Origin: an uncultured Kiritimatiellota bacterium
GTDB taxonomy: Bacteria > Verrucomicrobiota > Kiritimatiellia > RFP12 > DVOR01
Assembly (NCBI GenBank): GCA_944389945.1
Contig: CALXOF010000001.1
Coordinates: 3,016 to 67,015, forward strand
Reading direction: 5' to 3'
Length of the DNA stretch: 64,000 nucleotides
Shown: positions 1 through 64,000 of the stretch, piece by piece
How the letters are laid out: every line of letters begins with the position of its first letter
How positions within the stretch are numbered: the stretch's first letter is position 1
The notes under the pieces: generated by a model
Databases searched by the model: none
The model's input: the letters and a program-made list of their open reading frames with translations, nothing else
Told to the model about the DNA's origin: nothing
Program-made: the position numbers and the translations under genes

Positions 1-1
1 C

Positions 2-1054
2 CGCGAGGATGATGCCAAGAACGCCGAAGCGCAAATTGCAGAGGTCAAGAAGGTCCTTGCTAAGGGCAACGATGTTCTTGCTCGTTCCGTAGGCCAGACA
101 TCCTCGAAATCTAATTTCCAAGAGTTCGTTAGTGAGAGCACTAAATCGGAATCTGGTTTCCAAGAGGTCATTCGTACGCGCGTTGATGAGCTTAATCGGC
201 GTCAGAAGACTCCCACTGCCCAGCGCGTGCGTGGGCAGACCGCTCAGAATCTGCAGGAGGAGATGAACTACTCCTTTGAACGTTATATCAAAGATAAGAA
301 GTTGCCTGATAAACCGAACATCCCGCGTTTGGCTCGCCAGTTCGCCACCATTTATCACGTTTGTGACACCCTTGTGGATAACGGCACCATTCTGATTACC
401 GATGTCCAGCGTACGCGCTTTGACGGTGGCGCCGCCGAGGAAGAGGAAGAGACCACCACCCGCCGTCGTCGTTCCTCCCGCCGCAATGAGCCCGCGGAAG
501 CGACCACGTCCACCTATCCCTTGCCGGTCATCCAGGCCGCCGCGGAAGCGGATGGTGAGGGAACGGCGAAGACTGCGAAACCGGTCGACGTTGCCAAGGT
601 CGCCAAGGCCCTCAAGGACGACGGCGTGGTCTGTGAGAGCTACGCCATCACCTTCCGTGCGCCCTACGCCACCATCGCCAAGACCCTCAACGACTTCGCC
701 GCCGACGACCTCTTCATCGTCGTCACCGACCTCTCCATCACCAGCCAGAGCCTGGTCGAGACCAAGGCCGAAGAGCTCGTTCGCAAGCGCCGCACCATCC
801 GTGACTCCGCGCTCAATCGCGCCCGGGCCTCTGCCGAGAATGCCGCGCGCGCCGAGGAGCTCGCCAAGCGCGGACTCTTCGAGGGTGTCGCCGTCGACCA
901 GCGCCTCGTCTCCGACCCCGAGACCGCTGATCCTCTCCAGATTGTCCTCCGTTTCGACGTCTACACCGTCGAAGCTCCCAAGGCTGACGAAGCACCCGAC
1001 GCTCCCACGGCCCCTGAAGCCGGCGCGGCCGCACCCGAGAAGGAAGGGAACTGA
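2..1054 (+). CDS. Hypothetical protein, 5'-partial (open from window start); acidic/Arg-rich linker 'EEEEETTTRRRRSSRR', Ala/Pro-rich tail
   Basis: Frame of ORF 227..1054 stays open back to nt 2. Coding-like codon usage. Stop TGA at 1052-1054 is 2 nt before the next ATG, indicating translational coupling. Confidence 0.5.
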   Translation, partial: REDDAKNAEAQIAEVKKVLAKGNDVLARSVGQTSSKSNFQEFVSESTKSESGFQEVIRTRVDELNRRQKTPTAQRVRGQTAQNLQEEMNYSFERYIKDKKLPDKPNIPRLARQFATIYHVCDTLVDNGTILITDVQRTRFDGGAAEEEEETTTRRRRSSRRNEPAEATTSTYPLPVIQAAAEADGEGTAKTAKPVDVAKVAKALKDDGVVCESYAITFRAPYATIAKTLNDFAADDLFIVVTDLSITSQSLVETKAEELVRKRRTIRDSALNRARASAENAARAEELAKRGLFEGVAVDQRLVSDPETADPLQIVLRFDVYTVEAPKADEAPDAPTAPEAGAAAPEKEGN

Positions 1055-1056
1055 CC

Positions 1057-2325
1057 ATGGCCAAAGATCTTCCACCCATCCTGCGTCAATACGACCGCCT
1101 CATCGCTGTCGGCGTCTTGGCTGCCGTCGCAATCTCCTTGATTTACCTTGTTGTCTTCGGCATCAAGGCCAGGGACGATGAGGAGAAATTCAAGACCAGC
1201 GTCGCCGCGCCGGACAGCGAGGTGAAGCCCCTCGAGGACTTCTCCGCCCTCTCTGCGGCAATCGCCGCCGTTGGCAAGCCCGATCGTGCCTCCACCCTCA
1301 AGGTGCGCGCCTCCGCCGCGGAGCCCGACCTCTTCACCCCCGAGCGCCGCGTCTTCTGCATCAAGTGCGCCAGCCCCATCACCTTCGAGGGCGAGGACCG
1401 CGACGAGGCGCAGAAGTGCTCCATCTGCGGTGCCGATCAGCCCGTCAAGGAGAAGATCGACTACACCACCGTCGACAGCGACGAAGACGGCCTGCCCGAT
1501 GTCTGGGAGACCGCCAACAAGCTCGACCCCAACGACCCCGCCGACGCCGATGCCGACAACGACAGCGACGGCTTCACCAACATCCAGGAATACCAGGCCA
1601 AGACCGACCCCAACGACCCCAAGAGCCACCCCTCCTACGATGGCTTCCTCCGCGTGGGCGAAATCACCGGCACCAAGGTCCCCCTGCGCATCATCAACGC
1701 CATGCGCCTCCCCGATGAGACGGGCGCCGACGGCAAGCCGAACCAGGCCTACCGCGTGACCTTCGTCTCCGTCGCCGAAGACGGCACCCCCGGCACCGCG
1801 AACATCGTCGCCAAGACCGGCAAGCCCGTCTACAAGAGCAAGGGCGTCATCGAGACCAGTTCCGCAATCGGCAAGAGCGGTTTCTCTATCGTCAGCTACA
1901 ACCGTGTGGACAAGAAGCCCATCAAGGTTGGTCCGCATGGCACCACGCAGCTGATTGAGGTCTCCACCGCCGTTGTCAAGCGCGACTCCGATGGCAAGAC
2001 CGCCACCCTCACCCACTGGGATAGGAACAACCCTGATTGGCCCGGCGAGCCCCTCCTCGAGCAGAAGGTCGAGCTTTCCTGCGAGCTCTCCGGCGTTGAG
2101 CCCGCCACCCTCATCGAAGGCGGCACCTACCGCGTCAAGAGCGACACCTACGTCGTCAAGAAGATCAATCCCGACGCCAAGACCGTCACCCTGGTGCATC
2201 GCGCGGATAAGCGCGAGGTCGTCGTCGGCGAGTCTGGGCCGGTCGCGGCCGCCGCCAAGCCTGCGGCCGCCAAGCCCACCCCGGCCCCGGCCGCGGCTCA
2301 GCCTTCGGGAGGTCAGAAGAAATGA
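1057..2325 (+). CDS. Membrane-anchored protein with Cys4 zinc-ribbon (CIKC...CSIC) and thrombospondin-type-3/dockerin-like Ca-binding repeats (DSDEDGLPDVWE, DNDSDGFTNIQE)
   Basis: N-terminal TM helix 'LIAVGVLAAVAISLIYLVVFGI'. CxxC...CxxC motif. Repeated DxDxDGxxDxxE motifs. Ala/Pro-rich C-terminus. Coupled to the upstream gene. Confidence 0.6.
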   Translation: MAKDLPPILRQYDRLIAVGVLAAVAISLIYLVVFGIKARDDEEKFKTSVAAPDSEVKPLEDFSALSAAIAAVGKPDRASTLKVRASAAEPDLFTPERRVFCIKCASPITFEGEDRDEAQKCSICGADQPVKEKIDYTTVDSDEDGLPDVWETANKLDPNDPADADADNDSDGFTNIQEYQAKTDPNDPKSHPSYDGFLRVGEITGTKVPLRIINAMRLPDETGADGKPNQAYRVTFVSVAEDGTPGTANIVAKTGKPVYKSKGVIETSSAIGKSGFSIVSYNRVDKKPIKVGPHGTTQLIEVSTAVVKRDSDGKTATLTHWDRNNPDWPGEPLLEQKVELSCELSGVEPATLIEGGTYRVKSDTYVVKKINPDAKTVTLVHRADKREVVVGESGPVAAAAKPAAAKPTPAPAAAQPSGGQKK

Positions 2326-2475
2326 CCTCAACCCTTGATTTTGCGGGCTTCCAGCCCGTTGTCGTAGCCCCACGCGCAACCTTTGCCGCCAAGGGCAAAA
2401 CCGCAAAAAGCAATTTTTTCGCCACCGCCGGGTTACCCGGCTTGGCGAAAAAATAAGCCCGATGCGGTTTTTGAG

Positions 2476-2504
2476 TTGAAATAATCGTTGCGATGGGCTA
2501 TACT
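2476..2504 (+). promoter_or_regulatory. Sigma70-like promoter for the secretin gene (TTGAAA-17 nt-TATACT)
   Basis: TTGAAA at 2476-2481 and TATACT at 2499-2504 with a 17-nt spacer. GGAG Shine-Dalgarno at about 2541. ATG at 2558. Confidence 0.35.
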
Positions 2505-2557
2505 GACATCACGATTTGGATTTGGGCGAGGCCCAATAAAAGCGGAGAACACGTGCT

Positions 2558-5500
2558 ATGACACACTTTGTGCGCTATGCAATGGTCGGCGTGATGGTCG
2601 CCGGGGCGTCTTACTGCGCCCACGCGCAAGAAGATGACCTCGATGCGCTCTTGAGCGATTTGCTCGCCGAAGAGTCCGCCGTCGAGCAGGAGGAGCCTCA
2701 GGCCGAGCCGGCCCCTGAGGTCCCCGCCGAGCCCGAGGTCGCCGAACTTCCCGAGGCTCCCGCGCCAGAGGTCTTGGACGACGTGCCCGCGCCCGTTGTG
2801 GAAGCGGCCGACGAAGTGGCTGGGGAGGCGTTGGATGCCGCCCTCGACACGCTCGTCGATGAAGCCGAGACCCCCGCCGAGCCCGAAGTGCCCGCCCCTG
2901 TCGAGGAAGTCGCCGAGGTGGCCGAGGAGCCCGCGCCTGAGGTGCCCGCCCCCGCCCCCGTTGAGGAGGCCGTCGCTGAGGTGGTCGAGGAGCCCGCGCC
3001 CGAAGTCCCCGCCGAGGAAGTCGCCGAGATCCCCGCTGAGGTGCCTGCGCCTGAAGTTCCTGCCGAGGAAGTCGCTGAGGTTCCCGCTGAGGAGCCTGCG
3101 CCTGCCGCCCAAGCCGACGAAGCGGCTGGTGCTTTGCTGGCAGGTGTCGATGCCGAAGCCCCCGCCGTTGAGCTCTCCGAAGAGGACAAGGCTTTCAACG
3201 AACTCGAGGCGCTCATGCGCCTCAAGAATCTGGGCCTCGACAACCACGCCAAGGCTTGCCTCAACCGAGCCCGTGAAATCATGAGCACGCCGCCCGAGCC
3301 CGGCAAGGCCATGGATCACTACAAGGCCGCCATCAAGATGTACACCGACGCCAAGGAGTACTTCCGCGAGCTCGAGGCCAACCTCCCCCTCAAGGATGAG
3401 TGCGACCGCGGCATCCGCGAGGCTCGCTACCGTCAGGCCTTCTCCCTCTTCGCCAACGACAAGGATTACGGCGCCGCCCTCAACCTCGCCCAGCAGGTGC
3501 AGCGCGAAGGTCACCCCAAGGCCGCCGCCCTCATCGCCGCCATCAACGCTGAGGTCAATCGTCCGCCGGAAATCCGTCCCACCCCCGTTCTCCCCGAGTT
3601 CGCTCAAGAGGATTACCAGCAGGCCCGCCTCGACGTGATGGAGCGTTACAAGCGCGCCACCGTCTACTACCACCTCGCCAAGTACAAAGAGGCCATCGAC
3701 CAGCTCGACCTCATCCTCCGCGATGACCCCAACAACGAGGATGCCATCAGCCTCCGCGAGCGCATCGCCAAGCGCAAAGATAGCCGCGACCGTCAGCTCC
3801 AGGCCTCCACCCACGCCGAGATGATCGACCAGGTCTCCTTCAACTGGACCCCTGTCGGCGCTCTCGCCCGTGACTCCGAGGAGCTCTACGCGCCCACCGT
3901 CTCCACCGGTACCGCCGCCCCCGTCGACGAGCAGGGCCAGCGCGACGAGCAGGCCGTCATCGCCAAGCTCCAGTACATCCGCCTCCCCGAGTTCTCCATT
4001 CGCCCGCCGAGCACCCTCGCCGACGCCGTGCAGATGTTCGCCGAGATGTCCCGCACCTATGACCGTCCCGAGCTTCCTCCGGAAGAGCGCGGCCTCTCCT
4101 TCGTGCTGAACATGAACTCCGGCGCCCCCACTCCCGCCGCCGACGTCGAGGCCGATCCCTTCGCCACCACCGACACTTCCGCCTCCAGCGGCCTGCCGCC
4201 CATCCAGAACATCAGCCTCACCTGGGTCACCCTCAAAGAGGCGCTCGACATGGTCTGCATGGTCACCAACACCAAGTACATCGTCCGCGGCAAGAACGTC
4301 ATCGTCGTTCCCAACACCTTCGTTGAAGGTGAGATGGAGACCCGCACCTACAACGTCATGGGCGACCTGATGGACAAGGTCAGCGGCGTCCAGGCCGACC
4401 TCCAGGCCTCCTCCGACTTCGGTTCCTCCTCCGGCGACGACTGGGGTAGCATGGACACTGCCTCCCTCTCCTCCGGCGGCGGCTCCGCCACCCCCGATCA
4501 GCTGAAGAGCTTCTTCCAGGAGCTCGGCGTGCCCTTCGAGGGCGATGCGCGCATCGTTTACCTCCCCACCATCGGTAAGCTCCGCGTCACCAACACCGCC
4601 CAGAACCTCGCCATCTTCGAAGGCATCCTCGAAGAGCTCAACGTCACCCCCTATCAGATCGAGGTTGAGGCTCGCTTCGTCGAAGTCAGCCAGGAAGACC
4701 TCAACTCCCTCGGCTTCGAGTGGCAGCTCAATAGCGACATCGTCGGCACCATCGGTTCCGGCATCGACTGGGCTGACAGCGCCATCACCGGCAACCCCTC
4801 CGGCGGTTCTGGTGCGGGCGGCATCGGCGCCACCGGTGACCACGTCTTCCGTCCCGGCTCCATCAGCGGTACCGGCGATGGCAACGTTGCCATCCACGGA
4901 GGCTCCTTCAACAACGGCATGCGCTTCCTCGGTGACTCCTCCACCTACGCCAACCGCATCAACTTGAGCGGCGCCACCCTCGCCCCCAACGACGAGTTCC
5001 TCGGCTTCTCCGCCGTCTTCGGCCAGATGGATGTCTCCCTCATCCTCCATATGCTCGCCCAGCGCACCGACACCGACATGCTCTCCAGCCCGAAGGTGCT
5101 CGCCCGCCCGAACGAAGAGGCCCTCATCCGCGTCGTGACCGAGTGGATTTACCCCACCGAGTTCGACGTCACCGAGCTCGACAACGACGACAACAACGAC
5201 AACAACAACAACTGGGGCATCGGCAACGGCGGCACCACCGTCCAGGCCCCGCCCGTCAAGTTCGCCGTTGAGCCTCAGTCCTTCGAGAAGCAGGATGTCG
5301 GTGTCTCCCTCCAGGTCATCCCGCAGGTCTCCCAGGAAGGCCAGATGATCAACCTCACCGTCGCCCCCAAGGTCGTGGAATATCTCGGCGACTTCGAGTA
5401 CGGCATGCAGGTCCCCTACGTGCAGTACGGCATGACCGGTGGCGTCGTCACCTCCGCCGAGGTCGAGTACTACCAGGTCTCCATGCCTCAGCCCATGTTC

Positions 5501-5809
5501 CACTTCCGCGAGATCAACACCTCCCTCTCCGTCTACAACGGCTCCACCGTGGTCATGGGCGGTTTGATCACCGAGAACCGCAACTCCTTCGAGGATAAGA
5601 TTCCGATTCTGGGTGACCTGCCCTTCATCGGCTTCCTCTTCCGCTCCACCGGTGAGTACAGCGAGAAGCGCAACCTCCTCGTCTTCCTCACCGCCCGCCT
5701 CGTCGATCCCGCCGGCCGTCCCCTCAAGACCGCCACCGATGGTCGCATGGGTGCCGGCGCCATGAACACCAGCGCCTCCGACACCATGTCCTCCACCGTC
5801 CAGCCCTAA
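2558..5809 (+). CDS. Giant secretin (GspD/PilQ family) with N-terminal acidic PEVPA-type repeat region and TPR-like segment
   Basis: Signal peptide 'MVGVMVAGASYCAHA'. Approx. 2690-3120 encodes tandem (E/A)P(A/E)PEVPA repeats. TPR-like 'YYHLAKYKEAIDQLDLIL'. C-terminal secretin domain motifs 'VVMGGLITE...IPILGDLPFIGFLFRS...NLLVFLTARLV'. Confidence 0.85.
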   Translation: MTHFVRYAMVGVMVAGASYCAHAQEDDLDALLSDLLAEESAVEQEEPQAEPAPEVPAEPEVAELPEAPAPEVLDDVPAPVVEAADEVAGEALDAALDTLVDEAETPAEPEVPAPVEEVAEVAEEPAPEVPAPAPVEEAVAEVVEEPAPEVPAEEVAEIPAEVPAPEVPAEEVAEVPAEEPAPAAQADEAAGALLAGVDAEAPAVELSEEDKAFNELEALMRLKNLGLDNHAKACLNRAREIMSTPPEPGKAMDHYKAAIKMYTDAKEYFRELEANLPLKDECDRGIREARYRQAFSLFANDKDYGAALNLAQQVQREGHPKAAALIAAINAEVNRPPEIRPTPVLPEFAQEDYQQARLDVMERYKRATVYYHLAKYKEAIDQLDLILRDDPNNEDAISLRERIAKRKDSRDRQLQASTHAEMIDQVSFNWTPVGALARDSEELYAPTVSTGTAAPVDEQGQRDEQAVIAKLQYIRLPEFSIRPPSTLADAVQMFAEMSRTYDRPELPPEERGLSFVLNMNSGAPTPAADVEADPFATTDTSASSGLPPIQNISLTWVTLKEALDMVCMVTNTKYIVRGKNVIVVPNTFVEGEMETRTYNVMGDLMDKVSGVQADLQASSDFGSSSGDDWGSMDTASLSSGGGSATPDQLKSFFQELGVPFEGDARIVYLPTIGKLRVTNTAQNLAIFEGILEELNVTPYQIEVEARFVEVSQEDLNSLGFEWQLNSDIVGTIGSGIDWADSAITGNPSGGSGAGGIGATGDHVFRPGSISGTGDGNVAIHGGSFNNGMRFLGDSSTYANRINLSGATLAPNDEFLGFSAVFGQMDVSLILHMLAQRTDTDMLSSPKVLARPNEEALIRVVTEWIYPTEFDVTELDNDDNNDNNNNWGIGNGGTTVQAPPVKFAVEPQSFEKQDVGVSLQVIPQVSQEGQMINLTVAPKVVEYLGDFEYGMQVPYVQYGMTGGVVTSAEVEYYQVSMPQPMFHFREINTSLSVYNGSTVVMGGLITENRNSFEDKIPILGDLPFIGFLFRSTGEYSEKRNLLVFLTARLVDPAGRPLKTATDGRMGAGAMNTSASDTMSSTVQP

Positions 5810-5826
5810 ACGCGGCGAAACACACC

Positions 5827-5857
5827 AAAAAGCCCCGGCACCGCCGGGGCTTTTTTG
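5827..5857 (+). terminator. Rho-independent terminator after secretin
   Basis: Hairpin agccccggc-acc-gccggggct followed by TTTTTTG. Confidence 0.7.
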
Positions 5858-5902
5858 TTCTTCCCCACCGACTTTTCCTCCACCGCCAAAAGGGTCTCGG
5901 CG

Positions 5903-6009
5903 AAACCCTTAAGGGTCCGCCCTGAGACCCTATAGTGGTCCGAGGTCAACCACTATAGTGGTCGGGGTCGAGACCCTATAGTGGTCCAGGTCGAAACCCT
6001 TAAGGGTTC
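5903..6009. repeat. MITE-like palindrome array (copy 1): aacccttaagggt ends flanking 3 x gacc(c/a)ctatagtggtc
   Basis: Perfect 16-bp palindrome GACCACTATAGTGGTC and variants at a 24-25 bp period. Terminal 13-bp palindrome AACCCTTAAGGGT. Same element at 21688, 35648 and (variant) 51724. Confidence 0.8.
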
Positions 6010-6099
6010 TCTAGGGACGGCTCAAGCCTCCCCTTGGCAGTCCTGCGTGTGGTCAGTAGTGTCCGGGGAAATCGGCAAGCCTCCTTTTTCGCAAAAACG

Positions 6100-6370
6100 C
6101 CGGTGCGCGCGAAGCCAGATGGGCTAACGCCGGTCGCTTTGCGGGCTAAACGCCCGCTGATCGCTCCTTCCCGCCCATCGTCTTCGCGCTTGAAGGAGAG
6201 AAGGAGGGGTGTGGGGCAAAGCCCCTCCCCGACAAAACCAAACTTCCAAGCCTCCAAGCTTCTAAACTTCCTCATTTCCTTTTGGCGCAGGAAAGTGGGG
6301 CGCGGGAGGGCGCACGACTGTGCGCCCGGCGTTAGCGCCCCACCTTTCCTGCAAGATTTGCTTCTTTGCG
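6100..6370. repeat. Left arm of about 250-bp inverted repeat flanking the lipoprotein gene
   Basis: The stretch gccggtcgctttgcgggctaaacgcccgctgatcgctccttcccgcccatcgtcttcgcgcttgaagg...gcgcccggcgttagcgccccacctttcctgcaagatttgc reappears reverse-complemented at about 7205-7420. A related copy lies at about 12095-12215. Confidence 0.6.
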
Positions 6371-6408
6371 GTTCTTTCATTTTTCCGGATTGTATTGGCG
6401 GGGGCTTA

Positions 6409-6438
6409 CTTGACAGGGATGGGGAGGTGTGCTAGAGT
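6409..6438 (+). promoter_or_regulatory. Sigma70-like promoter (TTGACA-18 nt-TAGAGT) for lipoprotein gene
   Basis: TTGACA at 6409-6414 and TAGAGT at 6433-6438. AAGGAG ribosome-binding site at about 6511. Confidence 0.35.
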
Positions 6439-6525
6439 ATAGCCGTTTTGGACGTAAGTCCCGGGGTGGCATTCCCCTTTCCGTGCCGCGCCGTGTCTGT
6501 AGGAAAGGGAAGGAGAAACCAACCA

Positions 6526-7142
6526 TGAAACTCACTCCGTTCGCCTGCGCGGCGTTGGGCCTCATTGCCCTCACCGGTTGCACGTCTTATTACACCGAGC
6601 GCGGCGCTCAGCCGCTCGTCAACCCCGGCGCGTTGGCCGGCCCCGAATACCACACCGATTGGCAGGTCGCCGACAAGAAGGTCTCCGCCGAAGGCTCCGC
6701 CAAGGTCATCTTCTGGGTCTTCACCAGCGGCGAGCCCAAGTACGCCGAGGTCCCCGGCTTCACCGCCGGCATCTTCCCCATCGACCGCGCCATCTACAAG
6801 GCCAAGGCCGCCGCCACCTATGAGGCCTGCGCCGCCAACAAGGCCGACGCGCTCCTCGGCGTGACCTACTCCTACAAAATCACCGACTACTTCTTCACCT
6901 CCGTCGTCGAGTGCCAGGTGCAGGGCTTCCCGGCCACCATCACCGGTGTCAAGATTCAGGAAGACCGCCCCGTCCTCATCGACAAGACCAAGGAGCTCAT
7001 CCGCGTCAAGCCCTATGAGTCCATTCAGGATCTCTCCGGCACTCCGCGTATCGGCGTCTACGATTACCGTGGTGCCAAGACTTCCGTCGGTGGCGCCGCC
7101 GCCACGTCCGACTATCCCTGGCCGCTCTCCCTCTTCATGTGA
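6526..7142 (+). CDS. Lipoprotein of unknown function
   Basis: Start chosen at ATG 6526 ('MKLTPFACAALGLIALTGC', lipobox LTGC) with an AAGGAG Shine-Dalgarno, rather than the track start at 6429. Confidence 0.65.
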
Positions 7143-7163
7143 GCCCCAGGCGATTGCCCAAAA

Positions 7164-7194
7164 GGCCCTCGGCTCCCCGCCGAGGACCTTTTTT
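7164..7194 (+). terminator. Rho-independent terminator after lipoprotein gene
   Basis: ggccctcggc-tcccc-gccgaggacc stem (one mismatch) followed by TTTTTTG. Confidence 0.55.
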
Positions 7195-7204
7195 GTGTCG
7201 GGCC

Positions 7205-7420
7205 AAGCCTTTTTCCGGAGACTGCGCTCAATACTGTCCAGGGAAAATAGGCCGCAAAGACGCGACTCTTGTAGGAAAGAAGGGGCGCCAACGCCGGGCG
7301 CATATCCGTGCGCACTCCCGCGCCCCACTTTCCTGCGCCGAAGATACTTGAGAGACGGCCCAAGCGCGAAGACGATGGACGGGAGGGAGCGGTCAGCGGA
7401 CGTTTAGCCACAAAGCGACC
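7205..7420. repeat. Right (inverted) arm of the repeat flanking the lipoprotein gene
   Basis: Reverse complement of the 6115-6360 segment. Confidence 0.6.
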
Positions 7421-7755
7421 GCTGAAGCCTCTATTGTTCAGTTAGGGCACGTTGCAGACGTGCCGGGGGTGCAAAGAGAACGAAGGGGCGTGCCCCTGCC
7501 ACCCCTGCCGGGCTGTGGGGCAGCGCCCCACAGCCTTCTAATCAGCCAATCAGCCAATTTCTTTATGTGCCTTCGTGTCTTTTGTGATTTAAAATATTCT
7601 GGCAGTCCTGCCGGCGGTAGCCGGCCCCAAATCTGCCAAAATCTGCGAAATCTGCGGTTCCCCTTTGCACCGTGTTCTCTGTGTTCCTCTGTGAACCACT
7701 CTGTGAGTCTCTGTGATCTAAAACCAACGGCGGGAAGTTTGGTAAAATAGGAGGG

Positions 7756-10700
7756 ATGTATCTAAAGGCGCTGGAGATTCAGGGCTTCAAAAGCTTCGCG
7801 GACAAGACGCGGCTCACGTTCGAGCCGGGGATGATTGCCATTGTGGGGCCGAATGGCTGCGGCAAGAGCAACGTCTCGGACGCGATTCGGTGGGTGCTCG
7901 GCGAGCAACGCCCCAGTGCCCTGCGTTGCGCCAAGATGCAGGACATCATCTTCAACGGCACAGACGCGCGCAAGCCTTTGGGTATGGCCGAGGTGACGCT
8001 CGTCTTTGCCGAATGCGAACAGGCCCTGGGGACGGAGTTTGACGAGGTCTCCATCACGCGGCGCGCCTATCGCGACGGCGCGAACGCCTACTTCCTGAAT
8101 AAGACCCCTTGCCGCCTGAAGGACATTCAGCGTCTCTTCATGGGCACGGGCGTGGGTACCACGAGCTACTCTGTCTTGGCCCAAGGCCAAATTGATGCCA
8201 TCCTCTCCTCGCGTCCCGAGGATCGCCGCGCCGTCTTCGAAGAGGCCGCCGGCGTGACCAAGTTCCGCGCCGACCGCCGCGAGGCCCTCCGTAAAATCGG
8301 CCAGACCGAAGAGAACCTCACCCGCCTCACCGATATCCTGCGCGAACTGCGCCGTCAGGCCAACCAACTGCAACGTCAGGCCGAGAAAGCCGAACAGGCT
8401 CGCACCCTCCGCACGGAGCTGCGCGGCATCGACCTGGCCTTGGCCAAGCGTCAGGCCGGCGCCCTCGAGGCGGCTATCGCCGCCCAAGGTATGGCCCTGG
8501 CCGAGGCCGCAAACAAGATTCTTTCCATCCAAGCCGAGGCTGAGGCCGGTGAGCGCGCCATTGCCTCCGCCAACGCCCGTATCCAGGCCGGCGAGGACGC
8601 CATCGCCAAGCTCTCCGAGGAGGCCGCTGCCTCCGCCGCACGCCACACCCGCGCCCAGGAAATCATCCAGACCAACCTCGCGCGTATCGCCGAATATCGC
8701 GCCTGGGCCGAAGGTCAGGCCGTTGAACTCGAGGCCGCCCGTAAACGCTTGGAAGAGGGCGAGCGCGAGCAGGACGAAGGTCCCGACCCCGACGACTTTG
8801 AGGACGAGCGCGAGACCCTTCAGAACCTCTTGGACGACGCCCAGGACGCCTTCGACGCGCGCAAGGCCGCTCTCGACGCCGCCCGTGCCGAACTCCAAGA
8901 GGCCCGCGACGCCTTGGCCGACTGCGACCGCCGTCAGCTGGCTTGGCAACAGGCCCTGGCCAAGGCCGATGCCGGGCGCGAGGCACGTCTCCTCAAACGC
9001 GAACGTCTGGCTGCCGAGGTCGCCGAAGCCGAGCGCCTCCGCGACGAACGTACCGCCGCCCGTGATGCCGCCGCCGCCGAGGCCGAGTCCAACCGTCAGA
9101 CCGCTGACGAGGCCCGCGAGGACGTCATCACCATCGACGAAGACCGCTCCTTCGCGGCGGACGACATCGCCCAGGCCCAGGCCCGTCAGGCCAAGAGCCG
9201 ACAGGAGCGCGCCGCCATCGAGGCCCGCCGCGACCTGCTCTCCCGTCCCGCTCCCGGCGAACGTCCCGACGCGGGCCGCCGTCTCTTGGACCCCGAGAAT
9301 CCCTTCGGCCTCTCGGCCGGTGATGTGTTGGGGCCGTTGGCCGAAGCTGTGGACCCGCCGGTGGAGTTGCGCCGCGCCGTGGAGGCCGTGTTGGCGCCTT
9401 GGGCACATGCTTGGGTGGTGCGCACGCCGGAGACGGCCCGCAGGATTTTGGACACGGTGGCCGAGCGTTGGCCCGAGGAATCCATCCAGGTGCTCGTGGC
9501 GCAGGAAGGCGCCGCACCGGCGGGGTCGCTTGCCGCGCAGGTGCCCGTCAAGCCCGGTTTCGAGGGGCTTGCCGCGCGCCTCTTGGGTGGATGGTCCGTG
9601 GGGGATTCCGCCGAGGGCGCGTGTGTCTCTCTGGATGGGACGCTCTATTATAAAGAAGGCGGTGGTCTGCGGTCGGTCGGCGATGGCGCAGACCCCTTGG
9701 CGCGCCGCCTGGCGTGCGAGGAACTCGACGCCCAGGCCGATGAACTCTTGCGCGCCGAGCAGGCCGAGGAGCACACTATCGCCGATGCCCAGGCCCGTAT
9801 GGAGGCCTTGGGGTCGCGGTTGCGCGAGACCCAGCGGACCCTCGAGAAGGCCCAGCGCGCCGCCAACCAGGCCGAGGGCGCCCTTGTCGCCGCCGAGCGC
9901 GACGCCTCCGCCGCCGAGGCTCGCCGCGCCGAATTGGCCGCACGCTTGGCCGAAGCCGAGGCCGACCTGGGCCGTGAGGACGCCGGTTGCGAGGAGGCGC
10001 GTCAGGGATTGGCCGGCCTGGCCGACGAACGCGAGCGTCTGACCGCCGCCGCCGGCGAGGCCACCGCCCGTATGCCCGCCCTCGAGGGCGAGGTCGACGC
10101 CGCTAGCACGCGTCTGAGCGAGGCGCGCTTCCGCATGGCCGGCTTCGTCCAGCGCCGCGAGCACGCCCTGGCCCAACGGCGCGACCGCGAGGCCCGTCTC
10201 AAGGAGTTGCGCGAGACCATTGCCCAGCGCGAGGCCTCCGGGGCCTCCTGCCAGGCGAACATCGAGCGTCTGGAGGGCGACAACGCCCGCATCGTCGCCT
10301 CCCTCGACGGCATGGAACAGGAGACCCTCGCCCTGCAAGCCCAGATCGAGAAGGCCCGCGCCGACCGTCTGGAACTCAACGCCCTGCGCGAGCGCCTCGA
10401 GGCCGCCAGCGCCGGCGCGCGCCGTACCCTACAGGAGGCCCAAGAGGCCAAGGCCAAGGCCGAGGTCGCCATGGCCGAGGGCCGTACCCGCCACCAAGCC
10501 CTCATGGAGCGCCTCCTGCGCGACTACGGCGTCCAGCCCGGCACGCTCAACGACGAACCCTGCGCCGAGTGGCCCGAGGGCGAGGCCCCCGAAGATGCCG
10601 CGCTCGAGTCCCGCCTGGCCGAGCTCCGCGCCGCACTCGACCGTATCGGCCCCGTCAACCTCCTGGCCATCGACGAATACAAGCAGCTGGAGGAGCGCCA

Positions 10701-11250
10701 CGCCTTCTACCAGGCGCAGGCCGACGACCTCTCCCGTTCGCGCGACGAGCTTCTGGGCCTCATCAAGACCATCAACGAGACCTCCGGCAAGATGTTCCGC
10801 GACACCTTCGCGCGGGCCGACGCCAACTTCCGCGAGATGTTCACCCGCCTCTTCAACGGCGGCGAGGCCCGTCTCGCCCTCCTCGAGAACGACGAAGACC
10901 CCCTCGAGTGCGGCATCGACATCATCGCCCGTCCCCCCGGCAAGAAGCCGCAGACCATCAGCCTGCTCTCCGGCGGCGAGCGTACCATGACCGCCGTCGC
11001 CCTCCTCTTCGCCATCTTCCTCATCAAGCCCGCACCCTTCTGCCTCCTCGACGAGCTCGATGCCGCCCTCGACGACAGCAACATCGGCCGCTTCGTCGAC
11101 GCACTCAAGGACTTCCTCGTCCACTCGCAGTTCCTCATCATCACCCACAACCAGCACACCATCGCCGGCTCGGACATCGTGTACGGCGTGACGATGCCCG
11201 AAAAGGGCGTCTCGCGCACCCTCTCGATGCGTTTTGACCGACGCGCCTAG
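7756..11250 (+). CDS. smc: Chromosome partition protein SMC
   Basis: N-terminal Walker A 'IVGPNGCGKSN'. Long coiled coils. Hinge region. C-terminal signature 'LSGGERTMTAVALLFAIFLIKPAPFCLLDELDAALD'. Confidence 0.95.
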   Translation: MYLKALEIQGFKSFADKTRLTFEPGMIAIVGPNGCGKSNVSDAIRWVLGEQRPSALRCAKMQDIIFNGTDARKPLGMAEVTLVFAECEQALGTEFDEVSITRRAYRDGANAYFLNKTPCRLKDIQRLFMGTGVGTTSYSVLAQGQIDAILSSRPEDRRAVFEEAAGVTKFRADRREALRKIGQTEENLTRLTDILRELRRQANQLQRQAEKAEQARTLRTELRGIDLALAKRQAGALEAAIAAQGMALAEAANKILSIQAEAEAGERAIASANARIQAGEDAIAKLSEEAAASAARHTRAQEIIQTNLARIAEYRAWAEGQAVELEAARKRLEEGEREQDEGPDPDDFEDERETLQNLLDDAQDAFDARKAALDAARAELQEARDALADCDRRQLAWQQALAKADAGREARLLKRERLAAEVAEAERLRDERTAARDAAAAEAESNRQTADEAREDVITIDEDRSFAADDIAQAQARQAKSRQERAAIEARRDLLSRPAPGERPDAGRRLLDPENPFGLSAGDVLGPLAEAVDPPVELRRAVEAVLAPWAHAWVVRTPETARRILDTVAERWPEESIQVLVAQEGAAPAGSLAAQVPVKPGFEGLAARLLGGWSVGDSAEGACVSLDGTLYYKEGGGLRSVGDGADPLARRLACEELDAQADELLRAEQAEEHTIADAQARMEALGSRLRETQRTLEKAQRAANQAEGALVAAERDASAAEARRAELAARLAEAEADLGREDAGCEEARQGLAGLADERERLTAAAGEATARMPALEGEVDAASTRLSEARFRMAGFVQRREHALAQRRDREARLKELRETIAQREASGASCQANIERLEGDNARIVASLDGMEQETLALQAQIEKARADRLELNALRERLEAASAGARRTLQEAQEAKAKAEVAMAEGRTRHQALMERLLRDYGVQPGTLNDEPCAEWPEGEAPEDAALESRLAELRAALDRIGPVNLLAIDEYKQLEERHAFYQAQADDLSRSRDELLGLIKTINETSGKMFRDTFARADANFREMFTRLFNGGEARLALLENDEDPLECGIDIIARPPGKKPQTISLLSGGERTMTAVALLFAIFLIKPAPFCLLDELDAALDDSNIGRFVDALKDFLVHSQFLIITHNQHTIAGSDIVYGVTMPEKGVSRTLSMRFDRRA

Positions 11251-11259
11251 GAGCCCGCC

Positions 11260-11901
11260 ATGCCTGCCCTCATCATCGAGTTCGACCCCCTCTTCCTCGG
11301 CGGCTTCGCTCTCCCCGCAGAAGTCCTCTCCGAGCGCCTCCTCAAATACGGCCTCCCCGACGACGACCCCTTCCGCTTTGTCCGTCGCCTCTACGGCAAG
11401 CCCAGCGGCGACGCCCTCCGCGCCCTCCTGCCCGCTAGCGTCGATGTCGCGCACGTGGAGCGCCGTCTCGCCGCCACCTACGCCGCCCTCCTCCAGCAAA
11501 ACGCCCAACAGGCCGTCCGCGGCGTTCGCGCCTTCCTCCGCCCCTTCGCCAAGCAAGGCGTCCGCCTCGCCCTCGTCACCCGCCTCCGCCAGCCCATCGT
11601 TGATGAACTGGTCGAAGGCGTCCCCGGCGGTGCGCTTGCCGTGCTCGACCCCCAGCCCCTGGCCGTCGGCCTCATGCCCGAGACCCTCCAGGCCGCCATC
11701 GTCGCGCTCGGCCTGCCCGTGCGCCAATGCTTCGGCCTGATGGCCTGCGGCGCCAGTGTCCGCGCCGCGCTCCGCGTGGGCCTCCGCGCCGCCGCCGTGC
11801 CCGACCCCATGGTCGCCTTCGAAGGCTGCGCCGGCGCCGATTTCGTCTGCGACACCTTCTCCCGCTCCCTCGTCTCCAAGCTCCGCGCTAAGCTCAGCTG
11901 A
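11260..11901 (+). CDS. Hypothetical protein co-transcribed with smc
   Basis: Start is 10 nt after the smc stop. Coding-like. N-terminus 'ALIIEFDPLF' superficially resembles HAD motif I but lacks the DxD. Confidence 0.5.
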   Translation: MPALIIEFDPLFLGGFALPAEVLSERLLKYGLPDDDPFRFVRRLYGKPSGDALRALLPASVDVAHVERRLAATYAALLQQNAQQAVRGVRAFLRPFAKQGVRLALVTRLRQPIVDELVEGVPGGALAVLDPQPLAVGLMPETLQAAIVALGLPVRQCFGLMACGASVRAALRVGLRAAAVPDPMVAFEGCAGADFVCDTFSRSLVSKLRAKLS

Positions 11902-12232
11902 TTGGCTGATTAGCTGATTGGTGGGGCGGCGGTGCCGCCCCGGGAGGGAACCGCAGATTTCACAGATTTTGAGCAGATTAAGGGCGTGCTAGCGCACGCA
12001 GGACGCTCATTGGAAGCTTAGAGGCTGACCGTGGAAGGTTTGGCGCGTTGCGCCTGCACGGGCTTTCTTGATGGGGCTCCGCCCCGCGCCCTGTAGTTTC
12101 TTTGTCGCCCCGCAGGGGCGCTCCTGAATCTCCTGTGCCGCCTTTGCATCGTGGTAGAACGACAGCGCCCCCTCTTTCCTGCAAGAGTTGCGTCTTTACG
12201 GGTCCCCATTTTCCAGGGCACGACCGGGCGAC

Positions 12233-12259
12233 TTGACTCGGGGGGGGGTAAGCTATACT
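12233..12259 (+). promoter_or_regulatory. Promoter-like TTGACT-15 nt-TATACT with G9 homopolymer in the spacer
   Basis: TTGACT at 12233-12238. The G run spans 12240-12248. TATACT at 12254-12259. The ATG of the downstream gene is at 12285. Confidence 0.4.
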
Positions 12260-12284
12260 AGTCTTTTCTGTGTTATGAAAGGAC

Positions 12285-13175
12285 TTGATGATGGCCCACT
12301 CCGGTAACATTCTCTTTTTGGGTGGCGATGACGCCCAACGCAAGGCAATTCAGGCCGCGCTGAAACAGGCGTGCATGGGGCATGCGCTCTGGGACTTCTC
12401 TGAAGATGTCGAGAGGGGCAAGCAGACGCTCTCTTTTATTAATGGGACGCGTGTCTGCACCTTTGCATTTCGCCCACTTCCCGAAGACGTCCTTGCTTGC
12501 CGCAAGGCGGCTGCAGGGGTGGGCGTGACCTTTTTGGTTTGCATGGTGGAGGCCTCCGGTGAACCGTCCCAGTCCGTCTCACAGGCGTTGGAGGCGTTGC
12601 GGCAAGACCCGGCCTCCCCGACCGTCTATCCGCTTCTTTTGCTCGGAGCGAACCCCACGCAGATGGAGCGCGCGCTTCTGAAGTGGGGTGGGATGGGGCT
12701 TTCTCTTGGGGGCTCGCCGGATGCGCCTTATGGCATGAATGCTCTCTTGGCTCGTTGTCTGCCGTGGATGGCGATGGGCGAGGCACAGGGTGAGCTCACT
12801 GTTGCGGAGGTCGAGACGTTCTGGGGCGACTATTGCCGCTATGGCACCCTCAAGGCCCTCAATCGCTTGACGTTGCGCCTCAAGGACGAAGGCATTCTCG
12901 CGCCGCTTGACTATGCCTGGTTCCTTCCGCAAGGGACGCGCACCGTGCTCTCAGAGGACGTCCGCGCCGACCTCACAAAGTTGGTGTCGCTCTTGCCAAA
13001 GAGCGGTTGTAGCGCCCTCACCGTGGCCGCTCGCAAGCAATACATCGCGCGAATCGACCGCTTGGAACTCAACACCTTCCAAGTGCGGGAGTGGCGCACC
13101 GCTTTCACGATAGCGCTAAAGGCCGCAAAGTTCGAGAAGGAAAAGCCCGCCCTGCCCGCGCGGGGGGAGGGGTAA
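12285..13175 (+). CDS. Hypothetical protein (lower-GC gene)
   Basis: 296-aa ORF with no recognisable motifs. Local GC is clearly below the window average. Confidence 0.5.
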   Translation: MMMAHSGNILFLGGDDAQRKAIQAALKQACMGHALWDFSEDVERGKQTLSFINGTRVCTFAFRPLPEDVLACRKAAAGVGVTFLVCMVEASGEPSQSVSQALEALRQDPASPTVYPLLLLGANPTQMERALLKWGGMGLSLGGSPDAPYGMNALLARCLPWMAMGEAQGELTVAEVETFWGDYCRYGTLKALNRLTLRLKDEGILAPLDYAWFLPQGTRTVLSEDVRADLTKLVSLLPKSGCSALTVAARKQYIARIDRLELNTFQVREWRTAFTIALKAAKFEKEKPALPARGEG

Positions 13176-13253
13176 TCCGCTTCGACAACCGCTCCTTCGA
13201 GTGCCAAAGAAGACGCCGTTGCGGGGAGTTTTCTCTTTTCGTTTGAGGGGCGC

Positions 13254-13655
13254 ATGAGCCCTCGCGCTTGGTTTGGTGCCAGTCTCTTGCTGGGCCTTTT
13301 AGGCGTTCCTGTCATTGCAATTTTGGCAGTGACTTCCGAGGAAGAAAGGTTCGTGCTTTTGATCACTTTTGGCATACCTCTGGGAATTGCGTGGATATGG
13401 GGGATATGCGCCACATCGGTGAGGCGCTTGCACGACATGGGTGCTCCGGGTGCCTTGATTTTGCCGGAGGCGGTTGCGCTGGTGGCAAGCCTCATTAAAG
13501 TGTGTGTGATGCTGTGCGCCGCGGATGATACGGTTGTCGCAGTGGAAAGCGGGTGGTCGCGCATGATCAGCTTTGTCATCGCGGTCGTTGGTTTTATTGT
13601 GATGATGATGCCGGGAGACCCAAAGGAAAATAAATACGGCGCCCCGTCGGTGTGA
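13254..13655 (+). CDS. DUF805-family inner-membrane protein
   Basis: Multiple TM helices. Hallmark 'RRLHDMG' and C-terminal '...KENKYGAPS' (DUF805 ends in N-YG). Confidence 0.65.
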   Translation: MSPRAWFGASLLLGLLGVPVIAILAVTSEEERFVLLITFGIPLGIAWIWGICATSVRRLHDMGAPGALILPEAVALVASLIKVCVMLCAADDTVVAVESGWSRMISFVIAVVGFIVMMMPGDPKENKYGAPSV

Positions 13656-13885
13656 GCCTCGTGATTCTCCAAGTATTCTGGCAGTCCTGCGTGCGCTAGC
13701 ACGCCCTTAATCTGCTCAGAATCTGAGGAATCTGTGGTTTCTCCATTCTGGCAGTCTGTCCGTCGCGCTTACTGCGCGTTCCGTAGCCGTGGAAGGTTTG
13801 CGGCTTCGCCGCTGCACGCTTCGTTTTCCGTTCTCCGGGGCGCGTCAGCGCCCCTTATGTTATACTGTATGCAAGGAGCTGAGCC

Positions 13886-15463
13886 ATGGAAGAAGAGAAA
13901 ATTGCACAGGGAACCTATAACTTCCGCAATATGCGGGAGGATGGCTATCGCTATGTGGACAAGACAGCAGTGCTCTATCCGCTTGTCACGCGCGGGCGAG
14001 ATTCCTTCTTTTTCATCTCCCGTCCGCGGCGCTTCGGCAAGTCGCTGATGCTCTCCACCTTGGAGTGCCTCTTCCGCGGCGAGCGCGACCTCTTCAAGGG
14101 CCTCGCCATCGACAAGATGGACTATGACTGGAAATCTTATCCTATCCTCCACTTCAATTTCGCGGGGCTCAAGGTAGAGACGCTCGAGACCTTCAAGATT
14201 GACTTTCGCAGTTACGTCAAGGAGACGTTGACCAAGGCCGGATGTACATGGAATGAAGCGGACTTCCCCGGCGCCAACTTCAGCCGAGCCATTAACACGC
14301 TGGCGGAAGCCTCGGAACAGAAGTCGGTGGTTATCCTCATCGACGAGTACGACGCGCCCGTTGGCCACGCACTGAACGATATCAAAAAGACCGAAGCCAT
14401 TCGGCAAGAACTGTCGGATTTCTACATCCAAATCAAGAACAATGTCGGCGCCATCCGCTTCATGCTGATGACCGGCGTCACGCGGTTCACTCAGCTCTCC
14501 GTCTTCTCGGCCCTCAACAATCTCACCGACCTCACGATGGACGAGCGCTATGCCACGCTTCTCGGCTACACCGATGAGGAGTTGGAGGCCAACTTCAGTA
14601 AGACGCTGCACCGCCATGCCGAGGTCATGGGGCTCTCCTATGAAGATTACCGCGAAAAACTCCGCTGGTGGTTCAACGGCTACCGTTTCTCTCCGGATTG
14701 TGAGGATAAAGTTTACAATCCCTATGCCATTGGGCAAACCCTTGGCGCATTGAAGCGTCGCTTCGTCGGCACCTGGATCCGTTCCGGCACGACCTCCACC
14801 GTCGTCAACTATTTCGCGAATAACCAACTCGCCGAACAGGATTACGAAAACGTTGAGGATATCTCCGAGGAGGATTTGGACGTTTGCGGGCTGAAGAACA
14901 TCCTTCCCATCGCCATGCTCTACCAAAGCGGCTACCTCACCATCAAAGATTTCCAAGACGGTGTCTTCACCCTCGGCATCCCGGACGAAGAGGTCCGCCG
15001 CGCCTTCAACTCGCAACTCGTTCAGAAATTCGCCGAGAAAGATGGGGATCAGTACCGTAACGCCACCTGCCGGGCCTTGAAACAGGCCGACTTCGATACC
15101 TTCTTCGGCAACCTCTCCGACCTCTACGCCCATCTCACTTACGGCTCCAAAGAAAAACGCGTGCAGGAATTCTCCTTCCAGCGTATCCTCTACGTTCTGC
15201 TGACTTCCAGCGGCTTCTTCCGTGTCACCGCCGAAGACCGGCAGTCCCACGGCCGCGCAGACTTGGTCGCCGAGACCCCCGAACGCGTCTTTGTCTTCGA
15301 GTTGAAAGTCGATGGCACGCCCCAAGAGGCCCTTGCCCAAATCAAAGAAAAAGGCTACGCCGAGCCCTATCGCCACTCCGGCAAGGAAGTCCACCTCATC
15401 GGCCTTTCCTTCGACGGCCAAACCCGCCGCCTCACCGGCACCGTCGCCGAGCCGTTGGCCTGA
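13886..15463 (+). CDS. AAA-ATPase-like (PF09820) / PD-(D/E)xK nuclease (PF08011) family protein
   Basis: 'YVDKTAVLYPLV...FFISRPRRFGKSLMLSTLECLF' N-terminal hallmark. About 525 aa. Preceded by TATACT -10 and an AAGGAG Shine-Dalgarno. Confidence 0.8.
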   Translation: MEEEKIAQGTYNFRNMREDGYRYVDKTAVLYPLVTRGRDSFFFISRPRRFGKSLMLSTLECLFRGERDLFKGLAIDKMDYDWKSYPILHFNFAGLKVETLETFKIDFRSYVKETLTKAGCTWNEADFPGANFSRAINTLAEASEQKSVVILIDEYDAPVGHALNDIKKTEAIRQELSDFYIQIKNNVGAIRFMLMTGVTRFTQLSVFSALNNLTDLTMDERYATLLGYTDEELEANFSKTLHRHAEVMGLSYEDYREKLRWWFNGYRFSPDCEDKVYNPYAIGQTLGALKRRFVGTWIRSGTTSTVVNYFANNQLAEQDYENVEDISEEDLDVCGLKNILPIAMLYQSGYLTIKDFQDGVFTLGIPDEEVRRAFNSQLVQKFAEKDGDQYRNATCRALKQADFDTFFGNLSDLYAHLTYGSKEKRVQEFSFQRILYVLLTSSGFFRVTAEDRQSHGRADLVAETPERVFVFELKVDGTPQEALAQIKEKGYAEPYRHSGKEVHLIGLSFDGQTRRLTGTVAEPLA

Positions 15464-16025
15464 GGCTCCCTGTTTCCACGAAGCCACGGGCGTTCTGCTG
15501 GAGCGCCCGGCTGAATAGAAAGCTCGTCGCAGATCGGGTTAGGCTCAATAGCCCGATAAATAATGCTACATTCAGTTGTCAAAGATCGGTCAGCGCGTGG
15601 ACGCTTGGTGATTGCACCACGCACCCTTGCTAAAGACCTGTCATTCATCTCCCCTAAATCACAAGCAATCCCATCCAACTCCTCAGGATACGCCATCTCC
15701 CAGACCTGTCATTTGGAATAACGAGGGGTGTATGGCGTGAAACAAAGGGGAGCGGTCGCAATCTGCGGCGAAGTTGTAGCGCATCTAATGAAGCCAGAGG
15801 CATTTCGTGCCTCACGGTGTCTTTACGGTCTCTATTTTCCTCGGACACTATTGGTCGCGCGCTTGCCGCGCGTTCCGTTCTCCGTTTTCCGTTCTCCGCA
15901 GGGGGCGGTGGGGCGCGCCCCACCGCCCCCTGCTGTAGGCAGAGGAAAAAAGATGGTGAAATGGAAGACACGGAGGGGTGGAGTGTGGCATAATGGTGAA
16001 GTAAACAAGAAAAAGGAGGCACGCA

Positions 16026-16924
16026 TGAAGAGTGTACTGGCGATGGTGGCCGCGGTGACCGCGGCAGTGGCGTTTGGACAGAGCGGCGAGGTACAGGCGC
16101 AACGTCAGGCGCGGAGCGTGCATCTGCAGCATCAGGGCTACGCGGAGCCGGCGAAGGTCTTCTATTTGGAGGCGACGGCGGACCGTTTCTGGCCGGGTTC
16201 CTATCTCTGCCTCTTGGGTTTTGACGGCGGCTACGCCGGCGTGCAGGAACTGGTCGATGGCCGGCACATCGCCATCTTCTCGGTCTGGGAGCCGAGCAAT
16301 TCCTTTGACTTCAAGGCGCACCCCGACGCGGTACACGAGGAGAAGCGCACCAAGGTGCTTTACGGCGGCGAGGGCGTGGAAGTCAGCCGCTTCGGCGGCG
16401 AGGGCACGGGCGGCAGGTCGATGACGCTCTGGCCCTGGAAGCTCGGCCAGCCCATCCCCATCGCGGTCTCTTGCGCGCCGGACGGCCCCTTCCGCACGGC
16501 CTACACCTGTTGGCTGTGGGACGAGGCGAAGTCCGATTGGTTCCGCATGGCCACCTTCTCCACGCTGGTCGGCGGCGACAAGGCCACCCTGCGCGGCCCC
16601 TATTCCTTCCTCGAGGACTTCCACCGCAACGTGAAGAGCAAGGCGGGCGTCCGCACGGCCCGTTTCTCGCGCCTCTGGGCGTGGGACGGCCAGAAGTGGG
16701 GCGCCAGCACCCAGGCGCGTTTCACCGCCGATGCCAACATCCTCACCACCATCGACGCCGGCCCCTCGGCGGACGGCTTCTGGCTGGCCACCGGCGGCGA
16801 CACCCGCAACGTGACCGTCCCGCTCTGGGGCACCATCCGCCCCGGCGGCGTGCCCGACGCCTCGGCCGAACGCCGCGGCAAGCTCATCAAGGCCATCCAA
16901 GCCGCCCAGCCCGCGCAGTCCTGA
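16026..16924 (+). CDS. Secreted protein of unknown function (possibly DUF3472-like)
   Basis: Start taken at ATG 16026 (signal peptide 'MKSVLAMVAAVTAAVAFGQ', AAGGAGG Shine-Dalgarno). Trp-rich mature domain. Confidence 0.55.
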
Positions 16925-16927
16925 TTC

Positions 16928-18277
16928 ATGCGCGTCGCCTTCTTCTCGGACATCCACGCGAACCTCCCCGCCCTGGAGGCCGCGCTTGACGATGCCCGCG
17001 CGCATGGCGCCACGCACCTCATCAACCTGGGTGACGTGGTGGGCTATGGCCCGGAGCCGGCTGAATGCGTCGCGCGCGTCCGCACCGTCGCCTCGGCCTC
17101 GGTGCTGGGCAACCACGACGCCGCCGCCTGCGGGCTGCTCGACCCCAAGCGCTTCAACGCCTTCGCGCGGGAGACCGCCGAGCGCGCCGCCCTGGCCCTC
17201 GATGGCGAGGCCCGCGAGTGGCTCGCCTCGTTGCCCTATGTCCTGGAGGGCGATGGCTTCGCCTGTGTCCACGGTAGCTTTGAGGCCCCCGAGCAATTCC
17301 ACTATCTGGAGACGAAGGAAGACGCAGCGCTCAGCCTGGCGGCCATGCCGGGCCAGCGCCTCTTGGTCGTCGGCCACACGCACCTGCCCTGCATCTACGC
17401 CGAGGAGGGGGGCGTCATCCGCCAGCTGACGCCGGAAGACGTCCTCCTGCGCCCCAGCGCGCGCTACGTGGTCAACCCCGGCTCCATCGGCTTCCCGCGT
17501 GGCGACCGCCTCACCGCCGACTACCTGCTCTACGACACCGTCACCGGCCTCCTCGCCTTCCGCGCCGTGACTTACGACCTCGCGCCCTACCGCCTCGCCC
17601 TGGTGCGCAACGGCTACAACCCGCTCAACTATTGGTTCCTCAGTCCCTCCGCCCGTCGCCGCCGCGCGGAACAGGCCTTCCTCAACCCCTCCCGCGCCTC
17701 GGACGCGCCCCTCAAAGGCCCCTTCCGTCCCCGCCACCGCAAAGTCCTGCCCAATACCGCCTGGACGCTCCTGGCCGTCTTGGCGCTCCTCTTGTTGGTG
17801 GGCGTGGTCGTCTTGATTGTCTATAGCCGCCCGACTTCCTCGCCCGTCGCCTCCACCGCGGCCATTTCTGCCGAGCCCGCGCCGGACATGGGCCTCCTCC
17901 CGCCACTCGTGGATTGGACCCTCTCCGGCGGCGCGATTGAAGGCCACAACTACGTCCTCACCCCCGCCCGTCCGCGCGTCACCACCAACGGTTCCCTGAC
18001 CAGCGACCTCATCGAACTCCCCAAAGGCGCCAAGCGCCTGCGCCTGGACTTCAACGTGACCGGTGTCCCCGCCGATGGCCTCCGCTACAGCGCACGCGTC
18101 CTCTTCCTCCGCGCCAACGGCACCCAGCGCAAGGACGACCTGCACGAATACAAGACCTTCCGCGAGTCCGCCTACACCATCACCGTCCCCAAAGACGCCA
18201 CCCAGTTCCGCGTCCTCTTCTCCTTCACCACCCCCGTCCGCCTCACCCTCTTGCCCCCCAGTCTCACGGTTCTCTGA
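16928..18277 (+). CDS. Metallophosphoesterase (calcineurin-like) with C-terminal TM helix and extracytoplasmic domain
   Basis: 'VAFFSDIHANLPALEA...LGDVVGYGPEP...GNHD...VVGHTH' motifs. TM 'AWTLLAVLALLLLVGVVVLIVY'. Start is 4 nt after the upstream stop. Confidence 0.75.
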   Translation: MRVAFFSDIHANLPALEAALDDARAHGATHLINLGDVVGYGPEPAECVARVRTVASASVLGNHDAAACGLLDPKRFNAFARETAERAALALDGEAREWLASLPYVLEGDGFACVHGSFEAPEQFHYLETKEDAALSLAAMPGQRLLVVGHTHLPCIYAEEGGVIRQLTPEDVLLRPSARYVVNPGSIGFPRGDRLTADYLLYDTVTGLLAFRAVTYDLAPYRLALVRNGYNPLNYWFLSPSARRRRAEQAFLNPSRASDAPLKGPFRPRHRKVLPNTAWTLLAVLALLLLVGVVVLIVYSRPTSSPVASTAAISAEPAPDMGLLPPLVDWTLSGGAIEGHNYVLTPARPRVTTNGSLTSDLIELPKGAKRLRLDFNVTGVPADGLRYSARVLFLRANGTQRKDDLHEYKTFRESAYTITVPKDATQFRVLFSFTTPVRLTLLPPSLTVL

Positions 18278-18589
18278 GGCGGCAGGAGGAACCGCAGATT
18301 CCGAAGAATACAGCGCTCACAGAGAAGACAGAGGGGCACAGAGACGGGCGACGTGCTCCCGCACGCAGGACTGCCAGAATGTTTTTCAATCACAAAGGAC
18401 ACGAAGGACACAAAGGGATTGGTTGATTGGAGGGGTGTGGGGCGCTGCCCCACACCCCGGCAGGGAGAAGTTCTCCCTGCACCCCCGGCACGTCTGCGAC
18501 GTGCCAAAATTGAATGACTGGATGGCGGTTTCGTCAGTCGCCCCGTAGGGACGCTCCTGCATCTCCTGTTGGCTTGCTTTTCCAAGAAA

Positions 18590-18665
18590 CCGACAGAGAC
18601 GCAAGGGATGGGTACGGTAGAGAGGCCCGCTGGGCCGAACGGTGAAGTGCCCAGTCCCTTGCGTC
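18590..18665. repeat. Structured about 65-nt repeat (cgcaaggg...gggcac..ggccgaacggtgaagtgccc...cccttgcg), copy 1
   Basis: Same element at 19150-19215 and 54375-54442 in the opposite orientation. Terminal inverted repeat cgcaaggg/cccttgcg and internal hairpins. Confidence 0.6.
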
Positions 18666-18699
18666 CCTTCGTGTTTTCGTGGAGAAACAGGGTGGGGAA

Positions 18700-18728
18700 A
18701 ACAAAAAACCCGTGGCCGAAGCCACGGG
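18700..18728 (-). terminator. Terminator downstream of tRNA-Tyr
   Basis: cccgtggc-ttcg-gccacggg hairpin followed by a T-run on the minus strand. Confidence 0.6.
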
Positions 18729-18734
18729 CGAAAA

Positions 18735-18819
18735 ATGGTGGTGGGTCTACGATTCGAACGTAGGAAGGCAAAGCCAGCGGATTTACAGTCCGCCCCAGTT
18801 GGCCACTTTGGTAACCCAC
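18735..18819 (-). tRNA. tRNA-Tyr (anticodon GTA), type II with long variable arm, CCA encoded
   Basis: Reverse complement GGTGGGTtaCCAAAGTGGCCAACTGGGGcGGACTGTAAATCCgctggctttgccttCCTACGTTCGAATCGTAGACCCACCACCA folds as a cloverleaf. T-loop is TTCGAAT. Anticodon loop is CT-GTA-AA. Confidence 0.85.
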
Positions 18820-19356
18820 CGGAAAACGTCGCATATGATAGCACACCCCTATCTCCCAAAGCAAGCACTTTTTTGCGCCCGGCACAAAAAAGCCAGGGGT
18901 CGAGGGAGGACGGCTCTATTCGGTCTGAATGTGCGCACAAACGACCACGCTCGTTCCATCCCAGCCCCTGGCGGGCCAAGGCGCGGAACAATACGGCGTG
19001 CGCGGGGTGGGGTGGGTGGTTGCACGCCTAGGGGAACGTTCGCGTTCGCCTTGACATCCATAAAGTAACACAAGCCCTTCCATAAAGTCAAGGGGCGGCG
19101 TTTGCCGCCCCGGAGAACGGAACGCCCCATTTCCACGAAGACACAAAGGAGCGCAAGGGCTTGGGCACTTCACCGTTCGGCCCTGCGGGCCTCTCTCCCT
19201 ATCCCCATCCCTTGCGCTTCTGTGATTTCTTAGGAAATGCCAAGGCGCGAAACGGAGGGCGGCGGTCGCGGTCAGCGGCGGAGCCGCAGAGCGACCGATG
19301 GAGCCCGAAACGGTTCGCGCCCTCATCGCGTCTTTGCAGTTTCTCCGACGACGGTT

Positions 19357-19989
19357 TTACGAGGGGGCGGAGAGTGCTTCGTAGAGATCTGCGGCCCACG
19401 CGTGTTCGGGACGGGGATATTTGGCAACGAGGCGGCCCTCCACGGTGCGGAAGAGGGGGACCCAATCGGGCTCCTCCCCCGGGGCGACATCTGTCGAGTT
19501 GTCGTAGAAATAGGCACGGTCCACGAAAGTGGCGGCCTCTCCGGCATTGGCCATCGAGCGTGCGTAACGGGTGACAATCTTGTCGATGGGGACAGCGTGG
19601 CCGCCTTGCAAATACCGCGCGGCTACGCGTTTGGCGTTGATCGTGGGCGAATCGGTGCCCACGAAGAAGAGACGAATGAAAAAACCGGCTTGGTGGGCTC
19701 GGAAGAGGAAGTCTAGCTTCTCTTGCGTGGAGAAGACGGTTTCAAAGGCAAAGTCGCGTCCTTCGCGCAGACACGCCTCGCGTCGTTCTGTGGCCAGGCG
19801 TGCGGCAGTCAATATGGATGCTTGGTCGTTCCAACCATTCAACTCTCGTTCCGCGATGTCGTCGGGGTTGATATAGTCGCACCCCACCATCCATTTGTGG
19901 CGCAGGTCGTGCAATTGATGGGTAATGGAAGTCTTGCCGGAACCGTTCGGTCCGGCGACGACGACCAAGCGGGGGCGGAGGGCGCTCAT
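19357..19989 (-). CDS. Zeta-toxin-like / COG4185-type P-loop kinase (putative toxin)
   Basis: Walker A 'VVVAGPNGSGKTS'. About 210 aa. Stop/start overlap (ATGA) with the small upstream ORF. Confidence 0.65.
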   Translation of the reverse strand: MSALRPRLVVVAGPNGSGKTSITHQLHDLRHKWMVGCDYINPDDIAERELNGWNDQASILTAARLATERREACLREGRDFAFETVFSTQEKLDFLFRAHQAGFFIRLFFVGTDSPTINAKRVAARYLQGGHAVPIDKIVTRYARSMANAGEAATFVDRAYFYDNSTDVAPGEEPDWVPLFRTVEGRLVAKYPRPEHAWAADLYEALSAPS

Positions 19990-20165
19990 GAGCGGGCACG
20001 GCCTCTTGCTACGGCGGCGAAGATGCGGCGGCGGAGCTCCGCGTCAAACCGCGCCTGAGCCTCTTGGCCTTTGCGCAAGGTTTCGGCGCCGAAGGCCTTG
20101 ATGACGGCCTCCCATTGCGCCTGGGCCTCCGGGTCGCTTGTGATGGGCTCGCGATTCGCTTTCAT
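19986..20165 (-). CDS. Small protein (59 aa), putative antitoxin partner of zeta-like ATPase
   Basis: 'MKANREPITSDPEAQAQWEAVIKAFGAETLRKGQEAQARFDAELRRRIFAAVARGRARS'. Overlaps the downstream start by 4 nt. Confidence 0.4.
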   Translation of the reverse strand: MKANREPITSDPEAQAQWEAVIKAFGAETLRKGQEAQARFDAELRRRIFAAVARGRARS

Positions 20166-20713
20166 GACAATAGTGTAGCACATTGGAAGGTTGGAAGCTT
20201 GGAGGCTTGGAAGTTTGGCTTTGTTGGTGGGGCTCCGCCCCACACCCCAGCGGAGGAAGTTTGGAAGCTTGGCTTCTCCACGAAGACACGAAGGAGCGCA
20301 AGGGCCTGGGCACAAGGGGCGGCTTGCGCCGCCCCGGAGAACGGAAAACGGAGAACAGAGAACAGAGAGCGCGCGGCAAGCGCGCGATGGGCAAGGCGCT
20401 GTACAGGGCGGCGTCAGCCGCCGTCCTATTCCTCCTACCGCATCGTCTGAGGGCGGTTTTCTTGGGAAAGCGACAAGGCGCGAAGCGGAGGGCGACGGGC
20501 GCGGTCAGCGGCGGAGCCGCAGAGCGACCGATGGAGCCCGAAGCGGTTCGCGCCCCATAGCGTCTTTGCGGTTCGGCGGGGAGCTATTCCTCGGGAGGGG
20601 AGGGGGAATAAAACACGGGTATTAAAAATAAAACTTGCCCCCCCCTTGTGTTATGTTAGCATAATGGTGTTTTCGGACACCTCGCCCGAAGGAATTCAAG
20701 GATTGATGAAATC

Positions 20714-21358
20714 ATGAAACGACTGTTGTTTGCCTCGCTCGTCGCTGTCGCGGCGACCACCCTCCAGGCTGTAAATTACAACTGGACAGCTGTCAATACC
20801 AACAATGCCGCCACCGGCCAGGTGACGCTCGAGAACGGCCTTAGCCACACCAAGGGCTTCGCCGTCAGCCTCACCATCAACGTCACCCAAGTGCCGGCGT
20901 CCATCACCGGTGACTGGTGGCCGGCGATTCTCAGCTTGGGAACCTCTACGGAGAACCGGCCGAACATCACTGCCAACATGGCGGGGGATAACGTCATCCG
21001 CCTTGACACGAAGGCCGGCGACACGGGGAGCACCGCGACCACCATCACGACAGAGTCCTCATTGACCACTGGTAAGCACACGATTGTTCTGGCCTACGAT
21101 GGTACGAATATGACGCTGACTCTGGATGGGACCCAGATTGCCACGACCGCTTACACCCTGACCTACGACCCGAACCTCGTGGCTTGGGGCCAGCAGGCCG
21201 GATATCCGAATGACACGTACCTGAACGCCAACGACCAGTTCCAGTACACGATTGAGTCGTTGCAGGTCGGTCGGGTGGAGACCATCCCCGAGCCGACGGC
21301 GCTGGCGTTGCTCGCCCTTGGCGTGGCCGGCGTGGCCCTCCGCCGCCGCGTGGCTTAA
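20714..21358 (+). CDS. PEP-CTERM sorting-domain secreted protein (LamG-like)
   Basis: Signal peptide 'MKRLLFASLVAVAATTLQA'. C-terminus 'PEPTALALLALGVAGVALRRRVA'. C8 tract in the promoter at 20656-20663. Confidence 0.85.
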   Translation: MKRLLFASLVAVAATTLQAVNYNWTAVNTNNAATGQVTLENGLSHTKGFAVSLTINVTQVPASITGDWWPAILSLGTSTENRPNITANMAGDNVIRLDTKAGDTGSTATTITTESSLTTGKHTIVLAYDGTNMTLTLDGTQIATTAYTLTYDPNLVAWGQQAGYPNDTYLNANDQFQYTIESLQVGRVETIPEPTALALLALGVAGVALRRRVA

Positions 21359-21380
21359 GCGGACTTCGGTCCTTTGCAAG

Positions 21381-21407
21381 GCGCCCCACCCGGGGCGCCT
21401 TTCTTTG
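21381..21407 (+). terminator. Rho-independent terminator after PEP-CTERM gene
   Basis: gcgcccc-accc-ggggcgc hairpin followed by TTTCTTTG. Confidence 0.55.
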
Positions 21408-21687
21408 TGCACGATGCCAGGACTCATAGGCTCCACAGGAGATTCAGGAGGTTCAGGAGATACAGGAGCGCGCACAAGTGCGCGACGGTGGAGGCACTGT
21501 ACAAGGCGGCGTAAGCCGCGAAAAGCCAAGCCTCCAAACCTCTAAACTTCCAAGCTTCCTTGGTGCGTCCTGCGTGCGGTAGCACGCCCTTAATCTGCCC
21601 AAAATCTGCGAAATCCGCGGTTTCCCCTCTGGCCGCCCTTTGCTCCGTTCTCCGGGGCGGCAAGGCCACCCTAGGGGGTGGTTTCTG

Positions 21688-21795
21688 GACCCTTAAGGGT
21701 TTCGGGTCGGACCACTATAGGGTCTCGACCCCGACCACTATAGTGGTTGACCTCGGACCACTATAGGGTCTCAGGGCGAACCCTTAAGGGTCTCT
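21688..21795. repeat. MITE-like palindrome array (copy 2, inverted relative to copy 1)
   Basis: gacccttaagggtttc ... gaccactatagggtc ... gaccactatagtggtt ... gaccactatagggtc ... aacccttaagggtc. Confidence 0.8.
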
Positions 21796-21862
21796 CAGAG
21801 AGGGGGTGAGGACAACAAAAAAGGGAGGCTGAGGGCCTCCCTTTGGGTGAGTTGGCGCGGGG

Positions 21863-22000
21863 TTATTCCGCGGGGGCGAAGTCGGACTTGCCGACGCCGC
21901 AGGTGGGGCAGACCCAGTCATCGGGGAGCTGCTCGAAGGGGATGTTGTCGTTCTCGGCGGGGTCGTAGACGTAGCCGCAGACTTGGCAAACGTATTTCAT
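21863..22000 (-). CDS. Rubredoxin
   Basis: 45 aa '[45 protein letters not shown]' with two CxxCG motifs. Not present in the ORF track because it is under 60 aa. Confidence 0.85.
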
Positions 22001-22371
22001 GATGGGTTCCTTTCGGGTTGTGACTGGGAGAATGATAGCATAATTCAGGGCCCTTTGTCCTGCCCTGAGTTTTACCGCGAAGACGATTTGCGTGGAAACC
22101 CTGCGGGCTCCATCGCTCCCGTTGGTCGCGCCGCCCTTGGGATTTCCACGCTATCGCGCCCTTGAAGGGCGATCAAAAGGGGAATTGGGAAGTTTAGAGG
22201 CTTGGAGGCTTAGAAGTTTGGTTTTGTTGGTGGGGCTCCGCCCCACACCCTGACTTCTTATCTCAAGGCGCGAAACGGAGGGCGGCGGTCGCGGTCAGCG
22301 GCGAAGCCGCAGAGCGACCGATGGAACCCGAAGCGGTTCGCGCCCACCCTCGCGTCTTTGCGGTTAAAACT

Positions 22372-23442
22372 TTACAGCCTGTCGCCGGAGAGAGGGTCGA
22401 AGAGGCAGGCGTGGGTGTAGTCGGGCAGGAGGAAGCGGCGGTCGCCGTGGCGGAGGGGGGCTTCGGCGGGGATGCGGGCAATGACGGGGGGGCAGCCGGC
22501 GGGGGTGAGGTGGGCGTAGGCCTCGGCACCCATGCGCTCAACGAGGTCGACGGTCGCGGGGAGGGCGCCCGGGGCGGGGGCGTCTTGGAGGGTGAGGGCC
22601 TCGGGGCGGATGCCGAAGAGGACGTCGCGCGGGGCGTCGGGCAGGGGCCAGCCGGGGGGCGGGAGGAGGTCGCCGGCGGGGGTGCGGAGGCGGCCGACTT
22701 CGGCGCGGGCGGGGAGGATGTTCATCGGCGGGGTGCCGATGAAGCCGGCGGAGAAGCGGTTGCGGGGGTGGTTGTAGAGGGTGATGGGGTCGTCGATCTG
22801 GCGGATGCGGCCGGCCTCCATGACGACGATGCGGTCGCCGAGGGTCATGGCCTCGGTTTGGTCGTGGGTGACGTAGAGGATGGTGGCGCCGAGGCGGAGG
22901 TGGATGCGGTGGATCTCTTGGCGCATCTCCACGCGCATCTTGGCGTCGAGGTTGGAGAGGGGTTCGTCGAAGAGGAAGACTTTGGGCTGACGGACGATGG
23001 CGCGGCCGAGGGCGACGCGTTGGCGTTGGCCGCCGGAGAGCTGTTTGGGCAGACGGTCGAGGAGCGCGGTCAGGCCGAGGGTTTCGGCGGCGGCGGCGAT
23101 GCGCGTGGCGATCTCGGCCTTGGGGGTGTGGCGGAGGCGCAGGCCAAAGGCCATGTTCTCGCGGACGGTCATGTGGGGGTAGAGCGCGTAGTTCTGAAAG
23201 ACCATCGCGATGTCGCGGTCTTTGGGAGGGAGGTCGTTGACGATGCGCCCATCGATGGCGACGGTGCCGGCGGTGATGGTCTCCAGTCCCGCGACCATCC
23301 GCAACGTGGTGCTCTTGCCGCAGCCCGAGGGCCCCACGAGCACCAGAAATTCCCCGTCACGCACGGCGAGGTCAAAGTCCTCCACGGCCACGGCCCCATT
23401 GGGGTAGACCTTGCGCAGATGTTGGAGTGTGACTGCCGACAT
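22372..23442 (-). CDS. ABC transporter ATP-binding protein, MalK/UgpC-type (sugar import)
   Basis: Walker A 'GPSGCGKST', signature 'LSGGQRQRVALGRA', Walker B 'FLFDEPLSNLD', and a C-terminal MalK-like regulatory domain. Confidence 0.9.
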   Translation of the reverse strand: MSAVTLQHLRKVYPNGAVAVEDFDLAVRDGEFLVLVGPSGCGKSTTLRMVAGLETITAGTVAIDGRIVNDLPPKDRDIAMVFQNYALYPHMTVRENMAFGLRLRHTPKAEIATRIAAAAETLGLTALLDRLPKQLSGGQRQRVALGRAIVRQPKVFLFDEPLSNLDAKMRVEMRQEIHRIHLRLGATILYVTHDQTEAMTLGDRIVVMEAGRIRQIDDPITLYNHPRNRFSAGFIGTPPMNILPARAEVGRLRTPAGDLLPPPGWPLPDAPRDVLFGIRPEALTLQDAPAPGALPATVDLVERMGAEAYAHLTPAGCPPVIARIPAEAPLRHGDRRFLLPDYTHACLFDPLSGDRL

Positions 23443-23699
23443 AACCGTGGGAGCGGGGGTGTTGAGTGGGGAGAACGGAAAACGGAGAACGGAGAACGGA
23501 GAACAGAGAACGGAGCGTGCAGGCGCGAAGCGCCAAACCTTCCACGGCTACAGAACGCTCCTGCGGGGCGACGGTCAGGCCGTGTGCATTACTGTTTGCA
23601 GCCTTTGCTTTGCCATGCTGACCGAGGAATAATTTGGCGCCCGCTTGCCGGACGCATCTGTTCTCCGTTCTCTGTTCTCTGGGGCGGCAACGCCGCCCC

Positions 23700-24290
23700 T
23701 TACGAACCGGGATGGACGAAGGGTTCGCCGGCCTTGCAGAGGGGGCACTCGGCGGGTTCCCAGGTTACGGGCTCGATGTGCAGGAGCGCGAAGGTGGGAT
23801 AGGGGAACTTGGCCTTGCCGCCGGAACGGTCGACTAGCACGAGGACGGCGGCGACTTCGGCGCCGGCGGCCTTGACGATGTCGATGGTCTCCTGGACGCG
23901 GCCGCCGCGGGTGATGACGTCTTCGGCGACGACGTAGCGCTGGCCGGGGAGGAGCTTGAAGCGGCGCATGGTGAGCGCGCCCTCGGCGTTCTTCTCGGCG
24001 AAGACGCACTGCGTGCCGAGGGCCTTGGCGACCTCGTGGCCGACCAGGATGCCGCCCAGCGCGGGGGAGATGACGCCGTCAACGGGGCCGATGTCGGCCT
24101 CGGCCTTCATGCGGCGCACGAGCTCGGAGCAGAGCGTCTGGGCGTGGTGCGGCCAACGCAGGACCTCGGCGCACTGGAAGTAACGGTTGGAGTGGAGTTT
24201 GGAGCGGAGCTCGAAGTGGCCCTCCAGCAGGGCCTTCGTCTCCTTGAAGATTGCGAGCACTTCGTCGTCGGTCATGGGAATCCCTTTCAT
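23700..24290 (-). CDS. pyrE: Orotate phosphoribosyltransferase (short type)
   Basis: PRTase motif 'VVAEDVITRGGRVQETIDIV'. About 190 aa. The true start may be Met6, at 24275. Confidence 0.7.
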   Translation of the reverse strand: MKGIPMTDDEVLAIFKETKALLEGHFELRSKLHSNRYFQCAEVLRWPHHAQTLCSELVRRMKAEADIGPVDGVISPALGGILVGHEVAKALGTQCVFAEKNAEGALTMRRFKLLPGQRYVVAEDVITRGGRVQETIDIVKAAGAEVAAVLVLVDRSGGKAKFPYPTFALLHIEPVTWEPAECPLCKAGEPFVHPGS

Positions 24291-24648
24291 TGACTGGGCC
24301 TAGTATACCATATTTGGGGCGGCGAGGCCGCCCCGGAGAACGGAAAACGGAACGCGCGGCAAGCGCGCGACGGACGAGGGTGCTGTGCAAGCGGCGTTAG
24401 CCGCCGCCCTAGTCGTCCTATTGGTCCTATACGTCCTACCACATCGCCAGAGACTGCGAGTAGGGGAACCGCAGATTTCGCAGATTAGAGCAGATTTTTG
24501 GGTCGGCTACCGCCGACAGGACTGCCAGAATGGGGAAACGCAATCTTTGCGGTCTCGGTCTCATCGCCGCCAAGGGCGGCGGGCCGGGCCTCAACCTCTG
24601 GGGCTCCTCCAAGCTTCCAAGCCTCTAAACTTCCAAACTTCCACTCTC

Positions 24649-24824
24649 ATTGAAAACTTTTGCCCTTTTTACCGCTACTTTTCAATGAAAGGGTCCTTTT
24701 GGGCAGGTAAGAACCTTGTTTCACCCTCTCCAAGCCCCTTAAAACGAGCCTTCCCCCACTAAAGTGGGGGAAGGCTCGCTCTTTCATTGAAAACTTTTGC
24801 CCTTTTTACCGCTACTTTTCAATG
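24649..24824. repeat. Low-GC pair of 40-bp direct repeats, each itself palindromic (cattgaaaa...ttttcaatg), flanking a perfect hairpin
   Basis: DR1 at 24649-24687 and DR2 at 24785-24824. Hairpin gagccttccccca-ctaaag-tgggggaaggctc at 24746-24777. Confidence 0.7.
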
Positions 24825-24890
24825 GAGGCGGGAAAAGGGCCTCTTTTTTTGGTACACTTCCTCTTGTCAGACCTAGCAGGGAGGATGTGT

Positions 24891-26183
24891 ATGGCCATCC
24901 AGCGCGACTTTTATCTTCGACAGCTCATTGACCGTCAATGGAATGGGCAAGTCAAAATCATCACCGGTATCCGGCGGTGCGGCAAATCGTTTCTGCTGAA
25001 TGTCCTCTTCCGGGATTATTTGGTCAAGAACGGTACGCCGGAGAATTGCATCCTCTCCATCGAGCTGGATCAACTCAAGAACCTGCGGTATCGCAATCCG
25101 CTGGAGTTGGCGGCCTATGCGCGGGGATGGGCGGAGGCGAACCCGGAGGCGCGCCATTTCCTCTTTGTGGATGAGATTCAGCTTTCCGAACGCGTGCCCA
25201 ATCCTGCGCTGCCCAGCGGAGCGTCCATCACCTTTTATGACGCGCTCAATGATCTGCGCTCGCTTCCCAACCTAGACGTGTACGTCACCGGCAGCAACTC
25301 CAAGTTGCTTTCCAACGACATCGCGACCGAGTTCCGTGGGCGCGGAGACCCCATTCGCCTGCATCCTCTTTCCTTCGCTGAATATTATGCGGCTATTGGC
25401 GGGGGAGATAAGCAAGTGGCCCTACACGATTACCTCACCTATGGCGGGATGCCTAAGCGGTTGGAGTTTAAGGACGACGAGGAGCGGGTGGCGTATCTCT
25501 CCAACCTCATTACCGAGATTTACCTGCGCGACATCGTGGAGCGCAACAGATTGGCGCACCCCGAGCTGCTCGAGCGTATCCTCCACCTGCTTTGCTCCAC
25601 CATCGGCTCCCTCACAAACCCCAAGCGCATCGCCGATACGCTCACTTCCGTCTCTGGCAAGGGGGGGCACCATTCGCCAACCACCGTCCAATCCTATCTC
25701 ACCGCGCTGGAGAACGCCTTTTGTTTCAGCAAGAGCCTGCGTTATGACATCAAAGGAAACACCTACCTCGCCTATCCGGCCAAATACTATTGCGAGGACC
25801 TCGGCCTGCGCAACGCAGCGCTAGGGTTCCGGCAACTCGAGGAACCCCACCTGATGGAGAACGCGGTCTACAACGAGCTTCGTCGGCAGGGATTCTCCGT
25901 GGATGTCGGCGTGGTGGAGGAGCGGCGTGACGGGAAGCGCGTCTCGCGGGAGATCGACTTCGTAGCCAATCTCGGCAACCGTCGGCTCTACGTCCAGTCC
26001 GCCTACGCCATGCCCACGGAGGAGAAGCGCTTTGCGGAGAACCGCCCCTTGGAGCTTGTCCGCGACGACTTCCCGAAGATTGTCGTCCGTAACGACTTTG
26101 TCGGTGTGCGGAACGACGAGCGTGGCATCCGCAATGTGGCTCTGACAGACTTCCTGCTTGACGCCGGGGCCTTCCTCGCGTAA
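24891..26183 (+). CDS. AAA+ ATPase, COG1373/DUF4143 family
   Basis: Start chosen at 'MAIQRDFYLRQ...'. Walker A 'GIRRCGKS', Walker B 'FLFVDEIQ'. GC is below the genome average. Confidence 0.75.
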   Translation: MAIQRDFYLRQLIDRQWNGQVKIITGIRRCGKSFLLNVLFRDYLVKNGTPENCILSIELDQLKNLRYRNPLELAAYARGWAEANPEARHFLFVDEIQLSERVPNPALPSGASITFYDALNDLRSLPNLDVYVTGSNSKLLSNDIATEFRGRGDPIRLHPLSFAEYYAAIGGGDKQVALHDYLTYGGMPKRLEFKDDEERVAYLSNLITEIYLRDIVERNRLAHPELLERILHLLCSTIGSLTNPKRIADTLTSVSGKGGHHSPTTVQSYLTALENAFCFSKSLRYDIKGNTYLAYPAKYYCEDLGLRNAALGFRQLEEPHLMENAVYNELRRQGFSVDVGVVEERRDGKRVSREIDFVANLGNRRLYVQSAYAMPTEEKRFAENRPLELVRDDFPKIVVRNDFVGVRNDERGIRNVALTDFLLDAGAFLA

Positions 26184-26204
26184 TCCCGCCGCAGCATGGC
26201 CCGC

Positions 26205-27221
26205 TCAGGGGCGTTGCGACACGAAGCGGAGGAGGGTGTCGGGGCCGAGGGGGAGGCGGTCGAGAGGGGTGAGGGTGAGGGCGCGGGAGAGGGGGCGGGG
26301 GGCGATGGCGAGGCCGCGGACGGCGGCGGGGTCGCCGAGGATCTTGGGGGCGTAAATCACGAGGAGTTCGTCGACGAGGCCGGCATCGAGGAGGGCGCCG
26401 GCGAGGGTGCCGCCGCCTTCGCAGAGGACGTCGTTGACGCCTTTGGCGCAGAGGGCGCGGAGCAGGGCGGCGAGGTCGTGGCCGGTGTAGCCTAGGTCGC
26501 GGGTGGCGAGGAGGGTGCGGTCATCGAGGTCGCGGGGCTCGATGGAGGTGTGGCGGTCGACGAGGACGCGCCATTTGCGGGGGGCATCGGGGAGGTGGGG
26601 CTGGAGGGAGGGGTGGTCGTCGCGGACGGTGCCGGCGCCGACCATGACGGCGTCGACGCGGGCGCGGAGGCGTTGCACCCAGTCGCGGGCCTCGGGGCCG
26701 GTGATCCAGCGGGCGGCGCGTGTGCCGTCGGCGATATAGCCGTCGAGGGTCAGGGCGAGTTTGAGGCGGAGGTAGGGCAGGCCGGTGACGATGGCCTTGG
26801 CGAAGGGGGCGATGAGGGCGCGGCAACGGTCGGCGATGGGGCCTTCGGCGACGTCCACGGCGATGCCGGCTTCGCGCAGGAGGTCGACGGCGCGGCCGGC
26901 GTGGCGTGGGTTGGGGTCGAGGCACCCGATGACGACGCGGCCGAGGCGTTTGGCGCGGATGAGGTCGCAGCAGGGTGGGGTGCGGCCGGTGGTGGAGCAG
27001 GGCTCGAGGGTGACGTAGAGGGTGGCGCCGGCGGGGTCTTCCGTGCAACTGTTGAGGCAGTTGACCTCGGCGTGGGGGCCGCCGGCGCGGAGGTGCGCGC
27101 CTTCGCCCAGGAGACGTCCATCGCGTACGCAGACGGCGCCGACGGCGGGGTTGGGCGCGGTGCGTCCGACCTGCGCATCGGCCAAATCGGCGGCGCGCGC
27201 CAACCAGTCCGCGTCAGTCAT
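26205..27221 (-). CDS. ribD: Bifunctional riboflavin biosynthesis protein RibD (deaminase/reductase)
   Basis: CMP/dCMP deaminase zinc motifs 'HAEVNCL' and 'PCSTTGRTPPCCD'. C-terminal reductase domain. Confidence 0.9.
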   Translation of the reverse strand: MTDADWLARAADLADAQVGRTAPNPAVGAVCVRDGRLLGEGAHLRAGGPHAEVNCLNSCTEDPAGATLYVTLEPCSTTGRTPPCCDLIRAKRLGRVVIGCLDPNPRHAGRAVDLLREAGIAVDVAEGPIADRCRALIAPFAKAIVTGLPYLRLKLALTLDGYIADGTRAARWITGPEARDWVQRLRARVDAVMVGAGTVRDDHPSLQPHLPDAPRKWRVLVDRHTSIEPRDLDDRTLLATRDLGYTGHDLAALLRALCAKGVNDVLCEGGGTLAGALLDAGLVDELLVIYAPKILGDPAAVRGLAIAPRPLSRALTLTPLDRLPLGPDTLLRFVSQRP

Positions 27222-27375
27222 ACTGATCGATGAGCGAGGAGGGGAGGGCCCCGGTGGCCTCGGAGCGGGAGGGTTGGTTCCAGGGGATGTCCGAACGCCG
27301 CGCGGCGATGTCTTGGTTCACGCAACCGCAAACCGCCAACGCCGCGAGTCCGAGCAAAAGAAGTGTCGCTTTCAT
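27214..27375 (-). CDS. Small lipoprotein (53 aa), overlaps ribD start
   Basis: 'MKATLLLLGLAALAVCGCVNQ...' lipobox. Its stop overlaps the ribD ATG (ATGACTGA). Not in the ORF track. Confidence 0.35.
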   Translation of the reverse strand: MKATLLLLGLAALAVCGCVNQDIAARRSDIPWNQPSRSEATGALPSSLIDQYD

Positions 27376-27436
27376 GGCCTTATTATAGCATAGTGGGGCG
27401 CGTCAGCGCCTACTCACGGGGCGCGTCAGCGCCTAC

Positions 27437-28318
27437 TCACGGGGCGAGCCAGACGCGGCGGGCTTTGGCGTCGATGATGAGGTCGTTCATCTTGAGGAGG
27501 CTGTCAGCGCCGAGGATGGGTTCTTCGCCGGGGCGGAGGAGGGGTTCGAGGGTGAGGGTGTGGGTGCCGAGGCGGAGGGTGTCTTTTGCGCCGCGCTGGA
27601 GGGAGACGTTGGCGGCTTCGTTGACGCCGGTGGTGGTGAGGGCGGCTTCGCCTTCGGCGGCGGGCCAGCGCTCGCTGTCCATGAAGGTGAGGGAGGCGCC
27701 GGAGTCGAGGAGGACGGGGAAGGTGGTGGACTGGGCGTCGCCCGCGCGGCTGGCGACGAGGTGGAGGGAGTTGTCGCCGAGGGTCTGGAGCACGGGGAGC
27801 TCGGTGGCGCCGGTGAGGTCGGGCACGGAGGAATACCAGGTGACGGCGCGGTCGCGCAGGGAGAGGCGGAAGGGCGCGTAGGCGAGGGCGTTCATGCCCA
27901 GGATGCCGTCGATGCGGGTGCCGGCGGACTGGGCGAGGTGGCCGAGGGGAAGCGCCATGCCGACAAAACGCTTGAGCTCGGTCTCGCCGAGCTTGAGGGA
28001 GTGGATGGGGAAGGCGAGGGGGGCGGTCTCGACGTTGGTGTCGCCGCCGAGGGCGACGGGCTGGGTGGGGAGGTCCGGGAAGGTCTTGGCGAGGAAGTCG
28101 CGGTCCAGCGTGGTGTGGCTGGCGCCGGTGTCGAGGAGGAGGACGCAGGGCTTGCCGTTGAGGGTGGCCTGGACGGTCTGCAGGTTGTTGCCCGGCAGGA
28201 CGGTGAAGGTGAGGCGGTTGATGGGGACGCCGGCGACGGTGGGGGTGAAGAGCTCCTCCTGGGCGGGGAGGGCGGCGGCGAGGGCGAAGGCGGCGGCGAA
28301 GAGGAGGGTCAGTCGCAT
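27437..28318 (-). CDS. Secreted retropepsin-like aspartyl protease (two DTG/DSG lobes)
   Basis: Signal peptide. 'LLLDTGASHTTL' and 'VLLDSGASLTFM' active-site motifs. Confidence 0.7.
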   Translation of the reverse strand: MRLTLLFAAAFALAAALPAQEELFTPTVAGVPINRLTFTVLPGNNLQTVQATLNGKPCVLLLDTGASHTTLDRDFLAKTFPDLPTQPVALGGDTNVETAPLAFPIHSLKLGETELKRFVGMALPLGHLAQSAGTRIDGILGMNALAYAPFRLSLRDRAVTWYSSVPDLTGATELPVLQTLGDNSLHLVASRAGDAQSTTFPVLLDSGASLTFMDSERWPAAEGEAALTTTGVNEAANVSLQRGAKDTLRLGTHTLTLEPLLRPGEEPILGADSLLKMNDLIIDAKARRVWLAP

Positions 28319-28319
28319 G

Positions 28320-28904
28320 TCAGTTCCCTTTCAGATGGAAGAGGGTGAGGAAGAGGATGCGGAAGTCGAAGGCGGTGGAGCGCCTTGCGACGTATTCCAA
28401 ATCATAGCGGATTTTCTCGGCGCGGTCAATGGCGTTTCGGCCATGGATCTGGGCCCAGCCGGTGATGCCGGGGCGGACGTCGTGGCGGTGGTGCTCGGCG
28501 GGGGTGTACTCGGCGAGGTATTGCATGAGGAGGGGCCGCGGGCCGACCAGGGCCATCTCGCCGCGCAGGACGTTGATCAGCTCGGGCAGTTCATCGAGGC
28601 TCGTGGCGCGGAGGATGCGGCCCACGCGGGTGACGCGCTCGGCGTCCGTGCCCGGCCCGGGGCGCATCGTGCGGAACTTCAGGATGGTGAAGGGCCGGCC
28701 GTGGAGGCCCGGGCGCACCTGCCGAAAGAGCAAGGGCCGCCCCCCCGGCAGCAACGCCAGGGCAACGGCCCCCATCAGGCACCCCCACAGGGGCGCGGTC
28801 AGCAGGACAATCAAGAGCTCCAACGCGCGCGGCATGGCCAGGCGAAGCGGTCCAGAGACAAGCAAACAGAACCAAAGGGACGCGCGTCCCCTTGGTTCCG
28901 CCAA
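28320..28904 (-). CDS. Sugar-phosphate (polyprenyl-phosphate hexose-1-phosphate) transferase, Bac_transf family
   Basis: 'GRPFTILKFRTM...LDELPELINVLRGEMALVGPRP' hallmark of WbaP/WcaJ C-terminal domain. N-terminal TM helix. Confidence 0.85.
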   Translation of the reverse strand: MAEPRGRASLWFCLLVSGPLRLAMPRALELLIVLLTAPLWGCLMGAVALALLPGGRPLLFRQVRPGLHGRPFTILKFRTMRPGPGTDAERVTRVGRILRATSLDELPELINVLRGEMALVGPRPLLMQYLAEYTPAEHHRHDVRPGITGWAQIHGRNAIDRAEKIRYDLEYVARRSTAFDFRILFLTLFHLKGN

Positions 28905-28922
28905 CAGTCCGCCGGGCGGCGC

Positions 28923-29276
28923 TTAGAGGGCGCGCAGGCGGGCAGCCTTGCCCGTGCGGGAGCGGAGGTAGTAGAGCTTGGCGCGGCGGACCTTCGCGTG
29001 GCCGGTCACCTCGATCTTTTCGATGGAGGGGGAGGCGAAGGGGAAGACCTTTTCGACGCCGACGCCGAAGGAGATGCGGCGCACGGTGAAGGTTTCGGTG
29101 ATGCCGCGGCCGTCGCGGGCGATGACGTCGCCGGCGAAGACCTGGACGCGCTCCTTGTCGCCTTCCTTAATGCGCACGGAGACGCGCACGATGTCGCCCA
29201 CCTGGAGCTCGGGGCACTTCTTCGGGTTCTTTTCCGCCGTGAGGGCGTTCACTTTTTCCAAGGCTTTCGCAATCAT
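28923..29276 (-). CDS. rplS: 50S ribosomal protein L19
   Basis: '...[54 protein letters not shown]'. Confidence 0.95.
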
Positions 29277-29287
29277 TGCCGTAGTCC

Positions 29288-29971
29288 TTATCGTTGCTTC
29301 AAATCTGGTCGATGCCGGGCCGTCCGGTCAAGCATCTGGTTTTTGCGCCAGCGGGCCGCTTGTGCGTGGTCGCCGCGCAGGAGGGCCGGGGGGACGGCCT
29401 GCCCGCGCCAGACGGGCGGGCGGGTGTACTGGGCCTGTTCCAGGAGTCCGTCTTCCTCGAAGGACTCATGCTCGGTGGCTTCCTCGCCGCCGCCGAGCAC
29501 CCCGGGCAGGAGCCGCACCACCGCGTCGGTCACGACGGCGGCGGGCAGGGCGCCGTTGGTCAGCACATAGTCGCCGATGCTGAGCTGCTCGTCGGCCAAA
29601 ATCTCGAGCACGCGCTCGTCAATCCCTTCGTAATGTCCGCAAAGGAAGACGAGGTGGCTCTCTTTGGCCAGGCGCCGGGCGGTCTCTTGCCGGAAGGGGC
29701 GGCCCTGGGGCGACATCGCGATGACGCGTGTGCCGGGGCGGCGGAGGCTTTCGACGGCCTCAAAGATCGGCTCGGGCTTCATCAGCATGCCCGCGCCCCC
29801 GCCATAGGGCTTGTCGTCCAGCGTGCCGCGGGCATCGTGCGCGAAGTCGCGCAGATCGATGGCCCGGAGCTCTGCGGCGCCCATGGCCGCGGCCCGACGC
29901 AGGATGCTCTGCCCGAAGAAGCCTTCCAGCATCCCCGGGAAGATGGTCACCACGTCGATGCGCAGCGGCAC
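29288..29971 (-). CDS. trmD: tRNA (guanine37-N1)-methyltransferase
   Basis: '[11 protein letters not shown]...[13 protein letters not shown]...[12 protein letters not shown]'. Confidence 0.95.
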
Positions 29972-29989
29972 CGTGGGCCTCCCGGCGGC

Positions 29990-30253
29990 TTAGGCCTCGA
30001 CGGGAGCGGCCGCGGCGGCCTTCTTCGCCTGCTTGACGAGGGAGGCGACGGTCTCCGAGACCTGGGCGCCCTGGCTCGTCCAATAGGCGATGCGATCGAG
30101 GTTCAGGCCGAACTTGTCCGCCGTCTTGCGGGGGTCGTACCAACCCAGGATCTCCAGGAACTTGCCGTCACGGGGGCTACGCGAATCGCAGGCCACCACG
30201 CGGAACGTGGCCACGCGGTTGCACCCGGTCTTACGCAATCTGATCTTGACCAT
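29990..30253 (-). CDS. rpsP: 30S ribosomal protein S16
   Basis: 'MVKIRLRKTGCNRVATFRVVACDSRSPRDGKFLEILGWYDP'. Confidence 0.95.
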   Translation of the reverse strand: MVKIRLRKTGCNRVATFRVVACDSRSPRDGKFLEILGWYDPRKTADKFGLNLDRIAYWTSQGAQVSETVASLVKQAKKAAAAAPVEA

Positions 30254-30480
30254 TCTTCAGTCTCCAAGCCTCACCGCGCGTCGCTACCCCGCGGATGGGC
30301 GCTGTTGTGTTGCAATCCAATCATTCGGATGAATGAGTGATAAAGTATGCCAAATTCGCCGCCCTTCGCGCAAGCAAAAAGTGATGCGTGCCCCAAAAAG
30401 TTGTGCGGCCGCCCCGGCATGGGGGCGCTGGGGGGAGTGCCGCGGGCCCGCGCGGGGCGGGCCGTGCGGCGTGCGGGGGC

Positions 30481-31236
30481 TTACTCTTCCTCGGCTTCGA
30501 GGGCCGCCTCGACCTCGTCGGAGAAGTCGGCGGTGTGATAGACGTTCTGGACGTCCTCATTGTCCTCGAGGGCGGCGATGAAGCGGTTGAGGGCCTTGGC
30601 CTGCGCCACGTCGGTGACGGGGGTGGTGGCCATGGGGATGAGCTTCACCTCGGCCTCGGAGGTCTCGATGCCGGCCTTGTTGAGCGCGTCGCAGACGGCC
30701 GCGAAGGCGTTGGGGGCGGTGAGGATCTCGAAGCCTTCGTCGTCGGCGTTCACGTCGTCGGCGCCGGCGTCGAGGGCCAACATCATCACGTCGTCCTCGT
30801 TCAGGTCGCCTTTGGGCAGGAGGATCTGGCCCTTGCGCTCGAAGTTACGCGTCACGGAGCCGGACTGGCCGAGCTCGGAGTTGTTCTTCTTGAAGATGTT
30901 GCGGATTTCGGCCGCGGCGCGGTTCTTGTTGTCGGTGAGGACCTGGACCACCAGGCCCACGGTGCCGACGTAACCTTCGTAGGTGATCTCCTCGAGGGCC
31001 TCGGCCTGGAGCTCGCCCGTGCCCTTCTTGATGGCGCGGTCGATGTTGTCCTTAGGCATGTTGATGCCCTTGGCCTTCGCGATGAGGTTGCGCAGGGAGG
31101 GGTTGGTGTTCGGGTCGCCGCCGCTTTTGGCCACCAGCATGATTTCCTTGGCCAGACGGCTGAACATCTTGCCGCGCTTGGCGTCAGCCGCGCCCTTGGC
31201 GTGCTTGATGGTGGCCCATTTACTGTGTCCGCTCAT
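30481..31236 (-). CDS. yebC: YebC/PmpR-family transcriptional regulatory protein
   Basis: Start at 'MSGHSKWATIKHAKGAADAKRGKMFSRLAKEI'. The track ORF extends spuriously upstream. Confidence 0.9.
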   Translation of the reverse strand: MSGHSKWATIKHAKGAADAKRGKMFSRLAKEIMLVAKSGGDPNTNPSLRNLIAKAKGINMPKDNIDRAIKKGTGELQAEALEEITYEGYVGTVGLVVQVLTDNKNRAAAEIRNIFKKNNSELGQSGSVTRNFERKGQILLPKGDLNEDDVMMLALDAGADDVNADDEGFEILTAPNAFAAVCDALNKAGIETSEAEVKLIPMATTPVTDVAQAKALNRFIAALEDNEDVQNVYHTADFSDEVEAALEAEEE

Positions 31237-31294
31237 GATCTCTTCCTTTCTGAAGGGTATGAAGTCGTTGCTCGTCGTTAGTCTGTCAAAAAGT

Positions 31295-32209
31295 CTACCG
31301 CACCTCACCGTAGCCGGCGGCCATGTCGTCGCCCAGCATCCGTTCGGCGGTCTCGTCCTCGCACGGCTGCACCCAGCCCTGCTCGAAACCCAAATCCTCC
31401 ACCAGCCCCGCCAGCGGCTCAAAGGCCTCCGGCGACACCCGGCGGTTCCACCCCGGCAAATCCTTGGCCTTGCCCACGGGGTTGTACTGCGCCATCAGGC
31501 TCACCGCCACCCCGGCGCCCAACGCGTTGCGCAGCCACGTCAGGCTCTCGGCCGCCTCATCCTCGCGCCCCGGCAACACGAGGATGCGCACGATCAGGCC
31601 GCGCCGCGCGATGCCTTCGTCGTCCAGCTCCAACGGCCCCAGGCGGTCCCAGAACCAACGGATGGCCTGCCGCGCCGCGTCCACATAGTCCGCCGCGCCG
31701 CTTCCCTCCGCCGCCGTCGCGGACTTCGCGTAGCGCAGATCCGCCAACGCCACATCCGCCAGCTGCGGAAAGGTCGCCAACGTCTCCGTCCGCTCATAGC
31801 TCGACGTGTTGTAGACGAAAGGCAAACGGATGCCCTCGGCCAAGAGCGGCGCCGCCGCCTCCGCGATCTGCGGCAACCACGGCGTGGGCGACACCAGGTT
31901 CCAGTTGTGGCACCCCTGCTCCGCCAACGCGCGCATCCGCGCCGTCAGCTCCGCGATCGGGATGTCCTCGCCCAGTCCGCCGCTGCTCCACTTCGCGTTC
32001 TGGCAATAGACGCACCGCATCGTGCAATGCGAAAAGAAGAGCGTCCCGCTCCCCCGCGTCCCGGAAATCGGTGGTTCCTCCCCAAAATGCGGGCCCCAGC
32101 GGAAGAGCCGCGGCAACGCGCCGCTCCCGCAATACCCCACCTGCCCGTGCGCGCGATCGACGCCGCACCGGCGGGGGCAGAGCTCACAAGATGCCAAAGA
32201 GAAATCCAT
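31295..32209 (-). CDS. Radical-SAM protein, PflX-like (homolog of pyruvate formate-lyase activating enzymes)
   Basis: 'CELCPRRC' and CX3CX2C 'CTMRCVYCQN'. Confidence 0.7.
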   Translation of the reverse strand: MDFSLASCELCPRRCGVDRAHGQVGYCGSGALPRLFRWGPHFGEEPPISGTRGSGTLFFSHCTMRCVYCQNAKWSSGGLGEDIPIAELTARMRALAEQGCHNWNLVSPTPWLPQIAEAAAPLLAEGIRLPFVYNTSSYERTETLATFPQLADVALADLRYAKSATAAEGSGAADYVDAARQAIRWFWDRLGPLELDDEGIARRGLIVRILVLPGREDEAAESLTWLRNALGAGVAVSLMAQYNPVGKAKDLPGWNRRVSPEAFEPLAGLVEDLGFEQGWVQPCEDETAERMLGDDMAAGYGEVR

Positions 32210-32769
32210 AAGCACAATAGTATAGCACATCTCCCTCCGCTTTGCTTGCGCCCGATTTTCAAGAGGAAGTTTGGAGGCTTGGAAGTTTGGAGGCTTGGAG
32301 GAGCCACAGAGGTTGAGTCCCGGGCTGCCGCCCTTGGCGGCGATGAGAGCGGACGTTGCATGGCAAGCGCAGGACTGCCAGAATAGAGAAACCGCCGATT
32401 AGATTGGAAGTTTGGAAGCTTGGAGGTTTGGAAGTTTGGCTGGGCACACCAATTGTCTTGCTGAAGACTGCCAGAATGGGAAAACCGCCGATTACGCAGA
32501 TTAAAGCAGATTAGGGGCCGGCTACCGCCGGCAGGACTGCCAGAATAGGAAACCGCAGATTTCACAGATTTTGGGCAGATTAAGGGCGTGCTGGCGCACG
32601 CAGGACGCGCAATTGGAAGTTTAGAAGTTTGGAGGCTTGGAGGCTTGGCCTTTTTGCGGCTTACGCCGCCCTGTACAGCGCCTCGTCCATCGCCCGCTTG
32701 CGGGCGGTCCTGAATCTCCTGCATCTCCTGAATCTCCTGTTGGGCCATCTGAGGAGTGCGTCCCAAAGA

Positions 32770-32797
32770 AAAAGCCCCGCGGGGCGGGGCTTTTTGG
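32770..32797 (-). terminator. Terminator after PEP-CTERM gene (gccccgcggggcggggc + T-run)
   Basis: Identical hairpins also follow the PEP-CTERM genes ending at 33907 and 34814. Confidence 0.65.
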
Positions 32798-32812
32798 GGA
32801 TTGGGCGGGGGC

Positions 32813-33544
32813 TTAGGCCACGCGGCGGCGGAGGGCCACGCCGGCCACGCCCAGGGCGAGCAACGCCAGCGCCGTCGGCTCGGGGACGGAGGGATCTGGG
32901 TCGGAAGCTTCAGAGGCCGCAATCACTTGGTCGTAGGTCATCCCGGCCACGTAGTCGATGTCCATCGTGTAGGTATCCGCATTATTGTCCCACAGGTTCA
33001 TCCGCACATCGGTGCCGGAATCGCTCGTGCCCTGCTGCCCCCAGACGATGTGGGTCAGCGACTGGGTGGTGGTGTACGTGCCGTACAGGGTGCCGTCGAG
33101 GTAGAAGCTCAGCGTGTTGTTACCGTTCCAAGAGAGGACAAACTCATGGGTCGAGTTCGAGGTGAGCGTGACTTGTTCGCCAATCACCGACGGCGCGTCG
33201 CTCGCGGCCCCAAAGCCAATCGTGCCGCTGCTTTTGTCCGCGCAGTCGGCGTTGAACCGAATCGCCTGGCTGTTACCCTGGAAGGCGGCACCAATGATCG
33301 ACGGGTATTTCTGCCCACCGTTCGTGTAGGCGTTGATTGTTCCGGCGCTGAGGACGGCGGAGAGGGTCCATGAGCCGGAGCCAAGGTTGACCTGGTTCGA
33401 GCCAGTTCCGACGGTCATGGAACCGGAACTGGTCTTTGTGCCGAGGTCAACGTGGCCGGTGATCTTGTCCCAGTTGATGTTTGCCGCTTGGGTGGCGCCG
33501 AAGGCGAGTGCGGCGAGAGCGAGGGTGAGGAGTTTGCGTGTCAT
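32813..33544 (-). CDS. PEP-CTERM sorting-domain secreted protein (LamG-like)
   Basis: Signal peptide 'MTRKLLTLALAALAFGATQA'. C-terminal 'VPEPTALALLALGVAGVALRRRVA'. G9/C9 tract in the promoter at 33625-33633. Confidence 0.85.
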   Translation of the reverse strand: MTRKLLTLALAALAFGATQAANINWDKITGHVDLGTKTSSGSMTVGTGSNQVNLGSGSWTLSAVLSAGTINAYTNGGQKYPSIIGAAFQGNSQAIRFNADCADKSSGTIGFGAASDAPSVIGEQVTLTSNSTHEFVLSWNGNNTLSFYLDGTLYGTYTTTQSLTHIVWGQQGTSDSGTDVRMNLWDNNADTYTMDIDYVAGMTYDQVIAASEASDPDPSVPEPTALALLALGVAGVALRRRVA

Positions 33545-33865
33545 CTATGTCCCAACTTTCCGGTGTGTACACCTATCTTACAGGAAGGAATCCTGAAGAC
33601 TGTTTGCATATTAGCATAACTTTAGGGGGGGGGCAAGTGTTATTTAGAGGAAGCTTGGAAGTTTGGAGGCTTGGAAGTTTGGTTCTCGGGGAGGGGCGTT
33701 GCCCCACACCCTGCTTTTCTTCTTTAGAAAAGGTTGCAAGGCGCGAAACGGAGGGCGGCGGGCGCGGTCAGCGGCGAAGCCGCAGGGCGCCCGATGGAGC
33801 CCGAAGCGGTTCGCGCCCACAGTTGCGTCTTTGCGGTTCTCATTAATGGTGAGTGGGCAAAGAAA

Positions 33866-33893
33866 AAGCCCCGCGGGAGCGGGGCTTTTTGGG
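33866..33893 (-). terminator. Terminator after PEP-CTERM gene
   Basis: aaaaagccccgcgggagcggggcttttt. Confidence 0.65.
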
Positions 33894-33906
33894 GATTGGC
33901 GGGGGC

Positions 33907-34602
33907 TTAGGCCACGCGGCGGCGGAGGGCCACGCCGGCCACGCCAAGGGCGAGCAACGCCAAGGCCGTCGGCTCGGGGACGGAAGGATCCGGGTCGGGT
34001 TCCGGCAGGACAGCGGTCATCTGGGCGACCATGCGATCAATCTCCTCTTGGGTGAGGATGCCTTCATAGGCCGCCGTCTCATTGATGGTCCAGGCATCGT
34101 TCGCGAAGGTGGAGACAATGATATTTTCGGACGTGTTCGTATCCAAGACGGAGAAGAGCTGCACACCATTCGCGTAGCCGGTGATGGTGGCTTGATTGTT
34201 CGCGTTGCGCTCAATCGTGATGGTGAGCAGGTATTTCGTACCGACCGAAAGGGTTGGGGTATTGCTTGTGGTTCCCCAGCCAGTCTCAGAACCACCCTTC
34301 TTTTCCACGCCGATATGGCCATTGAGGGCATTCCCGGAGCCATACATATAGGCATAGGCGTGTCCGGCATCCCAGAGGCCGAGATCTGCGATGGCGGCTT
34401 GTTCTGTGCTGGCAGCCGTCGCATTCGCGGTCACCACCATGGCATAGGAGAGCGTTTTGGTGGAGGTAGAACCTTCCGTGGCGAAGTATTTATCGGTGTA
34501 GATGCTGTTCTCGGCTCCGGTTTGCCACTGCATGGTGACAGCCTGGGCGGAGAGGGCGAGGCCGGCGGCGGCACAAGCCAAGGCAAAACGTACGCATTTC
34601 AT
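33907..34602 (-). CDS. PEP-CTERM sorting-domain secreted protein
   Basis: Start at Met160 of track ORF 33907..35079 ('MKCVRFALACAAAGLALSAQA'). PEP-CTERM tail. G8 tract at 34680-34687 upstream. Confidence 0.8.
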   Translation of the reverse strand: MKCVRFALACAAAGLALSAQAVTMQWQTGAENSIYTDKYFATEGSTSTKTLSYAMVVTANATAASTEQAAIADLGLWDAGHAYAYMYGSGNALNGHIGVEKKGGSETGWGTTSNTPTLSVGTKYLLTITIERNANNQATITGYANGVQLFSVLDTNTSENIIVSTFANDAWTINETAAYEGILTQEEIDRMVAQMTAVLPEPDPDPSVPEPTALALLALGVAGVALRRRVA

Positions 34603-34768
34603 GGGTGTGTCCTTCGTCCCACGGGGGGCAGGACATCTGCCCGATTCACATGGAACGCCATTAAGATAGCACAAGTGACGGGGGGGGCAAGTGTTATTTA
34701 TTGTGTCAAGGCGCAACAAGGGAAGATTGGGGGCTTGGAAGGTTGGTTTCAAGCGGAGAATGGCAAAG

Positions 34769-34797
34769 AAAAAGCCCCGCGGGGGCGGGGCTTTTTG
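34769..34797 (-). terminator. Terminator after PEP-CTERM gene
   Basis: aaaaagccccgcgggggcggggcttttt. Confidence 0.65.
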
Positions 34798-34813
34798 GGG
34801 GATGGGCGGGGGC

Positions 34814-35491
34814 TTAGGCCACGCGGCGGCGGAGGGCCACGCCGGCCACGCCGAGGGCGAGCAACGCCAGGGCGGTCGGCTCAGGGATGTTGGTCGGCAT
34901 AATCGCGGATCCCGCGTCAACCAGCTTGGTGATCTCATCCGTGGTGAGGGTGCCATCATAAGTGGCCGCATCGTTGAAGGTCCACGCGGCATTGTTGGCG
35001 AAGGTCGCCGTGAGGGCGCCATCGGTGGGCTCAAGGATGGGATTGGCGTTGCCATTGAACGTAATTGGGGTCGTCCCATTGTTGATATAGAGCGTCACGT
35101 TCCAACGGTTGTTGGTGGAATCCCAGGTGCCATTGATCACCACGATGTGCGAGCCGGACGCAAGCGAACTATTGTTGTCCGTCCAAGTCGTAGCGTTAGA
35201 AGTCGTACTGTCGAAGTGGGCGCCAAAGCCATTCGCGGCGGAATAGGCCAAGAGACCGACAGCAGTGTCATCTCGCGTGGAGGTCCCGAAGGTCACCATG
35301 CTGGAGTTCTCGAGAGACTGGCCGGAGAAGGTCGTCGTGATCTTCACGGCGAGGGCGAAGTCGGCCTTCGCGTCACTCGAGCCGAAGATTTCCTGCGAGC
35401 CAGGGACGGTCGTGCTGCTCCAGGTCATATTCGCGGCGGAGGCAACCGTCGCCAGGCCAAGGGCCGCAATCAATCCAAGACAACGTTTCAT
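34814..35491 (-). CDS. PEP-CTERM sorting-domain secreted protein (LamG-like)
   Basis: Signal peptide 'MKRCLGLIAALGLATVASA'. PEP-CTERM tail. TTGACG-N18-TATTAT promoter with a G9 spacer tract (plus-strand C9 at 35573-35581). Confidence 0.85.
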   Translation of the reverse strand: MKRCLGLIAALGLATVASAANMTWSSTTVPGSQEIFGSSDAKADFALAVKITTTFSGQSLENSSMVTFGTSTRDDTAVGLLAYSAANGFGAHFDSTTSNATTWTDNNSSLASGSHIVVINGTWDSTNNRWNVTLYINNGTTPITFNGNANPILEPTDGALTATFANNAAWTFNDAATYDGTLTTDEITKLVDAGSAIMPTNIPEPTALALLALGVAGVALRRRVA

Positions 35492-35647
35492 GTCCTGCTA
35501 TCCTTTCTGTGTCGCGGCAACCACGTCGCGATTTATCAGCAATTCCATACTGATGAAGTAAATAATAGTCTACCCCCCCCCGTTTCGTCAAGTCTTTTTT
35601 TGCCTCTTGTGGGGCTTCGCGACTCCGGCCTCAAAAGGGGTCTTGGA

Positions 35648-35754
35648 GAAACCCTTAAGGGTCCGCGGTGAGACCCTATAGTGGTCGGAGGTCAACCACT
35701 ATAGTGGTCGGGGTCGAGACCCTATAGTGGTCCGACCCGAAACCCTTAAGGGTC
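35648..35754. repeat. MITE-like palindrome array (copy 3)
   Basis: aacccttaagggtc ... gaccctatagtggtc ... gaccactatagtggtc ... gaccctatagtggtc ... aacccttaagggtc. Confidence 0.8.
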
Positions 35755-36037
35755 GGCTGACGCCGCCCCTGGAGAACGGAAAACGGAGCGTGTAGGCGCG
35801 AAGCGCCAAACCTTCCACGGCCACGGAGAACAGAGAACGCCCCTTTGGGGCGACCGGCGAAGCCATTGTACAAAGCGGCGAAGCCGCCGTCCTATAGGTC
35901 CTATATGTCCTACCGCGATGCCTATTGGCACGTCGCAGACGTGCCGGGGGTGCAGGGAGAACTTCTCCCTGCCGGGGGGTGGGGCAGCGCCCCACATTCT
36001 TCCAATCTTCCATTCTTCCAATCAGCTAATCAGCCAA

Positions 36038-36997
36038 TCAGCTTCCCGCCCTTCCTGGGGCGGGAGGAGGTGGCGGGGTGCGGTCGAAGCGGCGGGTGGC
36101 GAGGGCGAGGTAGTGGCGCCAGGTGGGGCGAATGGTGACGCGGGGGAGGAGGTCGCGTTCCGTACGGCGGCGGTGGAAGGGCATGGGGTCGCGTCGGGGG
36201 AGGGGAAGGACGGCGTGGCGGAGGGCGCAGAGGGTGACGCAGAGGAGGAAGGGGAGTCCGCGGGTGAGCCAGAGGCGGGGTCCCCAGAGGCTGCAGGCGG
36301 TGGAGAGGAGGTTGGAGAGGTAGCGGCGCCAGACGCGGCGGCCGGGGAGTGCGCGGGCGGTGGTGCCTTCGGCGTGGGGGACGGGCGGGGGGGGGACGTA
36401 CCAGCATTCCCAGCCGGCGAGCCAGAGGCGGTGGCAGAGGTCGATGTCTTCGCCGTAGCAGAAGTAGGAGGGGCGGAAGAGTCCGCCGGCGGTCTCGATG
36501 GCGGCGCGGCGGAGGAGGAGGCAGGCGCCTTTGCCGGCGAGGACGGGGTGGGGGCGCTCGGCGTGTGGGCCGGGGGGGCGGCGGTAGCCTTGGTGCCAGA
36601 GGATGCCGAGCGGGGTGAGGTATTCGCCGCAGGTGTCGAGGGTGCCGTCGGGGAGGATGAGGGTGGGCTGGAGGGCGGCGAGGTGGGGGTAGGTGTCGAG
36701 GGCGGCTTGGAGGATGCGGATGGGTTCGGCGGCGGGGAGGGTGACGTCGGTGTTGAGGAGGAGGATGTGTTCGCCTTCGGCATGGGGGAGGGCGAGGTTG
36801 TTGCCGCCGGCAAAGCCGAGGTTGCGGGGGGCGCGGAGGAGGGTGACGCCGTCGGGGACGGTGAGGGGGGGCTCGCTGGCGTTGTCGACGACGAGGACTT
36901 GGGCTTCGGGCAGGTGGCGCAGGACGGCGGCCAAGCACCCTGAGAGGAGTTCGGGGTGATTCCAAGCGACAATGATGACGGTCAGCCGCGCATGCAT
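36038..36997 (-). CDS. Family-2 glycosyltransferase
   Basis: 'TVIIVAWN', 'VVDNAS', 'NLGFAGGNN', 'YGEDIDLCHRL'. Confidence 0.85.
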   Translation of the reverse strand: MHARLTVIIVAWNHPELLSGCLAAVLRHLPEAQVLVVDNASEPPLTVPDGVTLLRAPRNLGFAGGNNLALPHAEGEHILLLNTDVTLPAAEPIRILQAALDTYPHLAALQPTLILPDGTLDTCGEYLTPLGILWHQGYRRPPGPHAERPHPVLAGKGACLLLRRAAIETAGGLFRPSYFCYGEDIDLCHRLWLAGWECWYVPPPPVPHAEGTTARALPGRRVWRRYLSNLLSTACSLWGPRLWLTRGLPFLLCVTLCALRHAVLPLPRRDPMPFHRRRTERDLLPRVTIRPTWRHYLALATRRFDRTPPPPPAPGRAGS

Positions 36998-37939
36998 GGG
37001 GAGATTATAACAAAGGAGAACGGAAAACGGAGAACGGAGAACGGAACGCGCGGCAAGCGCGCGACGGGTGAGGGCGCTGGGAGGGCGTGGAAGGTTTGCC
37101 CTGCGGGGCTGACACGAAGGTGCACGAAGGACAAGGGGCGCTGACGCGCCCCGGAGAACGGAGCGTGCAGGCGCGAAGCGCCAAACCTTCCACGGCCACA
37201 GAGAACGGAGAACAGAACGCCCCTGCGGGGCGACGGGTGGAGTGGTGTGCCAGGGCTTCTCGGTCTCATCGCCGCCAAGGGCGGCGGTCCAGGCTTCAAC
37301 CTCTGTGGCTCCTCCAAGCCTCCAAGCTTCTAAACTTCCAAGCTTCCCATAGCCCCTGCACCCCCGGCACGTCTGCGACGTGCCAGAAGGACGACGAGGT
37401 AGGACATATAGGACATATAGGACCTATAGGACGGGGCTACGCCGGAGGACTCCCCAAAACCAAAGCGTGGCGTACGAAGCCCGCCATGCTCCTACAGGCC
37501 CCCGGGCCGGACGTGCGCCTTGCGCGCACGCACGGCCCGCCTTCAGCGTCGCCTTTCTTTGTGTCCTTTGTGAGACCTTGTGTCCTTTGTGATAAATCCA
37601 CACTAGCAGTCCTGCGTGCGCTAGCACGCCCTTAATCTGCAACAAATCTGTGAAATCTGCGGTTCCCCTGCGTCGTGCTCTTAGCCGTGGAAGGTTTGGC
37701 GCTTCGCGCCTGCACGGTGTCTCTTTGTGGTCCTTCGTGTTCTTTGTGATAGCCGCGCAGCGTTCGGTCTCATCGCCGCCAGGGGCGGCGGCCCGGGCTT
37801 TCACCTCTGCGGCTCCTCCAAGCCTCTAAACTTCCAAACTTTCAAGCTTCTACGGGGGCGCTTTGCGCCCCCGTAAGCGGCGCGACGGCACAAAAAAAGG
37901 CCCCCGGATGGGGGGCCTTTTGTGCCGAGTCAGCGACGC
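36998..37939. repeat. Mosaic repeat block (heptad GAGAACG tracts, gcgcgcggcaagcgcgcg hairpin, ggtctcatcgccgccaagggcggcgg module, cacg..ctagcacgcccttaatctgc module)
   Basis: All modules recur elsewhere in the window in different orders (see findings). Confidence 0.7.
37893..37920 (-). terminator. Terminator after gap
   Basis: Minus strand: ggccccccatccgggggcc followed by T7. Confidence 0.7.
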
Positions 37940-39722
<1,783 letters not shown>

Positions 39723-40148
39723 TCACGCGTCTTCCAGGAAGTGCTTGGCTTTGGCGAGGCGGGAGTAGAGGGACGCGAGGGTGTCGGGGGTGACGGAGGA
39801 GGCGGGGACGCGGATGAGGACGAAGAGGGGGTGGTCGTCGGTGGCGAAGCCTTGTTCCACGAGGGTGACGCCGGGGGGAAGCTCGGCGGCGGCGCCGAGG
39901 AGGGCGTGGGCGTCATCAAGGGTGCGGACGGGGGGAAGGTCGAGGGCGAGGGAGAGGGCGAGGGTGGCGGTTTCGCCGGGGCGGTCGGGGACGTCGGAGA
40001 GTTCCAGGAGGCCGTCTCCGAGGGCGTCGCGGCGGAAGGTCCAGAGCCAGTCGGCGGGTTCGGCGATGAGGGCGTCGGTGTGTTGGCAGGCGGCGAGCCA
40101 GGCTTGGACGTGGGTGTGGGCGGAGAGGAGGGTGTCGGCGGGGGTCAT
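39723..40148 (-). CDS. Hypothetical small protein (141 aa), translationally coupled to GHL10 gene
   Basis: ATGA overlap with the upstream gene. Coding-like. Confidence 0.45.
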   Translation of the reverse strand: MTPADTLLSAHTHVQAWLAACQHTDALIAEPADWLWTFRRDALGDGLLELSDVPDRPGETATLALSLALDLPPVRTLDDAHALLGAAAELPPGVTLVEQGFATDDHPLFVLIRVPASSVTPDTLASLYSRLAKAKHFLEDA

Positions 40149-42052
40149 GGGGCTTTCCTTGCCTTGAGGAGGGGGAGAATCTCGGTGCGGAGGGTCTCGT
40201 CGAGGTCGAAGAGGGCGAAGCCGCGGCAGCCGGCCTTGGCGGCGGCGTCGATCTGGCGGAGGGTCTCGAAGGGGGTGAGGGTGCTCTCAGCGGCGGTGAC
40301 GCCCACGCCGCTGACGACGCGGCGGGCGAGGGCGCGGTCGGCGGTCTGGGTGGTGAGCCACTCGCGGAGTTTGGCGGCGTCCTCGGTGTAGTTCATGGGG
40401 AGGGCGGCGTCGAGGAGGCCGCGGCGGAGCCAGCCGAGCCAGTCTTGGCCCACGCTGTCGATGCATGTGGGATACTTGCCGTAGACAGCGGCGGAGAGGG
40501 CGATGGCGGGTTTTTCGGCGCGGAGCCAGGTGCGGACGTCGCGCACGGCGGCTTCGATTTGGTCGGCGCGCCAGCGAAGGAAGTCCGCGCGGCGGGCGCC
40601 GCCGGGGCGGGAGACGCAGTCGGGCCAGTTGGGGGCTTTGCCGCAGGCGGCCTCGAAGCGGGCCTTGGTGCGCGGGCCGAGGCTTTGCGGCAGGCCGGGG
40701 AAGCGGATGAAGTCCAGGTGGATGCCGTCGACGTCGTAGCGCGTGGCGATTTCTTTGACGGCGGCGAGGAGGCGCGCGCGGACGGCGGGGTGGGTGGGGT
40801 CGAGCCAGCCGAGGTCCTTGCCGGCGGCGTCTTGGAGCGTCCAACCGCGGCGGCGGAAGTCGGCCACGGCCTCGGGGCTTGCGGCGCGTTCGCAGGAGAA
40901 ACAGAGGATCCAGGCGTGCACGCGGAGGCCGTGGCGGTGGCAGGCGGTGAGGGCCTCGGACAAGAGGTCGTCCTGGCCTTTGCGCGGCAGGGTCTTGGAG
41001 GGGTAGAGCGCGAAGGCGGCGCCGGCGACATTGACGTAGACATCGGTGACGCCGGCGGCGGCGAGCTCGCGTGCGGTGCGATCCCAGTCGCCGGGCCAGA
41101 GGCCGAGCGCGAAGTGGTCCCATACGCCGATGGTTTCGCCGGGGCGCGCGGAGAAGGTCTGCGCGTAGGCGCGGGCCGTGAGGGCGCGGAAGTCGCGGGC
41201 CGCCTGATAGGCGTCGGCGCCGCCCTTGCGGAGGGCCTGGCGCGCGGACTCCTGCTGCGCCTCGACGAGGGCGAGGGTGCGTTGGGCGGCGATGCGGCGC
41301 GGCGACCCCGCGGGGAGGGCGCGGACGCGGGTGCGGAGGGCGGGGAGTTCCTTGGCGGCGTCGTCCAAGACGCGGTTGGCGGCGGCGGTCCACACGCCGG
41401 GAATCTGCTCGGCGGCGATGGCCAGGAGGAGACGGCGCTTGCCGTCCTCATCGCCGTCGCCGGTGAGGATGTGGGTCATCCAGCAGTGTCCGGCAGGGGT
41501 GCGCCACCAGGCGACGCCCGCGCGGCGGCCGGCGTCGTTGATCCACCAGGCCAGGGGGGCGGCGGCGCCGGACTTGGCGGGCTTGACCTCAAAGCGGTTG
41601 GCGCTGGTCTGGACGATACGCGTCGGCGCGCCTTTGGGGCGGTTCGACAGGAAGTCCATCGCGCGGCGCGGGCCGTCGGCGCGGTAGCCCACGGTGCGCA
41701 AGCCGAAGAGGCGTGCCAGGGCGTCGGAGCCCGAGTAGCAGACCACGAAGCGCGTGCCGGCGTCCATGCCGCGCCGGACCTGCGTCAGGAGGGCGGGGGT
41801 GGGGGTGTAGCAATCCACCAGCACCGCCACGCGGTGGCCGTCGCCCCCGCGAAAGGCTGTGTCCGCCACCAGATCGGTCTCCACGCCGCATTCGCCATAC
41901 CAGCGCTGGACGTGGCCCGCGAGGGCTTTGGCGTAGGCGCGCTCGCCGGGCGCCACCGCGTCCACGGGATAGACGACAGCAATGTCCGCCGCCCACAGGC
42001 AGAGGGCCCAAAGGCAGAGGAAGAGAGAAAAGAGGAGGCGGGGCGCCCGCAA
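40145..42052 (-). CDS. Glycoside-hydrolase-like family 10 (GHL10/DUF187) secreted protein
   Basis: Signal peptide. 'GVTDVYVNV', 'HGLRVHAW', 'VDGIHLDFIRFP' motifs typical of PF02638. Confidence 0.7.
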   Translation of the reverse strand: MRAPRLLFSLFLCLWALCLWAADIAVVYPVDAVAPGERAYAKALAGHVQRWYGECGVETDLVADTAFRGGDGHRVAVLVDCYTPTPALLTQVRRGMDAGTRFVVCYSGSDALARLFGLRTVGYRADGPRRAMDFLSNRPKGAPTRIVQTSANRFEVKPAKSGAAAPLAWWINDAGRRAGVAWWRTPAGHCWMTHILTGDGDEDGKRRLLLAIAAEQIPGVWTAAANRVLDDAAKELPALRTRVRALPAGSPRRIAAQRTLALVEAQQESARQALRKGGADAYQAARDFRALTARAYAQTFSARPGETIGVWDHFALGLWPGDWDRTARELAAAGVTDVYVNVAGAAFALYPSKTLPRKGQDDLLSEALTACHRHGLRVHAWILCFSCERAASPEAVADFRRRGWTLQDAAGKDLGWLDPTHPAVRARLLAAVKEIATRYDVDGIHLDFIRFPGLPQSLGPRTKARFEAACGKAPNWPDCVSRPGGARRADFLRWRADQIEAAVRDVRTWLRAEKPAIALSAAVYGKYPTCIDSVGQDWLGWLRRGLLDAALPMNYTEDAAKLREWLTTQTADRALARRVVSGVGVTAAESTLTPFETLRQIDAAAKAGCRGFALFDLDETLRTEILPLLKARKAP

Positions 42053-42054
42053 GG

Positions 42055-42276
42055 TCAGGCCTTGTGGCGGTAGATGATGCGGCCCTTGGTGAGATCGTAG
42101 GGGGAGATCTCGAGCGTCACTTTGTCGCCGGTCGCAATCTTGATGAAGAACTTGCGCATCTTACCGGAGATATGGGCCAACACTTCGTGGCCGTTCTCCA
42201 GCCGCACCCGATACATCGTGGCCGGCAAAACCTTGACCACTACGCCGTTGACCTCAATCGCGTCGTCACTCGCCAT
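42055..42276 (-). CDS. infA: Translation initiation factor IF-1
   Basis: '[73 protein letters not shown]'. Start at Met52 of the track ORF. Confidence 0.95.
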
Positions 42277-42948
42277 AAGCATTCCTTTTGAGTTGAAACA
42301 ATGTAGGTTATTGTAGCACATTCTGAAGGAGAGCGTGAGTGGGCGCAACGGGCGAGGGCGCTGGGAGGGCGTGGAAGGTTTGCCCTGCGGGGCTGACACG
42401 AAGGTGCACGAAGAACCACGAAGGTTCACGAAGGGTGAAGGACTGCCAGAATGGGAAACCGCCGATTACGCAGATTAAAGCCGATTAGGGGCCGGCTACC
42501 GCCGACAGGACTGCCAGTGTGGATTTACCACAAAGGACACAAAGAGCCACAAAGGACACAAAGGGGACTGGATGAATGGGTGATTAGCTGATTGGAGGGG
42601 TGTGGGGCGCTGCCCCACGCCCCAGCAGGGAGAAGTTCTTCCTGCACCCCCGGCACGTCTGCGACGTGCCAGAAGGACGGACCAGCAGGAGATACAGGAG
42701 ATTCAGGAGATGCAGGAGCGCGCGTAAACGCGCGACGGACGGGGCCGTGAACCAAGCTTCTCAGTCTCCACAAACGTTCACTTTGTGTCCTTTGCGAGCC
42801 TTTGTGCCTTTGTGGGTGCCGCGCAGCGATGCATAGCGGCTTCGCCGGTCGCGCGCTTGCGCGCGTTCTGTTCTCCGTGGCCGTGGAAGGTTTGGCGCTT
42901 CGCGCCTGCACGCTCTGTTCTCCGTTCTCCGGGTCGGCAGGGCCGCCC
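42277..42948. repeat. Mosaic repeat block
   Basis: Contains gattacgcagattaaagccgattaggggccggctaccgccgacaggactgccag, tgattagctgattgg, the triple-hairpin module (ggtgtggggcgctgccccac / gcagggagaagttcttcctgc / ggcacgtctgcgacgtgcc) and GAGAACG tracts. Confidence 0.7.
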
Positions 42949-44367
42949 CTAATCCCGAAGGATGGCGCGGAGGGCGTCGGGGGGTTGGGGCCAGGGGCGG
43001 ACTTCGACGCGCATGCGGCCATATTCGGCGCGGCGGCTGGGCTCCATGCCGGGCGAGAGGATAAGGATGGGGGTCGGGGCGAGGCGGGCGTCGCCGCGGA
43101 TTTGGCAGACGAGGTCGCCGAGGTAGGACTCGGGGAGGGAACCATCCAAGAGGAAGCGTGCAGGGGTGACGCCTTCGCAGCCTTTGGGCACGTCGATGGC
43201 CTCGCGGTCGACGCGAACGCTGAGGCCGACGTCCTCGGCCGCGCGGGAGACCTCTTCGATGAGGGCCTCGTCGCCGGAGACGATGACCTGGAGTGGGCCG
43301 GGGCAGGTGGGCAGTGTGGCGGTGACGCGGGTGCCGCAGTCGGTGCCGGGAACGGGGGACTCGATGTGGAGTTTGCCGCCGTGGAGGGTGACGATTTCGC
43401 GGACGATGGAGAGGCCCAGGCCCGTGCCGGTGACTTGGTCGCCCACGCGGAAGTAGCGTTGGGAGACGCGGGGGAGGGCCTCGGGCGGGATGCCGATGCC
43501 GTTGTCGTCGACACGGAGGAGGGCCTGGCCGTCTTGCTCGGTGACGGAGACGGTGATGGCGCCGCCCTCGGGGGTGTACTTGATGGCGTTGGAGAGGATG
43601 TTGAAGCAGACGCGCTCGATTTTGTGGCGGTCGGCTTCGGCGTAAATCTCCTTCGGCGCGGGGGCGAGGGTGAGGGTCTGGCGCTTGGTCTGGGCCTGGA
43701 TGGAGAGGGAGTCGACGACCTCGCCGAAGAGTTTGGTGAGGGGGACGCAGGATTTGCGCAGGGTGAGGGTGCCGTTCTCCATCTGGCGGAGGTCGAGGAT
43801 GTCGTTGACGGTGGTGAGGAGGCGCTTGACATCGACTTGGAGACGCCCGACGTAGTCCTTCGCTTTGTCCGGGAGCGGGCCGCAGAGGCCGCGGGTCATG
43901 TTGGTGAGAGCGTAGGACATGGAGGTGAGCGGGGTGCGGAGCTCGTGGGAGACGTTGGAGACGAACTCGGTGCGGTCGCGGACGGCGGCGCGGAGGCGCT
44001 CGTTGGCTTCTTCCAGACGGTGGAGGCTCTCGACGCGGACGGAAACGTCGCGCAGGGTGACAAAGACGCGACCATCCTCTAGGCGATGGAGGATGGTCTC
44101 AGCGACGAAGGTGGAGCCGTCCAGACGCTTGGCGTAGTTCTCCAGGACGACGAAGGGGACAGCGGTGAGGCGCTCGCGCAGATAGGTGGGGAACTCGGCG
44201 GAGAGGTCGTGGTCGTTGGGGAAGTCGGTCGCGGTCAAGCCGATGAGGGCCTCGCGGTTCGGGGCGCGGAAGAGCTCGATGGCGCGGGCGTTGCAGTCGA
44301 TGACGCGGAAGTCAGCATCGGTGACGAAGGCGGCCTCGCCGATGGCGTCCAGGGGGATGTCAGTCAT
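42949..44367 (-). CDS. Sensor histidine kinase (PAS-HisKA-HATPase) with C-terminal receiver-like extension
   Basis: H-box 'SHELRTPLTSMSYAL'. 'RVDDNGIGIPPEAL', 'GTGLGLSIV'. Confidence 0.8.
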   Translation of the reverse strand: MTDIPLDAIGEAAFVTDADFRVIDCNARAIELFRAPNREALIGLTATDFPNDHDLSAEFPTYLRERLTAVPFVVLENYAKRLDGSTFVAETILHRLEDGRVFVTLRDVSVRVESLHRLEEANERLRAAVRDRTEFVSNVSHELRTPLTSMSYALTNMTRGLCGPLPDKAKDYVGRLQVDVKRLLTTVNDILDLRQMENGTLTLRKSCVPLTKLFGEVVDSLSIQAQTKRQTLTLAPAPKEIYAEADRHKIERVCFNILSNAIKYTPEGGAITVSVTEQDGQALLRVDDNGIGIPPEALPRVSQRYFRVGDQVTGTGLGLSIVREIVTLHGGKLHIESPVPGTDCGTRVTATLPTCPGPLQVIVSGDEALIEEVSRAAEDVGLSVRVDREAIDVPKGCEGVTPARFLLDGSLPESYLGDLVCQIRGDARLAPTPILILSPGMEPSRRAEYGRMRVEVRPWPQPPDALRAILRD

Positions 44368-46219
44368 TGGGGGTCTCCTTCATGGGCCAGCGGAGGAAGA
44401 GGTCGACGTCCTCCGGGGCGAGCTCGTAGAGGAGGGGGCCGCCCTGGATGAGGGCGGGTGCGGCGCCGGTGGCGGGGTCGCGGTCGCCGATGAGCAGCAC
44501 GCGGCGGAGGGCGCCGTCGGAGGAGGCGTCAAAATCGAGCGTGAGGCGGAGGAGGGGCGGGTCGAGGCCGTAGGTGCTGAGGCCGTTAAGTGCGACGGGG
44601 GCATCGCGCAGGACGCGCTTAGCCTTGAGTCCGGAGAGGCGGGCGAGCCAGGCGTTGACGATGTCCATATCGGCAAAGAGGCCGGCGGGGAGGCGCGTCT
44701 CCCAAGCGAAGGTATCGATGTCGCCGCGGGCAATTGCGCAGTGGGCGCCGTCGCGGCGGCTGACGTCAATCTGGCGGATTTGCGTGGCGGGCACGGCCAA
44801 GACGGTGCGGTCGACCAGGGCATGGCGCAGACCGGGGCTCAGCAGACGTGCGGGGAAATCCTCCGCGCGGACGCGGTAGAGACGGGATTGGTCGGCGCGC
44901 CAGATGAGGGTGTCGCCGTTGGGTGCGCCGAAGCACGCCAAGGAGATGTCGCCATCCGGGCCCTCCAACGCGATGACGCAGTTGGGCTTGCCGGTGGGAC
45001 GCTCCGAGCCGGCCTGCGCGCCCGCCAGGGCGGTGAGGTCCTTCAGGAGTGCCTTGACGCCGGCGGTGTCGGCGCGTTGGCCGGCGGGCCGGTCGAGGAA
45101 CCAGGCGTCGTTGCGGAGGGAGAGCCCGACGGCGGCATCCGGGGCGTCCGGGCGCGTGACGGAGAGGCGCGTGACCTGGGTGTTCGCGCCGAGAATCTGT
45201 AGGTCGCCGAGGTCCGGTGCGAAGGGGCCCTTCGCGCCAAAGTAGTCGGGCAGATCCGCCGAGACGGCGACGACGGCGGTGGGCTCGGCGTCGTTGGGCA
45301 GACAGAAGACGGTGCCGGGGTGGTTGGGGTCTGGGTTGGGGCGGCCGAAACGCAGGGTGATGGGGGCATCCCGGCCCTGCACGTGGACGGTGATGCGGAG
45401 CGCGTTCTCATCGTCCAATCCGCACGCGCTCAACTCCTTGTCCGAGACGGGGGGGCGTCCGTCGGGCGGGGTGGCGGTCTCGGGCAGGCAGTAGTCGTCA
45501 ATGGCGTCCGCCGCGGTCAAGGCGTTGAGGACCTCGGCGACTTTGGCGTTCGAGACCTCGAAGCGGAAAGGTTGCGAGACCTCCCACTGGCCGTTGGACT
45601 TGTGGGTGAGGCGCGTGAGGGGGGAGCCCGGGGCAAGCCACTCCAGCGCGCGGATGCGGCTTGGGGCGAGTGGCAGCAGGGTCCGCGTCCGCAGGGATTC
45701 CGGCGTACGGTCGAGCAACGCGGCCACGGCATCGGCATCGACGGTCACCAGCGCGCCGTTGACCTCGGCCAGGGTCTGTGCCAGGGGCATGCGTTGGGGG
45801 GCGCCGAAGCCGCGGGCATAGGAGGCCTCTGTGGTGCGGACGGTCAGGTGGCGCGCCACGCGGAAATCACTGTCCGCAATGGGCCCCAGATAGGCACCCG
45901 CGCGCAGGGATTGGAGTGCGTCGAGCAGGTCGGCGACGGCGGCATCGTCACACCGCACGCCGGGGTAGGGGCGTTCCATGCGCCAAGACTCGCCGTCGCG
46001 GCGAATCCGGATGGCCGTCGAGCCCTCCTCAGAGCCCTCCCACACGATTTCGGAGATGGTCTCCGTCTGGACGGGGAAGAGCGGCATGCCCTCGGGAAGG
46101 GGGGTGACCGGGCGCATTCGGCGCTCGACCACCAGGGCCACCGCCAAGGCGATGACCACCACGAGCAGAATCAAGATGTTGCGGCCGAATCTCATCCCCG
46201 CCTCCTTGTCGCCAACCAC
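44360..46219 (-). CDS. DUF4340-like membrane-anchored protein
   Basis: N-terminal TM helix. Large periplasmic domain. Position after the GldG-like gene matches the usual GldG/DUF4340 pairing. 8-nt overlap with the histidine kinase gene. Confidence 0.5.
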   Translation of the reverse strand: MVGDKEAGMRFGRNILILLVVVIALAVALVVERRMRPVTPLPEGMPLFPVQTETISEIVWEGSEEGSTAIRIRRDGESWRMERPYPGVRCDDAAVADLLDALQSLRAGAYLGPIADSDFRVARHLTVRTTEASYARGFGAPQRMPLAQTLAEVNGALVTVDADAVAALLDRTPESLRTRTLLPLAPSRIRALEWLAPGSPLTRLTHKSNGQWEVSQPFRFEVSNAKVAEVLNALTAADAIDDYCLPETATPPDGRPPVSDKELSACGLDDENALRITVHVQGRDAPITLRFGRPNPDPNHPGTVFCLPNDAEPTAVVAVSADLPDYFGAKGPFAPDLGDLQILGANTQVTRLSVTRPDAPDAAVGLSLRNDAWFLDRPAGQRADTAGVKALLKDLTALAGAQAGSERPTGKPNCVIALEGPDGDISLACFGAPNGDTLIWRADQSRLYRVRAEDFPARLLSPGLRHALVDRTVLAVPATQIRQIDVSRRDGAHCAIARGDIDTFAWETRLPAGLFADMDIVNAWLARLSGLKAKRVLRDAPVALNGLSTYGLDPPLLRLTLDFDASSDGALRRVLLIGDRDPATGAAPALIQGGPLLYELAPEDVDLFLRWPMKETPND

Positions 46220-47649
46220 AGAAGCAGACAGAGCGTTGCGGGCACGAAGAGAACGGCGATGGCGAAATCCTTCCGCCAGGCCCGCGAGTCTTGTCCCACC
46301 CGCAAGACACCGGCGCCGCTGCTCGCGCCGCTGCCGGGCAATTCAACCAGCCACCGGACGGCATTGACGGCGAGGTCGCGGTTGGCCGAGGCGTGCCCCC
46401 GGGTGAAGCGATTGGTGGCGAAGCCGGATTCGCCCACCACGACCACGCGGCCGCGATGGAAGGCCAAGTCCGCGCCCATGCCGCTGCCGCTTTCTGCGGC
46501 CATCATCACGGTGGCCACGCGGTCGGGCAGGGTCTCGGTGGGCAGAGTGTCGATGGAGACCAACGGCGTGACCGTGACGGAGCCGTGGTCCGACGAGACC
46601 GCCCGCGGGGTGGATGCCGAGGCGTCGCTGGGCTGCGAGACGGCGGCAGAGCCATGGTCCGCGGCCACCATCCGCAGGGCGCGCGGCGCGACGAAGGTGA
46701 CCTGTGCGCCACCCTCGGTCAGCTCGCGGGTGATGGGGTGGTTGTCGGCCAGCCGGTCGGCCAGCCCCGTGCCATCCGCGCCGTTGCGGGAAGGCACGCG
46801 CGGGGTCGTCTCCACACGGATGCCCCATTGCTCCAAGAGCGGCGCCAGGCCAACGTCACCCGCCGGCGGCAATGCGCACAACAGGCGTCCGCCGCGATCC
46901 AGCCACTCCTCCAGGCGTACCCGCTCGGCGGCGGAGAGGTCGTGGTGCGGCCCCATGATGAGGAGGGCCGAGACGGATTCCGGAATCTCCCCGGCCTGCT
47001 GGAGCGAGACCGGAATAATTCGGATACCCTCGCGCTCCAAGGCGCGACGGAAGCCGGAGAAGCCGTCCATGGGGTCTGTGTCGGCATAGGCCGGCCGCCC
47101 CTCGGCGGCGCCTTCGGTGAGCCACCCCACCGTCACGCCCTCGGCGCTCAGGCGCATCAGCGCGGCGGTGACGGCAGATTCTGCCTCAACGGGGTCATAG
47201 ATGCCTCCTTGCGCGGCTAGCAGGTCCCGCTCTGGGACAAAGACGCGCCGCCCGGCCTGGCGGAACAGCAGGCCGGGGCCATCGGCGCCCTGCGCCATGA
47301 GGCGCGCCGCGGTGCCGGCATCCTCGCGCGGGTCGACATATTCCAGCTCGATGGTGGCGCCGGCGACCTCGCGCGAGACTTGCGCGAACTTGCGCAACAG
47401 CTGCCCGACCGGCGCGGCGGCGGGCGATTCTGAGGGGAGCACGCATGCCACCGAGATGGTGCCGGAGGTCTCCGTCAATGTGGTACGTCCCCGTTCCGAG
47501 ACGGTGGGCTCGCCGCAATAGGCGCTCAAGTTAAGCGTCGGGCGCAGACGCGCCAGCAACGTGTCGGCCAGGATGGCGGCAAGCAAGGCGAGCGCCACAC
47601 AGATGATGGCGCCGCAAAACCACTTCCGCTGGCCTTTGGAAAGCCTCAT
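46192..47649 (-). CDS. GldG-like ABC-transporter auxiliary component (ABC_transp_aux)
   Basis: N- and C-terminal TM helices. Periplasmic domain 'GIRIIPVSL...LLIMGPHHDLSAAE'. 4-nt overlap with cdaR. Confidence 0.55.
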   Translation of the reverse strand: MRLSKGQRKWFCGAIICVALALLAAILADTLLARLRPTLNLSAYCGEPTVSERGRTTLTETSGTISVACVLPSESPAAAPVGQLLRKFAQVSREVAGATIELEYVDPREDAGTAARLMAQGADGPGLLFRQAGRRVFVPERDLLAAQGGIYDPVEAESAVTAALMRLSAEGVTVGWLTEGAAEGRPAYADTDPMDGFSGFRRALEREGIRIIPVSLQQAGEIPESVSALLIMGPHHDLSAAERVRLEEWLDRGGRLLCALPPAGDVGLAPLLEQWGIRVETTPRVPSRNGADGTGLADRLADNHPITRELTEGGAQVTFVAPRALRMVAADHGSAAVSQPSDASASTPRAVSSDHGSVTVTPLVSIDTLPTETLPDRVATVMMAAESGSGMGADLAFHRGRVVVVGESGFATNRFTRGHASANRDLAVNAVRWLVELPGSGASSGAGVLRVGQDSRAWRKDFAIAVLFVPATLCLLLWLATRRRG

Positions 47650-48641
47650 GGTTCAGACTCCTGGGGTTGGGGTTCCGGCAACAGCCGCACCAGCGGAGGC
47701 CGCACCACCACACTGTTCACGCGATTGGAGCTCGGGAAAATAATCTGTGGCTCGCAGGGCAGACCGTCCGGACACTCCGCCACCAACGCCACCACGCCGG
47801 CTGGGTCGATGGTCTCCAGCTCGCTGCTGATGCCCCGCGCCGTCACCTCCACGGTCGTGGCGTCCGGCACATAGCGTGCGCCGGAGGCCGACTGCAACAC
47901 GCGCACCGGCACCTCCGTGAAGATCCGCGCGCCGTTCTCGCGTTGAAGGATGACCTCCGCCCGCACACGCTCCGGGTGCACCGTCCAGCCGGAACGTTCG
48001 TCCGGCGGCAGCACGCGTAGCATTGCGGTCTTGTCGCTTGAGAGGTTCGCCACGTCCATCAGCTCCGTGCGTAATGGCCGGTGCGGGTCTATCTCCTCAA
48101 AGAGCGCGCTCGGGCCCGACACCAGCACCTCCTCGGGCTTGATGTAGACCTTGGCCTCGGTGAAGGCCGGGAGGCCAATCACCTCCGGCTTCGCCACGCG
48201 GAAGGTCCGCTCCTCGCGCGGCGAAAAGGTCACCGTCAGCTCCGCCTGCTCGATGGAGGCCACGCGCAAGCCGGCGGGGCATGACACATCGCTCCGTGAC
48301 AGGTGGAAGTTCAGTGTTTTGTTACCGTCTTGTGGACGCTCTGGGCGCACCCGCACGCGGGGCCGCTCGGCCCCCGGCACCGACAGTTGGCGGATGGCCT
48401 CCTCGGACCCGCGGAAGGTGATGTCCACCACCCCGGGCTCCACGCTGGGGATGGCCGTCGCGCCCTCTTCCATCTCCAGTTCCACTGGCAGGGTCAACGT
48501 CTGCGTATAGCTGGTCGATTGGCGGATGGTCAGGAAGACGACCAATGCCACTGCCAGGGCCGCCACCTTCCACGGCCAGTTGTTGCGCAGCGTCGCCCAC
48601 AGGGCACGGACATTCCATCGGAATTTAGGCACGGCGCTCAC
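47646..48641 (-). CDS. cdaR: YbbR-like CdaA regulatory protein
   Basis: N-terminal TM helix plus YbbR-type beta repeats. Immediately downstream of cdaA, overlapping it. Confidence 0.7.
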   Translation of the reverse strand: MSAVPKFRWNVRALWATLRNNWPWKVAALAVALVVFLTIRQSTSYTQTLTLPVELEMEEGATAIPSVEPGVVDITFRGSEEAIRQLSVPGAERPRVRVRPERPQDGNKTLNFHLSRSDVSCPAGLRVASIEQAELTVTFSPREERTFRVAKPEVIGLPAFTEAKVYIKPEEVLVSGPSALFEEIDPHRPLRTELMDVANLSSDKTAMLRVLPPDERSGWTVHPERVRAEVILQRENGARIFTEVPVRVLQSASGARYVPDATTVEVTARGISSELETIDPAGVVALVAECPDGLPCEPQIIFPSSNRVNSVVVRPPLVRLLPEPQPQESEP

Positions 48642-49500
48642 GCTCCTTTGTCACAAATGGCTTGAGGAACCACGGCACCGCGTGGCGCGGTCCGAAGACG
48701 GCCTTGAAGAAGTTGCCCTGCCCCTCCGGCGGCACGAACGCTGCGCGCAGCAGACGCTCCAGCTGGCGGTCGTTTAGGTTCTTCATCAGGTTCCCGTCGC
48801 GCGCCACCGAAATCTGCCCTCGCTCCTCCGAGACCACCAGAATCAGGGCATCGCACTCCGCCGAGAGCGAGAGCGCCGCCCGGTGGCGCGTCCCCATCCC
48901 CTGCAAGCGCAGTTCGTTGTCGATGGGCAGGATGCACCGCGCCGCGCGGATTCGGTTCCCGCGCAGAATCACCGCGCCGTCGTGCAACGGCAGGGGCGGC
49001 GTAAAGATACTGAAGAGCAGGTCCTCGCTGATGAGCGCGTCCAGTTGCGTCCCCGTCTCGCACCACCGGTCCAACGCCACCGCGCGCTCCACCACCAGCA
49101 ACGCCCCTAGCCGGCGGTTGGCCAGACTGCGCGTCACCCGCACCAAGAGTTCCGCCGGCGTCTCCGGCAACTTCCCTTGCAGGAGCTGCACCGAGGCGTT
49201 CTTGCCCAAAACCGACAGCATCCGGCGCAGTTCCGGCTGGAAGACCACCAGGAGCGCCAACATCAGCACAATCGTGATCCACCGCAACACCACGTTCACC
49301 ACGTCCAAATCCAGGAACGAGGTCACCAGAAAGATCGCCAGGAAGACCGAGCCCACCCCCAGCAGAATCTGCGCCGCGCGCGTCCCCTTCAGCCAGAGAA
49401 ACGCATAATAGATGCCGGTGGTCAAGAGCGCCACCTGCAACACATCCATCACCGTCGGCCACCACGCGCTAAACATGGGCCGCCTCCTCCGCGCGTTCAA
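48625..49500 (-). CDS. cdaA: Diadenylate cyclase CdaA (c-di-AMP synthase)
   Basis: Three N-terminal TM helices. DAC domain 'HDGAVILRGNRIRAARCILP...GMGTRHRAALSLSAECDALILVVSEERGQISV'. Confidence 0.9.
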   Translation of the reverse strand: MNARRRRPMFSAWWPTVMDVLQVALLTTGIYYAFLWLKGTRAAQILLGVGSVFLAIFLVTSFLDLDVVNVVLRWITIVLMLALLVVFQPELRRMLSVLGKNASVQLLQGKLPETPAELLVRVTRSLANRRLGALLVVERAVALDRWCETGTQLDALISEDLLFSIFTPPLPLHDGAVILRGNRIRAARCILPIDNELRLQGMGTRHRAALSLSAECDALILVVSEERGQISVARDGNLMKNLNDRQLERLLRAAFVPPEGQGNFFKAVFGPRHAVPWFLKPFVTKERERRA

Positions 49501-50275
49501 AGGCCCGCAGGGCCCCCACCGTCTCGGCCACGTCGTGCACGCGCACCAAATCCGCGCCCTGCGCCGCCGACCAGAGCGCTACGCCCACGCTCGCCGCGGC
49601 CGTCCCGCCCAGAAAACGTTTCCGCGAGGCCGCCACTAGCCAGGGGCGTTCCCCCGCCGCGAACCGCGCCGTCGCCCCCACCAAGCGCCACGAATCCGCG
49701 TGCGACTTCTCAAATCCCAGACCCGGGTCCAAAGCCACCTGCCGCACGTCCACCCCGGCCTCGGCCAGGTGCGCCACGGCCGCCGCGAGTTCGGATTCTA
49801 TTTCCGCCGCCGCGTCCGCGCGGTCTGCGACCTCGCCCCGCGGCGTCCACCCGCGTCCATGCATCAAGACATAACCCGCACCGGTCTCTGCCAAGAGCGT
49901 TGCCATTCCCGCGTCGGGATTCAGACCCTGCACGTCGTTCACGATGTCCGCGCCCGCCTCGATGGCCGCTCGCGCCACCGCCGTGCGCCGCGTGTCTACC
50001 GAGATCAATCCCTCCGGACACGCCCGGCGCAACATCCGGATGGCCGGCGTCACCCGCGCAATCTCTTCCTCGATGGAGACCGCCGCCGCCCCAGGCCGCG
50101 TCGATTCTCCGCCGATATCCACAATCAACGCGCCCGCCTCAAAGGCCGCCGCGCCACGCGCCGCCGCGTCCTCCGCGCTCGCCGCGCGACTCCCCGCGAA
50201 GAACGAATCCGGGGTTACATTGACAATAGCCATCACCTCCGGCCCGCGCAACCGCACGGCCCGTCCACGGCACAT
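49469..50275 (-). CDS. folP: Dihydropteroate synthase
   Basis: 'VMAIVNVTPDSFFAGS', 'VDIGGESTRPGA', 'ISVDT'. Start chosen at 'MCRGRAV...' (cat at 50273-50275). Confidence 0.9.
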   Translation of the reverse strand: MCRGRAVRLRGPEVMAIVNVTPDSFFAGSRAASAEDAAARGAAAFEAGALIVDIGGESTRPGAAAVSIEEEIARVTPAIRMLRRACPEGLISVDTRRTAVARAAIEAGADIVNDVQGLNPDAGMATLLAETGAGYVLMHGRGWTPRGEVADRADAAAEIESELAAAVAHLAEAGVDVRQVALDPGLGFEKSHADSWRLVGATARFAAGERPWLVAASRKRFLGGTAAASVGVALWSAAQGADLVRVHDVAETVGALRAFERAEEAAHV

Positions 50276-51300
50276 CCAAATCTTATCCGCCTTCCTCTGC
50301 ATTAGCAGAAGTATAGCAAATCCACCCCCGCCCACAAAACGGTTTTTTGGAAGTTTGGAAGCTTAGAAGTTTGGAGGAGCCACAGAGGTGAAAGCCCGAC
50401 CCGCCGCCCCTGGCGGCGATGAGACCGAACGCTGCGCGGCTATCACCGTGCAGGCCCAAAGGGCCAAACCTTCCACGGCTAAGAACACGAAGAACCACAA
50501 AGGTACACAAAGAGCACGACGCAGGGGGCGGGCCGTGCGTGTGCGCAAGGCGCACGTCTGGCCCGGGGGCCTGAAGGGGCATGGCGGGCTTCGCACGCCA
50601 TGCTTTGGTTTTGGGGAGTCCTCTGGCGTCAGCCCCGTCCTATAGGTCTTATACGTCCTATATGTCCTACCGCGTCGCCATTTGGTACGTTGGTGCAGGG
50701 GCGGCTTGGAAGTTTGGTCAACGGCCTTGTCCGTCGCGCGTTTACGCGCGCTCCTGCATCTCCTGCATCTCCTGCATCTCCTGCTGGGGTGTCCTTCTGG
50801 CACGTCCGCAGGGCGTGCCGCCGGTGCAGGTGCAACTTGCACCTGCCGGGGTCAAGGGGCGGCGCCCCTTGCGGGGCGTGGGGCAGCGCCCCACACCCTT
50901 CAATCAACCAATCAGCTAATCAGCCAAAATCCCCTTTGTGTCCTTAGCCGTGGAAGGTTTGTCGCTTCGCGCCTGCACGGTGTCCTTTGTGATTTCCAAT
51001 CCATTCTGGCAGTCCTGCCGGCGGTAGCCGGCCCAAAAATCTGCTCTAATCTGCGCAATCTGCGGTTCCTCACACTGGCAGTCCTTCTCCCTTCGTGCCC
51101 CTTCGTGCACCTTCGTGTCAGCCCCGCAGGGTAAACCTTCCACACCCTCCCAGCGGCTCCGTCCCTTGCGCCTTTTTGTGTCTTCGTGGAAAGAGGGAAG
51201 CGATTTTTCTTGCATACTGGCTCACGTTATGCTATCTTCTTCACCCGCAATGGAAACCCAGCCAGGTTTCCGTCACCCATTTGTTTACGAGAAAGCAAGG
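50276..51300. repeat. Mosaic repeat block
   Basis: ttggaagcttagaagtttggagg octads, ggtctcatcgccgcc module reverse-complemented, ataggac octads, degenerate triple-hairpin module, aatcagctaatcagcc heptads, gattagagcagattttt module. Confidence 0.7.
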
Positions 51301-51308
51301 ACCATAAC

Positions 51309-51572
51309 ATGCCTAACATCAAGAGCGCCGCCAAGCGTGTGAAGACCGCCGCCAAGGCCAACCTGCGCAACCGCTCCGTCAAGAGCGAGCTCCTTACCTA
51401 CCGCAAAAAGGTCGAGGCCGCCATCGCCGGTGGCGACAAGACCGCCGCCTTCGCCGCCGTCTCCGCCTACGCTTCCAAGCTGGACAAGGCCGCCAAGAAG
51501 GGCGTGATCAAGCGCAACACCGCTGACCGCAAGAAATCCCGCACCGCCCAAGCCATCGCCAAGATGGCCTAA
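51309..51572 (+). CDS. rpsT: 30S ribosomal protein S20
   Basis: 'MPNIKSAAKRVKTAAKANLRNRSVKSELLTYRKK...' with an AAGGA ribosome-binding site. The track start at 51186 is rejected. Confidence 0.95.
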   Translation: MPNIKSAAKRVKTAAKANLRNRSVKSELLTYRKKVEAAIAGGDKTAAFAAVSAYASKLDKAAKKGVIKRNTADRKKSRTAQAIAKMA

Positions 51573-51612
51573 CCCGCCCGCGCCGCCGCGCGGCGTAGGC
51601 CGGTCCATGGCT

Positions 51613-51662
51613 CAATGGGACAAGAGAAGGGGCGCCCTCAGGCGCGCCTCTTCTCTTTTTTT
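51613..51662 (+). terminator. Probable terminator after rpsT
   Basis: GC hairpin ggggcgccctcaggcgcgcc followed by tcttctcttttttt. Confidence 0.5.
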
Positions 51663-51723
51663 GTCTTTTCTCCCCTCGCGCAAGGGTCAATGCGCACCCC
51701 AAAATCCCTAAATCCCCCTTCCC

Positions 51724-51834
51724 AGACCCTATAGGGGTCGGCCCCGAGACCCTATAGTGGTCCGGGTTGAGACCCTATAGTGGTCCGGGTTGAGACCCTA
51801 TAGTGGTCCACTGCGAGACCCTATAGTGGTCCGG
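51724..51834. repeat. Palindrome array (copy 4, variant): five gaccctatagtggtc units at a regular 24-bp period, without the aacccttaagggt ends
   Basis: Units begin at about 51724, 51747, 51771, 51795 and 51819. Spacers of 9 nt are ggccccgag, cgggttgag, cgggttgag, cactgcgag. Confidence 0.8.
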
Positions 51835-52620
51835 GAAGGGGTGGCGTGCACCACCCCGGAGAACAGAGAACGGAGAACAGAGAACAGAACGCGCGGCAAG
51901 CGCGCGACGGACAAGCCGCTGGAAGGGTGTGGAGGGTTTACCCTGCGGGGCTGACACGAAGGTTCACGAAGAACCACGAAGGCACACGAAGACTGCCAGA
52001 ATAGTTGAAATCACAAAGGACACCGTGCAGGCGCGAAGCGACAAACCTTCCACGGCTAAGGACACAAAGGGGATTTTGGCTGATTAGCTGATTGGTTGAT
52101 TGAAGGGTGTGGGGCGCTGCCCCACCCCCCGGCAGGGAGAAGTTCTCCCTGCACCCCCGGCACGTCTGCGACGTGCCAGAAGGACAGCGCGGTAGGACAT
52201 ATAGGACGTATAGGACCTATAGGACGGAGCTGATGCCGGAGGACTCCCCAAAAACCAAAGCATGGCGTGCGAAGCCCGCCATGCCCCTACAGGCCCCCCG
52301 GGCCGGACGAGCGCCTTGCGCGCACGCACGGCCCGCCCCCTGCGCCGTGCTTTGTGTCCTTCGTGTCCTTTGTGATTTCCAATCCATTCTGGCAGTCCTG
52401 CCGGCGGTAGCCGGCCCCGAATCGGCTCCAATCGGCGTAATCGGCGGTTTCCTTATTCTGGCAGTCTCAGGCATCGCGGTAGGACATATAGGACCTATAG
52501 GACATATAGGACGGCGGCTGACGCCGCTTGCACAACGATTTTGCCCGTCGCGCGCTTGCCGCGCGCTCTGTTCACTGTTTTCTGTTCTCTGTTCTCTGGG
52601 GCGCGTCAGCGCCCCAATTG
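51835..52620. repeat. Mosaic repeat block
   Basis: GAGAACG tracts, gcgcgcggcaagcgcgcg hairpin, tgattagctgattgg, triple hairpin, ataggac octads, gattacgccgattggagccgattcgggg module. Confidence 0.7.
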
Positions 52621-52662
52621 TGGTATCATTAGAGGCGACTTTGAGAGAAGGAGCAGACCGCG

Positions 52663-53463
52663 ATGACTTGGGGATTTTCCTCATTTGAGACGCGCTTCCG
52701 CTGGGCGGCGGCGCTATGGGCGATTCTGATGACGGTGTGGTGCATGAGCCCGCTGCCGTGGCAGGCACGCGCCATTGGCGGTTTGGTGTGGGTGGCCATT
52801 ACGATTGGTGTTTCGTTGCGCTTCTCCTGGTGGCGTCCGCGTTTGCCGCGCGATGTGCCCATCTGCCTGGTGGCGGGGGTCGACGTTGCGCTCTTGGAGC
52901 CGCTTGTGCGCAACCTTTTGGCCGCCGGTTACCGTTTTCAGACCGTGGGCGAGGCGTTGGAATCCCCGGCGCGCAAGGCTGTGGTGCTGACCTTCGATGG
53001 CGGCACGCGCGACCACTTCACCATCTTGCTTCCCTTCTTGCGCCGGATGGGCGTGAAGGCCACCTGCTTCGTCTCCGACAGCGGCATGCGTGACGCCGAG
53101 CACCTCAAGCCTATGGAGATGCAGGAAATGGTCCGCTCCGGCCTCATCGAGCTCGGCGGCTGGCTGGATGTCGCGACGGACGATCCCGCGGCTCTGCGCC
53201 AGGCCGTCGTGCGCGGACGCCGCTGGCTGACCGGCGTCACGGGGCGTCTGCCTATGGCCTTTGCTTACGCGCCCGGTCCCCATGCCGCGGCCCTTGCCCA
53301 AGCGGCACAAGAGGCCCATTACCGTCTGGCCCTTACCGAGGGCACGGGGCGGCCGCAACCCTTCGACAAGGCTCCCTTCGCGGTGACGCGCCACCGTATT
53401 CCCGCCGGACTGCGTCCGTGGCAGGCCTATCTTCTGGCGACGCGGGGGCGTTACCGGTGGTAA
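52663..53463 (+). CDS. Polysaccharide deacetylase (CE4/NodB-homology) with N-terminal TM helices
   Basis: 'VVLTFDGGTRD' motif 1 and an Asp/His-rich catalytic region. Preceded by an extended -10 TGTGGTATCAT and a GAAGGAG Shine-Dalgarno. Confidence 0.7.
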   Translation: MTWGFSSFETRFRWAAALWAILMTVWCMSPLPWQARAIGGLVWVAITIGVSLRFSWWRPRLPRDVPICLVAGVDVALLEPLVRNLLAAGYRFQTVGEALESPARKAVVLTFDGGTRDHFTILLPFLRRMGVKATCFVSDSGMRDAEHLKPMEMQEMVRSGLIELGGWLDVATDDPAALRQAVVRGRRWLTGVTGRLPMAFAYAPGPHAAALAQAAQEAHYRLALTEGTGRPQPFDKAPFAVTRHRIPAGLRPWQAYLLATRGRYRW

Positions 53464-54356
53464 GGCGGGCGCTTAACTTCTGCGCGGCGGTCGCCGTCGC
53501 GGCGATGGTGGGGTGCGAACGCCCCACTGTGGAGCCGCCCGCGAACCCCGATGCCCCGCTAGAATCCGACGTGGTCGCCGCGGTGGACGATGTCACGCTG
53601 ACCTGGGGCGAATTGGCGCGTCTGGCCCCGGAGGGCAACACCGATGCACGCCGTCAGGCTGTCCAACTTTTCCTTTACGAATCCCTGATTGCCAAGGAGG
53701 CGCAGGCCCACGGTATTGTCTTGGACGATGCCGCGTGGCGCACCTTCTCCGCTCAGTTCGCCGAGGCGACCGGCCTCTCTCCGGAGGCCTATGCCCGAGC
53801 TCACGGCGACGCGGAAATCTTGGCGGCTTTGCGCAGGGAGGCGCTGTCGCGTCTCTTCCTGGAACGCGTTGTCTACAAAGACATCAAAGTGCCTCCCTCG
53901 GTGGAAGAGGAGAACCGCGCGCGGGCCGAGGCCGAGGCGAATGAGGTGCGCCGCAAGATGGTGAGCCTACAGACGCAGGTCGCCATGGGTGCGGACTTCG
54001 AGGCCATCGTGCGCGAGCACTCCACCGCCACCGAGCCTATTCGCGTCTCGGTGCAGGAGATGGAAGAGAGTTGGCCTCCGGAATTGATGCGGGTCGTGAC
54101 GAGTCTGCCCATCGGCGCCGTGACGGATGTCGTGGAGATGCTGGGCGGACTGCTCATGTATCAGGTGGTGGCACGCGAGGGCGACGTCTTCACCCTGCGC
54201 GTCCTCTCCATGAACCTGCCGTTGCCCAACAAACAGGTGGCCGACTACATCTTCCAACAACTCCGCGAAGAGGCCTACTGGGCGTGGTTCCAGGATGCCT
54301 TCACCCGCCATCACGTCCGTTGCCCCCTCTTCCCAGACCTCGCCCCAGCGCAGTGA
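53457..54356 (+). CDS. SurA-N/PpiD-like periplasmic chaperone, probable lipoprotein
   Basis: GTG start overlapping the upstream stop. 'RRALNFCAAVAVAAMVGC' signal. SurA-N-like helical domain followed by a PPIase-like segment 'VVTSLPIGAVTDVVEMLGGLLMYQV'. Confidence 0.5.
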   Translation: MVRRALNFCAAVAVAAMVGCERPTVEPPANPDAPLESDVVAAVDDVTLTWGELARLAPEGNTDARRQAVQLFLYESLIAKEAQAHGIVLDDAAWRTFSAQFAEATGLSPEAYARAHGDAEILAALRREALSRLFLERVVYKDIKVPPSVEEENRARAEAEANEVRRKMVSLQTQVAMGADFEAIVREHSTATEPIRVSVQEMEESWPPELMRVVTSLPIGAVTDVVEMLGGLLMYQVVAREGDVFTLRVLSMNLPLPNKQVADYIFQQLREEAYWAWFQDAFTRHHVRCPLFPDLAPAQ

Positions 54357-54563
54357 TTCTCCACGAAGACACGAAGTGACGCAAGGGCCTGGGCACTTCA
54401 CCGTTCGGCCCGTTGGGCCTCACTACCGTGCCCATCCCTTGCGTCTCTGACGTTTCTTGGAGACTCTGCTTTTAAGATAAGAAAGGCGTGCGCGAGCACG
54501 CCCGAGATCTACGTTGCCCAATCTGGCAGTTTGCAAGCCTTTTCTTACGCCTAATGGCACGCT

Positions 54564-55892
54564 TTAGTGAAGTTTGTAACGAAGTCGCAACGGAAGCTCG
54601 CGCTTGGCATCTTCGTTACCATTCTTCGCACTTTCATAAAGCCACGTTTCTGCCAATTCCCGAGATTGAGGAACGCCCCATCCCATCTTGTAGCACTCCG
54701 ATAATTCATATTGGGCCCTGGCATGGTCTTGATTTGCGGCTTTTTGGAACCACTCTGCCGCGACTTTGCGGTCGCGTTCAACGCCATCGCCGACCTTATA
54801 TCGGATTCCAAGCGTAAATTGCGCATCGGCGTTCCCGGCGTCTGCGCTCTCCCGCAAATACGTCACTTGTTCCTCTGGCGTTCCTTCATCCCATTGCCCT
54901 TTAGCAAGCAATGCACCAAGGCAACCCTGCGCGACGTAATCCCCCTGTTGGGCGAGCGCTTCCACCCATGTAAGGACGAGTGGGAACTGCTGTAGGTCAG
55001 ACGAGGACATCTCCGTCACTCTATCAATCAACGCCTGCTTGGCCGTTTCATCGCCTTGTTTGGCGGCGGAGAGGAGATAACGAGTCGCGGTCTCTTGTGA
55101 GAGAGGAAGGTCTTCCCCTTGCGCGAGCTTGATAGCGACGCGGGCTTGGGCCGCGGTATTGTCGTTTTGGGCGGCGGCGAGGAGCCAGTCGCTGGCCTCC
55201 GGGTGTTTTGCCAGGGCCTCATCGCCGGCGGCGATGCGCCTGCCGAGGAGGATACGTGCCATAAGCATATCCTTCATGTTGAGCAACCATGCCGAAGGAA
55301 GTTCTTCCGGGCTAGGTTCCCATTGCTGGCGATAGGCCATGGCGATCAGTTGCCGTTGAGCATCCAGTCGACCCCGAACGGCGGCCATGCGATACCATGC
55401 CGCGGCCTCCTTGTAGGAGCGCGGCACAGTGAGATAATTGTTCGTGTAAACCGCGTTGTAGCGCGACTGAGAGCTAGACCCATTCAGGTAGGTCGTGGCG
55501 ACCCAGATTATCAGATCGGTCGAACCGACGTCGGCGAGTCTCTGCTTGGCCGCCTCGAAAACGAGCTTCGCCGACACTTTGCTTGCCACAAGGCAATCGG
55601 AGAACGCGTCCCCATGCAAGGGGCAGTTCTCTATCTGTGCGGCGGGTGCGACGCCCAGACCGAAGTCTTTGCAGAGGGTTAGACGACAAGCCACGCTCGC
55701 TTTCACGGCGTCATTGTCGCGGCGTGCCGCCTCTTGATAATACGCGTAGGCTTGGCCCCAGTCGCCCGCTTGCAATGCCGCATTGCCCTTGTCAAAGAAC
55801 TGCTCGGCGCGATATTCGCGAAGTTTCAGATAACCGACGGGGGCCGCAATCAGCGCCACCACTTCAATACCGAACAAGATTTTCGAAAGCAT
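54564..55892 (-). CDS. Membrane-anchored Sel1-like repeat (SLR/TPR) protein
   Basis: N-terminal TM helix 'ILFGIEVVALIAAPVGY'. Multiple Sel1 repeats ('AQFTLGIRYKVGDGVERDRKVAAEWFQKAANQDHARAQYELSECYKMGWGVPQS'). Confidence 0.75.
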   Translation of the reverse strand: MLSKILFGIEVVALIAAPVGYLKLREYRAEQFFDKGNAALQAGDWGQAYAYYQEAARRDNDAVKASVACRLTLCKDFGLGVAPAAQIENCPLHGDAFSDCLVASKVSAKLVFEAAKQRLADVGSTDLIIWVATTYLNGSSSQSRYNAVYTNNYLTVPRSYKEAAAWYRMAAVRGRLDAQRQLIAMAYRQQWEPSPEELPSAWLLNMKDMLMARILLGRRIAAGDEALAKHPEASDWLLAAAQNDNTAAQARVAIKLAQGEDLPLSQETATRYLLSAAKQGDETAKQALIDRVTEMSSSDLQQFPLVLTWVEALAQQGDYVAQGCLGALLAKGQWDEGTPEEQVTYLRESADAGNADAQFTLGIRYKVGDGVERDRKVAAEWFQKAANQDHARAQYELSECYKMGWGVPQSRELAETWLYESAKNGNEDAKRELPLRLRYKLH

Positions 55893-55902
55893 GGCCGCCT
55901 CC

Positions 55903-57120
55903 TTACGCGAGGACCCAAACCACGGCCCAAGCCGCGACGGCGGCCACGCCGCCCAACGTGGAGAGCGTCGCCCAGACGCGTTTGGAACGGCGTTCGTCCA
56001 GGATGGACTGCTTGGTCTTAAGCAGTTTCGTGATGGCTTCCTGTTTCCATCCCGCGGCCCGTGAGGTCGGCGCGGTCAAGGCCTTGAGCGCTTCGACGGT
56101 CTTATCGATGGCAGGAAGGATCTGCGGCTTACGTACCTCCGCGATGGTGGGTCGCAGGGTCTTGCACAAGGTTTCAGCGAAATTACACTCGTCGTCTGTG
56201 GTGGCGATGCCATCGTCGCTCTCACCCGAAGCTTCCAAGAACCAATGCAAACGCAAGGTTTCGGTTGCTGCACGGCAGGCACGCAAAGTCTCCTTAAGCA
56301 CATTAAAATCACTTTGTCGAAGCTCTTGGCAGAAAAGTCGGACCCGTGAGACAAAGGCTTTACGCGTCTGCCGACAGGCCGCGATGGCCTGTTGTACCAC
56401 CGGCGTATCCACCAAGCACCGGAGCATCAGATTATCCATGCCGATGGTCGTGTCGGCCGTGCCAAGGGCCGAGACCGCAAGCACGTCCAGATTCGGATAG
56501 TTCCCCGCAATCAAGGGTAGGTGCTGCGCCACGAAGGCGCGCGGGTCCAGCTCCACCGTGTCGGGGCTGAGATAGCGGTCAATCTGCGTGAGGAGCAGGG
56601 TCACCTTCGGGTGCGTGTGGAGACGGAAGAGGAAGTCCAGGCACGCGTTCGTCACCCACACCGCGTCCAAGTTACTCGGGGTTGTCTCCAGATTCTCCGC
56701 GTCCGCCAGATTGAAGAGCACGAAGACTTGGTCGGACTGCGTCAGGTGGCCCAAGAAGGCATCCAATTCCTCTTGGTTCGCGGCAATACGCTCCGAGAAG
56801 GAGACGGGATCCTGGTTGTCCACCTCATCCAAGAAGGCCAAGCGATAAATCTCGCCCGGATAGTCCAGGATGTCGCAGGTGCGCTGGGGCTTGCCGCCAT
56901 AGCACGCACTCCAGGCCAGGCGCCGCAAACTCGTGGTCTGGTGCGGCAACGACTCCCCTTCCAGTTGCTCCGGGAGCAACGTCAGGAAGCGGAAGGCCTC
57001 ACGCGTCTCCGGTCGCAACGACCATCCCGTCCGCTCATGCGCCTTGAAGGTCTTGACCAACGCCATCGTCAGCACCGACTTACCGGAGCCCTCAACGCCC
57101 AAAAAGGTAATGTTTCCCAT
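55903..57120 (-). CDS. Tail-anchored Ras-like small GTPase (TRAFAC class) of unknown function
   Basis: G1 'GVEGSGKS', G3 'DYPGE', G4-like 'LLTQID', G5 'VSALG'. About 180-aa helical region, then a C-terminal TM helix 'TLGGVAAVAAWAVVWVLA'. 10-nt gap to the Sel1 gene. Confidence 0.6.
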   Translation of the reverse strand: MGNITFLGVEGSGKSVLTMALVKTFKAHERTGWSLRPETREAFRFLTLLPEQLEGESLPHQTTSLRRLAWSACYGGKPQRTCDILDYPGEIYRLAFLDEVDNQDPVSFSERIAANQEELDAFLGHLTQSDQVFVLFNLADAENLETTPSNLDAVWVTNACLDFLFRLHTHPKVTLLLTQIDRYLSPDTVELDPRAFVAQHLPLIAGNYPNLDVLAVSALGTADTTIGMDNLMLRCLVDTPVVQQAIAACRQTRKAFVSRVRLFCQELRQSDFNVLKETLRACRAATETLRLHWFLEASGESDDGIATTDDECNFAETLCKTLRPTIAEVRKPQILPAIDKTVEALKALTAPTSRAAGWKQEAITKLLKTKQSILDERRSKRVWATLSTLGGVAAVAAWAVVWVLA

Positions 57121-57456
57121 GGTTCTCCAACGCTTTCTGCTTTGGGCCGACGCACTGCACGCGCCCGCCTCAATACGGTACGTATGCTAGCACATTAAGT
57201 GAAGCTCTGGCAAACCGTGGGAGGCTGGTGAGTAGAGGGGAGAACGGAAAACGGAAAACGGAGCGTGCAGGCGCAAGGCGCCAAACCTTCCACGGCTACG
57301 GAGCGCCCCTGCAGGGCGACGGGTGAGAGCGTTCTATGGAGCGGCTCTTTGCCAGTCGCGCGCTTGCCGCGCGTTCCGTTCTCTGTTCTCCGTTCTCCGT
57401 TCTCCGGGGCGGCGCAAGCCGCCCTATTTGCCTAGGGGGCGGGGATTTGATAGACT
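57121..57456. repeat. Divergent promoter region built of repeat modules (GAGAACG tracts, gtgcaggcgc(a/g)aggcgccaaaccttccacggc module)
   Basis: Lies between the GTPase gene (minus strand) and gspF (plus strand). Confidence 0.6.
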
Positions 57457-58707
57457 GTGGGCATTATGGCGACGTTCAGTTACGTGGCGCTGAATAAACA
57501 AAAGGCGAAGGTGTCGGGGGCGATAGAGGCCGCCGACCGGCGGGGTGCACTCGCGTCGCTGAAGGGGCAGGGGTTGATGCCGCTCTCCATCACGGAGGAA
57601 CAGGGCGCGAAGAAGGCGTCGCAGACGCAGGCTTCGTTTTGGAAGCTTTCGTCGGGCCCGGCGAAGAAGATGAAGCCGGGCGAAGTGTTGCTCTTTACCT
57701 CCGAGCTGGCAGACCTGATTGAGGCCGGCATGACGTTGGGGGCGGCGCTGAACTCCTTGGCGAACCAGGGCGACCCGAACAGCGGCATCTGCGTGGTTGC
57801 GGCTGATTTGCGCGACCGGATTATGCGCGGCGAGGCCTTCTCGGACGCGGTGGGGGCGCACCCGGATACCTTCCCGGCGATTTATGGCAACATGGTGCGC
57901 GCGGGCGAGGCCTCGGGCGCGATGGTGGAGGTGTTGCGGCGTCTGGGCGAGCACTACGAGCGCAACCAGTCGATGCGGAGCAAGATTATCTCGGCGCTGA
58001 CCTATCCGTGCATTGTGTTGGGTATGGGCGTGCTGGCGGTGATCTTTGCGATGGTCAAGATCGTGCCGCAGTTCACGGAGCTTTTCTCGAGCATGGGCAA
58101 GGAGCTGCCTTTGCCGACGCGGATGCTGATGGGGATGAGCGAGGGGCTCATCAAGTATGGCGTCTTCATCGGCATCGGGCTGGTCTTTGGCGTCGTCGCC
58201 CTGCGGAAGTGGTGCAAGGGCGCGGGGCGCGCGCGGTGGGACCGCTTCAAGCTTCGGATGCCGTTGGTGAAGGGCTTGGTGGCGAGCGGGGCGTACGCGT
58301 CGCTGGCCTATACGTTGCAGACGCTCTTGGCCAACGGCGTGAACGTGCTTCAGGCGCTGCGCATCTCCGAGGAGACCTGCGGCAACGCCGTGATCGAGGC
58401 CGAGTTGCGCAAGGCTCGCGAACGCGTGACCGACGGCACCACCATCTCCGGTCCGCTGGCGCAGAGCGGCGTCTTCCCGCGCTTGATGACCGACATGATG
58501 GCCCTGGGCGAGCAGACGGGCAACCTGCCCGGCGCCCTTGGCCGCATCGGCAAGCGTTATGAGGCCGAGCTTAATCGCAACATCAAGATTTTCACCACCG
58601 CCTTGGAGCCCATCTTGATTCTCTTGGTGGCGCTGGTGGTGGGTTTCGTGGCCATCGCCATCCTCTCGGCGGTCTTCTCCGCCACCTCGGCGATGGGCCA
58701 GGCCTAA
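57457..58707 (+). CDS. GspF/PilC-family inner-membrane platform protein (T2SS/T4P)
   Basis: Two T2SSF domains. 'FSYVALNKQKAKVSG...' N-terminus typical of GspF. Three TM segments. Start may be Met4, at 57466. Confidence 0.85.
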   Translation: MGIMATFSYVALNKQKAKVSGAIEAADRRGALASLKGQGLMPLSITEEQGAKKASQTQASFWKLSSGPAKKMKPGEVLLFTSELADLIEAGMTLGAALNSLANQGDPNSGICVVAADLRDRIMRGEAFSDAVGAHPDTFPAIYGNMVRAGEASGAMVEVLRRLGEHYERNQSMRSKIISALTYPCIVLGMGVLAVIFAMVKIVPQFTELFSSMGKELPLPTRMLMGMSEGLIKYGVFIGIGLVFGVVALRKWCKGAGRARWDRFKLRMPLVKGLVASGAYASLAYTLQTLLANGVNVLQALRISEETCGNAVIEAELRKARERVTDGTTISGPLAQSGVFPRLMTDMMALGEQTGNLPGALGRIGKRYEAELNRNIKIFTTALEPILILLVALVVGFVAIAILSAVFSATSAMGQA

Positions 58708-58728
58708 CTTGAAGGAAAGGGACAGAAC

Positions 58729-59118
58729 ATGAAGGTCAAGAACCGCAAACTCCGCCGCGCAGGCTTCACCCTGGTGGAACTCCTGCTCGTGATCACCATT
58801 CTGGGCATCCTCGGCACCGTGGTGGTGATGAACTTCGGTGATGTGGGTGGCGATGCCCGCAAGGAAACCACACGCCAGTCCATCCTGGCCATCGACCAGG
58901 CCGTGACCGTCTACAACACCAAGGTCGGCCATATGCCCAAGGACATCAGCGATCTCACTAAGCCTATCAACGATAGCAAACAAGGGTTGCTGAAGTCCAA
59001 AGATGTCAACGATGCCTGGGGCAATCCCTTCGAGTTCAAGATGGAAGACGGTTCGTACACCATCCGTTCCGCCGGCCCTGACGGCCAGATGAACACCGAA
59101 GACGACATCACGAATTGA
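58729..59118 (+). CDS. GspG-like major pseudopilin with class-III (prepilin) signal
   Basis: 'RRAGFTLVELLLVITILGILGTVVV' cleavage/methylation motif. 'DAWGNPFEFK...YTIRSAGPDGQMNTEDD' GspG-type C-terminus. Confidence 0.8.
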   Translation: MKVKNRKLRRAGFTLVELLLVITILGILGTVVVMNFGDVGGDARKETTRQSILAIDQAVTVYNTKVGHMPKDISDLTKPINDSKQGLLKSKDVNDAWGNPFEFKMEDGSYTIRSAGPDGQMNTEDDITN

Positions 59119-59127
59119 GGACCGGCC

Positions 59128-59559
59128 ATGAAGCGAATCTTTGCCTTGTTTTGCCTTGTCGCAGTGGGTGCCTCCATCGGGTGCGATGGAGAGTCGTCCT
59201 CTGCGGACAAGGACGCCCAATTCAAAGAGGACGTCCACACTATCGCGGACTTTATTCGGGCCAATGAGGAAAGAAGCGATGAGATGGCCTCGCAAGCTCG
59301 CGTGGAGACAACGGGTAAAGCCATTGAAGCCCTCGACCAGGCCGTTCTTATCTATCAAATCAAAGTCGGGCGCTTGCCTATGAGTCTTCGTGATCTCACC
59401 AAGGGCATCAACGACGACGACGAGGGCCTGCTGAAGTCCAACGACGTCATCGACGCTTGGGGCAATCCCTTCGAGTACAAGGTGGACGGTAAGAAGTACA
59501 CCATCCGCTCCGCCGGCCCCGACGGCCAGATGAACACCGAAGACGACATCACGAACTGA
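59128..59559 (+). CDS. GspG-like globular domain fused to a lipoprotein signal peptide (paralog 2)
   Basis: 'MKRIFALFCLVAVGASIGC' lipobox replaces the prepilin helix. C-terminal 90 aa are about 70% identical to the upstream pseudopilin ('DAWGNPFEYKVDGKKYTIRSAGPDGQMNTEDDITN'). Confidence 0.7.
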   Translation: MKRIFALFCLVAVGASIGCDGESSSADKDAQFKEDVHTIADFIRANEERSDEMASQARVETTGKAIEALDQAVLIYQIKVGRLPMSLRDLTKGINDDDEGLLKSNDVIDAWGNPFEYKVDGKKYTIRSAGPDGQMNTEDDITN

Positions 59560-59568
59560 GGACTAGCA

Positions 59569-59913
59569 ATGAAGCGGATTTTGGGCTTGCTTTGCCTTCT
59601 TACCGTGGGCGCCTCCATCGGGTGCAATGGCGATGATTTGGACACGGCCGTCCGTAAGGAGACCACGCGCCAGACTATCGCCGCCATCGATTTCGCCATC
59701 TCTACCTATAAAGCCAAGAACAACAAGGTGCCCACGAGCCTGACTGATTTGGCCGTAGGTGTCGCCGGAGAGCAACCGCTTGTGAGTGCGGAGATGTTCA
59801 ACGATGCCTGGGGTAATCCCTTGGAGCTCTCGGTCAATGCGGCGATGAAGTACACCATTCGCTCCGCCGGCCCCGATGGCAAGATGAACACCGAGGACGA
59901 CATCACGAACTGA
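59569..59913 (+). CDS. GspG-like globular domain fused to a lipoprotein signal peptide (paralog 3)
   Basis: 'MKRILGLLCLLTVGASIGC'. 'NDAWGNPLELSVNAAMKYTIRSAGPDGKMNTEDDITN'. Confidence 0.7.
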   Translation: MKRILGLLCLLTVGASIGCNGDDLDTAVRKETTRQTIAAIDFAISTYKAKNNKVPTSLTDLAVGVAGEQPLVSAEMFNDAWGNPLELSVNAAMKYTIRSAGPDGKMNTEDDITN

Positions 59914-59919
59914 GGCATC

Positions 59920-61593
59920 ATGACGCTGGACGACACCATCGAAATCGCCATCGAGGGCGAGACGCAAGAGCGCGTCGTGGACTATGGCACGCCGTTGGGG
60001 GACCTTCTGCCGAAGGAGGTGGGGGGCCTGCCCGTGCTGGCGGCCTTGGCGAACAATGACGTGGTGCCGTTGGACGCGCCGGCCATCGTGGACCTGCGGG
60101 TGCGTCCGCTGACGTTGGCCGACGAGGAGGGGTGGCAGGTCTATCGCAGGACGCTCTGCTTCCTCTTGGCCGCGGTGTTGCACGCGGAGTTTCCGGGGAC
60201 CGATTGTCGGGTGCGGCAGAGTTTCGGCCACAATGCGCTCTTCTGGACGTGGGACGTGCCGCACGCGGAGCGCGAGGCGAAGGTGGCGGCGTTGCGCGGG
60301 CGCCTGGCGGCGCTCGTGGCGCGCGACGCGCCCATCAACCATCGCGTGGTGGGCTACGAACAGATGCTCCAGGGGTTCCGCGAGCATGGGCAGGAAGATA
60401 AGGCGATGCTGTTGGAGCACCGCAATCCGCCCTATCTGGGGATGGCTGTCTGCGAGGAGTTTTACGACCTGCCGCAGGGGGTGCTGGCTACGCACTCGGG
60501 CGTCATCCGGCTCTTCGACATTGTGCCGCTGCGGGATGGGTTCGTGCTGGAGTTCCCGGGCTTCAAGACGCCCATGGAGCTCGACCCGATGCCGCCCTAC
60601 GACTTCCTCTTTGAGGTTTATGCCGAGCATCTGCGTTGGGGGGAGATTATCGGCATCCGCAATGCGGGTGAGCTGAACGCCGCCATCGCCGATGGGTCGG
60701 TGGCGGACGTCATCAACACGGTGGAGGCCCTGCACGAGAAGCGTCTCTCCGGTTTCGCCGACCGTATCGCGGCGCGGGTGCCGCGTCCGCACGTGGTGTT
60801 GGTGGCCGGACCGAGCTCGTCGGGCAAGACGACCTTTGCTATGCGTCTCTGCACCCACCTGCGCGTCTTGGGGTTGCGGCCGACGTTGCTCTCCACGGAC
60901 AACTACTTCGTGGGGGACAAGCGCAACCCGCGCGACGAGCATGGGAATCTGGACTACGAGTGCCTGCAGGCGGTGGACGTGCCGCGCCTGAACGCCGACC
61001 TGTTGAAGTTGATCAAGGGCGAGACCATCCCGTTGCGCAAGTTCAACTTCCGCGAACACGAGGGCTACGACTCCGACGAGACGGTGTCGCTCGACCCGCA
61101 GCTGGGCGTGCTCGTCATCGAGGGCATCCATGCGTTGAACCCGGATCTGACTCCGCAGATTCCGCGCGAGGAGAAGTTCCTCATCTATGTCAATGTCCTT
61201 ACCCAGGTCTCCATCGACAGCCACAACCGCGTCTCGACCCTCGACAACCGCTTGCTCCGCCGCATGGTGCGCGATGGACAGTTCCGCGGGCGCAGTCCCC
61301 TGGAGACGCTCCGTCTGTGGCCCAGCGTGCGCGCCGGCGAGGAGAAGTGGGTCTTCCCCTTCCAGCATTACGCCGACGCCGTCTTCAACACCGCATTGGA
61401 CTACGAAATCCCCGTGCTGAAGACCCTCGCGCGCCCCTTGCTCAACCAAATCAAGCCCCATCACCCGGAGTACGTCGTGGCCCGGCGCCTCTCCTGCTTC
61501 TTGCAGAACTTCGCCTCCATGCCGATGGCCGACGTCCCCACCAACTCCATTTTGCGCGAATATCTCGGCGCCTCGCGCCTGCGCTATAAGTAA
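59920..61593 (+). CDS. Uridine-kinase/phosphoribulokinase-family nucleoside kinase with N-terminal TGS-like domain
   Basis: P-loop 'VLVAGPSSSGKTTFAMRL'. 'LLSTDNYF', 'VLVIEGIHALNP', 'YVNVLTQVSID'. About 270-aa N-terminal extension. Confidence 0.7.
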   Translation: MTLDDTIEIAIEGETQERVVDYGTPLGDLLPKEVGGLPVLAALANNDVVPLDAPAIVDLRVRPLTLADEEGWQVYRRTLCFLLAAVLHAEFPGTDCRVRQSFGHNALFWTWDVPHAEREAKVAALRGRLAALVARDAPINHRVVGYEQMLQGFREHGQEDKAMLLEHRNPPYLGMAVCEEFYDLPQGVLATHSGVIRLFDIVPLRDGFVLEFPGFKTPMELDPMPPYDFLFEVYAEHLRWGEIIGIRNAGELNAAIADGSVADVINTVEALHEKRLSGFADRIAARVPRPHVVLVAGPSSSGKTTFAMRLCTHLRVLGLRPTLLSTDNYFVGDKRNPRDEHGNLDYECLQAVDVPRLNADLLKLIKGETIPLRKFNFREHEGYDSDETVSLDPQLGVLVIEGIHALNPDLTPQIPREEKFLIYVNVLTQVSIDSHNRVSTLDNRLLRRMVRDGQFRGRSPLETLRLWPSVRAGEEKWVFPFQHYADAVFNTALDYEIPVLKTLARPLLNQIKPHHPEYVVARRLSCFLQNFASMPMADVPTNSILREYLGASRLRYK

Positions 61594-61605
61594 AGGAATC
61601 TCCAC

Positions 61606-62634
61606 ATGGCAGACCCTATCATCGGACGTTTGGTAGCCGGCGAGGAATCGCAGGTCCGCCGCGCCTATGAGCGGTTCGAGGCCCAGCCCGTCACCGAGCA
61701 GCGCCTCACCGAAAACAAGTGCCCCTATGGCGAGCAGGAGACCACCCTCGCGGGCGAGGCCAGCGCTGAGGGCGTCGGCACCTTCGAGCGCAAGCACCGC
61801 CCCATTCTCACCTTCGGCCCCTCGCACATCCGCGGCTGGTGGATTCATCGCAACGACCTCCGCGAGCAGCTCGATGTCAAGGTCTCCGTCCGCAACGTGT
61901 GGACCAGCGCCCGCAACATTGTCCTGCGCGCGGGCTCCCCGCACAACTACCTGCGCATGGTCGAGCACATCGTCGCCCTGCGCCTGGGCCTGGGCGTTGA
62001 CAACGTGCGCCTCTCCATCGCCGGCGGCGATCCGCCCCTCTTCGACCGCTCCAGCCTCGACCTGGTGGAGGCCATCGACCGCGCCAAGATTGTCCCCACC
62101 GGTGCGCCCGCCCGCTACGTCACCGTCCGCGAGCCCGTCACCATCGGCGGCACGCGTGGCGACTTCGTCACGCTCCTCCCCGCCGAGCCCGGTGACCGCC
62201 GTCTACGTCTGGACGTCGCCATCTCCTGGGACACCGTCATCGGCGACCAGCGCCTGCAAGTCGACCTCACGCCCGAGACCTTCACCCGCGGCGCCGGCGC
62301 CCGCACCAACGCCACCCAGACGCAGTACATCCTCTCCAAAACCATCGGCCGCCTCTTCGCCGAGACGCGCAACATGGGCTACACCCCCGCCAATATCCTA
62401 ATTCACGGCAAGAAGGGCTTCATCACCCCGCCGCGTCCGGAGTTCGACCTTGGCGAGGGCCGCAGCTGCGAGCCCGTCTGGCACCGCACCATGCTCGACC
62501 TCGTTGCCGCCATCGCACTCGTCGACCGCGGACGCTTCGTCGGCACCGTCAAGTCCTACCGCGCCGGCCACACCCTTGACGTTCGCCTCATGACCCTCCT
62601 CTACATGCTTGACCTGTTGGAGCCCCTCCCATGA
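61606..62634 (+). CDS. lpxC: UDP-3-O-acyl-N-acetylglucosamine deacetylase
   Basis: 'YLRMVEHIVALRLGLGVDNVRLSIAGGDPPLFDRSSLDLVEAIDRA' aligns to E. coli LpxC '[41 protein letters not shown]'. 'KSYRAGHTLDVRLMTLL' aligns to 'YKSGHALNNKLLQAVL'. Confidence 0.75.
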   Translation: MADPIIGRLVAGEESQVRRAYERFEAQPVTEQRLTENKCPYGEQETTLAGEASAEGVGTFERKHRPILTFGPSHIRGWWIHRNDLREQLDVKVSVRNVWTSARNIVLRAGSPHNYLRMVEHIVALRLGLGVDNVRLSIAGGDPPLFDRSSLDLVEAIDRAKIVPTGAPARYVTVREPVTIGGTRGDFVTLLPAEPGDRRLRLDVAISWDTVIGDQRLQVDLTPETFTRGAGARTNATQTQYILSKTIGRLFAETRNMGYTPANILIHGKKGFITPPRPEFDLGEGRSCEPVWHRTMLDLVAAIALVDRGRFVGTVKSYRAGHTLDVRLMTLLYMLDLLEPLP

Positions 62635-63704
62635 AAACCGTCCTCTTCTGGGGCCGCTTTGGGCCCGAATACTCCCGCAACCGCGTCTACATCTCCCTCT
62701 TCAAGGAGTTGGGGTGGGATGTCCGCCTCTTCATGGTCAAATACTGCTGCGCCTTCGGCGACGTCGAGTGGCGCCTGCGCGGCGACAAATCCGTCAAGCC
62801 CGACCTCGTCTGGGTTCCCGTCTGCCGCCAGCGCGACGCCGCCGCCGCCACCCGTTGGGCCCACAAGCGCGGCATCCCCGTCGTCTTCGATCCCATGATT
62901 TCCTACTGGGACAAGAAGGTGCTCGAGCAGGGCAAGTGGCGCGCCGAGGAAGGCCGCGCCAAGCGCCTCCTCGCCTGGGAGACCAAGCTTTTCAACGGCG
63001 TCGACCGCCTCCTCTGCGACACCTCCTGCCACGCCGACTTCTTCCACGCCCACATGGGCGTCCCCCGCGAGAAGCTCCGCGTCCTCTTCACCGGCACCGA
63101 CGAGACCGTCTTCAAGCCCGCCGACCGCCCCGAGGACGACCCGCCGCACGACCCCAAGGCGCCCCTTCGCATCCTCTATCACGGCGCCTATCTCCCCCTT
63201 CACGGCACGGAATACATTGTCGAGGCCGCCCGCCGCACCCAGAACCTCAACATCCACTGGGACTTCCTCGGCTGGGGCGCCTACAAGGCCGCCACCGAGG
63301 AAAAGGCCAAGGGCATCTCCAACATCACCTTCCTTGAGCGCGTCCCCTACGTCGAGGTCCCCCGCGTCATCCGCACCGCGGATATCGTCCTGGGCGTCTT
63401 CGGCACCACCGAGAAGGCCTCGCGCGTCATCGGCAACAAGGTCTACGAAGCCATGGCCTGCTGCCGTCCCGTCATCAACGAGTTCTGCACCGGCTATCCG
63501 CCCGAGGCCAAGGACTGCCCCGCCATCACCTTCGTGCCCCCCGGTGACCCCCAGGCCATCGTCGACGCCGTTCTCCCTTGGATTGACCGCCGCGAAGAAC
63601 TCTTCGCCCTGCGCAAGACCGCCCGCGACTTCTTCGAGCAGTGCCTCTCCATGGCCGTCATCAAGCAGCAGCTCGCCGACATCCTCGCCGACCTCGGCCT
63701 CTGA
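62631..63704 (+). CDS. Family-1 (GT4-type) glycosyltransferase
   Basis: C-terminal 'KVYEAMACCRPVINEF' (E-x7-E region of glycos_transf_1). ATGA overlap with lpxC. Confidence 0.75.
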   Translation: MKTVLFWGRFGPEYSRNRVYISLFKELGWDVRLFMVKYCCAFGDVEWRLRGDKSVKPDLVWVPVCRQRDAAAATRWAHKRGIPVVFDPMISYWDKKVLEQGKWRAEEGRAKRLLAWETKLFNGVDRLLCDTSCHADFFHAHMGVPREKLRVLFTGTDETVFKPADRPEDDPPHDPKAPLRILYHGAYLPLHGTEYIVEAARRTQNLNIHWDFLGWGAYKAATEEKAKGISNITFLERVPYVEVPRVIRTADIVLGVFGTTEKASRVIGNKVYEAMACCRPVINEFCTGYPPEAKDCPAITFVPPGDPQAIVDAVLPWIDRREELFALRKTARDFFEQCLSMAVIKQQLADILADLGL

Positions 63705-63745
63705 CCCGCCACGGTTTGCTATACTGGCGGCGAAGGAGACTTAGC

Positions 63746-64000
63746 ATGAGCCATATCGCGCAAGATATCGCCGACTTTGCCAAGTTGCGGACCAACGACT
63801 GCATCTACGTGGACAAAACCGCGATTTTGCACGAGTTGATTTGCGACCCGGGGCGGAGCCTGTACTTTATCTCGCGCCCCCGCCGTTTTGGCAAGTCCCT
63901 CATGCTCTCCACGCTGGCGTGTATCTTCCGCGGCGAGCGCGAGCGCTTCAAGGGCCTTGCCATCGACAAGTTGGACTACGACTGGACGCCTTACCCCGTC
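63746..64000 (+). CDS. AAA-ATPase-like/PD-(D/E)xK family protein, paralog of 13886..15463 (3'-partial)
   Basis: 'YVDKTAILHELI...YFISRPRRFGKSLMLSTLACIFRGERERFKGLAIDKLDYDW' is about 75% identical to the first copy. Preceded by TATACT and an AAGGAG Shine-Dalgarno. Confidence 0.8.
   Translation, partial: MSHIAQDIADFAKLRTNDCIYVDKTAILHELICDPGRSLYFISRPRRFGKSLMLSTLACIFRGERERFKGLAIDKLDYDWTPYPV

What the first reader, a model, noticed from the sequence alone, without database searches (positions are those of the whole stretch)
54564..57120. Two-gene operon: tail-anchored Ras-like GTPase plus membrane Sel1-repeat protein, divergent from gspF
The 405-aa product has a complete small-GTPase motif set (G1 GVEGSGKS, G3 DYPGE, G4-like TQID, G5 SAL). 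This is followed by a long helical region and a single C-terminal TM helix, i.e. a tail-anchored topology that is unusual for bacterial small GTPases such as MglA. It is co-transcribed (10-nt gap) with a 442-aa protein that has an N-terminal TM anchor and at least 6 Sel1-like repeats. The pair shares a repeat-filled divergent promoter region with the gspF/pseudopilin cluster. This looks like an uncharacterised membrane GTPase-switch module, possibly regulating the adjacent secretion or pilus apparatus (inference).
Basis: partly seen in the sequence, partly recalled or inferred. Interest (0 to 1): 0.6.

Follow-up and report, generated by a model that had tools for sequence, protein, structure and literature searches.

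The report
Membrane-anchored GTPase with Sel1-repeat partner
Two tightly coupled genes in a gut PVC bacterium encode a membrane-tethered GTP switch and a repeat-protein partner; they belong to a small, fast-diversifying, unannotated family, move between genomes as a cassette, and are probably not tied to the secretion genes next door.

Summary
ORFs 55903-57120(-) (405 aa) and 54564-55892(-) (442 aa) are real and sit 10 nt apart with an SD in the gap. They are bounded by a promoter-like and a terminator-like site.

More precisely, it belongs to a divergent, unannotated branch of the DO-GTPase/YcjX-like GTPases, which carry a Glu in Walker B. The family consensus scores 27.1 bits against Pfam DO-GTPase1 (cutoff 27); the window protein scores nothing.

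The partner is a TM-anchored solenoid of about 8 Sel1 units. The pairing is conserved, sometimes tandemly triplicated, and often fused into one polypeptide. The G domain averages 57% identity, against about 16% for the stalk and TM, and Sel1 repeat number varies widely.

The link to gspF is not supported. An 88%-identical cassette sits in an unrelated neighbourhood, and the "promoter repeats" are a genome-wide hairpin element. More distant relatives add a PrsW protease, an orphan domain and DUF805.

Best reading: a diversifying membrane sensor-switch module. Topology and output are unresolved.

The parts
57184..57213 (-). Sigma-70-like promoter candidate for the two-gene operon (TTGCCA-18-TAGCAT with a TG extension), about 64 nt upstream of the GTPase ATG.
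   Evidence: Consensus scan. Three sites were found against 0.8 expected from shuffles. This is a prediction only.
55903..57120 (-). 405-aa tail-anchored GTPase (DO-GTPase/YcjX-like TRAFAC branch), stop codon included.
56416..57120 (-). G domain (aa 1-235). G1 57076-57099, switch-I QTT 56932-56940, G3 DYPGE 56851-56865, FNLAD 56701-56715, G4 TQID 56578-56589, G5 SAL 56464-56472.
   Evidence: Translation. Invariant or near-invariant columns. Mean identity to homologs 57%. Family consensus vs Pfam DO-GTPase1: 27.1 bits, E=3e-6.
55981..56415 (-). Alpha-helical stalk/bundle (aa 236-380), hypervariable between homologs.
   Evidence: AF2 helices 240-266, 269-290, 309-327, 332-347, 353-404. Mean identity 16%. 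No Pfam match.
55906..55980 (-). C-terminal transmembrane tail anchor (aa 381-405, RVWATLSTLGGVAAVAAWAVVWVLA), preceded by a K/R-rich flank.
   Evidence: Hydropathy. A C-terminal TM is present in nearly all full-length homologs.
55893..55902 (-). 10-nt intergenic spacer carrying a GGAGG ribosome-binding site. This is an operon junction and suggests translational coupling.
   Evidence: Sequence. The same 10-11 nt spacing occurs in L001, L003, L006 and L007.
54564..55892 (-). 442-aa partner, stop codon included. N-terminal TM (aa 1-24; 55821-55892) with a conserved intramembrane Glu10 and an LREYR juxtamembrane motif, a TPR-like N-region, then about 8 Sel1-like repeats (aa 160-442; 54567-55415).
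   Evidence: Pfam Sel1 E=3e-21. AF2 pLDDT 84.3. Foldseek to Sel1 structures 6ok3, LceB, c5321, LpnE, SEL1L. N-terminal motif conservation. Repeat listing.
54484..54503 (-). Intrinsic-terminator-like hairpin plus T-rich tail, about 60 nt after the partner's stop codon.
   Evidence: Consensus scan. The number of such sites is not above shuffle expectation, so this rests on position only.
57230..57425 (.). Copy of a dispersed ~190-bp hairpin repeat element with (GGAGAAC/GGAAAAC)n arms, sitting between the operon promoter and gspF. It is not a dedicated regulatory feature of this operon.
   Evidence: Inverted repeats I14/I19 and shared segments D3-D5. Fold -114.9 kcal/mol, z=-5.9. 12 core copies and 33 heptamer-array matches in the window. 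The element is also present next to the cassette in L001 and L003.
12285..13175 (+). Possible degenerate paralog (pseudo-GTPase, 296 aa, no TM). P-loop GGDDAQRK and Walker B PLPED are lost, while the YGxxxLxxRCL and WFLP motifs are retained. Tentatively part of the same family's gene set.
   Evidence: hhalign to the family profile: 269 columns, prob 82%, E=1e-5. blastp to P0011: E=1e-6 in a small database. The relationship is weak.
13254..13655 (+). DUF805 membrane protein immediately downstream of the pseudo-GTPase. DUF805 is a recurrent operon partner of this GTPase family in other genomes.
   Evidence: Pfam DUF805 E=1.6e-10, above cutoff. GTPase-(Sel1)-PrsW-UNK-DUF805 operons in L004, L006-L009, L012-L014, L017 and L018.

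Best explanation
The two genes form an autonomous operon encoding a split, membrane-tethered sensor-switch module.

Gene 1 is a GTP-binding switch of a PVC-specific, unannotated branch of the DO-GTPase/YcjX-like TRAFAC GTPases. It has a cytoplasmic G domain with DYPGE (Glu in Walker B) and TQxD (guanine specificity), a hypervariable helical stalk, and a C-terminal TM anchor.

Gene 2 is a TM-anchored Sel1 solenoid. It corresponds to the variable C-terminal domain that single-chain relatives carry (Sel1 repeats or an FGE-sulfatase-type domain).

Inferred mechanism:
1. The two proteins associate at the inner membrane through their single TM helices and the stalk.
2. The Sel1 solenoid binds a protein or envelope ligand.
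3. Binding changes the GTP/GDP state or the oligomerisation of the G domain.
4. The G domain then gates downstream partners. In relatives these are a PrsW-type intramembrane protease, an orphan ~125-aa domain protein and DUF805 membrane proteins. In this genome they are not adjacent.

The family behaves like a diversifying, cassette-like system: a constant G core with variable stalk and sensor, tandem paralogs, and different genomic contexts. A conflict/defence-type role or an envelope-surveillance role is therefore more likely than housekeeping, and it is not a dedicated T2SS/pilus regulator.

Shown: fold, motifs, family placement, pair conservation and fusions, diversification pattern, non-conservation of the gspF adjacency.
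Inferred: physical interaction, direction of signalling, ligand, biological role, and the side of the membrane on which the Sel1 domain lies.
For: - Motif conservation: GVEGxGK[ST] and DYPGE at constant spacing in about 115 of 120 homologs. Q61, D86, P88, E90, N137, D140 and T178 are invariant; T62, Q179 and D181 are >=90% conserved. More distant members keep DFAGE and TQxD.
- Family placement: 47/121 homologs hit DO-GTPase1 and 38/121 hit DO-GTPase2. The consensus scores 27.1 bits against a cutoff of 27 over residues 6-206. Distant members reach up to 27.0 bits on DO-GTPase2. DO-GTPases are defined by a Glu in Walker B (PMC7159879). E. coli YcjX shares the DYPGE motif.
- Pairing: a TM-Sel1 gene lies directly downstream in the window, L001, L003, L004 (three tandem pairs), L006-L009, L014 and L017.
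- Fusions: single-chain G-stalk-TM-Sel1 proteins with 7-18 repeats, and G-TM-FGE-sulfatase proteins. TM-less G-Sel1 and G-FGE fusions also exist.
- Diversification: G domain 57% mean identity vs stalk 16% and TM 15%. Partner length is 144-942 aa and 393-706 aa among close orthologs. Where the GTPase is 90% identical, the partner is 61% identical.
- Cassette behaviour: window/L001 DNA homology is confined to 57262-55037. In L003 the gspF flank is 95% identical but the cassette only 76%.
- Operon signals.
Against: - There is no biochemical or genetic evidence for any member of the family, and no literature on it was found.
- The window protein itself has no Pfam, NCBIfam or PADLOC hit.
- The partners that define described DO-GTPase systems (GAP1, GASH, FNIII, Zn-ribbons) are absent.
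- No effector or output gene is present in the window operon, so 'switch for what' is unknown.
- Membrane topology of the Sel1 domain is ambiguous. Single-TM fusions put it opposite the G domain. Two-TM and TM-less fusions put it on the same side. Flank charges do not decide.
- G5 is poorly conserved and G4 has Gln instead of Lys, so nucleotide specificity is inferred, not shown.
- L012, L013 and L018 have the GTPase with PrsW/UNK/DUF805 but no Sel1 gene, so Sel1 is not an obligate partner across the family.
Confidence: 0.55

Rival explanations
1. One reading: the pair is a GTPase switch that regulates the divergently transcribed gspF/pseudopilin (T2SS or type IV pilus-like) apparatus, as MglA-type GTPases regulate motility machines.
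For: - gspF (T2SSF, E=3e-53) and three T2SSG pseudopilins lie directly across a 336-bp divergent intergenic region.
- L003 (77% identity) also has a T2SSF gene upstream in divergent orientation.
- MglA is among the Foldseek hits (E=4.5e-4).
Against: - In L003 an extra 569-aa Sel1 gene separates the two.
- L001 (90% identity) sits between a methyltransferase/gyrA and an Mla operon.
- None of the other ~20 distinct loci has T2SS genes within 8 kb.
- DNA homology to L001 ends inside the intergenic repeat.
- The shared intergenic region is filled by a dispersed repeat element.
- The MglA similarity is no better than the similarity to many other GTPases.
Confidence: 0.05
2. Specific sub-hypothesis A. 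The module is the sensor-switch part of an anti-phage/conflict system of the Kaur-Aravind 'GTPase-centric' type. Variable Sel1 or FGE-type domains recognise invader proteins, the GTPase sets a threshold, and PrsW protease and DUF805 membrane proteins (elsewhere in this genome) act as processing and membrane-damaging effectors.
For: - Constant core with hypervariable stalk and sensor.
- Tandem paralog arrays and cassette relocation.
- FGE-sulfatase ('FGS') and repeat modules are shared with described DO-GTPase and MoxR-vWA systems (PMC7159879).
- Neighbours with a defence-island flavour in several loci: PDDEXK_9/AAA-ATPase-like, PDDEXK_4, an SbcCD-like pair, Fic, MNT-type NTase.
- The same PDDEXK_9 gene type lies next to the window's pseudo-GTPase/DUF805 pair.
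Against: - No PADLOC hit for either protein.
- No GAP1 and no recognisable toxin domain.
- DO-GTPase systems themselves are only predicted to be conflict systems.
- The window operon has no effector.
- PrsW and DUF805 are equally compatible with envelope physiology.
Confidence: 0.3
3. Specific sub-hypothesis B. The module is a transmembrane 'receptor GTPase' for envelope surveillance. The Sel1 solenoid is periplasmic and binds peptidoglycan, glycan or a periplasmic protein. The signal passes through the paired TM helices and stalk to the cytoplasmic G domain. The role is analogous to the psp-linked YcjX/YcjF stress pair, and in relatives it couples to PrsW-type regulated proteolysis.
For: - At least 10 cluster representatives have exactly one TM between the G-stalk and long Sel1 arrays or an FGE domain.
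- Solved bacterial Sel1 proteins that match the model are secreted or periplasmic, for example HcpC, AlgK and c5321 (their localisation is stated from general knowledge).
- PrsW is the site-1 protease of the envelope-stress anti-sigma RsiW (general knowledge).
- The YcjX family is linked to membrane stress.
Against: - Two-TM fusions and TM-less G-Sel1 and G-FGE fusions place the variable domain in the cytoplasm.
- K/R residues follow the partner's TM directly (LKLREYR).
- No sigma/anti-sigma or other transcriptional output is linked in the window.
Confidence: 0.3
4. Both soluble domains are cytoplasmic. The Sel1 protein is simply a membrane-tethered scaffold or GAP/GEF-like cofactor that docks on the G domain or stalk, and there is no transmembrane signalling.
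For: - TM-less and two-TM natural fusions.
- More K/R residues after the partner's TM than before it.
- The stop and start codons abut the two TMs, as expected for fission of a TM-hairpin protein.
Against: - The single-TM fusions with the longest Sel1 arrays contradict this arrangement.
- K/R-rich post-TM flanks also occur in those single-TM fusions, so charge is not diagnostic.
Confidence: 0.25

Closest known systems
DO-GTPases (Pfam PF19975 DO-GTPase1 / PF19993 DO-GTPase2) of the 'GTPase-centric' predicted conflict systems (Kaur, Burroughs, Iyer, Aravind 2020, eLife; PMC7159879)
   Same: - TRAFAC GTPase with a conserved Glu directly after the Walker B Gly (DYPGE or DFAGE).
- Consistent near-threshold HMM matches across the whole G domain.
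- Membrane proximity: some described DO-GTPases have a C-terminal TM followed by extracellular domains.
- Association with variable repeat and FGS/FGE-type modules.
- A constant core combined with variable components.
   Different: - No GAP1, GASH or FNIII partners and no N-terminal zinc ribbons.
- A single GTPase gene rather than a paralogous pair at the locus.
- Different recurrent partners: TM-Sel1, PrsW, an orphan domain and DUF805.
- A different host range: gut and rumen Kiritimatiellae/Lentisphaerae.
- The window protein itself is below detection by the Pfam models.
YcjX (DUF463) stress GTPase with its membrane partner YcjF (DUF697), E. coli / Shewanella (PDB 6nz4)
   Same: - Shares the GxxxSGKT P-loop and the identical DYPGE Walker B.
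- The GTPase gene is immediately followed by a membrane-protein gene.
- The family is linked to membrane stress.
   Different: - Sequence-profile similarity is marginal: hhalign prob 25%, and DUF463 is hit in only 2/121 homologs.
- YcjX is soluble and larger (465 aa, with large insertions).
- Its partner is DUF697, not Sel1.
Membrane-anchored eukaryotic small GTPases: SRbeta (N-terminal anchor) and Miro (C-terminal tail anchor)
   Different: No sequence relationship beyond the superfamily. Different partners and biology. These are analogies of architecture only.
MglA/MglB polarity switch
   Same: A bacterial Ras-like GTPase that works with a dedicated partner. It is a Foldseek hit (3t1o, E=4.5e-4).
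   Different: MglA is soluble, lacks the stalk, the TM and the Walker-B Glu, and pairs with a Roadblock/LC7 GAP. There is no conserved link to motility or pilus genes here.
Bacterial and eukaryotic Sel1-repeat (SLR) proteins: Oxalobacter SLRs, Legionella LceB/LpnE, E. coli c5321/EsiB, Helicobacter HcpC, AlgK, SEL1L/Hrd3
   Same: The partner passes the Pfam Sel1 threshold, and its model superposes on these solenoids. SLRs typically act as protein-binding adaptors. SEL1L/Hrd3 is likewise a TM-anchored SLR that partners with a membrane machine.
   Different: It is N-terminally TM-anchored with a family-specific E-in-TM/LREYR motif, it is always paired or fused with a GTPase, and its repeat number is highly variable.

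Membership tests
TRAFAC-class small GTPase (Ras-like fold) | P-loop G1 GxxxxGK[ST] | tested here: met
   GVEGSGKS at aa 8-15. It is present at the same position in about 115 of 120 homologs.
TRAFAC-class small GTPase (Ras-like fold) | Switch-I Thr and G3 DxxG | tested here: met
   Q61 is invariant and T62 is >=90% conserved just before beta2. D86 is invariant and G89 is >=90% conserved (DYPGE).
TRAFAC-class small GTPase (Ras-like fold) | G4 [NT]KxD guanine-specificity motif after beta5 | tested here: met
   TQID at 178-181 directly follows strand 172-178. T178 is invariant; Q179 and D181 are >=90% conserved. Lys is replaced by Gln. YcjX has TKAD at the equivalent place, stated from my recollection of the E. 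coli sequence; the hhalign alignment does not reach it.
TRAFAC-class small GTPase (Ras-like fold) | Overall G-domain fold | tested here: met
TRAFAC-class small GTPase (Ras-like fold) | GTP binding and hydrolysis | not testable with these tools
   This needs biochemistry on the soluble domain.
DO-GTPase (Kaur et al. 2020; PF19975/PF19993) | Conserved Glu in Walker B (DxxGE) | tested here: met
   E90 is invariant in 121 sequences. Distant members have DFAGE. The definition comes from PMC7159879.
DO-GTPase (Kaur et al. 2020; PF19975/PF19993) | Match to the Pfam model above the gathering score | tested here: inconclusive
   - Window protein: no hit even at E<=10.
- Homologs: 47/121 hit DO-GTPase1 and 38/121 hit DO-GTPase2, best E=1.4e-6, and none was recorded above the cutoff.
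- Family consensus: 27.1 bits against a cutoff of 27.
- Distant member P0345: 27.0 bits on DO-GTPase2.
DO-GTPase (Kaur et al. 2020; PF19975/PF19993) | GAP1 (GAP1-N1/N2-M-C) gene downstream or fused | tested here: not met
   The downstream gene is a Sel1 protein. The orphan partner of relatives has no Pfam hit at E<=1. No GAP1, GASH or GAAD hits appear in the 121 homologs.
DO-GTPase (Kaur et al. 2020; PF19975/PF19993) | Paralogous GTPase pair and/or N-terminal zinc ribbons | tested here: not met
   The protein starts 7 residues before the P-loop, so there is no Zn ribbon. There is no second GTPase at the locus. Only a degenerate paralog lies 43 kb away. Some relatives have an extra truncated GTPase gene (L012, L017).
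YcjX-like (DUF463, PF04317) | HMM or profile similarity across the domain | tested here: not met
   DUF463 is hit in 2/121 homologs at E~0.006. The consensus hits it at E=0.007, only around DYPGE. hhalign of YcjX against the family gives prob 25%. A PDB profile search does not retrieve YcjX.
YcjX-like (DUF463, PF04317) | YcjF/DUF697 membrane partner | tested here: not met
   The partner is TM-Sel1. No DUF697 is seen in any locus table.
Sel1 repeat family (PF08238) | Pfam match above gathering score and SLR solenoid structure | tested here: met
   75.4 bits against a cutoff of 30.7. AF2 solenoid with pLDDT >90 for aa 160-430. Foldseek E=4e-11 to Sel1 crystal structures.
T2SS / type IV pilus accessory regulator | Conserved genomic linkage to T2SS/T4P genes | tested here: not met
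   T2SSF lies near the GTPase only in the window lineage and L003. It is absent from L001 and all other loci.
Known anti-phage defence systems (PADLOC-DB v2) | HMM match to any catalogued defence protein | tested here: not met
   No hit at E<=1 for either protein.

The most novel reading that the evidence does not exclude
The family may be a previously unrecognised class of bacterial single-pass 'receptor GTPases'. A variable ligand-binding ectodomain (Sel1 solenoid or FGE-type domain) would be coupled through one TM helix and a helical stalk to a cytoplasmic DxxGE G domain, so that a GTPase cycle, rather than a kinase, carries the signal across the inner membrane. In this window the receptor would be split into two TM-anchored subunits. 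In relatives its outputs would be regulated intramembrane proteolysis (PrsW) and DUF805 membrane proteins.
Probability: 0.25. Interest if true: 0.8.

Novelty: new variant of a known kind. Interest (0 to 1): 0.5.

Why it matters
If the model is right, gut and rumen PVC bacteria carry a family of membrane-tethered GTPase switches with plug-in sensor domains. The family has 544 50%-identity clusters among 1.84 billion representatives, and none of the homologs listed carries an informative name.

This would extend the computationally predicted DO-GTPase 'GTPase-centric' systems to a new partner set (TM-Sel1, PrsW protease, an orphan domain, DUF805). It would also extend them to a new architecture, tail-anchored or single-pass.

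It would give DUF805 and a PrsW subfamily a functional context. It would also offer a compact two-gene system in which GTPase-based signalling at the bacterial membrane, whether for envelope surveillance or phage defence, can be tested directly.

It also shows that divergent adjacency to a secretion cluster can be misleading when the intergenic region is a hotspot of dispersed repeats.

Tried and rejected
- Pfam, NCBIfam and PADLOC on the window GTPase gave nothing beyond generic P-loop noise.
- A profile search of PDB sequences returned only P-loop-level and coiled-coil noise and did not find YcjX.
- The AFDB50 fold library was unavailable, so no survey of predicted structures was possible.
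- Rfam found no RNA family anywhere in the window, including the hairpin repeat.
- tblastn for in-window paralogs of either protein, and for PrsW or the orphan domain, found nothing significant apart from a weak DUF805 hit. The degenerate paralog was recognised only by profile comparison.
- A homolog search with the orphan partner domain returned only close, unnamed relatives, and Pfam at E<=1 gave nothing, so its nature stays unknown.
- Literature searches for PrsW+DUF805 and for tail-anchored GTPase+Sel1 in bacteria found nothing relevant.
- I tried to settle the partner's membrane orientation from flank charges and from natural fusions. The charges are ambiguous, and the fusion classes disagree with one another.
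- I rejected three readings: an ABC/KAP/kinase-type P-loop (fold and G3/G4 conservation), a T2SS regulator (no conserved linkage), and a dedicated regulatory role for the intergenic repeats (dispersed element).

Full report
**1. The observation**

The window has two same-strand ORFs at exactly the reported coordinates: 55903-57120(-), 405 aa, and 54564-55892(-), 442 aa. They are separated by 10 nt. On the coding strand the junction reads TAA-GGAGG-CGGCC-ATG, so a Shine-Dalgarno sequence sits in the gap.

A sigma-70-like promoter (57213->57184, with a TG extension) lies 64 nt upstream of the first ATG. A hairpin plus T-tract (54503-54484) lies about 60 nt after the second stop. Both are consensus predictions only, but they bracket a self-contained two-gene unit.

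The exact 405-aa protein is recorded on 11 metagenome contigs with the same neighbours. Named relatives come from gut and rumen MAGs labelled Kiritimatiellae, Lentisphaeraceae or Candidatus Spyradenecus, all in the PVC group.

**2. The 405-aa protein is a real GTPase-fold protein**

- Translation confirms GVEGSGKS, QTT, DYPGE, TQID and SAL at the stated places.
- In 120 homologs the P-loop and DYPGE recur at constant spacing.
- In the 121-row alignment Q61, D86, P88, E90, N137, D140, W155, T157 and T178 are invariant. G8-K14, T62, G89, Q179 and D181 are at least 90% conserved. G5 is weakly conserved.
- An AlphaFold model built on this alignment is confident (pLDDT 88.5, pTM 0.80). TQID sits right after strand 172-178 and SAL after strand 212-215, which are the canonical G4 and G5 positions.

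**3. Which GTPase family**

The window protein hits no Pfam, NCBIfam or PADLOC model. However, 47 of 121 homologs hit Pfam DO-GTPase1 and 38 hit DO-GTPase2. That is far more than hit any other GTPase family (SRP54 12, MMR_HSR1 2, DUF463/YcjX 2), although all these hits are below threshold.

The family consensus G domain scores 27.1 bits on DO-GTPase1 (cutoff 27) over residues 6-206. More distant members reach 27.0 bits on DO-GTPase2.

Kaur et al. (PMC7159879) define DO-GTPases as a TRAFAC family with a conserved Glu in Walker B. E90 is invariant here, and distant members have DFAGE. E. coli YcjX carries the identical DYPGE, but profile similarity to it is marginal (hhalign prob 25%).

The defining partners of the described DO-GTPase systems are absent: GAP1, GASH or FNIII, and zinc ribbons. 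I therefore place the protein in a divergent, unannotated sister branch of DO-GTPases, not in the described systems.

An exhaustive profile search finds only 544 cluster representatives with E<=1e-3 (99 with E<=1e-30) among 1.84 billion. It is a small family.

**4. Architecture**

After the G domain (aa 1-235) comes a helical stalk (aa 236-380), whose last helix runs straight into a C-terminal TM (aa 381-405). The TM is preceded by a K/R-rich flank. Nearly all full-length homologs end in one TM, and some in two or three.

Conservation is sharply bipartite. Mean identity to the window protein is 57% in the G domain, 16% in the stalk and 15% in the TM.

**5. The partner**

The 442-aa protein has:
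- an N-terminal TM (aa 1-24) with a conserved intramembrane Glu10 and Pro18, and an LREYR juxtamembrane motif;
- a lower-confidence TPR-like N-region;
- about 8 Sel1-like hairpins from aa 160 to 442 (Pfam Sel1 E=3e-21; AF2 pLDDT 84.3; listing).

Its model matches Sel1 crystal structures: Oxalobacter SLRs, LceB, c5321, LpnE, SEL1L, HcpC and AlgK.

**6. Is the pair conserved? Yes**

A TM-Sel1 gene follows the GTPase at 10-21 nt in L001 (90% identity), L003 (77%), L004/L005 (three tandem GTPase-Sel1 pairs), L006, L007-L009, L014 and L017. All these partners are mutually homologous and share the TM/LREYR start. They range from 144 to 942 aa through repeat-number change. Close orthologs alone span 393-706 aa.

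Independent 'Rosetta-stone' fusions exist: G-stalk-TM-Sel1 proteins with 7-18 repeats, such as P0026, P0262, P0266, P0267, P0269, P0279 and P0282. Other proteins have an FGE-sulfatase-type domain in place of Sel1.

The pairing is not universal. L012, L013 and L018 lack Sel1.

**7. Wider context in relatives**

A recurrent operon is GTPase-(TM-Sel1)-PrsW protease-orphan protein-DUF805. It is seen in L004, L006-L009, L012-L014 and L018, and partly in L017.

In a more distant subgroup the GTPase is followed only by the orphan protein (L010, L019, L021, L023-L031). That protein has a conserved N-terminal domain of about 125 aa (PLAxYTAxHGLxWTY...WDFxGRDAxYL) and often a C-terminal TM. It has no Pfam match and only close, unnamed relatives.

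None of these genes is adjacent to the window operon. However, at 12285-13655 the window encodes a 296-aa protein that aligns over 269 columns to the GTPase family profile (prob 82%, E=1e-5). It has lost the P-loop, Walker B and the TM. A bona fide DUF805 gene (E=1.6e-10) follows it directly.

**8. The gspF link**

gspF (T2SSF, E=3e-53) and three T2SSG pseudopilins do lie divergently upstream. Against a functional link:
- The 88%-identical cassette in L001 sits between a methyltransferase/gyrA and an Mla operon, and DNA homology to the window is confined to 57262-55037.
- In L003 the gspF flank is 95% identical but the GTPase-Sel1 cassette only 76%, and an extra Sel1 gene intervenes.
- No other locus has T2SS genes.

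The 336-bp intergenic region is mostly a ~190-bp hairpin element (z=-5.9). Its core occurs 12 times in the window, and its heptamer arrays give 33 matches at a dozen or more separate places. The element also flanks the cassette in L001 and L003.

The adjacency therefore looks like the result of rearrangement at a repeat hotspot, not a regulatory coupling.

**9. Mechanism**

Shown:
- a GTPase-fold protein with intact catalytic motifs, tethered to the membrane;
- a TM-tethered protein-binding solenoid, co-encoded or fused with it;
- a conserved switch domain combined with rapidly varying stalk, TM and sensor;
- tandem paralogy and cassette-like relocation.

Inferred:
- The two proteins associate at the membrane.
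- The solenoid, or the FGE-type domain in relatives, is the ligand-recognition arm.
- The G domain is the switch.
- In relatives, PrsW, the orphan domain and DUF805 are the downstream components.

Whether the Sel1 arm is periplasmic or cytoplasmic cannot be decided here. Single-TM fusions put it opposite the G domain. Two-TM fusions (P0089, P0091 and similar) and TM-less G-Sel1 or G-FGE fusions (P0354, P0329, P0344) put it on the same side. Flank charges are uninformative.

The biological role is also open. It could be conflict/defence in the sense of Kaur et al., or envelope surveillance in the sense of YcjX/psp and PrsW. I rate the two as about equally likely. No PADLOC match and no toxin domain were found, and no literature on such a pair was found.

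**10. Verdict**

The 'uncharacterised membrane GTPase-switch module' reading is supported and sharpened to a DO-GTPase/YcjX-like branch with a Sel1 sensor arm and cassette-like diversification. The suggested control of the neighbouring secretion or pilus genes is not supported.

It is a new variant of a known, computationally defined kind. Interest is moderate. Interest would be higher if the single-pass receptor-GTPase reading proves true.

Noticed in passing
window 12285-13175 (+) and 13254-13655 (+): A 296-aa ORF aligns over its whole length to the GTPase family profile (hhalign prob 82%). It has a destroyed P-loop (GGDDAQRK), no DxxGE and no TM, so it is a candidate pseudo-GTPase paralog. 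A DUF805 membrane protein (Pfam E=1.6e-10) follows it directly, and DUF805 is a recurrent operon partner of this family elsewhere. Local GC is lower here (0.56-0.585).
   Followed up: partly
window 13886-15463 (+): A 525-aa AAA-ATPase_like + PDDEXK_9 protein (E=1e-52 / 7e-17) lies next to the pseudo-GTPase/DUF805 pair. The same gene type lies beside the family's operons in L009 and L012.
   Followed up: no
window 57230-57425; also 50430-51000, 51839-52062, 52540-52603, and near 12026, 13784, 23534, 35807, 37182, 37682, 39641 and 42878: A dispersed intergenic hairpin repeat family. The core CAAACCTTCCACGGCTA occurs 12 times (0.01 expected). The arms are built from 7-nt units (GTTCTCC/GTTTTCC)n, which give 33 matches. 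The 57.2-kb copy folds at -114.9 kcal/mol (z=-5.9). There is no Rfam match. The element is also present in related genomes L001 and L003 next to the cassette, so it may be a MITE/REP-like recombination hotspot.
   Followed up: partly
window 50300-52700: The region around rpsT (about 51300-51572) is packed with nested inverted copies of repeat segments (131-nt arms, 98% complementary, at 50866-50996 and 52007-52137). It also holds short tandem arrays: a 23-nt unit x4-5 at 51724-51835, 9-nt units at 50751-50784, and TAGGAC-type units at 52176-52236 and 52463-52514.
   Followed up: no
window 57457-61593: gspF is followed by three short T2SSG pseudopilin genes (129, 143 and 114 aa) and then a 557-aa PRK/uridine-kinase-family protein. 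No GspE ATPase or GspD secretin was seen in the part examined, so this is an incomplete or dispersed T2SS/T4P-like cluster.
   Followed up: no
L010 3112-3864; L023 9645-10076; L004 14489-15457; L007 10912-12018: An orphan ~125-aa domain (PLAxYTAxHGLxWTY...GYEG...WDFxGRDAxYLxVxW), often with a C-terminal TM, is the most widespread gene partner of this GTPase family. It has no Pfam, NCBIfam or literature identity. It might be a GAP1-like cofactor or an anti-sigma-like substrate of the adjacent PrsW protease.
   Followed up: partly
L003 4495-10707 versus window 54019-58451: In the syntenic relative, the gspF flank is 95% identical at the DNA level while the GTPase-Sel1 cassette is only 76% identical. 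An additional divergent 569-aa Sel1 gene is inserted between gspF and the GTPase. This suggests cassette replacement or accelerated divergence.
   Followed up: partly
P0329, P0344, P0289 (G domain + FGE-sulfatase, no TM); P0354 (G domain + Sel1, no TM); P0305 (G domain ... DnaJ CXXCXGXG): Distant family members are soluble fusions of the same G domain to FGE-sulfatase-type, Sel1 or DnaJ zinc-finger modules. The variable 'sensor' arm is therefore interchangeable and not always extracytoplasmic.
   Followed up: partly
L004 3500-13447: Three consecutive GTPase + TM-Sel1 gene pairs (partners of 438, 942 and 496 aa) precede a single PrsW-orphan-DUF805 set, which is then followed by NfeD and Band_7 genes. 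This is a tandem paralog array sharing one downstream module.
   Followed up: no

What the first reader, a model, noticed from the sequence alone, without database searches (positions are those of the whole stretch)
58729..59913. Tandem GspG-like trio in which two paralogs replaced the prepilin leader/helix with a lipoprotein signal
Gene 1 is a canonical pseudopilin (FTLVELL... class-III signal). Genes 2 and 3 keep the GspG globular C-terminus with near-identical final 20 aa ('YTIRSAGPDGQMNTEDDITN') but begin with 'L..VGASIGC' lipoboxes. A lipid-anchored pilin head domain cannot be polymerised by the GspF/GspE machinery. These may act as periplasmic decoys or caps, regulators of pseudopilus assembly, or a distinct lipoprotein family recruited from pilins.
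Basis: seen in the sequence. Interest (0 to 1): 0.65.

Follow-up and report, generated by a model that had tools for sequence, protein, structure and literature searches.

The report
Lipid-anchored copies of a pseudopilin head
Next to the gene for the filament subunit of a type II secretion-like machine, a gut Kiritimatiellae bacterium carries two extra copies in which the part needed to build the filament has been swapped for a lipoprotein anchor. These copies are recent, kept by selection, part of a fast-changing gene array, and of unknown role.

Summary
Three same-frame tandem genes follow gspF.

- **g1 (58729-59118)** is a canonical prepilin-type GspG.
- **g2 (59128-59559) and g3 (59569-59913)** keep the GspG head: Pfam T2SSG, an AF2 model closest to EHEC and Vibrio GspG, and an intact Ca2+ loop. 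They start with MKR-hydrophobic-SIGC lipoprotein signals.
- **No upstream start is possible.** The previous gene's stop lies 9 nt upstream in frame.

New findings:

- The closest species (flanking proteins 97-99% identical) have only g1 at this locus.
- Related strains carry 1-4 copies, including a third type with an uncleaved transmembrane anchor.
- A second Kiritimatiellae lineage has a lipoprotein copy with an unrelated signal peptide at the same locus.
- g3 is under strong purifying selection (dN/dS 0.1-0.2), while g1 alleles are swapped by recombination.
- Among the 150 best cluster representatives, about 30 carry credible lipoboxes and only 31 a prepilin motif. The search profile favoured non-prepilin forms, so this is not a frequency.

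Best reading: membrane-tethered GspG heads that cannot polymerise, co-expressed with the pseudopilin. Their role is inferred only, most likely accessory or modulating. I found no description of them in the searched literature.

The parts
57457..58707 (+). gspF (inner-membrane platform protein); first gene of the transcription unit that carries the trio
   Evidence: Pfam T2SSF E 2.7e-53. TIGR02120 GspF scores 346 bits, below its 424-bit cut-off. Gene callers on public contigs start it at 57466, giving 413 aa.
58729..59118 (+). g1: canonical prepilin-type GspG-like major pseudopilin. Leader M1-G12 (58729-58764), then mature FTLVELL...
   Evidence: N_methyl and T2SSG in Pfam. TIGR01710 scores 58 bits, below its 88.85-bit cut-off. 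It is the only GspG at this locus in the closest species. Its alleles are highly divergent between strains with near-identical flanks.
59117..59127 (+). 9-nt spacer with GAGGA ribosome-binding site overlapping the g1 stop (TGAGGACCGGCC ATG)
   Evidence: Read in the sequence. The same stop-plus-GAGGA junction recurs before g3.
59128..59559 (+). g2: lipoprotein-type GspG head with a long tether. Signal peptide aa 1-18 (59128-59181) and lipobox Cys19 codon 59182-59184. An acidic linker of about 35 aa follows, then alpha1C, the head and the Ca2+ loop.
   Evidence: T2SSG only in Pfam. AF2 model: residues 1-24 disordered, a low-confidence helix at 25-48, and the head at pLDDT above 90. Orthologues are 66-96% identical, all with CD at +1/+2. 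dN/dS is 0.37-0.64 and the gene is mosaic.
59569..59913 (+). g3: minimal lipoprotein-type GspG head. Signal peptide aa 1-18 and lipobox Cys19 codon 59623-59625. The alpha1C helix starts about 2 residues after the Cys.
   Evidence: T2SSG only in Pfam. AF2 model: pLDDT 78 overall, helix H21-51 plus three strands. Best Foldseek matches are GspG/EpsG structures 3g20, 4lw9 and 3gn9. dN/dS is 0.10-0.20.
59052..59120 (+). 69-nt conserved 3' block (Ca2+ loop, stop, GAGG), copy 1. Copies 2 and 3 are at 59493-59561 and 59847-59915.
   Evidence: the repeat finder family D1, 91-94% identity.
59055..59192 (+). 138-nt duplication junction (3' end of the head, spacer, lipoprotein signal). The second copy is at 59496-59633.
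   Evidence: the repeat finder family D2, 87% identity. It shows that g2 and g3 arose from each other by a tandem duplication that included the signal peptide.

Best explanation
g2 and g3 are recent tandem duplicates of the major pseudopilin gene g1. In both, the class III (prepilin) leader and the hydrophobic alpha1N helix have been exchanged for a Sec/signal-peptidase-II lipoprotein signal.

**Shown here**
- Paralogy to g1, with the GspG head fold and the Ca2+ ligands retained.
- A lipobox that is invariant across orthologues.
- No alternative start codon.
- Purifying selection on both copies.
- Operon-like packing with gspF and g1.
- An ancestral single-copy state at this locus.
- Copy number of 1-4 among close relatives, with a transmembrane-anchored variant.
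- A lipoprotein copy with an unrelated signal peptide at the same locus in a second lineage.

**Inferred**
- The products are exported by Sec, acylated on Cys19 and cleaved by LspA.
- This leaves a GspG head tethered to a periplasm-facing membrane leaflet. In g3 the tether is only about 2 residues before alpha1C, which reproduces the geometry of an unassembled pilin at the inner membrane. In g2 the tether is an acidic stalk of about 35 residues.
- Without the G|F cleavage/methylation site, Glu5 and alpha1N, the heads cannot be processed by prepilin peptidase, extracted by the GspE/F motor or packed in the filament core.
- They therefore act outside the filament, as tethered heads that engage a conserved partner of the pseudopilin head. 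Candidate partners are periplasmic parts of the assembly platform or secretin, g1 itself, or cargo. The effect would be to modulate assembly or cargo docking.

The conserved-partner idea rests on one contrast. g3 stays nearly invariant while the co-resident g1 allele is replaced wholesale.

**Confidence.** The stated value of 0.55 blends two parts: about 0.85 for the structural and evolutionary description, and about 0.3 for the functional role.
For: **Domain and fold**
- Pfam and NCBIfam domain content.
- Alignment of the three paralogues.
- AF2 models of g3 and g2.
- Foldseek best matches are GspG/EpsG crystal structures.
- In the PDB profile alignment the Ca2+ loop matches EHEC GspG. The positions equivalent to OutG/PulG ligands D117, T122, D124 and D125 (PMC13081927) are D, T, D and D in all three proteins.

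**Signal peptide and start codon**
- Lipobox S16, I17, G18 and C19 are invariant in 10 sequences.
- An in-frame stop lies 9 nt upstream of each ATG.
- A GAGGA ribosome-binding site precedes each gene, and no + strand terminator-like site lies between gspF and the downstream PRK gene.

**Selection and diversity**
- dN/dS is 0.10-0.20 for g3 and 0.37-0.64 for g2.
- Window versus L050: g1 dN 0.304, g3 dN 0.004, PRK dN 0.001.

**Evolutionary history**
- Sister species have gspF, a single GspG, then PRK, with flanking proteins up to 97-99% identical.
- Locus variants carry 1-4 copies, including TM-anchored P0056 and P0061.
- In L052 (GspF 77% identical), a lipoprotein copy with an unrelated signal peptide groups with its own g1.
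- In an unrelated contig a lipobox-T2SSG gene sits directly upstream of a canonical GspG (L057).
Against: - **Processing is untested.** Lipidation and LspA cleavage were not tested. The h-region ends in V-G-A|S, which also fits signal peptidase I, so the product could be soluble and periplasmic.
- **No partner was identified.** No multimer modelling or experiment was possible, so the functional half of the statement is inference.
- **Some relatives sit away from T2SS genes.** Three of five other lipobox-T2SSG genes examined are not next to T2SS genes on their (short) contigs. The head can therefore work outside a T2SS context.
- **g2 is less constrained.** It evolves faster and is mosaic, which fits relaxed constraint as well as it fits a function.
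- **Close relatives do without the copies**, so they are dispensable for the machine.
- **Sorting rules are unknown.** The rules at the +2 residue have not been established for Kiritimatiellae, so inner versus outer membrane cannot be decided.
Confidence: 0.55

Rival explanations
1. Decoy or surface-display reading. The tethered heads are exposed on the cell surface, on vesicles, or after T2SS-dependent lipoprotein export. There they mimic the pilin head and soak up whatever drives the hypervariability of g1, such as pilus-specific phages or host antibodies.
For: - g1 alleles are replaced between strains whose flanking genes are nearly identical (window versus L050: g1 dN 0.30, PRK dN 0.001). 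This pattern is typical of exposed, selected pilins.
- Copy number and composition of the array vary between close strains.
- Some g2-slot genes carry a head 80% identical to the resident g1 (L046).
- The residues just after the lipidated Cys are acidic in all three lipoprotein types (CDGESS, CNGDD, CSEEQ). From my own knowledge this resembles the Bacteroidota lipoprotein surface-export signal.
- T2SSs are known to place lipoproteins on the surface (PMC12802150 abstract).
Against: - g3 does not track g1 at all. It is 94-99% conserved while g1 differs by up to about 40% of residues.
- The g2 orthologues of L047 and L050 are near-identical although their g1 alleles differ (dN 0.21).
- The TM-anchored variants are by construction inner-membrane proteins.
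- No surface-export rule is known for this phylum.
Confidence: 0.15
2. Recombination-reservoir reading. g2 and g3 act mainly as donor cassettes for gene conversion into the expressed pilin gene, as Neisseria pilS copies (which lack the 5' constant region) do for pilE.
For: - Like pilS, the copies lack the conserved N-terminal pilin segment and lie next to the expressed gene.
- Mosaics exist: P0031-33 and L046_lipo142 combine the g2 signal and linker with a g1-like head.
- In L024 the 141-aa and 159-aa copies share an identical 35-aa C-terminus (sequences).
- The conserved 69-nt 3' blocks could serve as recombination anchors.
Against: - Each copy has its own ATG, GAGGA site and an invariant, intact signal peptide and lipobox. 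A silent donor has no need of these.
- dN/dS is well below 1 over the whole ORF.
- g3 shows no exchange with g1.
- No 5' homology block upstream of the head would close a conversion tract into g1. The 5' regions are about 36-38% identical, close to the roughly 25% expected by chance.
Confidence: 0.08
3. T2SS-independent or near-neutral reading. The GspG head is a general periplasmic module, and the copies here are young duplicates with a generic or no role. Some may already be decaying. They could even be soluble after signal peptidase I cleavage.
For: - T2SSG heads occur behind many non-prepilin N-termini. Examples are Sec signals, TM anchors, Zn-ribbon plus TM, FGE-sulfatase fusions, MotA/ExbB fusions and multi-head repeats.
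- Several lipobox-T2SSG genes are not near T2SS genes.
- The closest species lack the copies.
- g2 has a raised dN/dS.
- V-G-A|S fits signal peptidase I.
Against: - g3 has dN/dS of 0.10-0.20 with an invariant lipobox.
- The copies are packed at 6-10 nt spacing inside the gspF-g1 unit.
- The same architecture is present at the same locus in a second lineage, with an unrelated signal peptide.
- It also occurs next to a canonical GspG in an unrelated contig.
Confidence: 0.17

Closest known systems
GspG/PulG/EpsG/OutG major pseudopilin (endopilin) of type II secretion
   Same: - Same head fold by AF2 and Foldseek (3g20, 4lw9, 3gn9).
- Pfam T2SSG scores are above the gathering cut-off.
- The same Ca2+-binding loop, with the ligand positions conserved.
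- The gene lies directly after gspF.
- g1 is an ordinary member of the broad family.
   Different: - g2 and g3 lack the class III leader, the G|F cleavage/methylation site, Glu5 and the hydrophobic alpha1N. They carry a lipobox signal instead.
- None of the three proteins reaches the TIGR01710 equivalog cut-off.
- The T2SS genes are scattered: the secretin lies 53 kb away and no gspE is adjacent.
N-terminally truncated soluble pilin or pseudopilin constructs used for structure work (for example the periplasmic domains of PulG/OutG in PMC13081927)
   Same: Mature g3 would start about 2 residues before alpha1C. That is essentially the engineered 'head only' protein, which folds and binds Ca2+ on its own.
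   Different: The truncation here is natural, genetically encoded, predicted to be membrane-tethered by lipid, and kept by selection.
Neisseria pilE/pilS antigenic-variation cassettes (own knowledge)
   Same: Tandem or nearby pilin copies that lack the conserved N-terminal segment. There is evidence of exchange between copies, and the expressed pilin is hypervariable.
   Different: g2 and g3 are complete, translatable genes with their own signal peptides and are under purifying selection. g3 does not exchange with g1.
Pseudomonas aeruginosa pilin-allele islands with variable accessory genes downstream of pilA (own knowledge)
   Same: Divergent major-pilin alleles swapped among strains, with a variable accessory-gene set immediately downstream.
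   Different: The accessory genes here are pilin-head paralogues. In P. aeruginosa they are glycosyltransferases or the accessory proteins TfpW-Z.
Type V pilins of Bacteroidia (FimA/Mfa1), which are made as lipoprotein precursors (own knowledge)
   Same: Pilus-related proteins that enter the envelope by the signal peptidase II lipoprotein route.
   Different: The fold is unrelated. Type V pilins are released by proteolysis and polymerise by strand exchange. Nothing suggests that happens here.

Membership tests
Type IV pilin / pseudopilin (class III signal peptide proteins; Pfam N_methyl PF07963, TIGR02532) | Short basic leader ending in Gly, then F/M-T-L-x-E with Glu at +5 (the prepilin peptidase cleavage/methylation site) | tested here: not met
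   g1 meets it (MKVKNRKLRRAG|FTLVELL; N_methyl E 3.5e-7). g2 and g3 have no N_methyl hit and no such motif.
Type IV pilin / pseudopilin | Hydrophobic alpha1N helix of about 20 residues that anchors the subunit in the inner membrane and forms the filament core | tested here: not met
   In g2 and g3 the only hydrophobic stretch is the 12-13-residue h-region of the signal peptide, which ends in a lipobox. The AF2 helix begins at residue 21 in g3 and at 25/51 in g2, both after the Cys.
GspG major pseudopilin (Pfam T2SSG PF08334; NCBIfam TIGR01710) | T2SSG globular head domain above the Pfam gathering score | tested here: met
   g1 scores 45.5, g2 47.7 and g3 36.4 bits against a cut-off of 21. Best structural matches are GspG/EpsG crystal structures.
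GspG major pseudopilin | C-terminal calcium-binding loop with conserved Asp/Thr ligands | tested here: met
   SAGPDGxMNTEDDITN aligns to EHEC GspG SPGPDGVPNTEDDIGN. By my manual alignment the ligand positions named for OutG/PulG (D117, T122, D124, D125) are D, T, D and D in g1-g3. Binding itself was not tested.
GspG major pseudopilin | TIGR01710 equivalog score of at least 88.85 bits | tested here: not met
   g1 scores 58.0, g2 29.1 and g3 26.6 bits.
Bacterial lipoprotein (Lgt/LspA substrates; PROSITE PS51257-type signal) | Basic n-region, uncharged h-region, and lipobox [LVI..][AST..][GAS]C with the Cys at position 15-35 | tested here: met
   MKR, 12-13 hydrophobic residues, then S-I-G-C19. 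The rule as coded is met by the cluster representatives P0033 and P0012, which carry the same signal. S16, I17, G18 and C19 are invariant in 10 sequences.
Bacterial lipoprotein | Actual diacylglyceryl modification and signal peptidase II cleavage; membrane localisation | not testable with these tools
   This needs globomycin or palmitate labelling and cell fractionation. SignalP and LipoP were not available. V-G-A|S also fits signal peptidase I.
pilS-type silent pilin cassette | No start codon, ribosome-binding site or signal of its own; serves only as a recombination donor | tested here: not met
   Each gene has an ATG, a GAGGA site and an intact conserved signal peptide. dN/dS is below 1.

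The most novel reading that the evidence does not exclude
Membrane-tethered pilin heads may be a widespread, unrecognised class of accessory factors of type IV filament machines. They are anchored by lipid, or in sister variants by a transmembrane helix, and appear to arise repeatedly by swapping the class III signal for another membrane anchor. They would work outside the filament, by docking cargo through the variable alpha3-beta1 'specificity' loop or by gating the assembly platform or secretin. In this clade they form a rapidly reshuffled cassette array that retunes the machine between strains.
Probability: 0.22. Interest if true: 0.75.

Novelty: new variant of a known kind. Interest (0 to 1): 0.55.

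Why it matters
**Departure from the accepted model.** Pilins and pseudopilins are thought to work only as filament subunits, and the class III signal plus alpha1N is what defines them. Here the head domain has been detached from that module and re-anchored by lipid or by a transmembrane helix. It is kept under selection inside a gspF-gspG operon. A re-anchored copy with an unrelated signal peptide is also present at this locus in a second lineage.

**What it would imply.** If the tethered heads bind machine parts or cargo, they would be a natural handle on two open questions: how the pseudopilin head recognises its partners, and how secretion specificity is set.

**Scope.** Dozens of unrelated protein clusters combine a T2SSG head with a non-prepilin N-terminus. 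This suggests an unannotated family that current pilin finders and T2SS models ignore.

**Annotation.** Such genes are likely to be mislabelled as GspG.

Tried and rejected
1. **Upstream in-frame start restoring a prepilin N-terminus.** Rejected: the previous gene's TGA lies 9 nt upstream in the same frame.
2. **Stop-codon readthrough giving one polyprotein** (all three genes share a frame and end in TGA). Rejected: the L052 locus uses TAA stops and different frames.
3. **Silent cassette or pseudogene.** Rejected on intact signals and dN/dS.
4. **Lipoprotein signal derived in situ from the alpha1N helix** by a 15-codon deletion plus a new Cys. A gapless protein register exists (GTVVVMNFGD versus GASIGCNGDD), but DNA identity of the 5' regions is only about 22-38%. 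This can be neither shown nor excluded.
5. **Single-sequence phmmer of g2 against PDB sequences.** No hit. Only the profile and the fold search worked.
6. **JGI metagenome scan.** Returned only prepilin-type relatives, with no lipoprotein copies.
7. **GTDB species-representative scan.** Found no genome with the trio. The window's own species appears absent or masked there.
8. **Literature searches.** The terms were pseudopilin with lipobox or lipoprotein signal peptide, GspG with lipoprotein or Kiritimatiellae, PF08334, T2SSG, and 'pilin-like lipoprotein'. No description of a lipoprotein-type GspG turned up.
9. **Source names for lipobox-T2SSG clusters.** None carried an informative name.
10. 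**Co-variation of g2/g3 heads with the resident g1 allele.** Seen only in L046 and L052. It is absent for g3, L047 and L050, so allele-matched mimicry is not general.
Full report
**1. What is in the sequence**

Three ORFs lie head to tail on the + strand: g1 58729-59118 (129 aa), g2 59128-59559 (143 aa) and g3 59569-59913 (114 aa). They directly follow gspF (57457-58707; Pfam T2SSF E 2.7e-53). A PRK-family gene starts 6 nt after g3, followed by lpxC and a glycosyltransferase.

All three genes are in the same reading frame. Each is separated from the next by 9 nt in which the TGA stop overlaps a GAGGA ribosome-binding site. The in-frame codon upstream of g2 and of g3 is therefore a stop. No longer ORF can restore a prepilin N-terminus. 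No + strand terminator-like site lies between gspF and the PRK gene.

The domain content is as follows.

| Gene | N-terminus | Pfam hits |
|---|---|---|
| g1 | MKVKNRKLRRAG\|FTLVELL | N_methyl + T2SSG |
| g2 | MKRIFALFCLVAVGASIGC\|DGE | T2SSG only (E 1.8e-12) |
| g3 | MKRILGLLCLLTVGASIGC\|NGD | T2SSG only (E 5.9e-9) |

S16, I17, G18 and C19 are invariant in ten orthologues/paralogues. The signal fits the PROSITE-type lipobox rule as I coded it.

**2. The heads are real GspG heads**

An AF2 model of g3 (pLDDT 78) has the signal region disordered, one long helix at 21-51, and a three-stranded sheet. Its best Foldseek matches in the PDB are the major pseudopilins of EHEC (3g20), V. cholerae (4lw9) and V. 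vulnificus (3gn9).

In g2 the head is modelled at pLDDT above 90. An extra, low-confidence helix (25-48) is formed by the g2-specific acidic insert.

The C-terminal SAGPDGxMNTEDDITN aligns to EHEC GspG SPGPDGVPNTEDDIGN. By my manual alignment, the positions equivalent to the Ca2+ ligands D117, T122, D124 and D125 of OutG/PulG (PMC13081927) are conserved in all three proteins.

It is also a DNA-level repeat. A 69-nt block is 91-94% identical in the three genes. A 138-nt block covering the 3' end, the spacer and the signal peptide is 87% identical between the g1/g2 and g2/g3 junctions. The second block shows that g2 and g3 arose from one another by tandem duplication.

**3. Origin and population context**

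Relatives come from gut MAGs labelled Kiritimatiellaeota, Lentisphaeraceae or Candidatus Spyradenecus.

In the closest species representatives (L008-L012), GspF, PRK, LpxC and the glycosyltransferase are 80-99% identical to the window. The locus there reads gspF, one canonical GspG, then PRK. Single copy is the ancestral state.

Metagenome contigs from close strains show every intermediate form:

| Locus content | Example loci |
|---|---|
| g1 only | L008-L012 |
| g1 + a 155-aa copy | L045 |
| g1 + one lipoprotein copy | L047-49 |
| g1 + two lipoprotein copies | window, L046, L050 |
| g1 + 114-aa + 141-aa lipoprotein copies + a 159-aa copy | L024-26 |

The 155- and 159-aa proteins are a third anchor type. 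They have a Pro/Gln-rich N-terminus, a hydrophobic helix of about 30 residues with no prepilin motif, and then the head.

A more distant lineage (L052; GspF 77% identical) has gspF, g1, a 130-aa lipoprotein copy, then PRK. Its signal peptide is unrelated (MKAASILLSVALLCCLGC|SEE). Its head is closest to its own g1 (62% identity). This fits an independent conversion in that lineage, although gene conversion between neighbours could give the same pattern. That protein is a singleton cluster in 5.8 billion clusters.

**4. Selection and recombination**

| Gene | dN/dS (Nei-Gojobori) |
|---|---|
| g3 orthologues | 0.10-0.20 |
| g2 orthologues | 0.37-0.64 |
| TM-anchored pair | 0.59 |
| g1 | 0.09-0.68 |

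The locus is a recombination hotspot. The comparison between the window and L050 shows this clearly:

| Gene | dN | dS |
|---|---|---|
| PRK | 0.001 | 0.017 |
| g3 | 0.004 | 0.026 |
| GspF | 0.010 | 0.138 |
| g2 | 0.078 | 0.211 |
| g1 | 0.304 | 0.785 |

Whole g1 alleles are exchanged, and at least two allele groups occur on near-identical backgrounds.

g2-slot genes are mosaic. P0031-33 and L046_lipo142 combine the g2 signal and linker with a head 80% identical to the resident g1. By contrast, g3 forms a tight conserved clade that ignores the g1 allele.

The variable stretch of the heads appears to cover the region equivalent to the alpha3-beta1 loop. In PulG/OutG that loop determines secretion specificity (PMC13081927).

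**5. Wider distribution**

A profile of the lipoprotein copies found 2783 cluster representatives at E<=1e-3 among 1.84 billion. I classified the 150 best by my own N-terminal rules:

| N-terminus class | Count |
|---|---|
| Non-prepilin TM or signal anchor | 46 |
| Relaxed lipobox rule | 36, of which about 30 are credible because polar residues follow the Cys |
| Prepilin motif | 31 |
| Sec-like signal | 18 |
| No N-terminal hydrophobic segment | 14 |
| Fragments | 5 |

Examples of other architectures include Zn-ribbon plus TM plus head, FGE-sulfatase plus head, MotA/ExbB-like plus head, and proteins with 3-5 heads. Ten of these tested against Pfam all pass the T2SSG cut-off.

The profile lacks alpha1N, so canonical GspGs are under-ranked. 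These numbers show existence, not frequency.

I examined five further lipobox-T2SSG genes for context. Two lie next to a canonical GspG (L052, L057). Three do not, on short contigs. None of the clusters carries an informative name, and six literature searches found no description of such proteins.

**6. How it most likely works**

*Shown.* g2 and g3 are paralogues of g1 with an intact head and Ca2+ site. They have a conserved lipobox, no alternative start and operon-like packing. They are under purifying selection. The architecture is present at this locus in two lineages, with unrelated signal peptides.

*Inferred from established pilin and lipoprotein biology.*
- Sec export, Lgt acylation of Cys19 and LspA cleavage leave the head tethered to a periplasm-facing leaflet.
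- g3 has almost no linker before alpha1C. It would sit at the membrane much as an unassembled pilin does.
- g2 sits on an acidic stalk of about 35 residues.
- Both lack the peptidase site, Glu5 and alpha1N. They should therefore not be extracted by the motor or packed into the filament.

The TM-anchored variants in the same slot must be inner-membrane proteins. This hints, but no more than hints, that the family acts at the periplasmic face of the inner membrane.

g3 stays constant while g1 is replaced, so I favour a conserved partner for it: a machine component, a conserved face of g1, or cargo. I favour this over allele-matched mimicry. I commit to 'tethered, non-polymerising accessory heads that modulate assembly or cargo docking'. 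Confidence is high for the structural and evolutionary part and low (about 0.3) for the functional part.

Three rivals remain:
- a decoy or surface-display role;
- a pilS-like recombination reservoir;
- a generic, near-neutral periplasmic module, possibly soluble after signal peptidase I cleavage at VGA|S.

**7. Comparison with known systems, and verdict**

g1 is an ordinary member of the broad GspG family, although it falls below the TIGR01710 equivalog cut-off. g2 and g3 fail the two features that define a pilin, the class III signal and alpha1N. They should not be filed as pseudopilins. They are GspG-head lipoproteins.

The nearest analogues are:
- the engineered head-only constructs used for structural work;
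- pilE/pilS cassettes;
- P. aeruginosa pilin-allele islands;
- in route only, the lipoprotein-precursor type V pilins.

I rate the finding a new variant of a known kind. It is real and selected, and I found no description of it in the searched literature. It is not unique to this window, and its function is unknown. Interest 0.55.

Noticed in passing
window 58729-59118 (g1), compared with L047, L050, L009 and L024: The canonical pseudopilin is itself hypervariable. Against L050, g1 has dN 0.30 and dS 0.79, while the adjacent PRK gene has dN 0.001 and dS 0.017. At least two allele groups occur on near-identical backgrounds. This points to allelic replacement by recombination, which is unusual for a supposedly periplasmic pseudopilin.
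   Followed up: partly
L024 6001-6480 and L045 887-1354 (P0056, P0061): A third paralogue type occupies the same slot. It has a Pro/Gln-rich N-terminus (MQQSQPSPTWQQPPPPYNQDAPSP...), a non-prepilin hydrophobic helix of about 30 residues, and then the GspG head.
   Followed up: partly
window 2558-5809 (+), with 1057-2325 (+) upstream: A 1083-aa secretin (Pfam Secretin E 1e-30) lies 53 kb from the gspF-gspG operon. It is preceded by a 422-aa ORF with no Pfam match. The T2SS/T4P-like genes are scattered, and no gspE lies near gspF.
   Followed up: no
window 55903-57120 (-) and 54564-55892 (-): A 405-aa protein with a P-loop (GVEGSGKS), a C-terminal hydrophobic tail and no Pfam match sits next to a Sel1-repeat protein. 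The pair is divergently oriented just upstream of gspF and is conserved there in close relatives (L001, L002).
   Followed up: no
proteins P0108, P0124, P0156, P0174, P0181; P0091, P0093, P0112, P0193; P0103; P0244; ORF L022 4729-6294: T2SSG heads occur in several other architectures: Zn-ribbon plus TM plus head, 3-5 heads in one Sec-signal protein, FGE-sulfatase plus head, and a multi-TM MotA/ExbB-like N-terminus plus head. A 521-aa ORF in a Kofleriaceae MAG also has a weak C-terminal match (E 1e-6), and its N-terminus looks kinase-like by eye. The domain is widely reused outside pilins.
   Followed up: partly
window 13886-15463 (+); second copy just past g3's operon (L001 14178-15746, about window 63746 onward): Two paralogous genes encoding AAA-ATPase_like plus PDDEXK_9 proteins lie in the same 64-kb stretch.
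   Followed up: no
window 33907-35079 (-): A 390-aa protein ends in a PEP-CTERM sorting motif (E 1.7e-6), which implies an exosortase system in this genome.
   Followed up: no
window 59128-59559 (g2), residues 20-55: The g2-specific acidic insert (DGESSSADKDAQFKEDVHTIADFIRANEERSDEMASQA) is replaced in some strains (P0031-33) by a different, basic/Gly-rich linker (…VAKKPGARGGDDEKALQAL…). The tether itself is therefore a swapped module.
   Followed up: no
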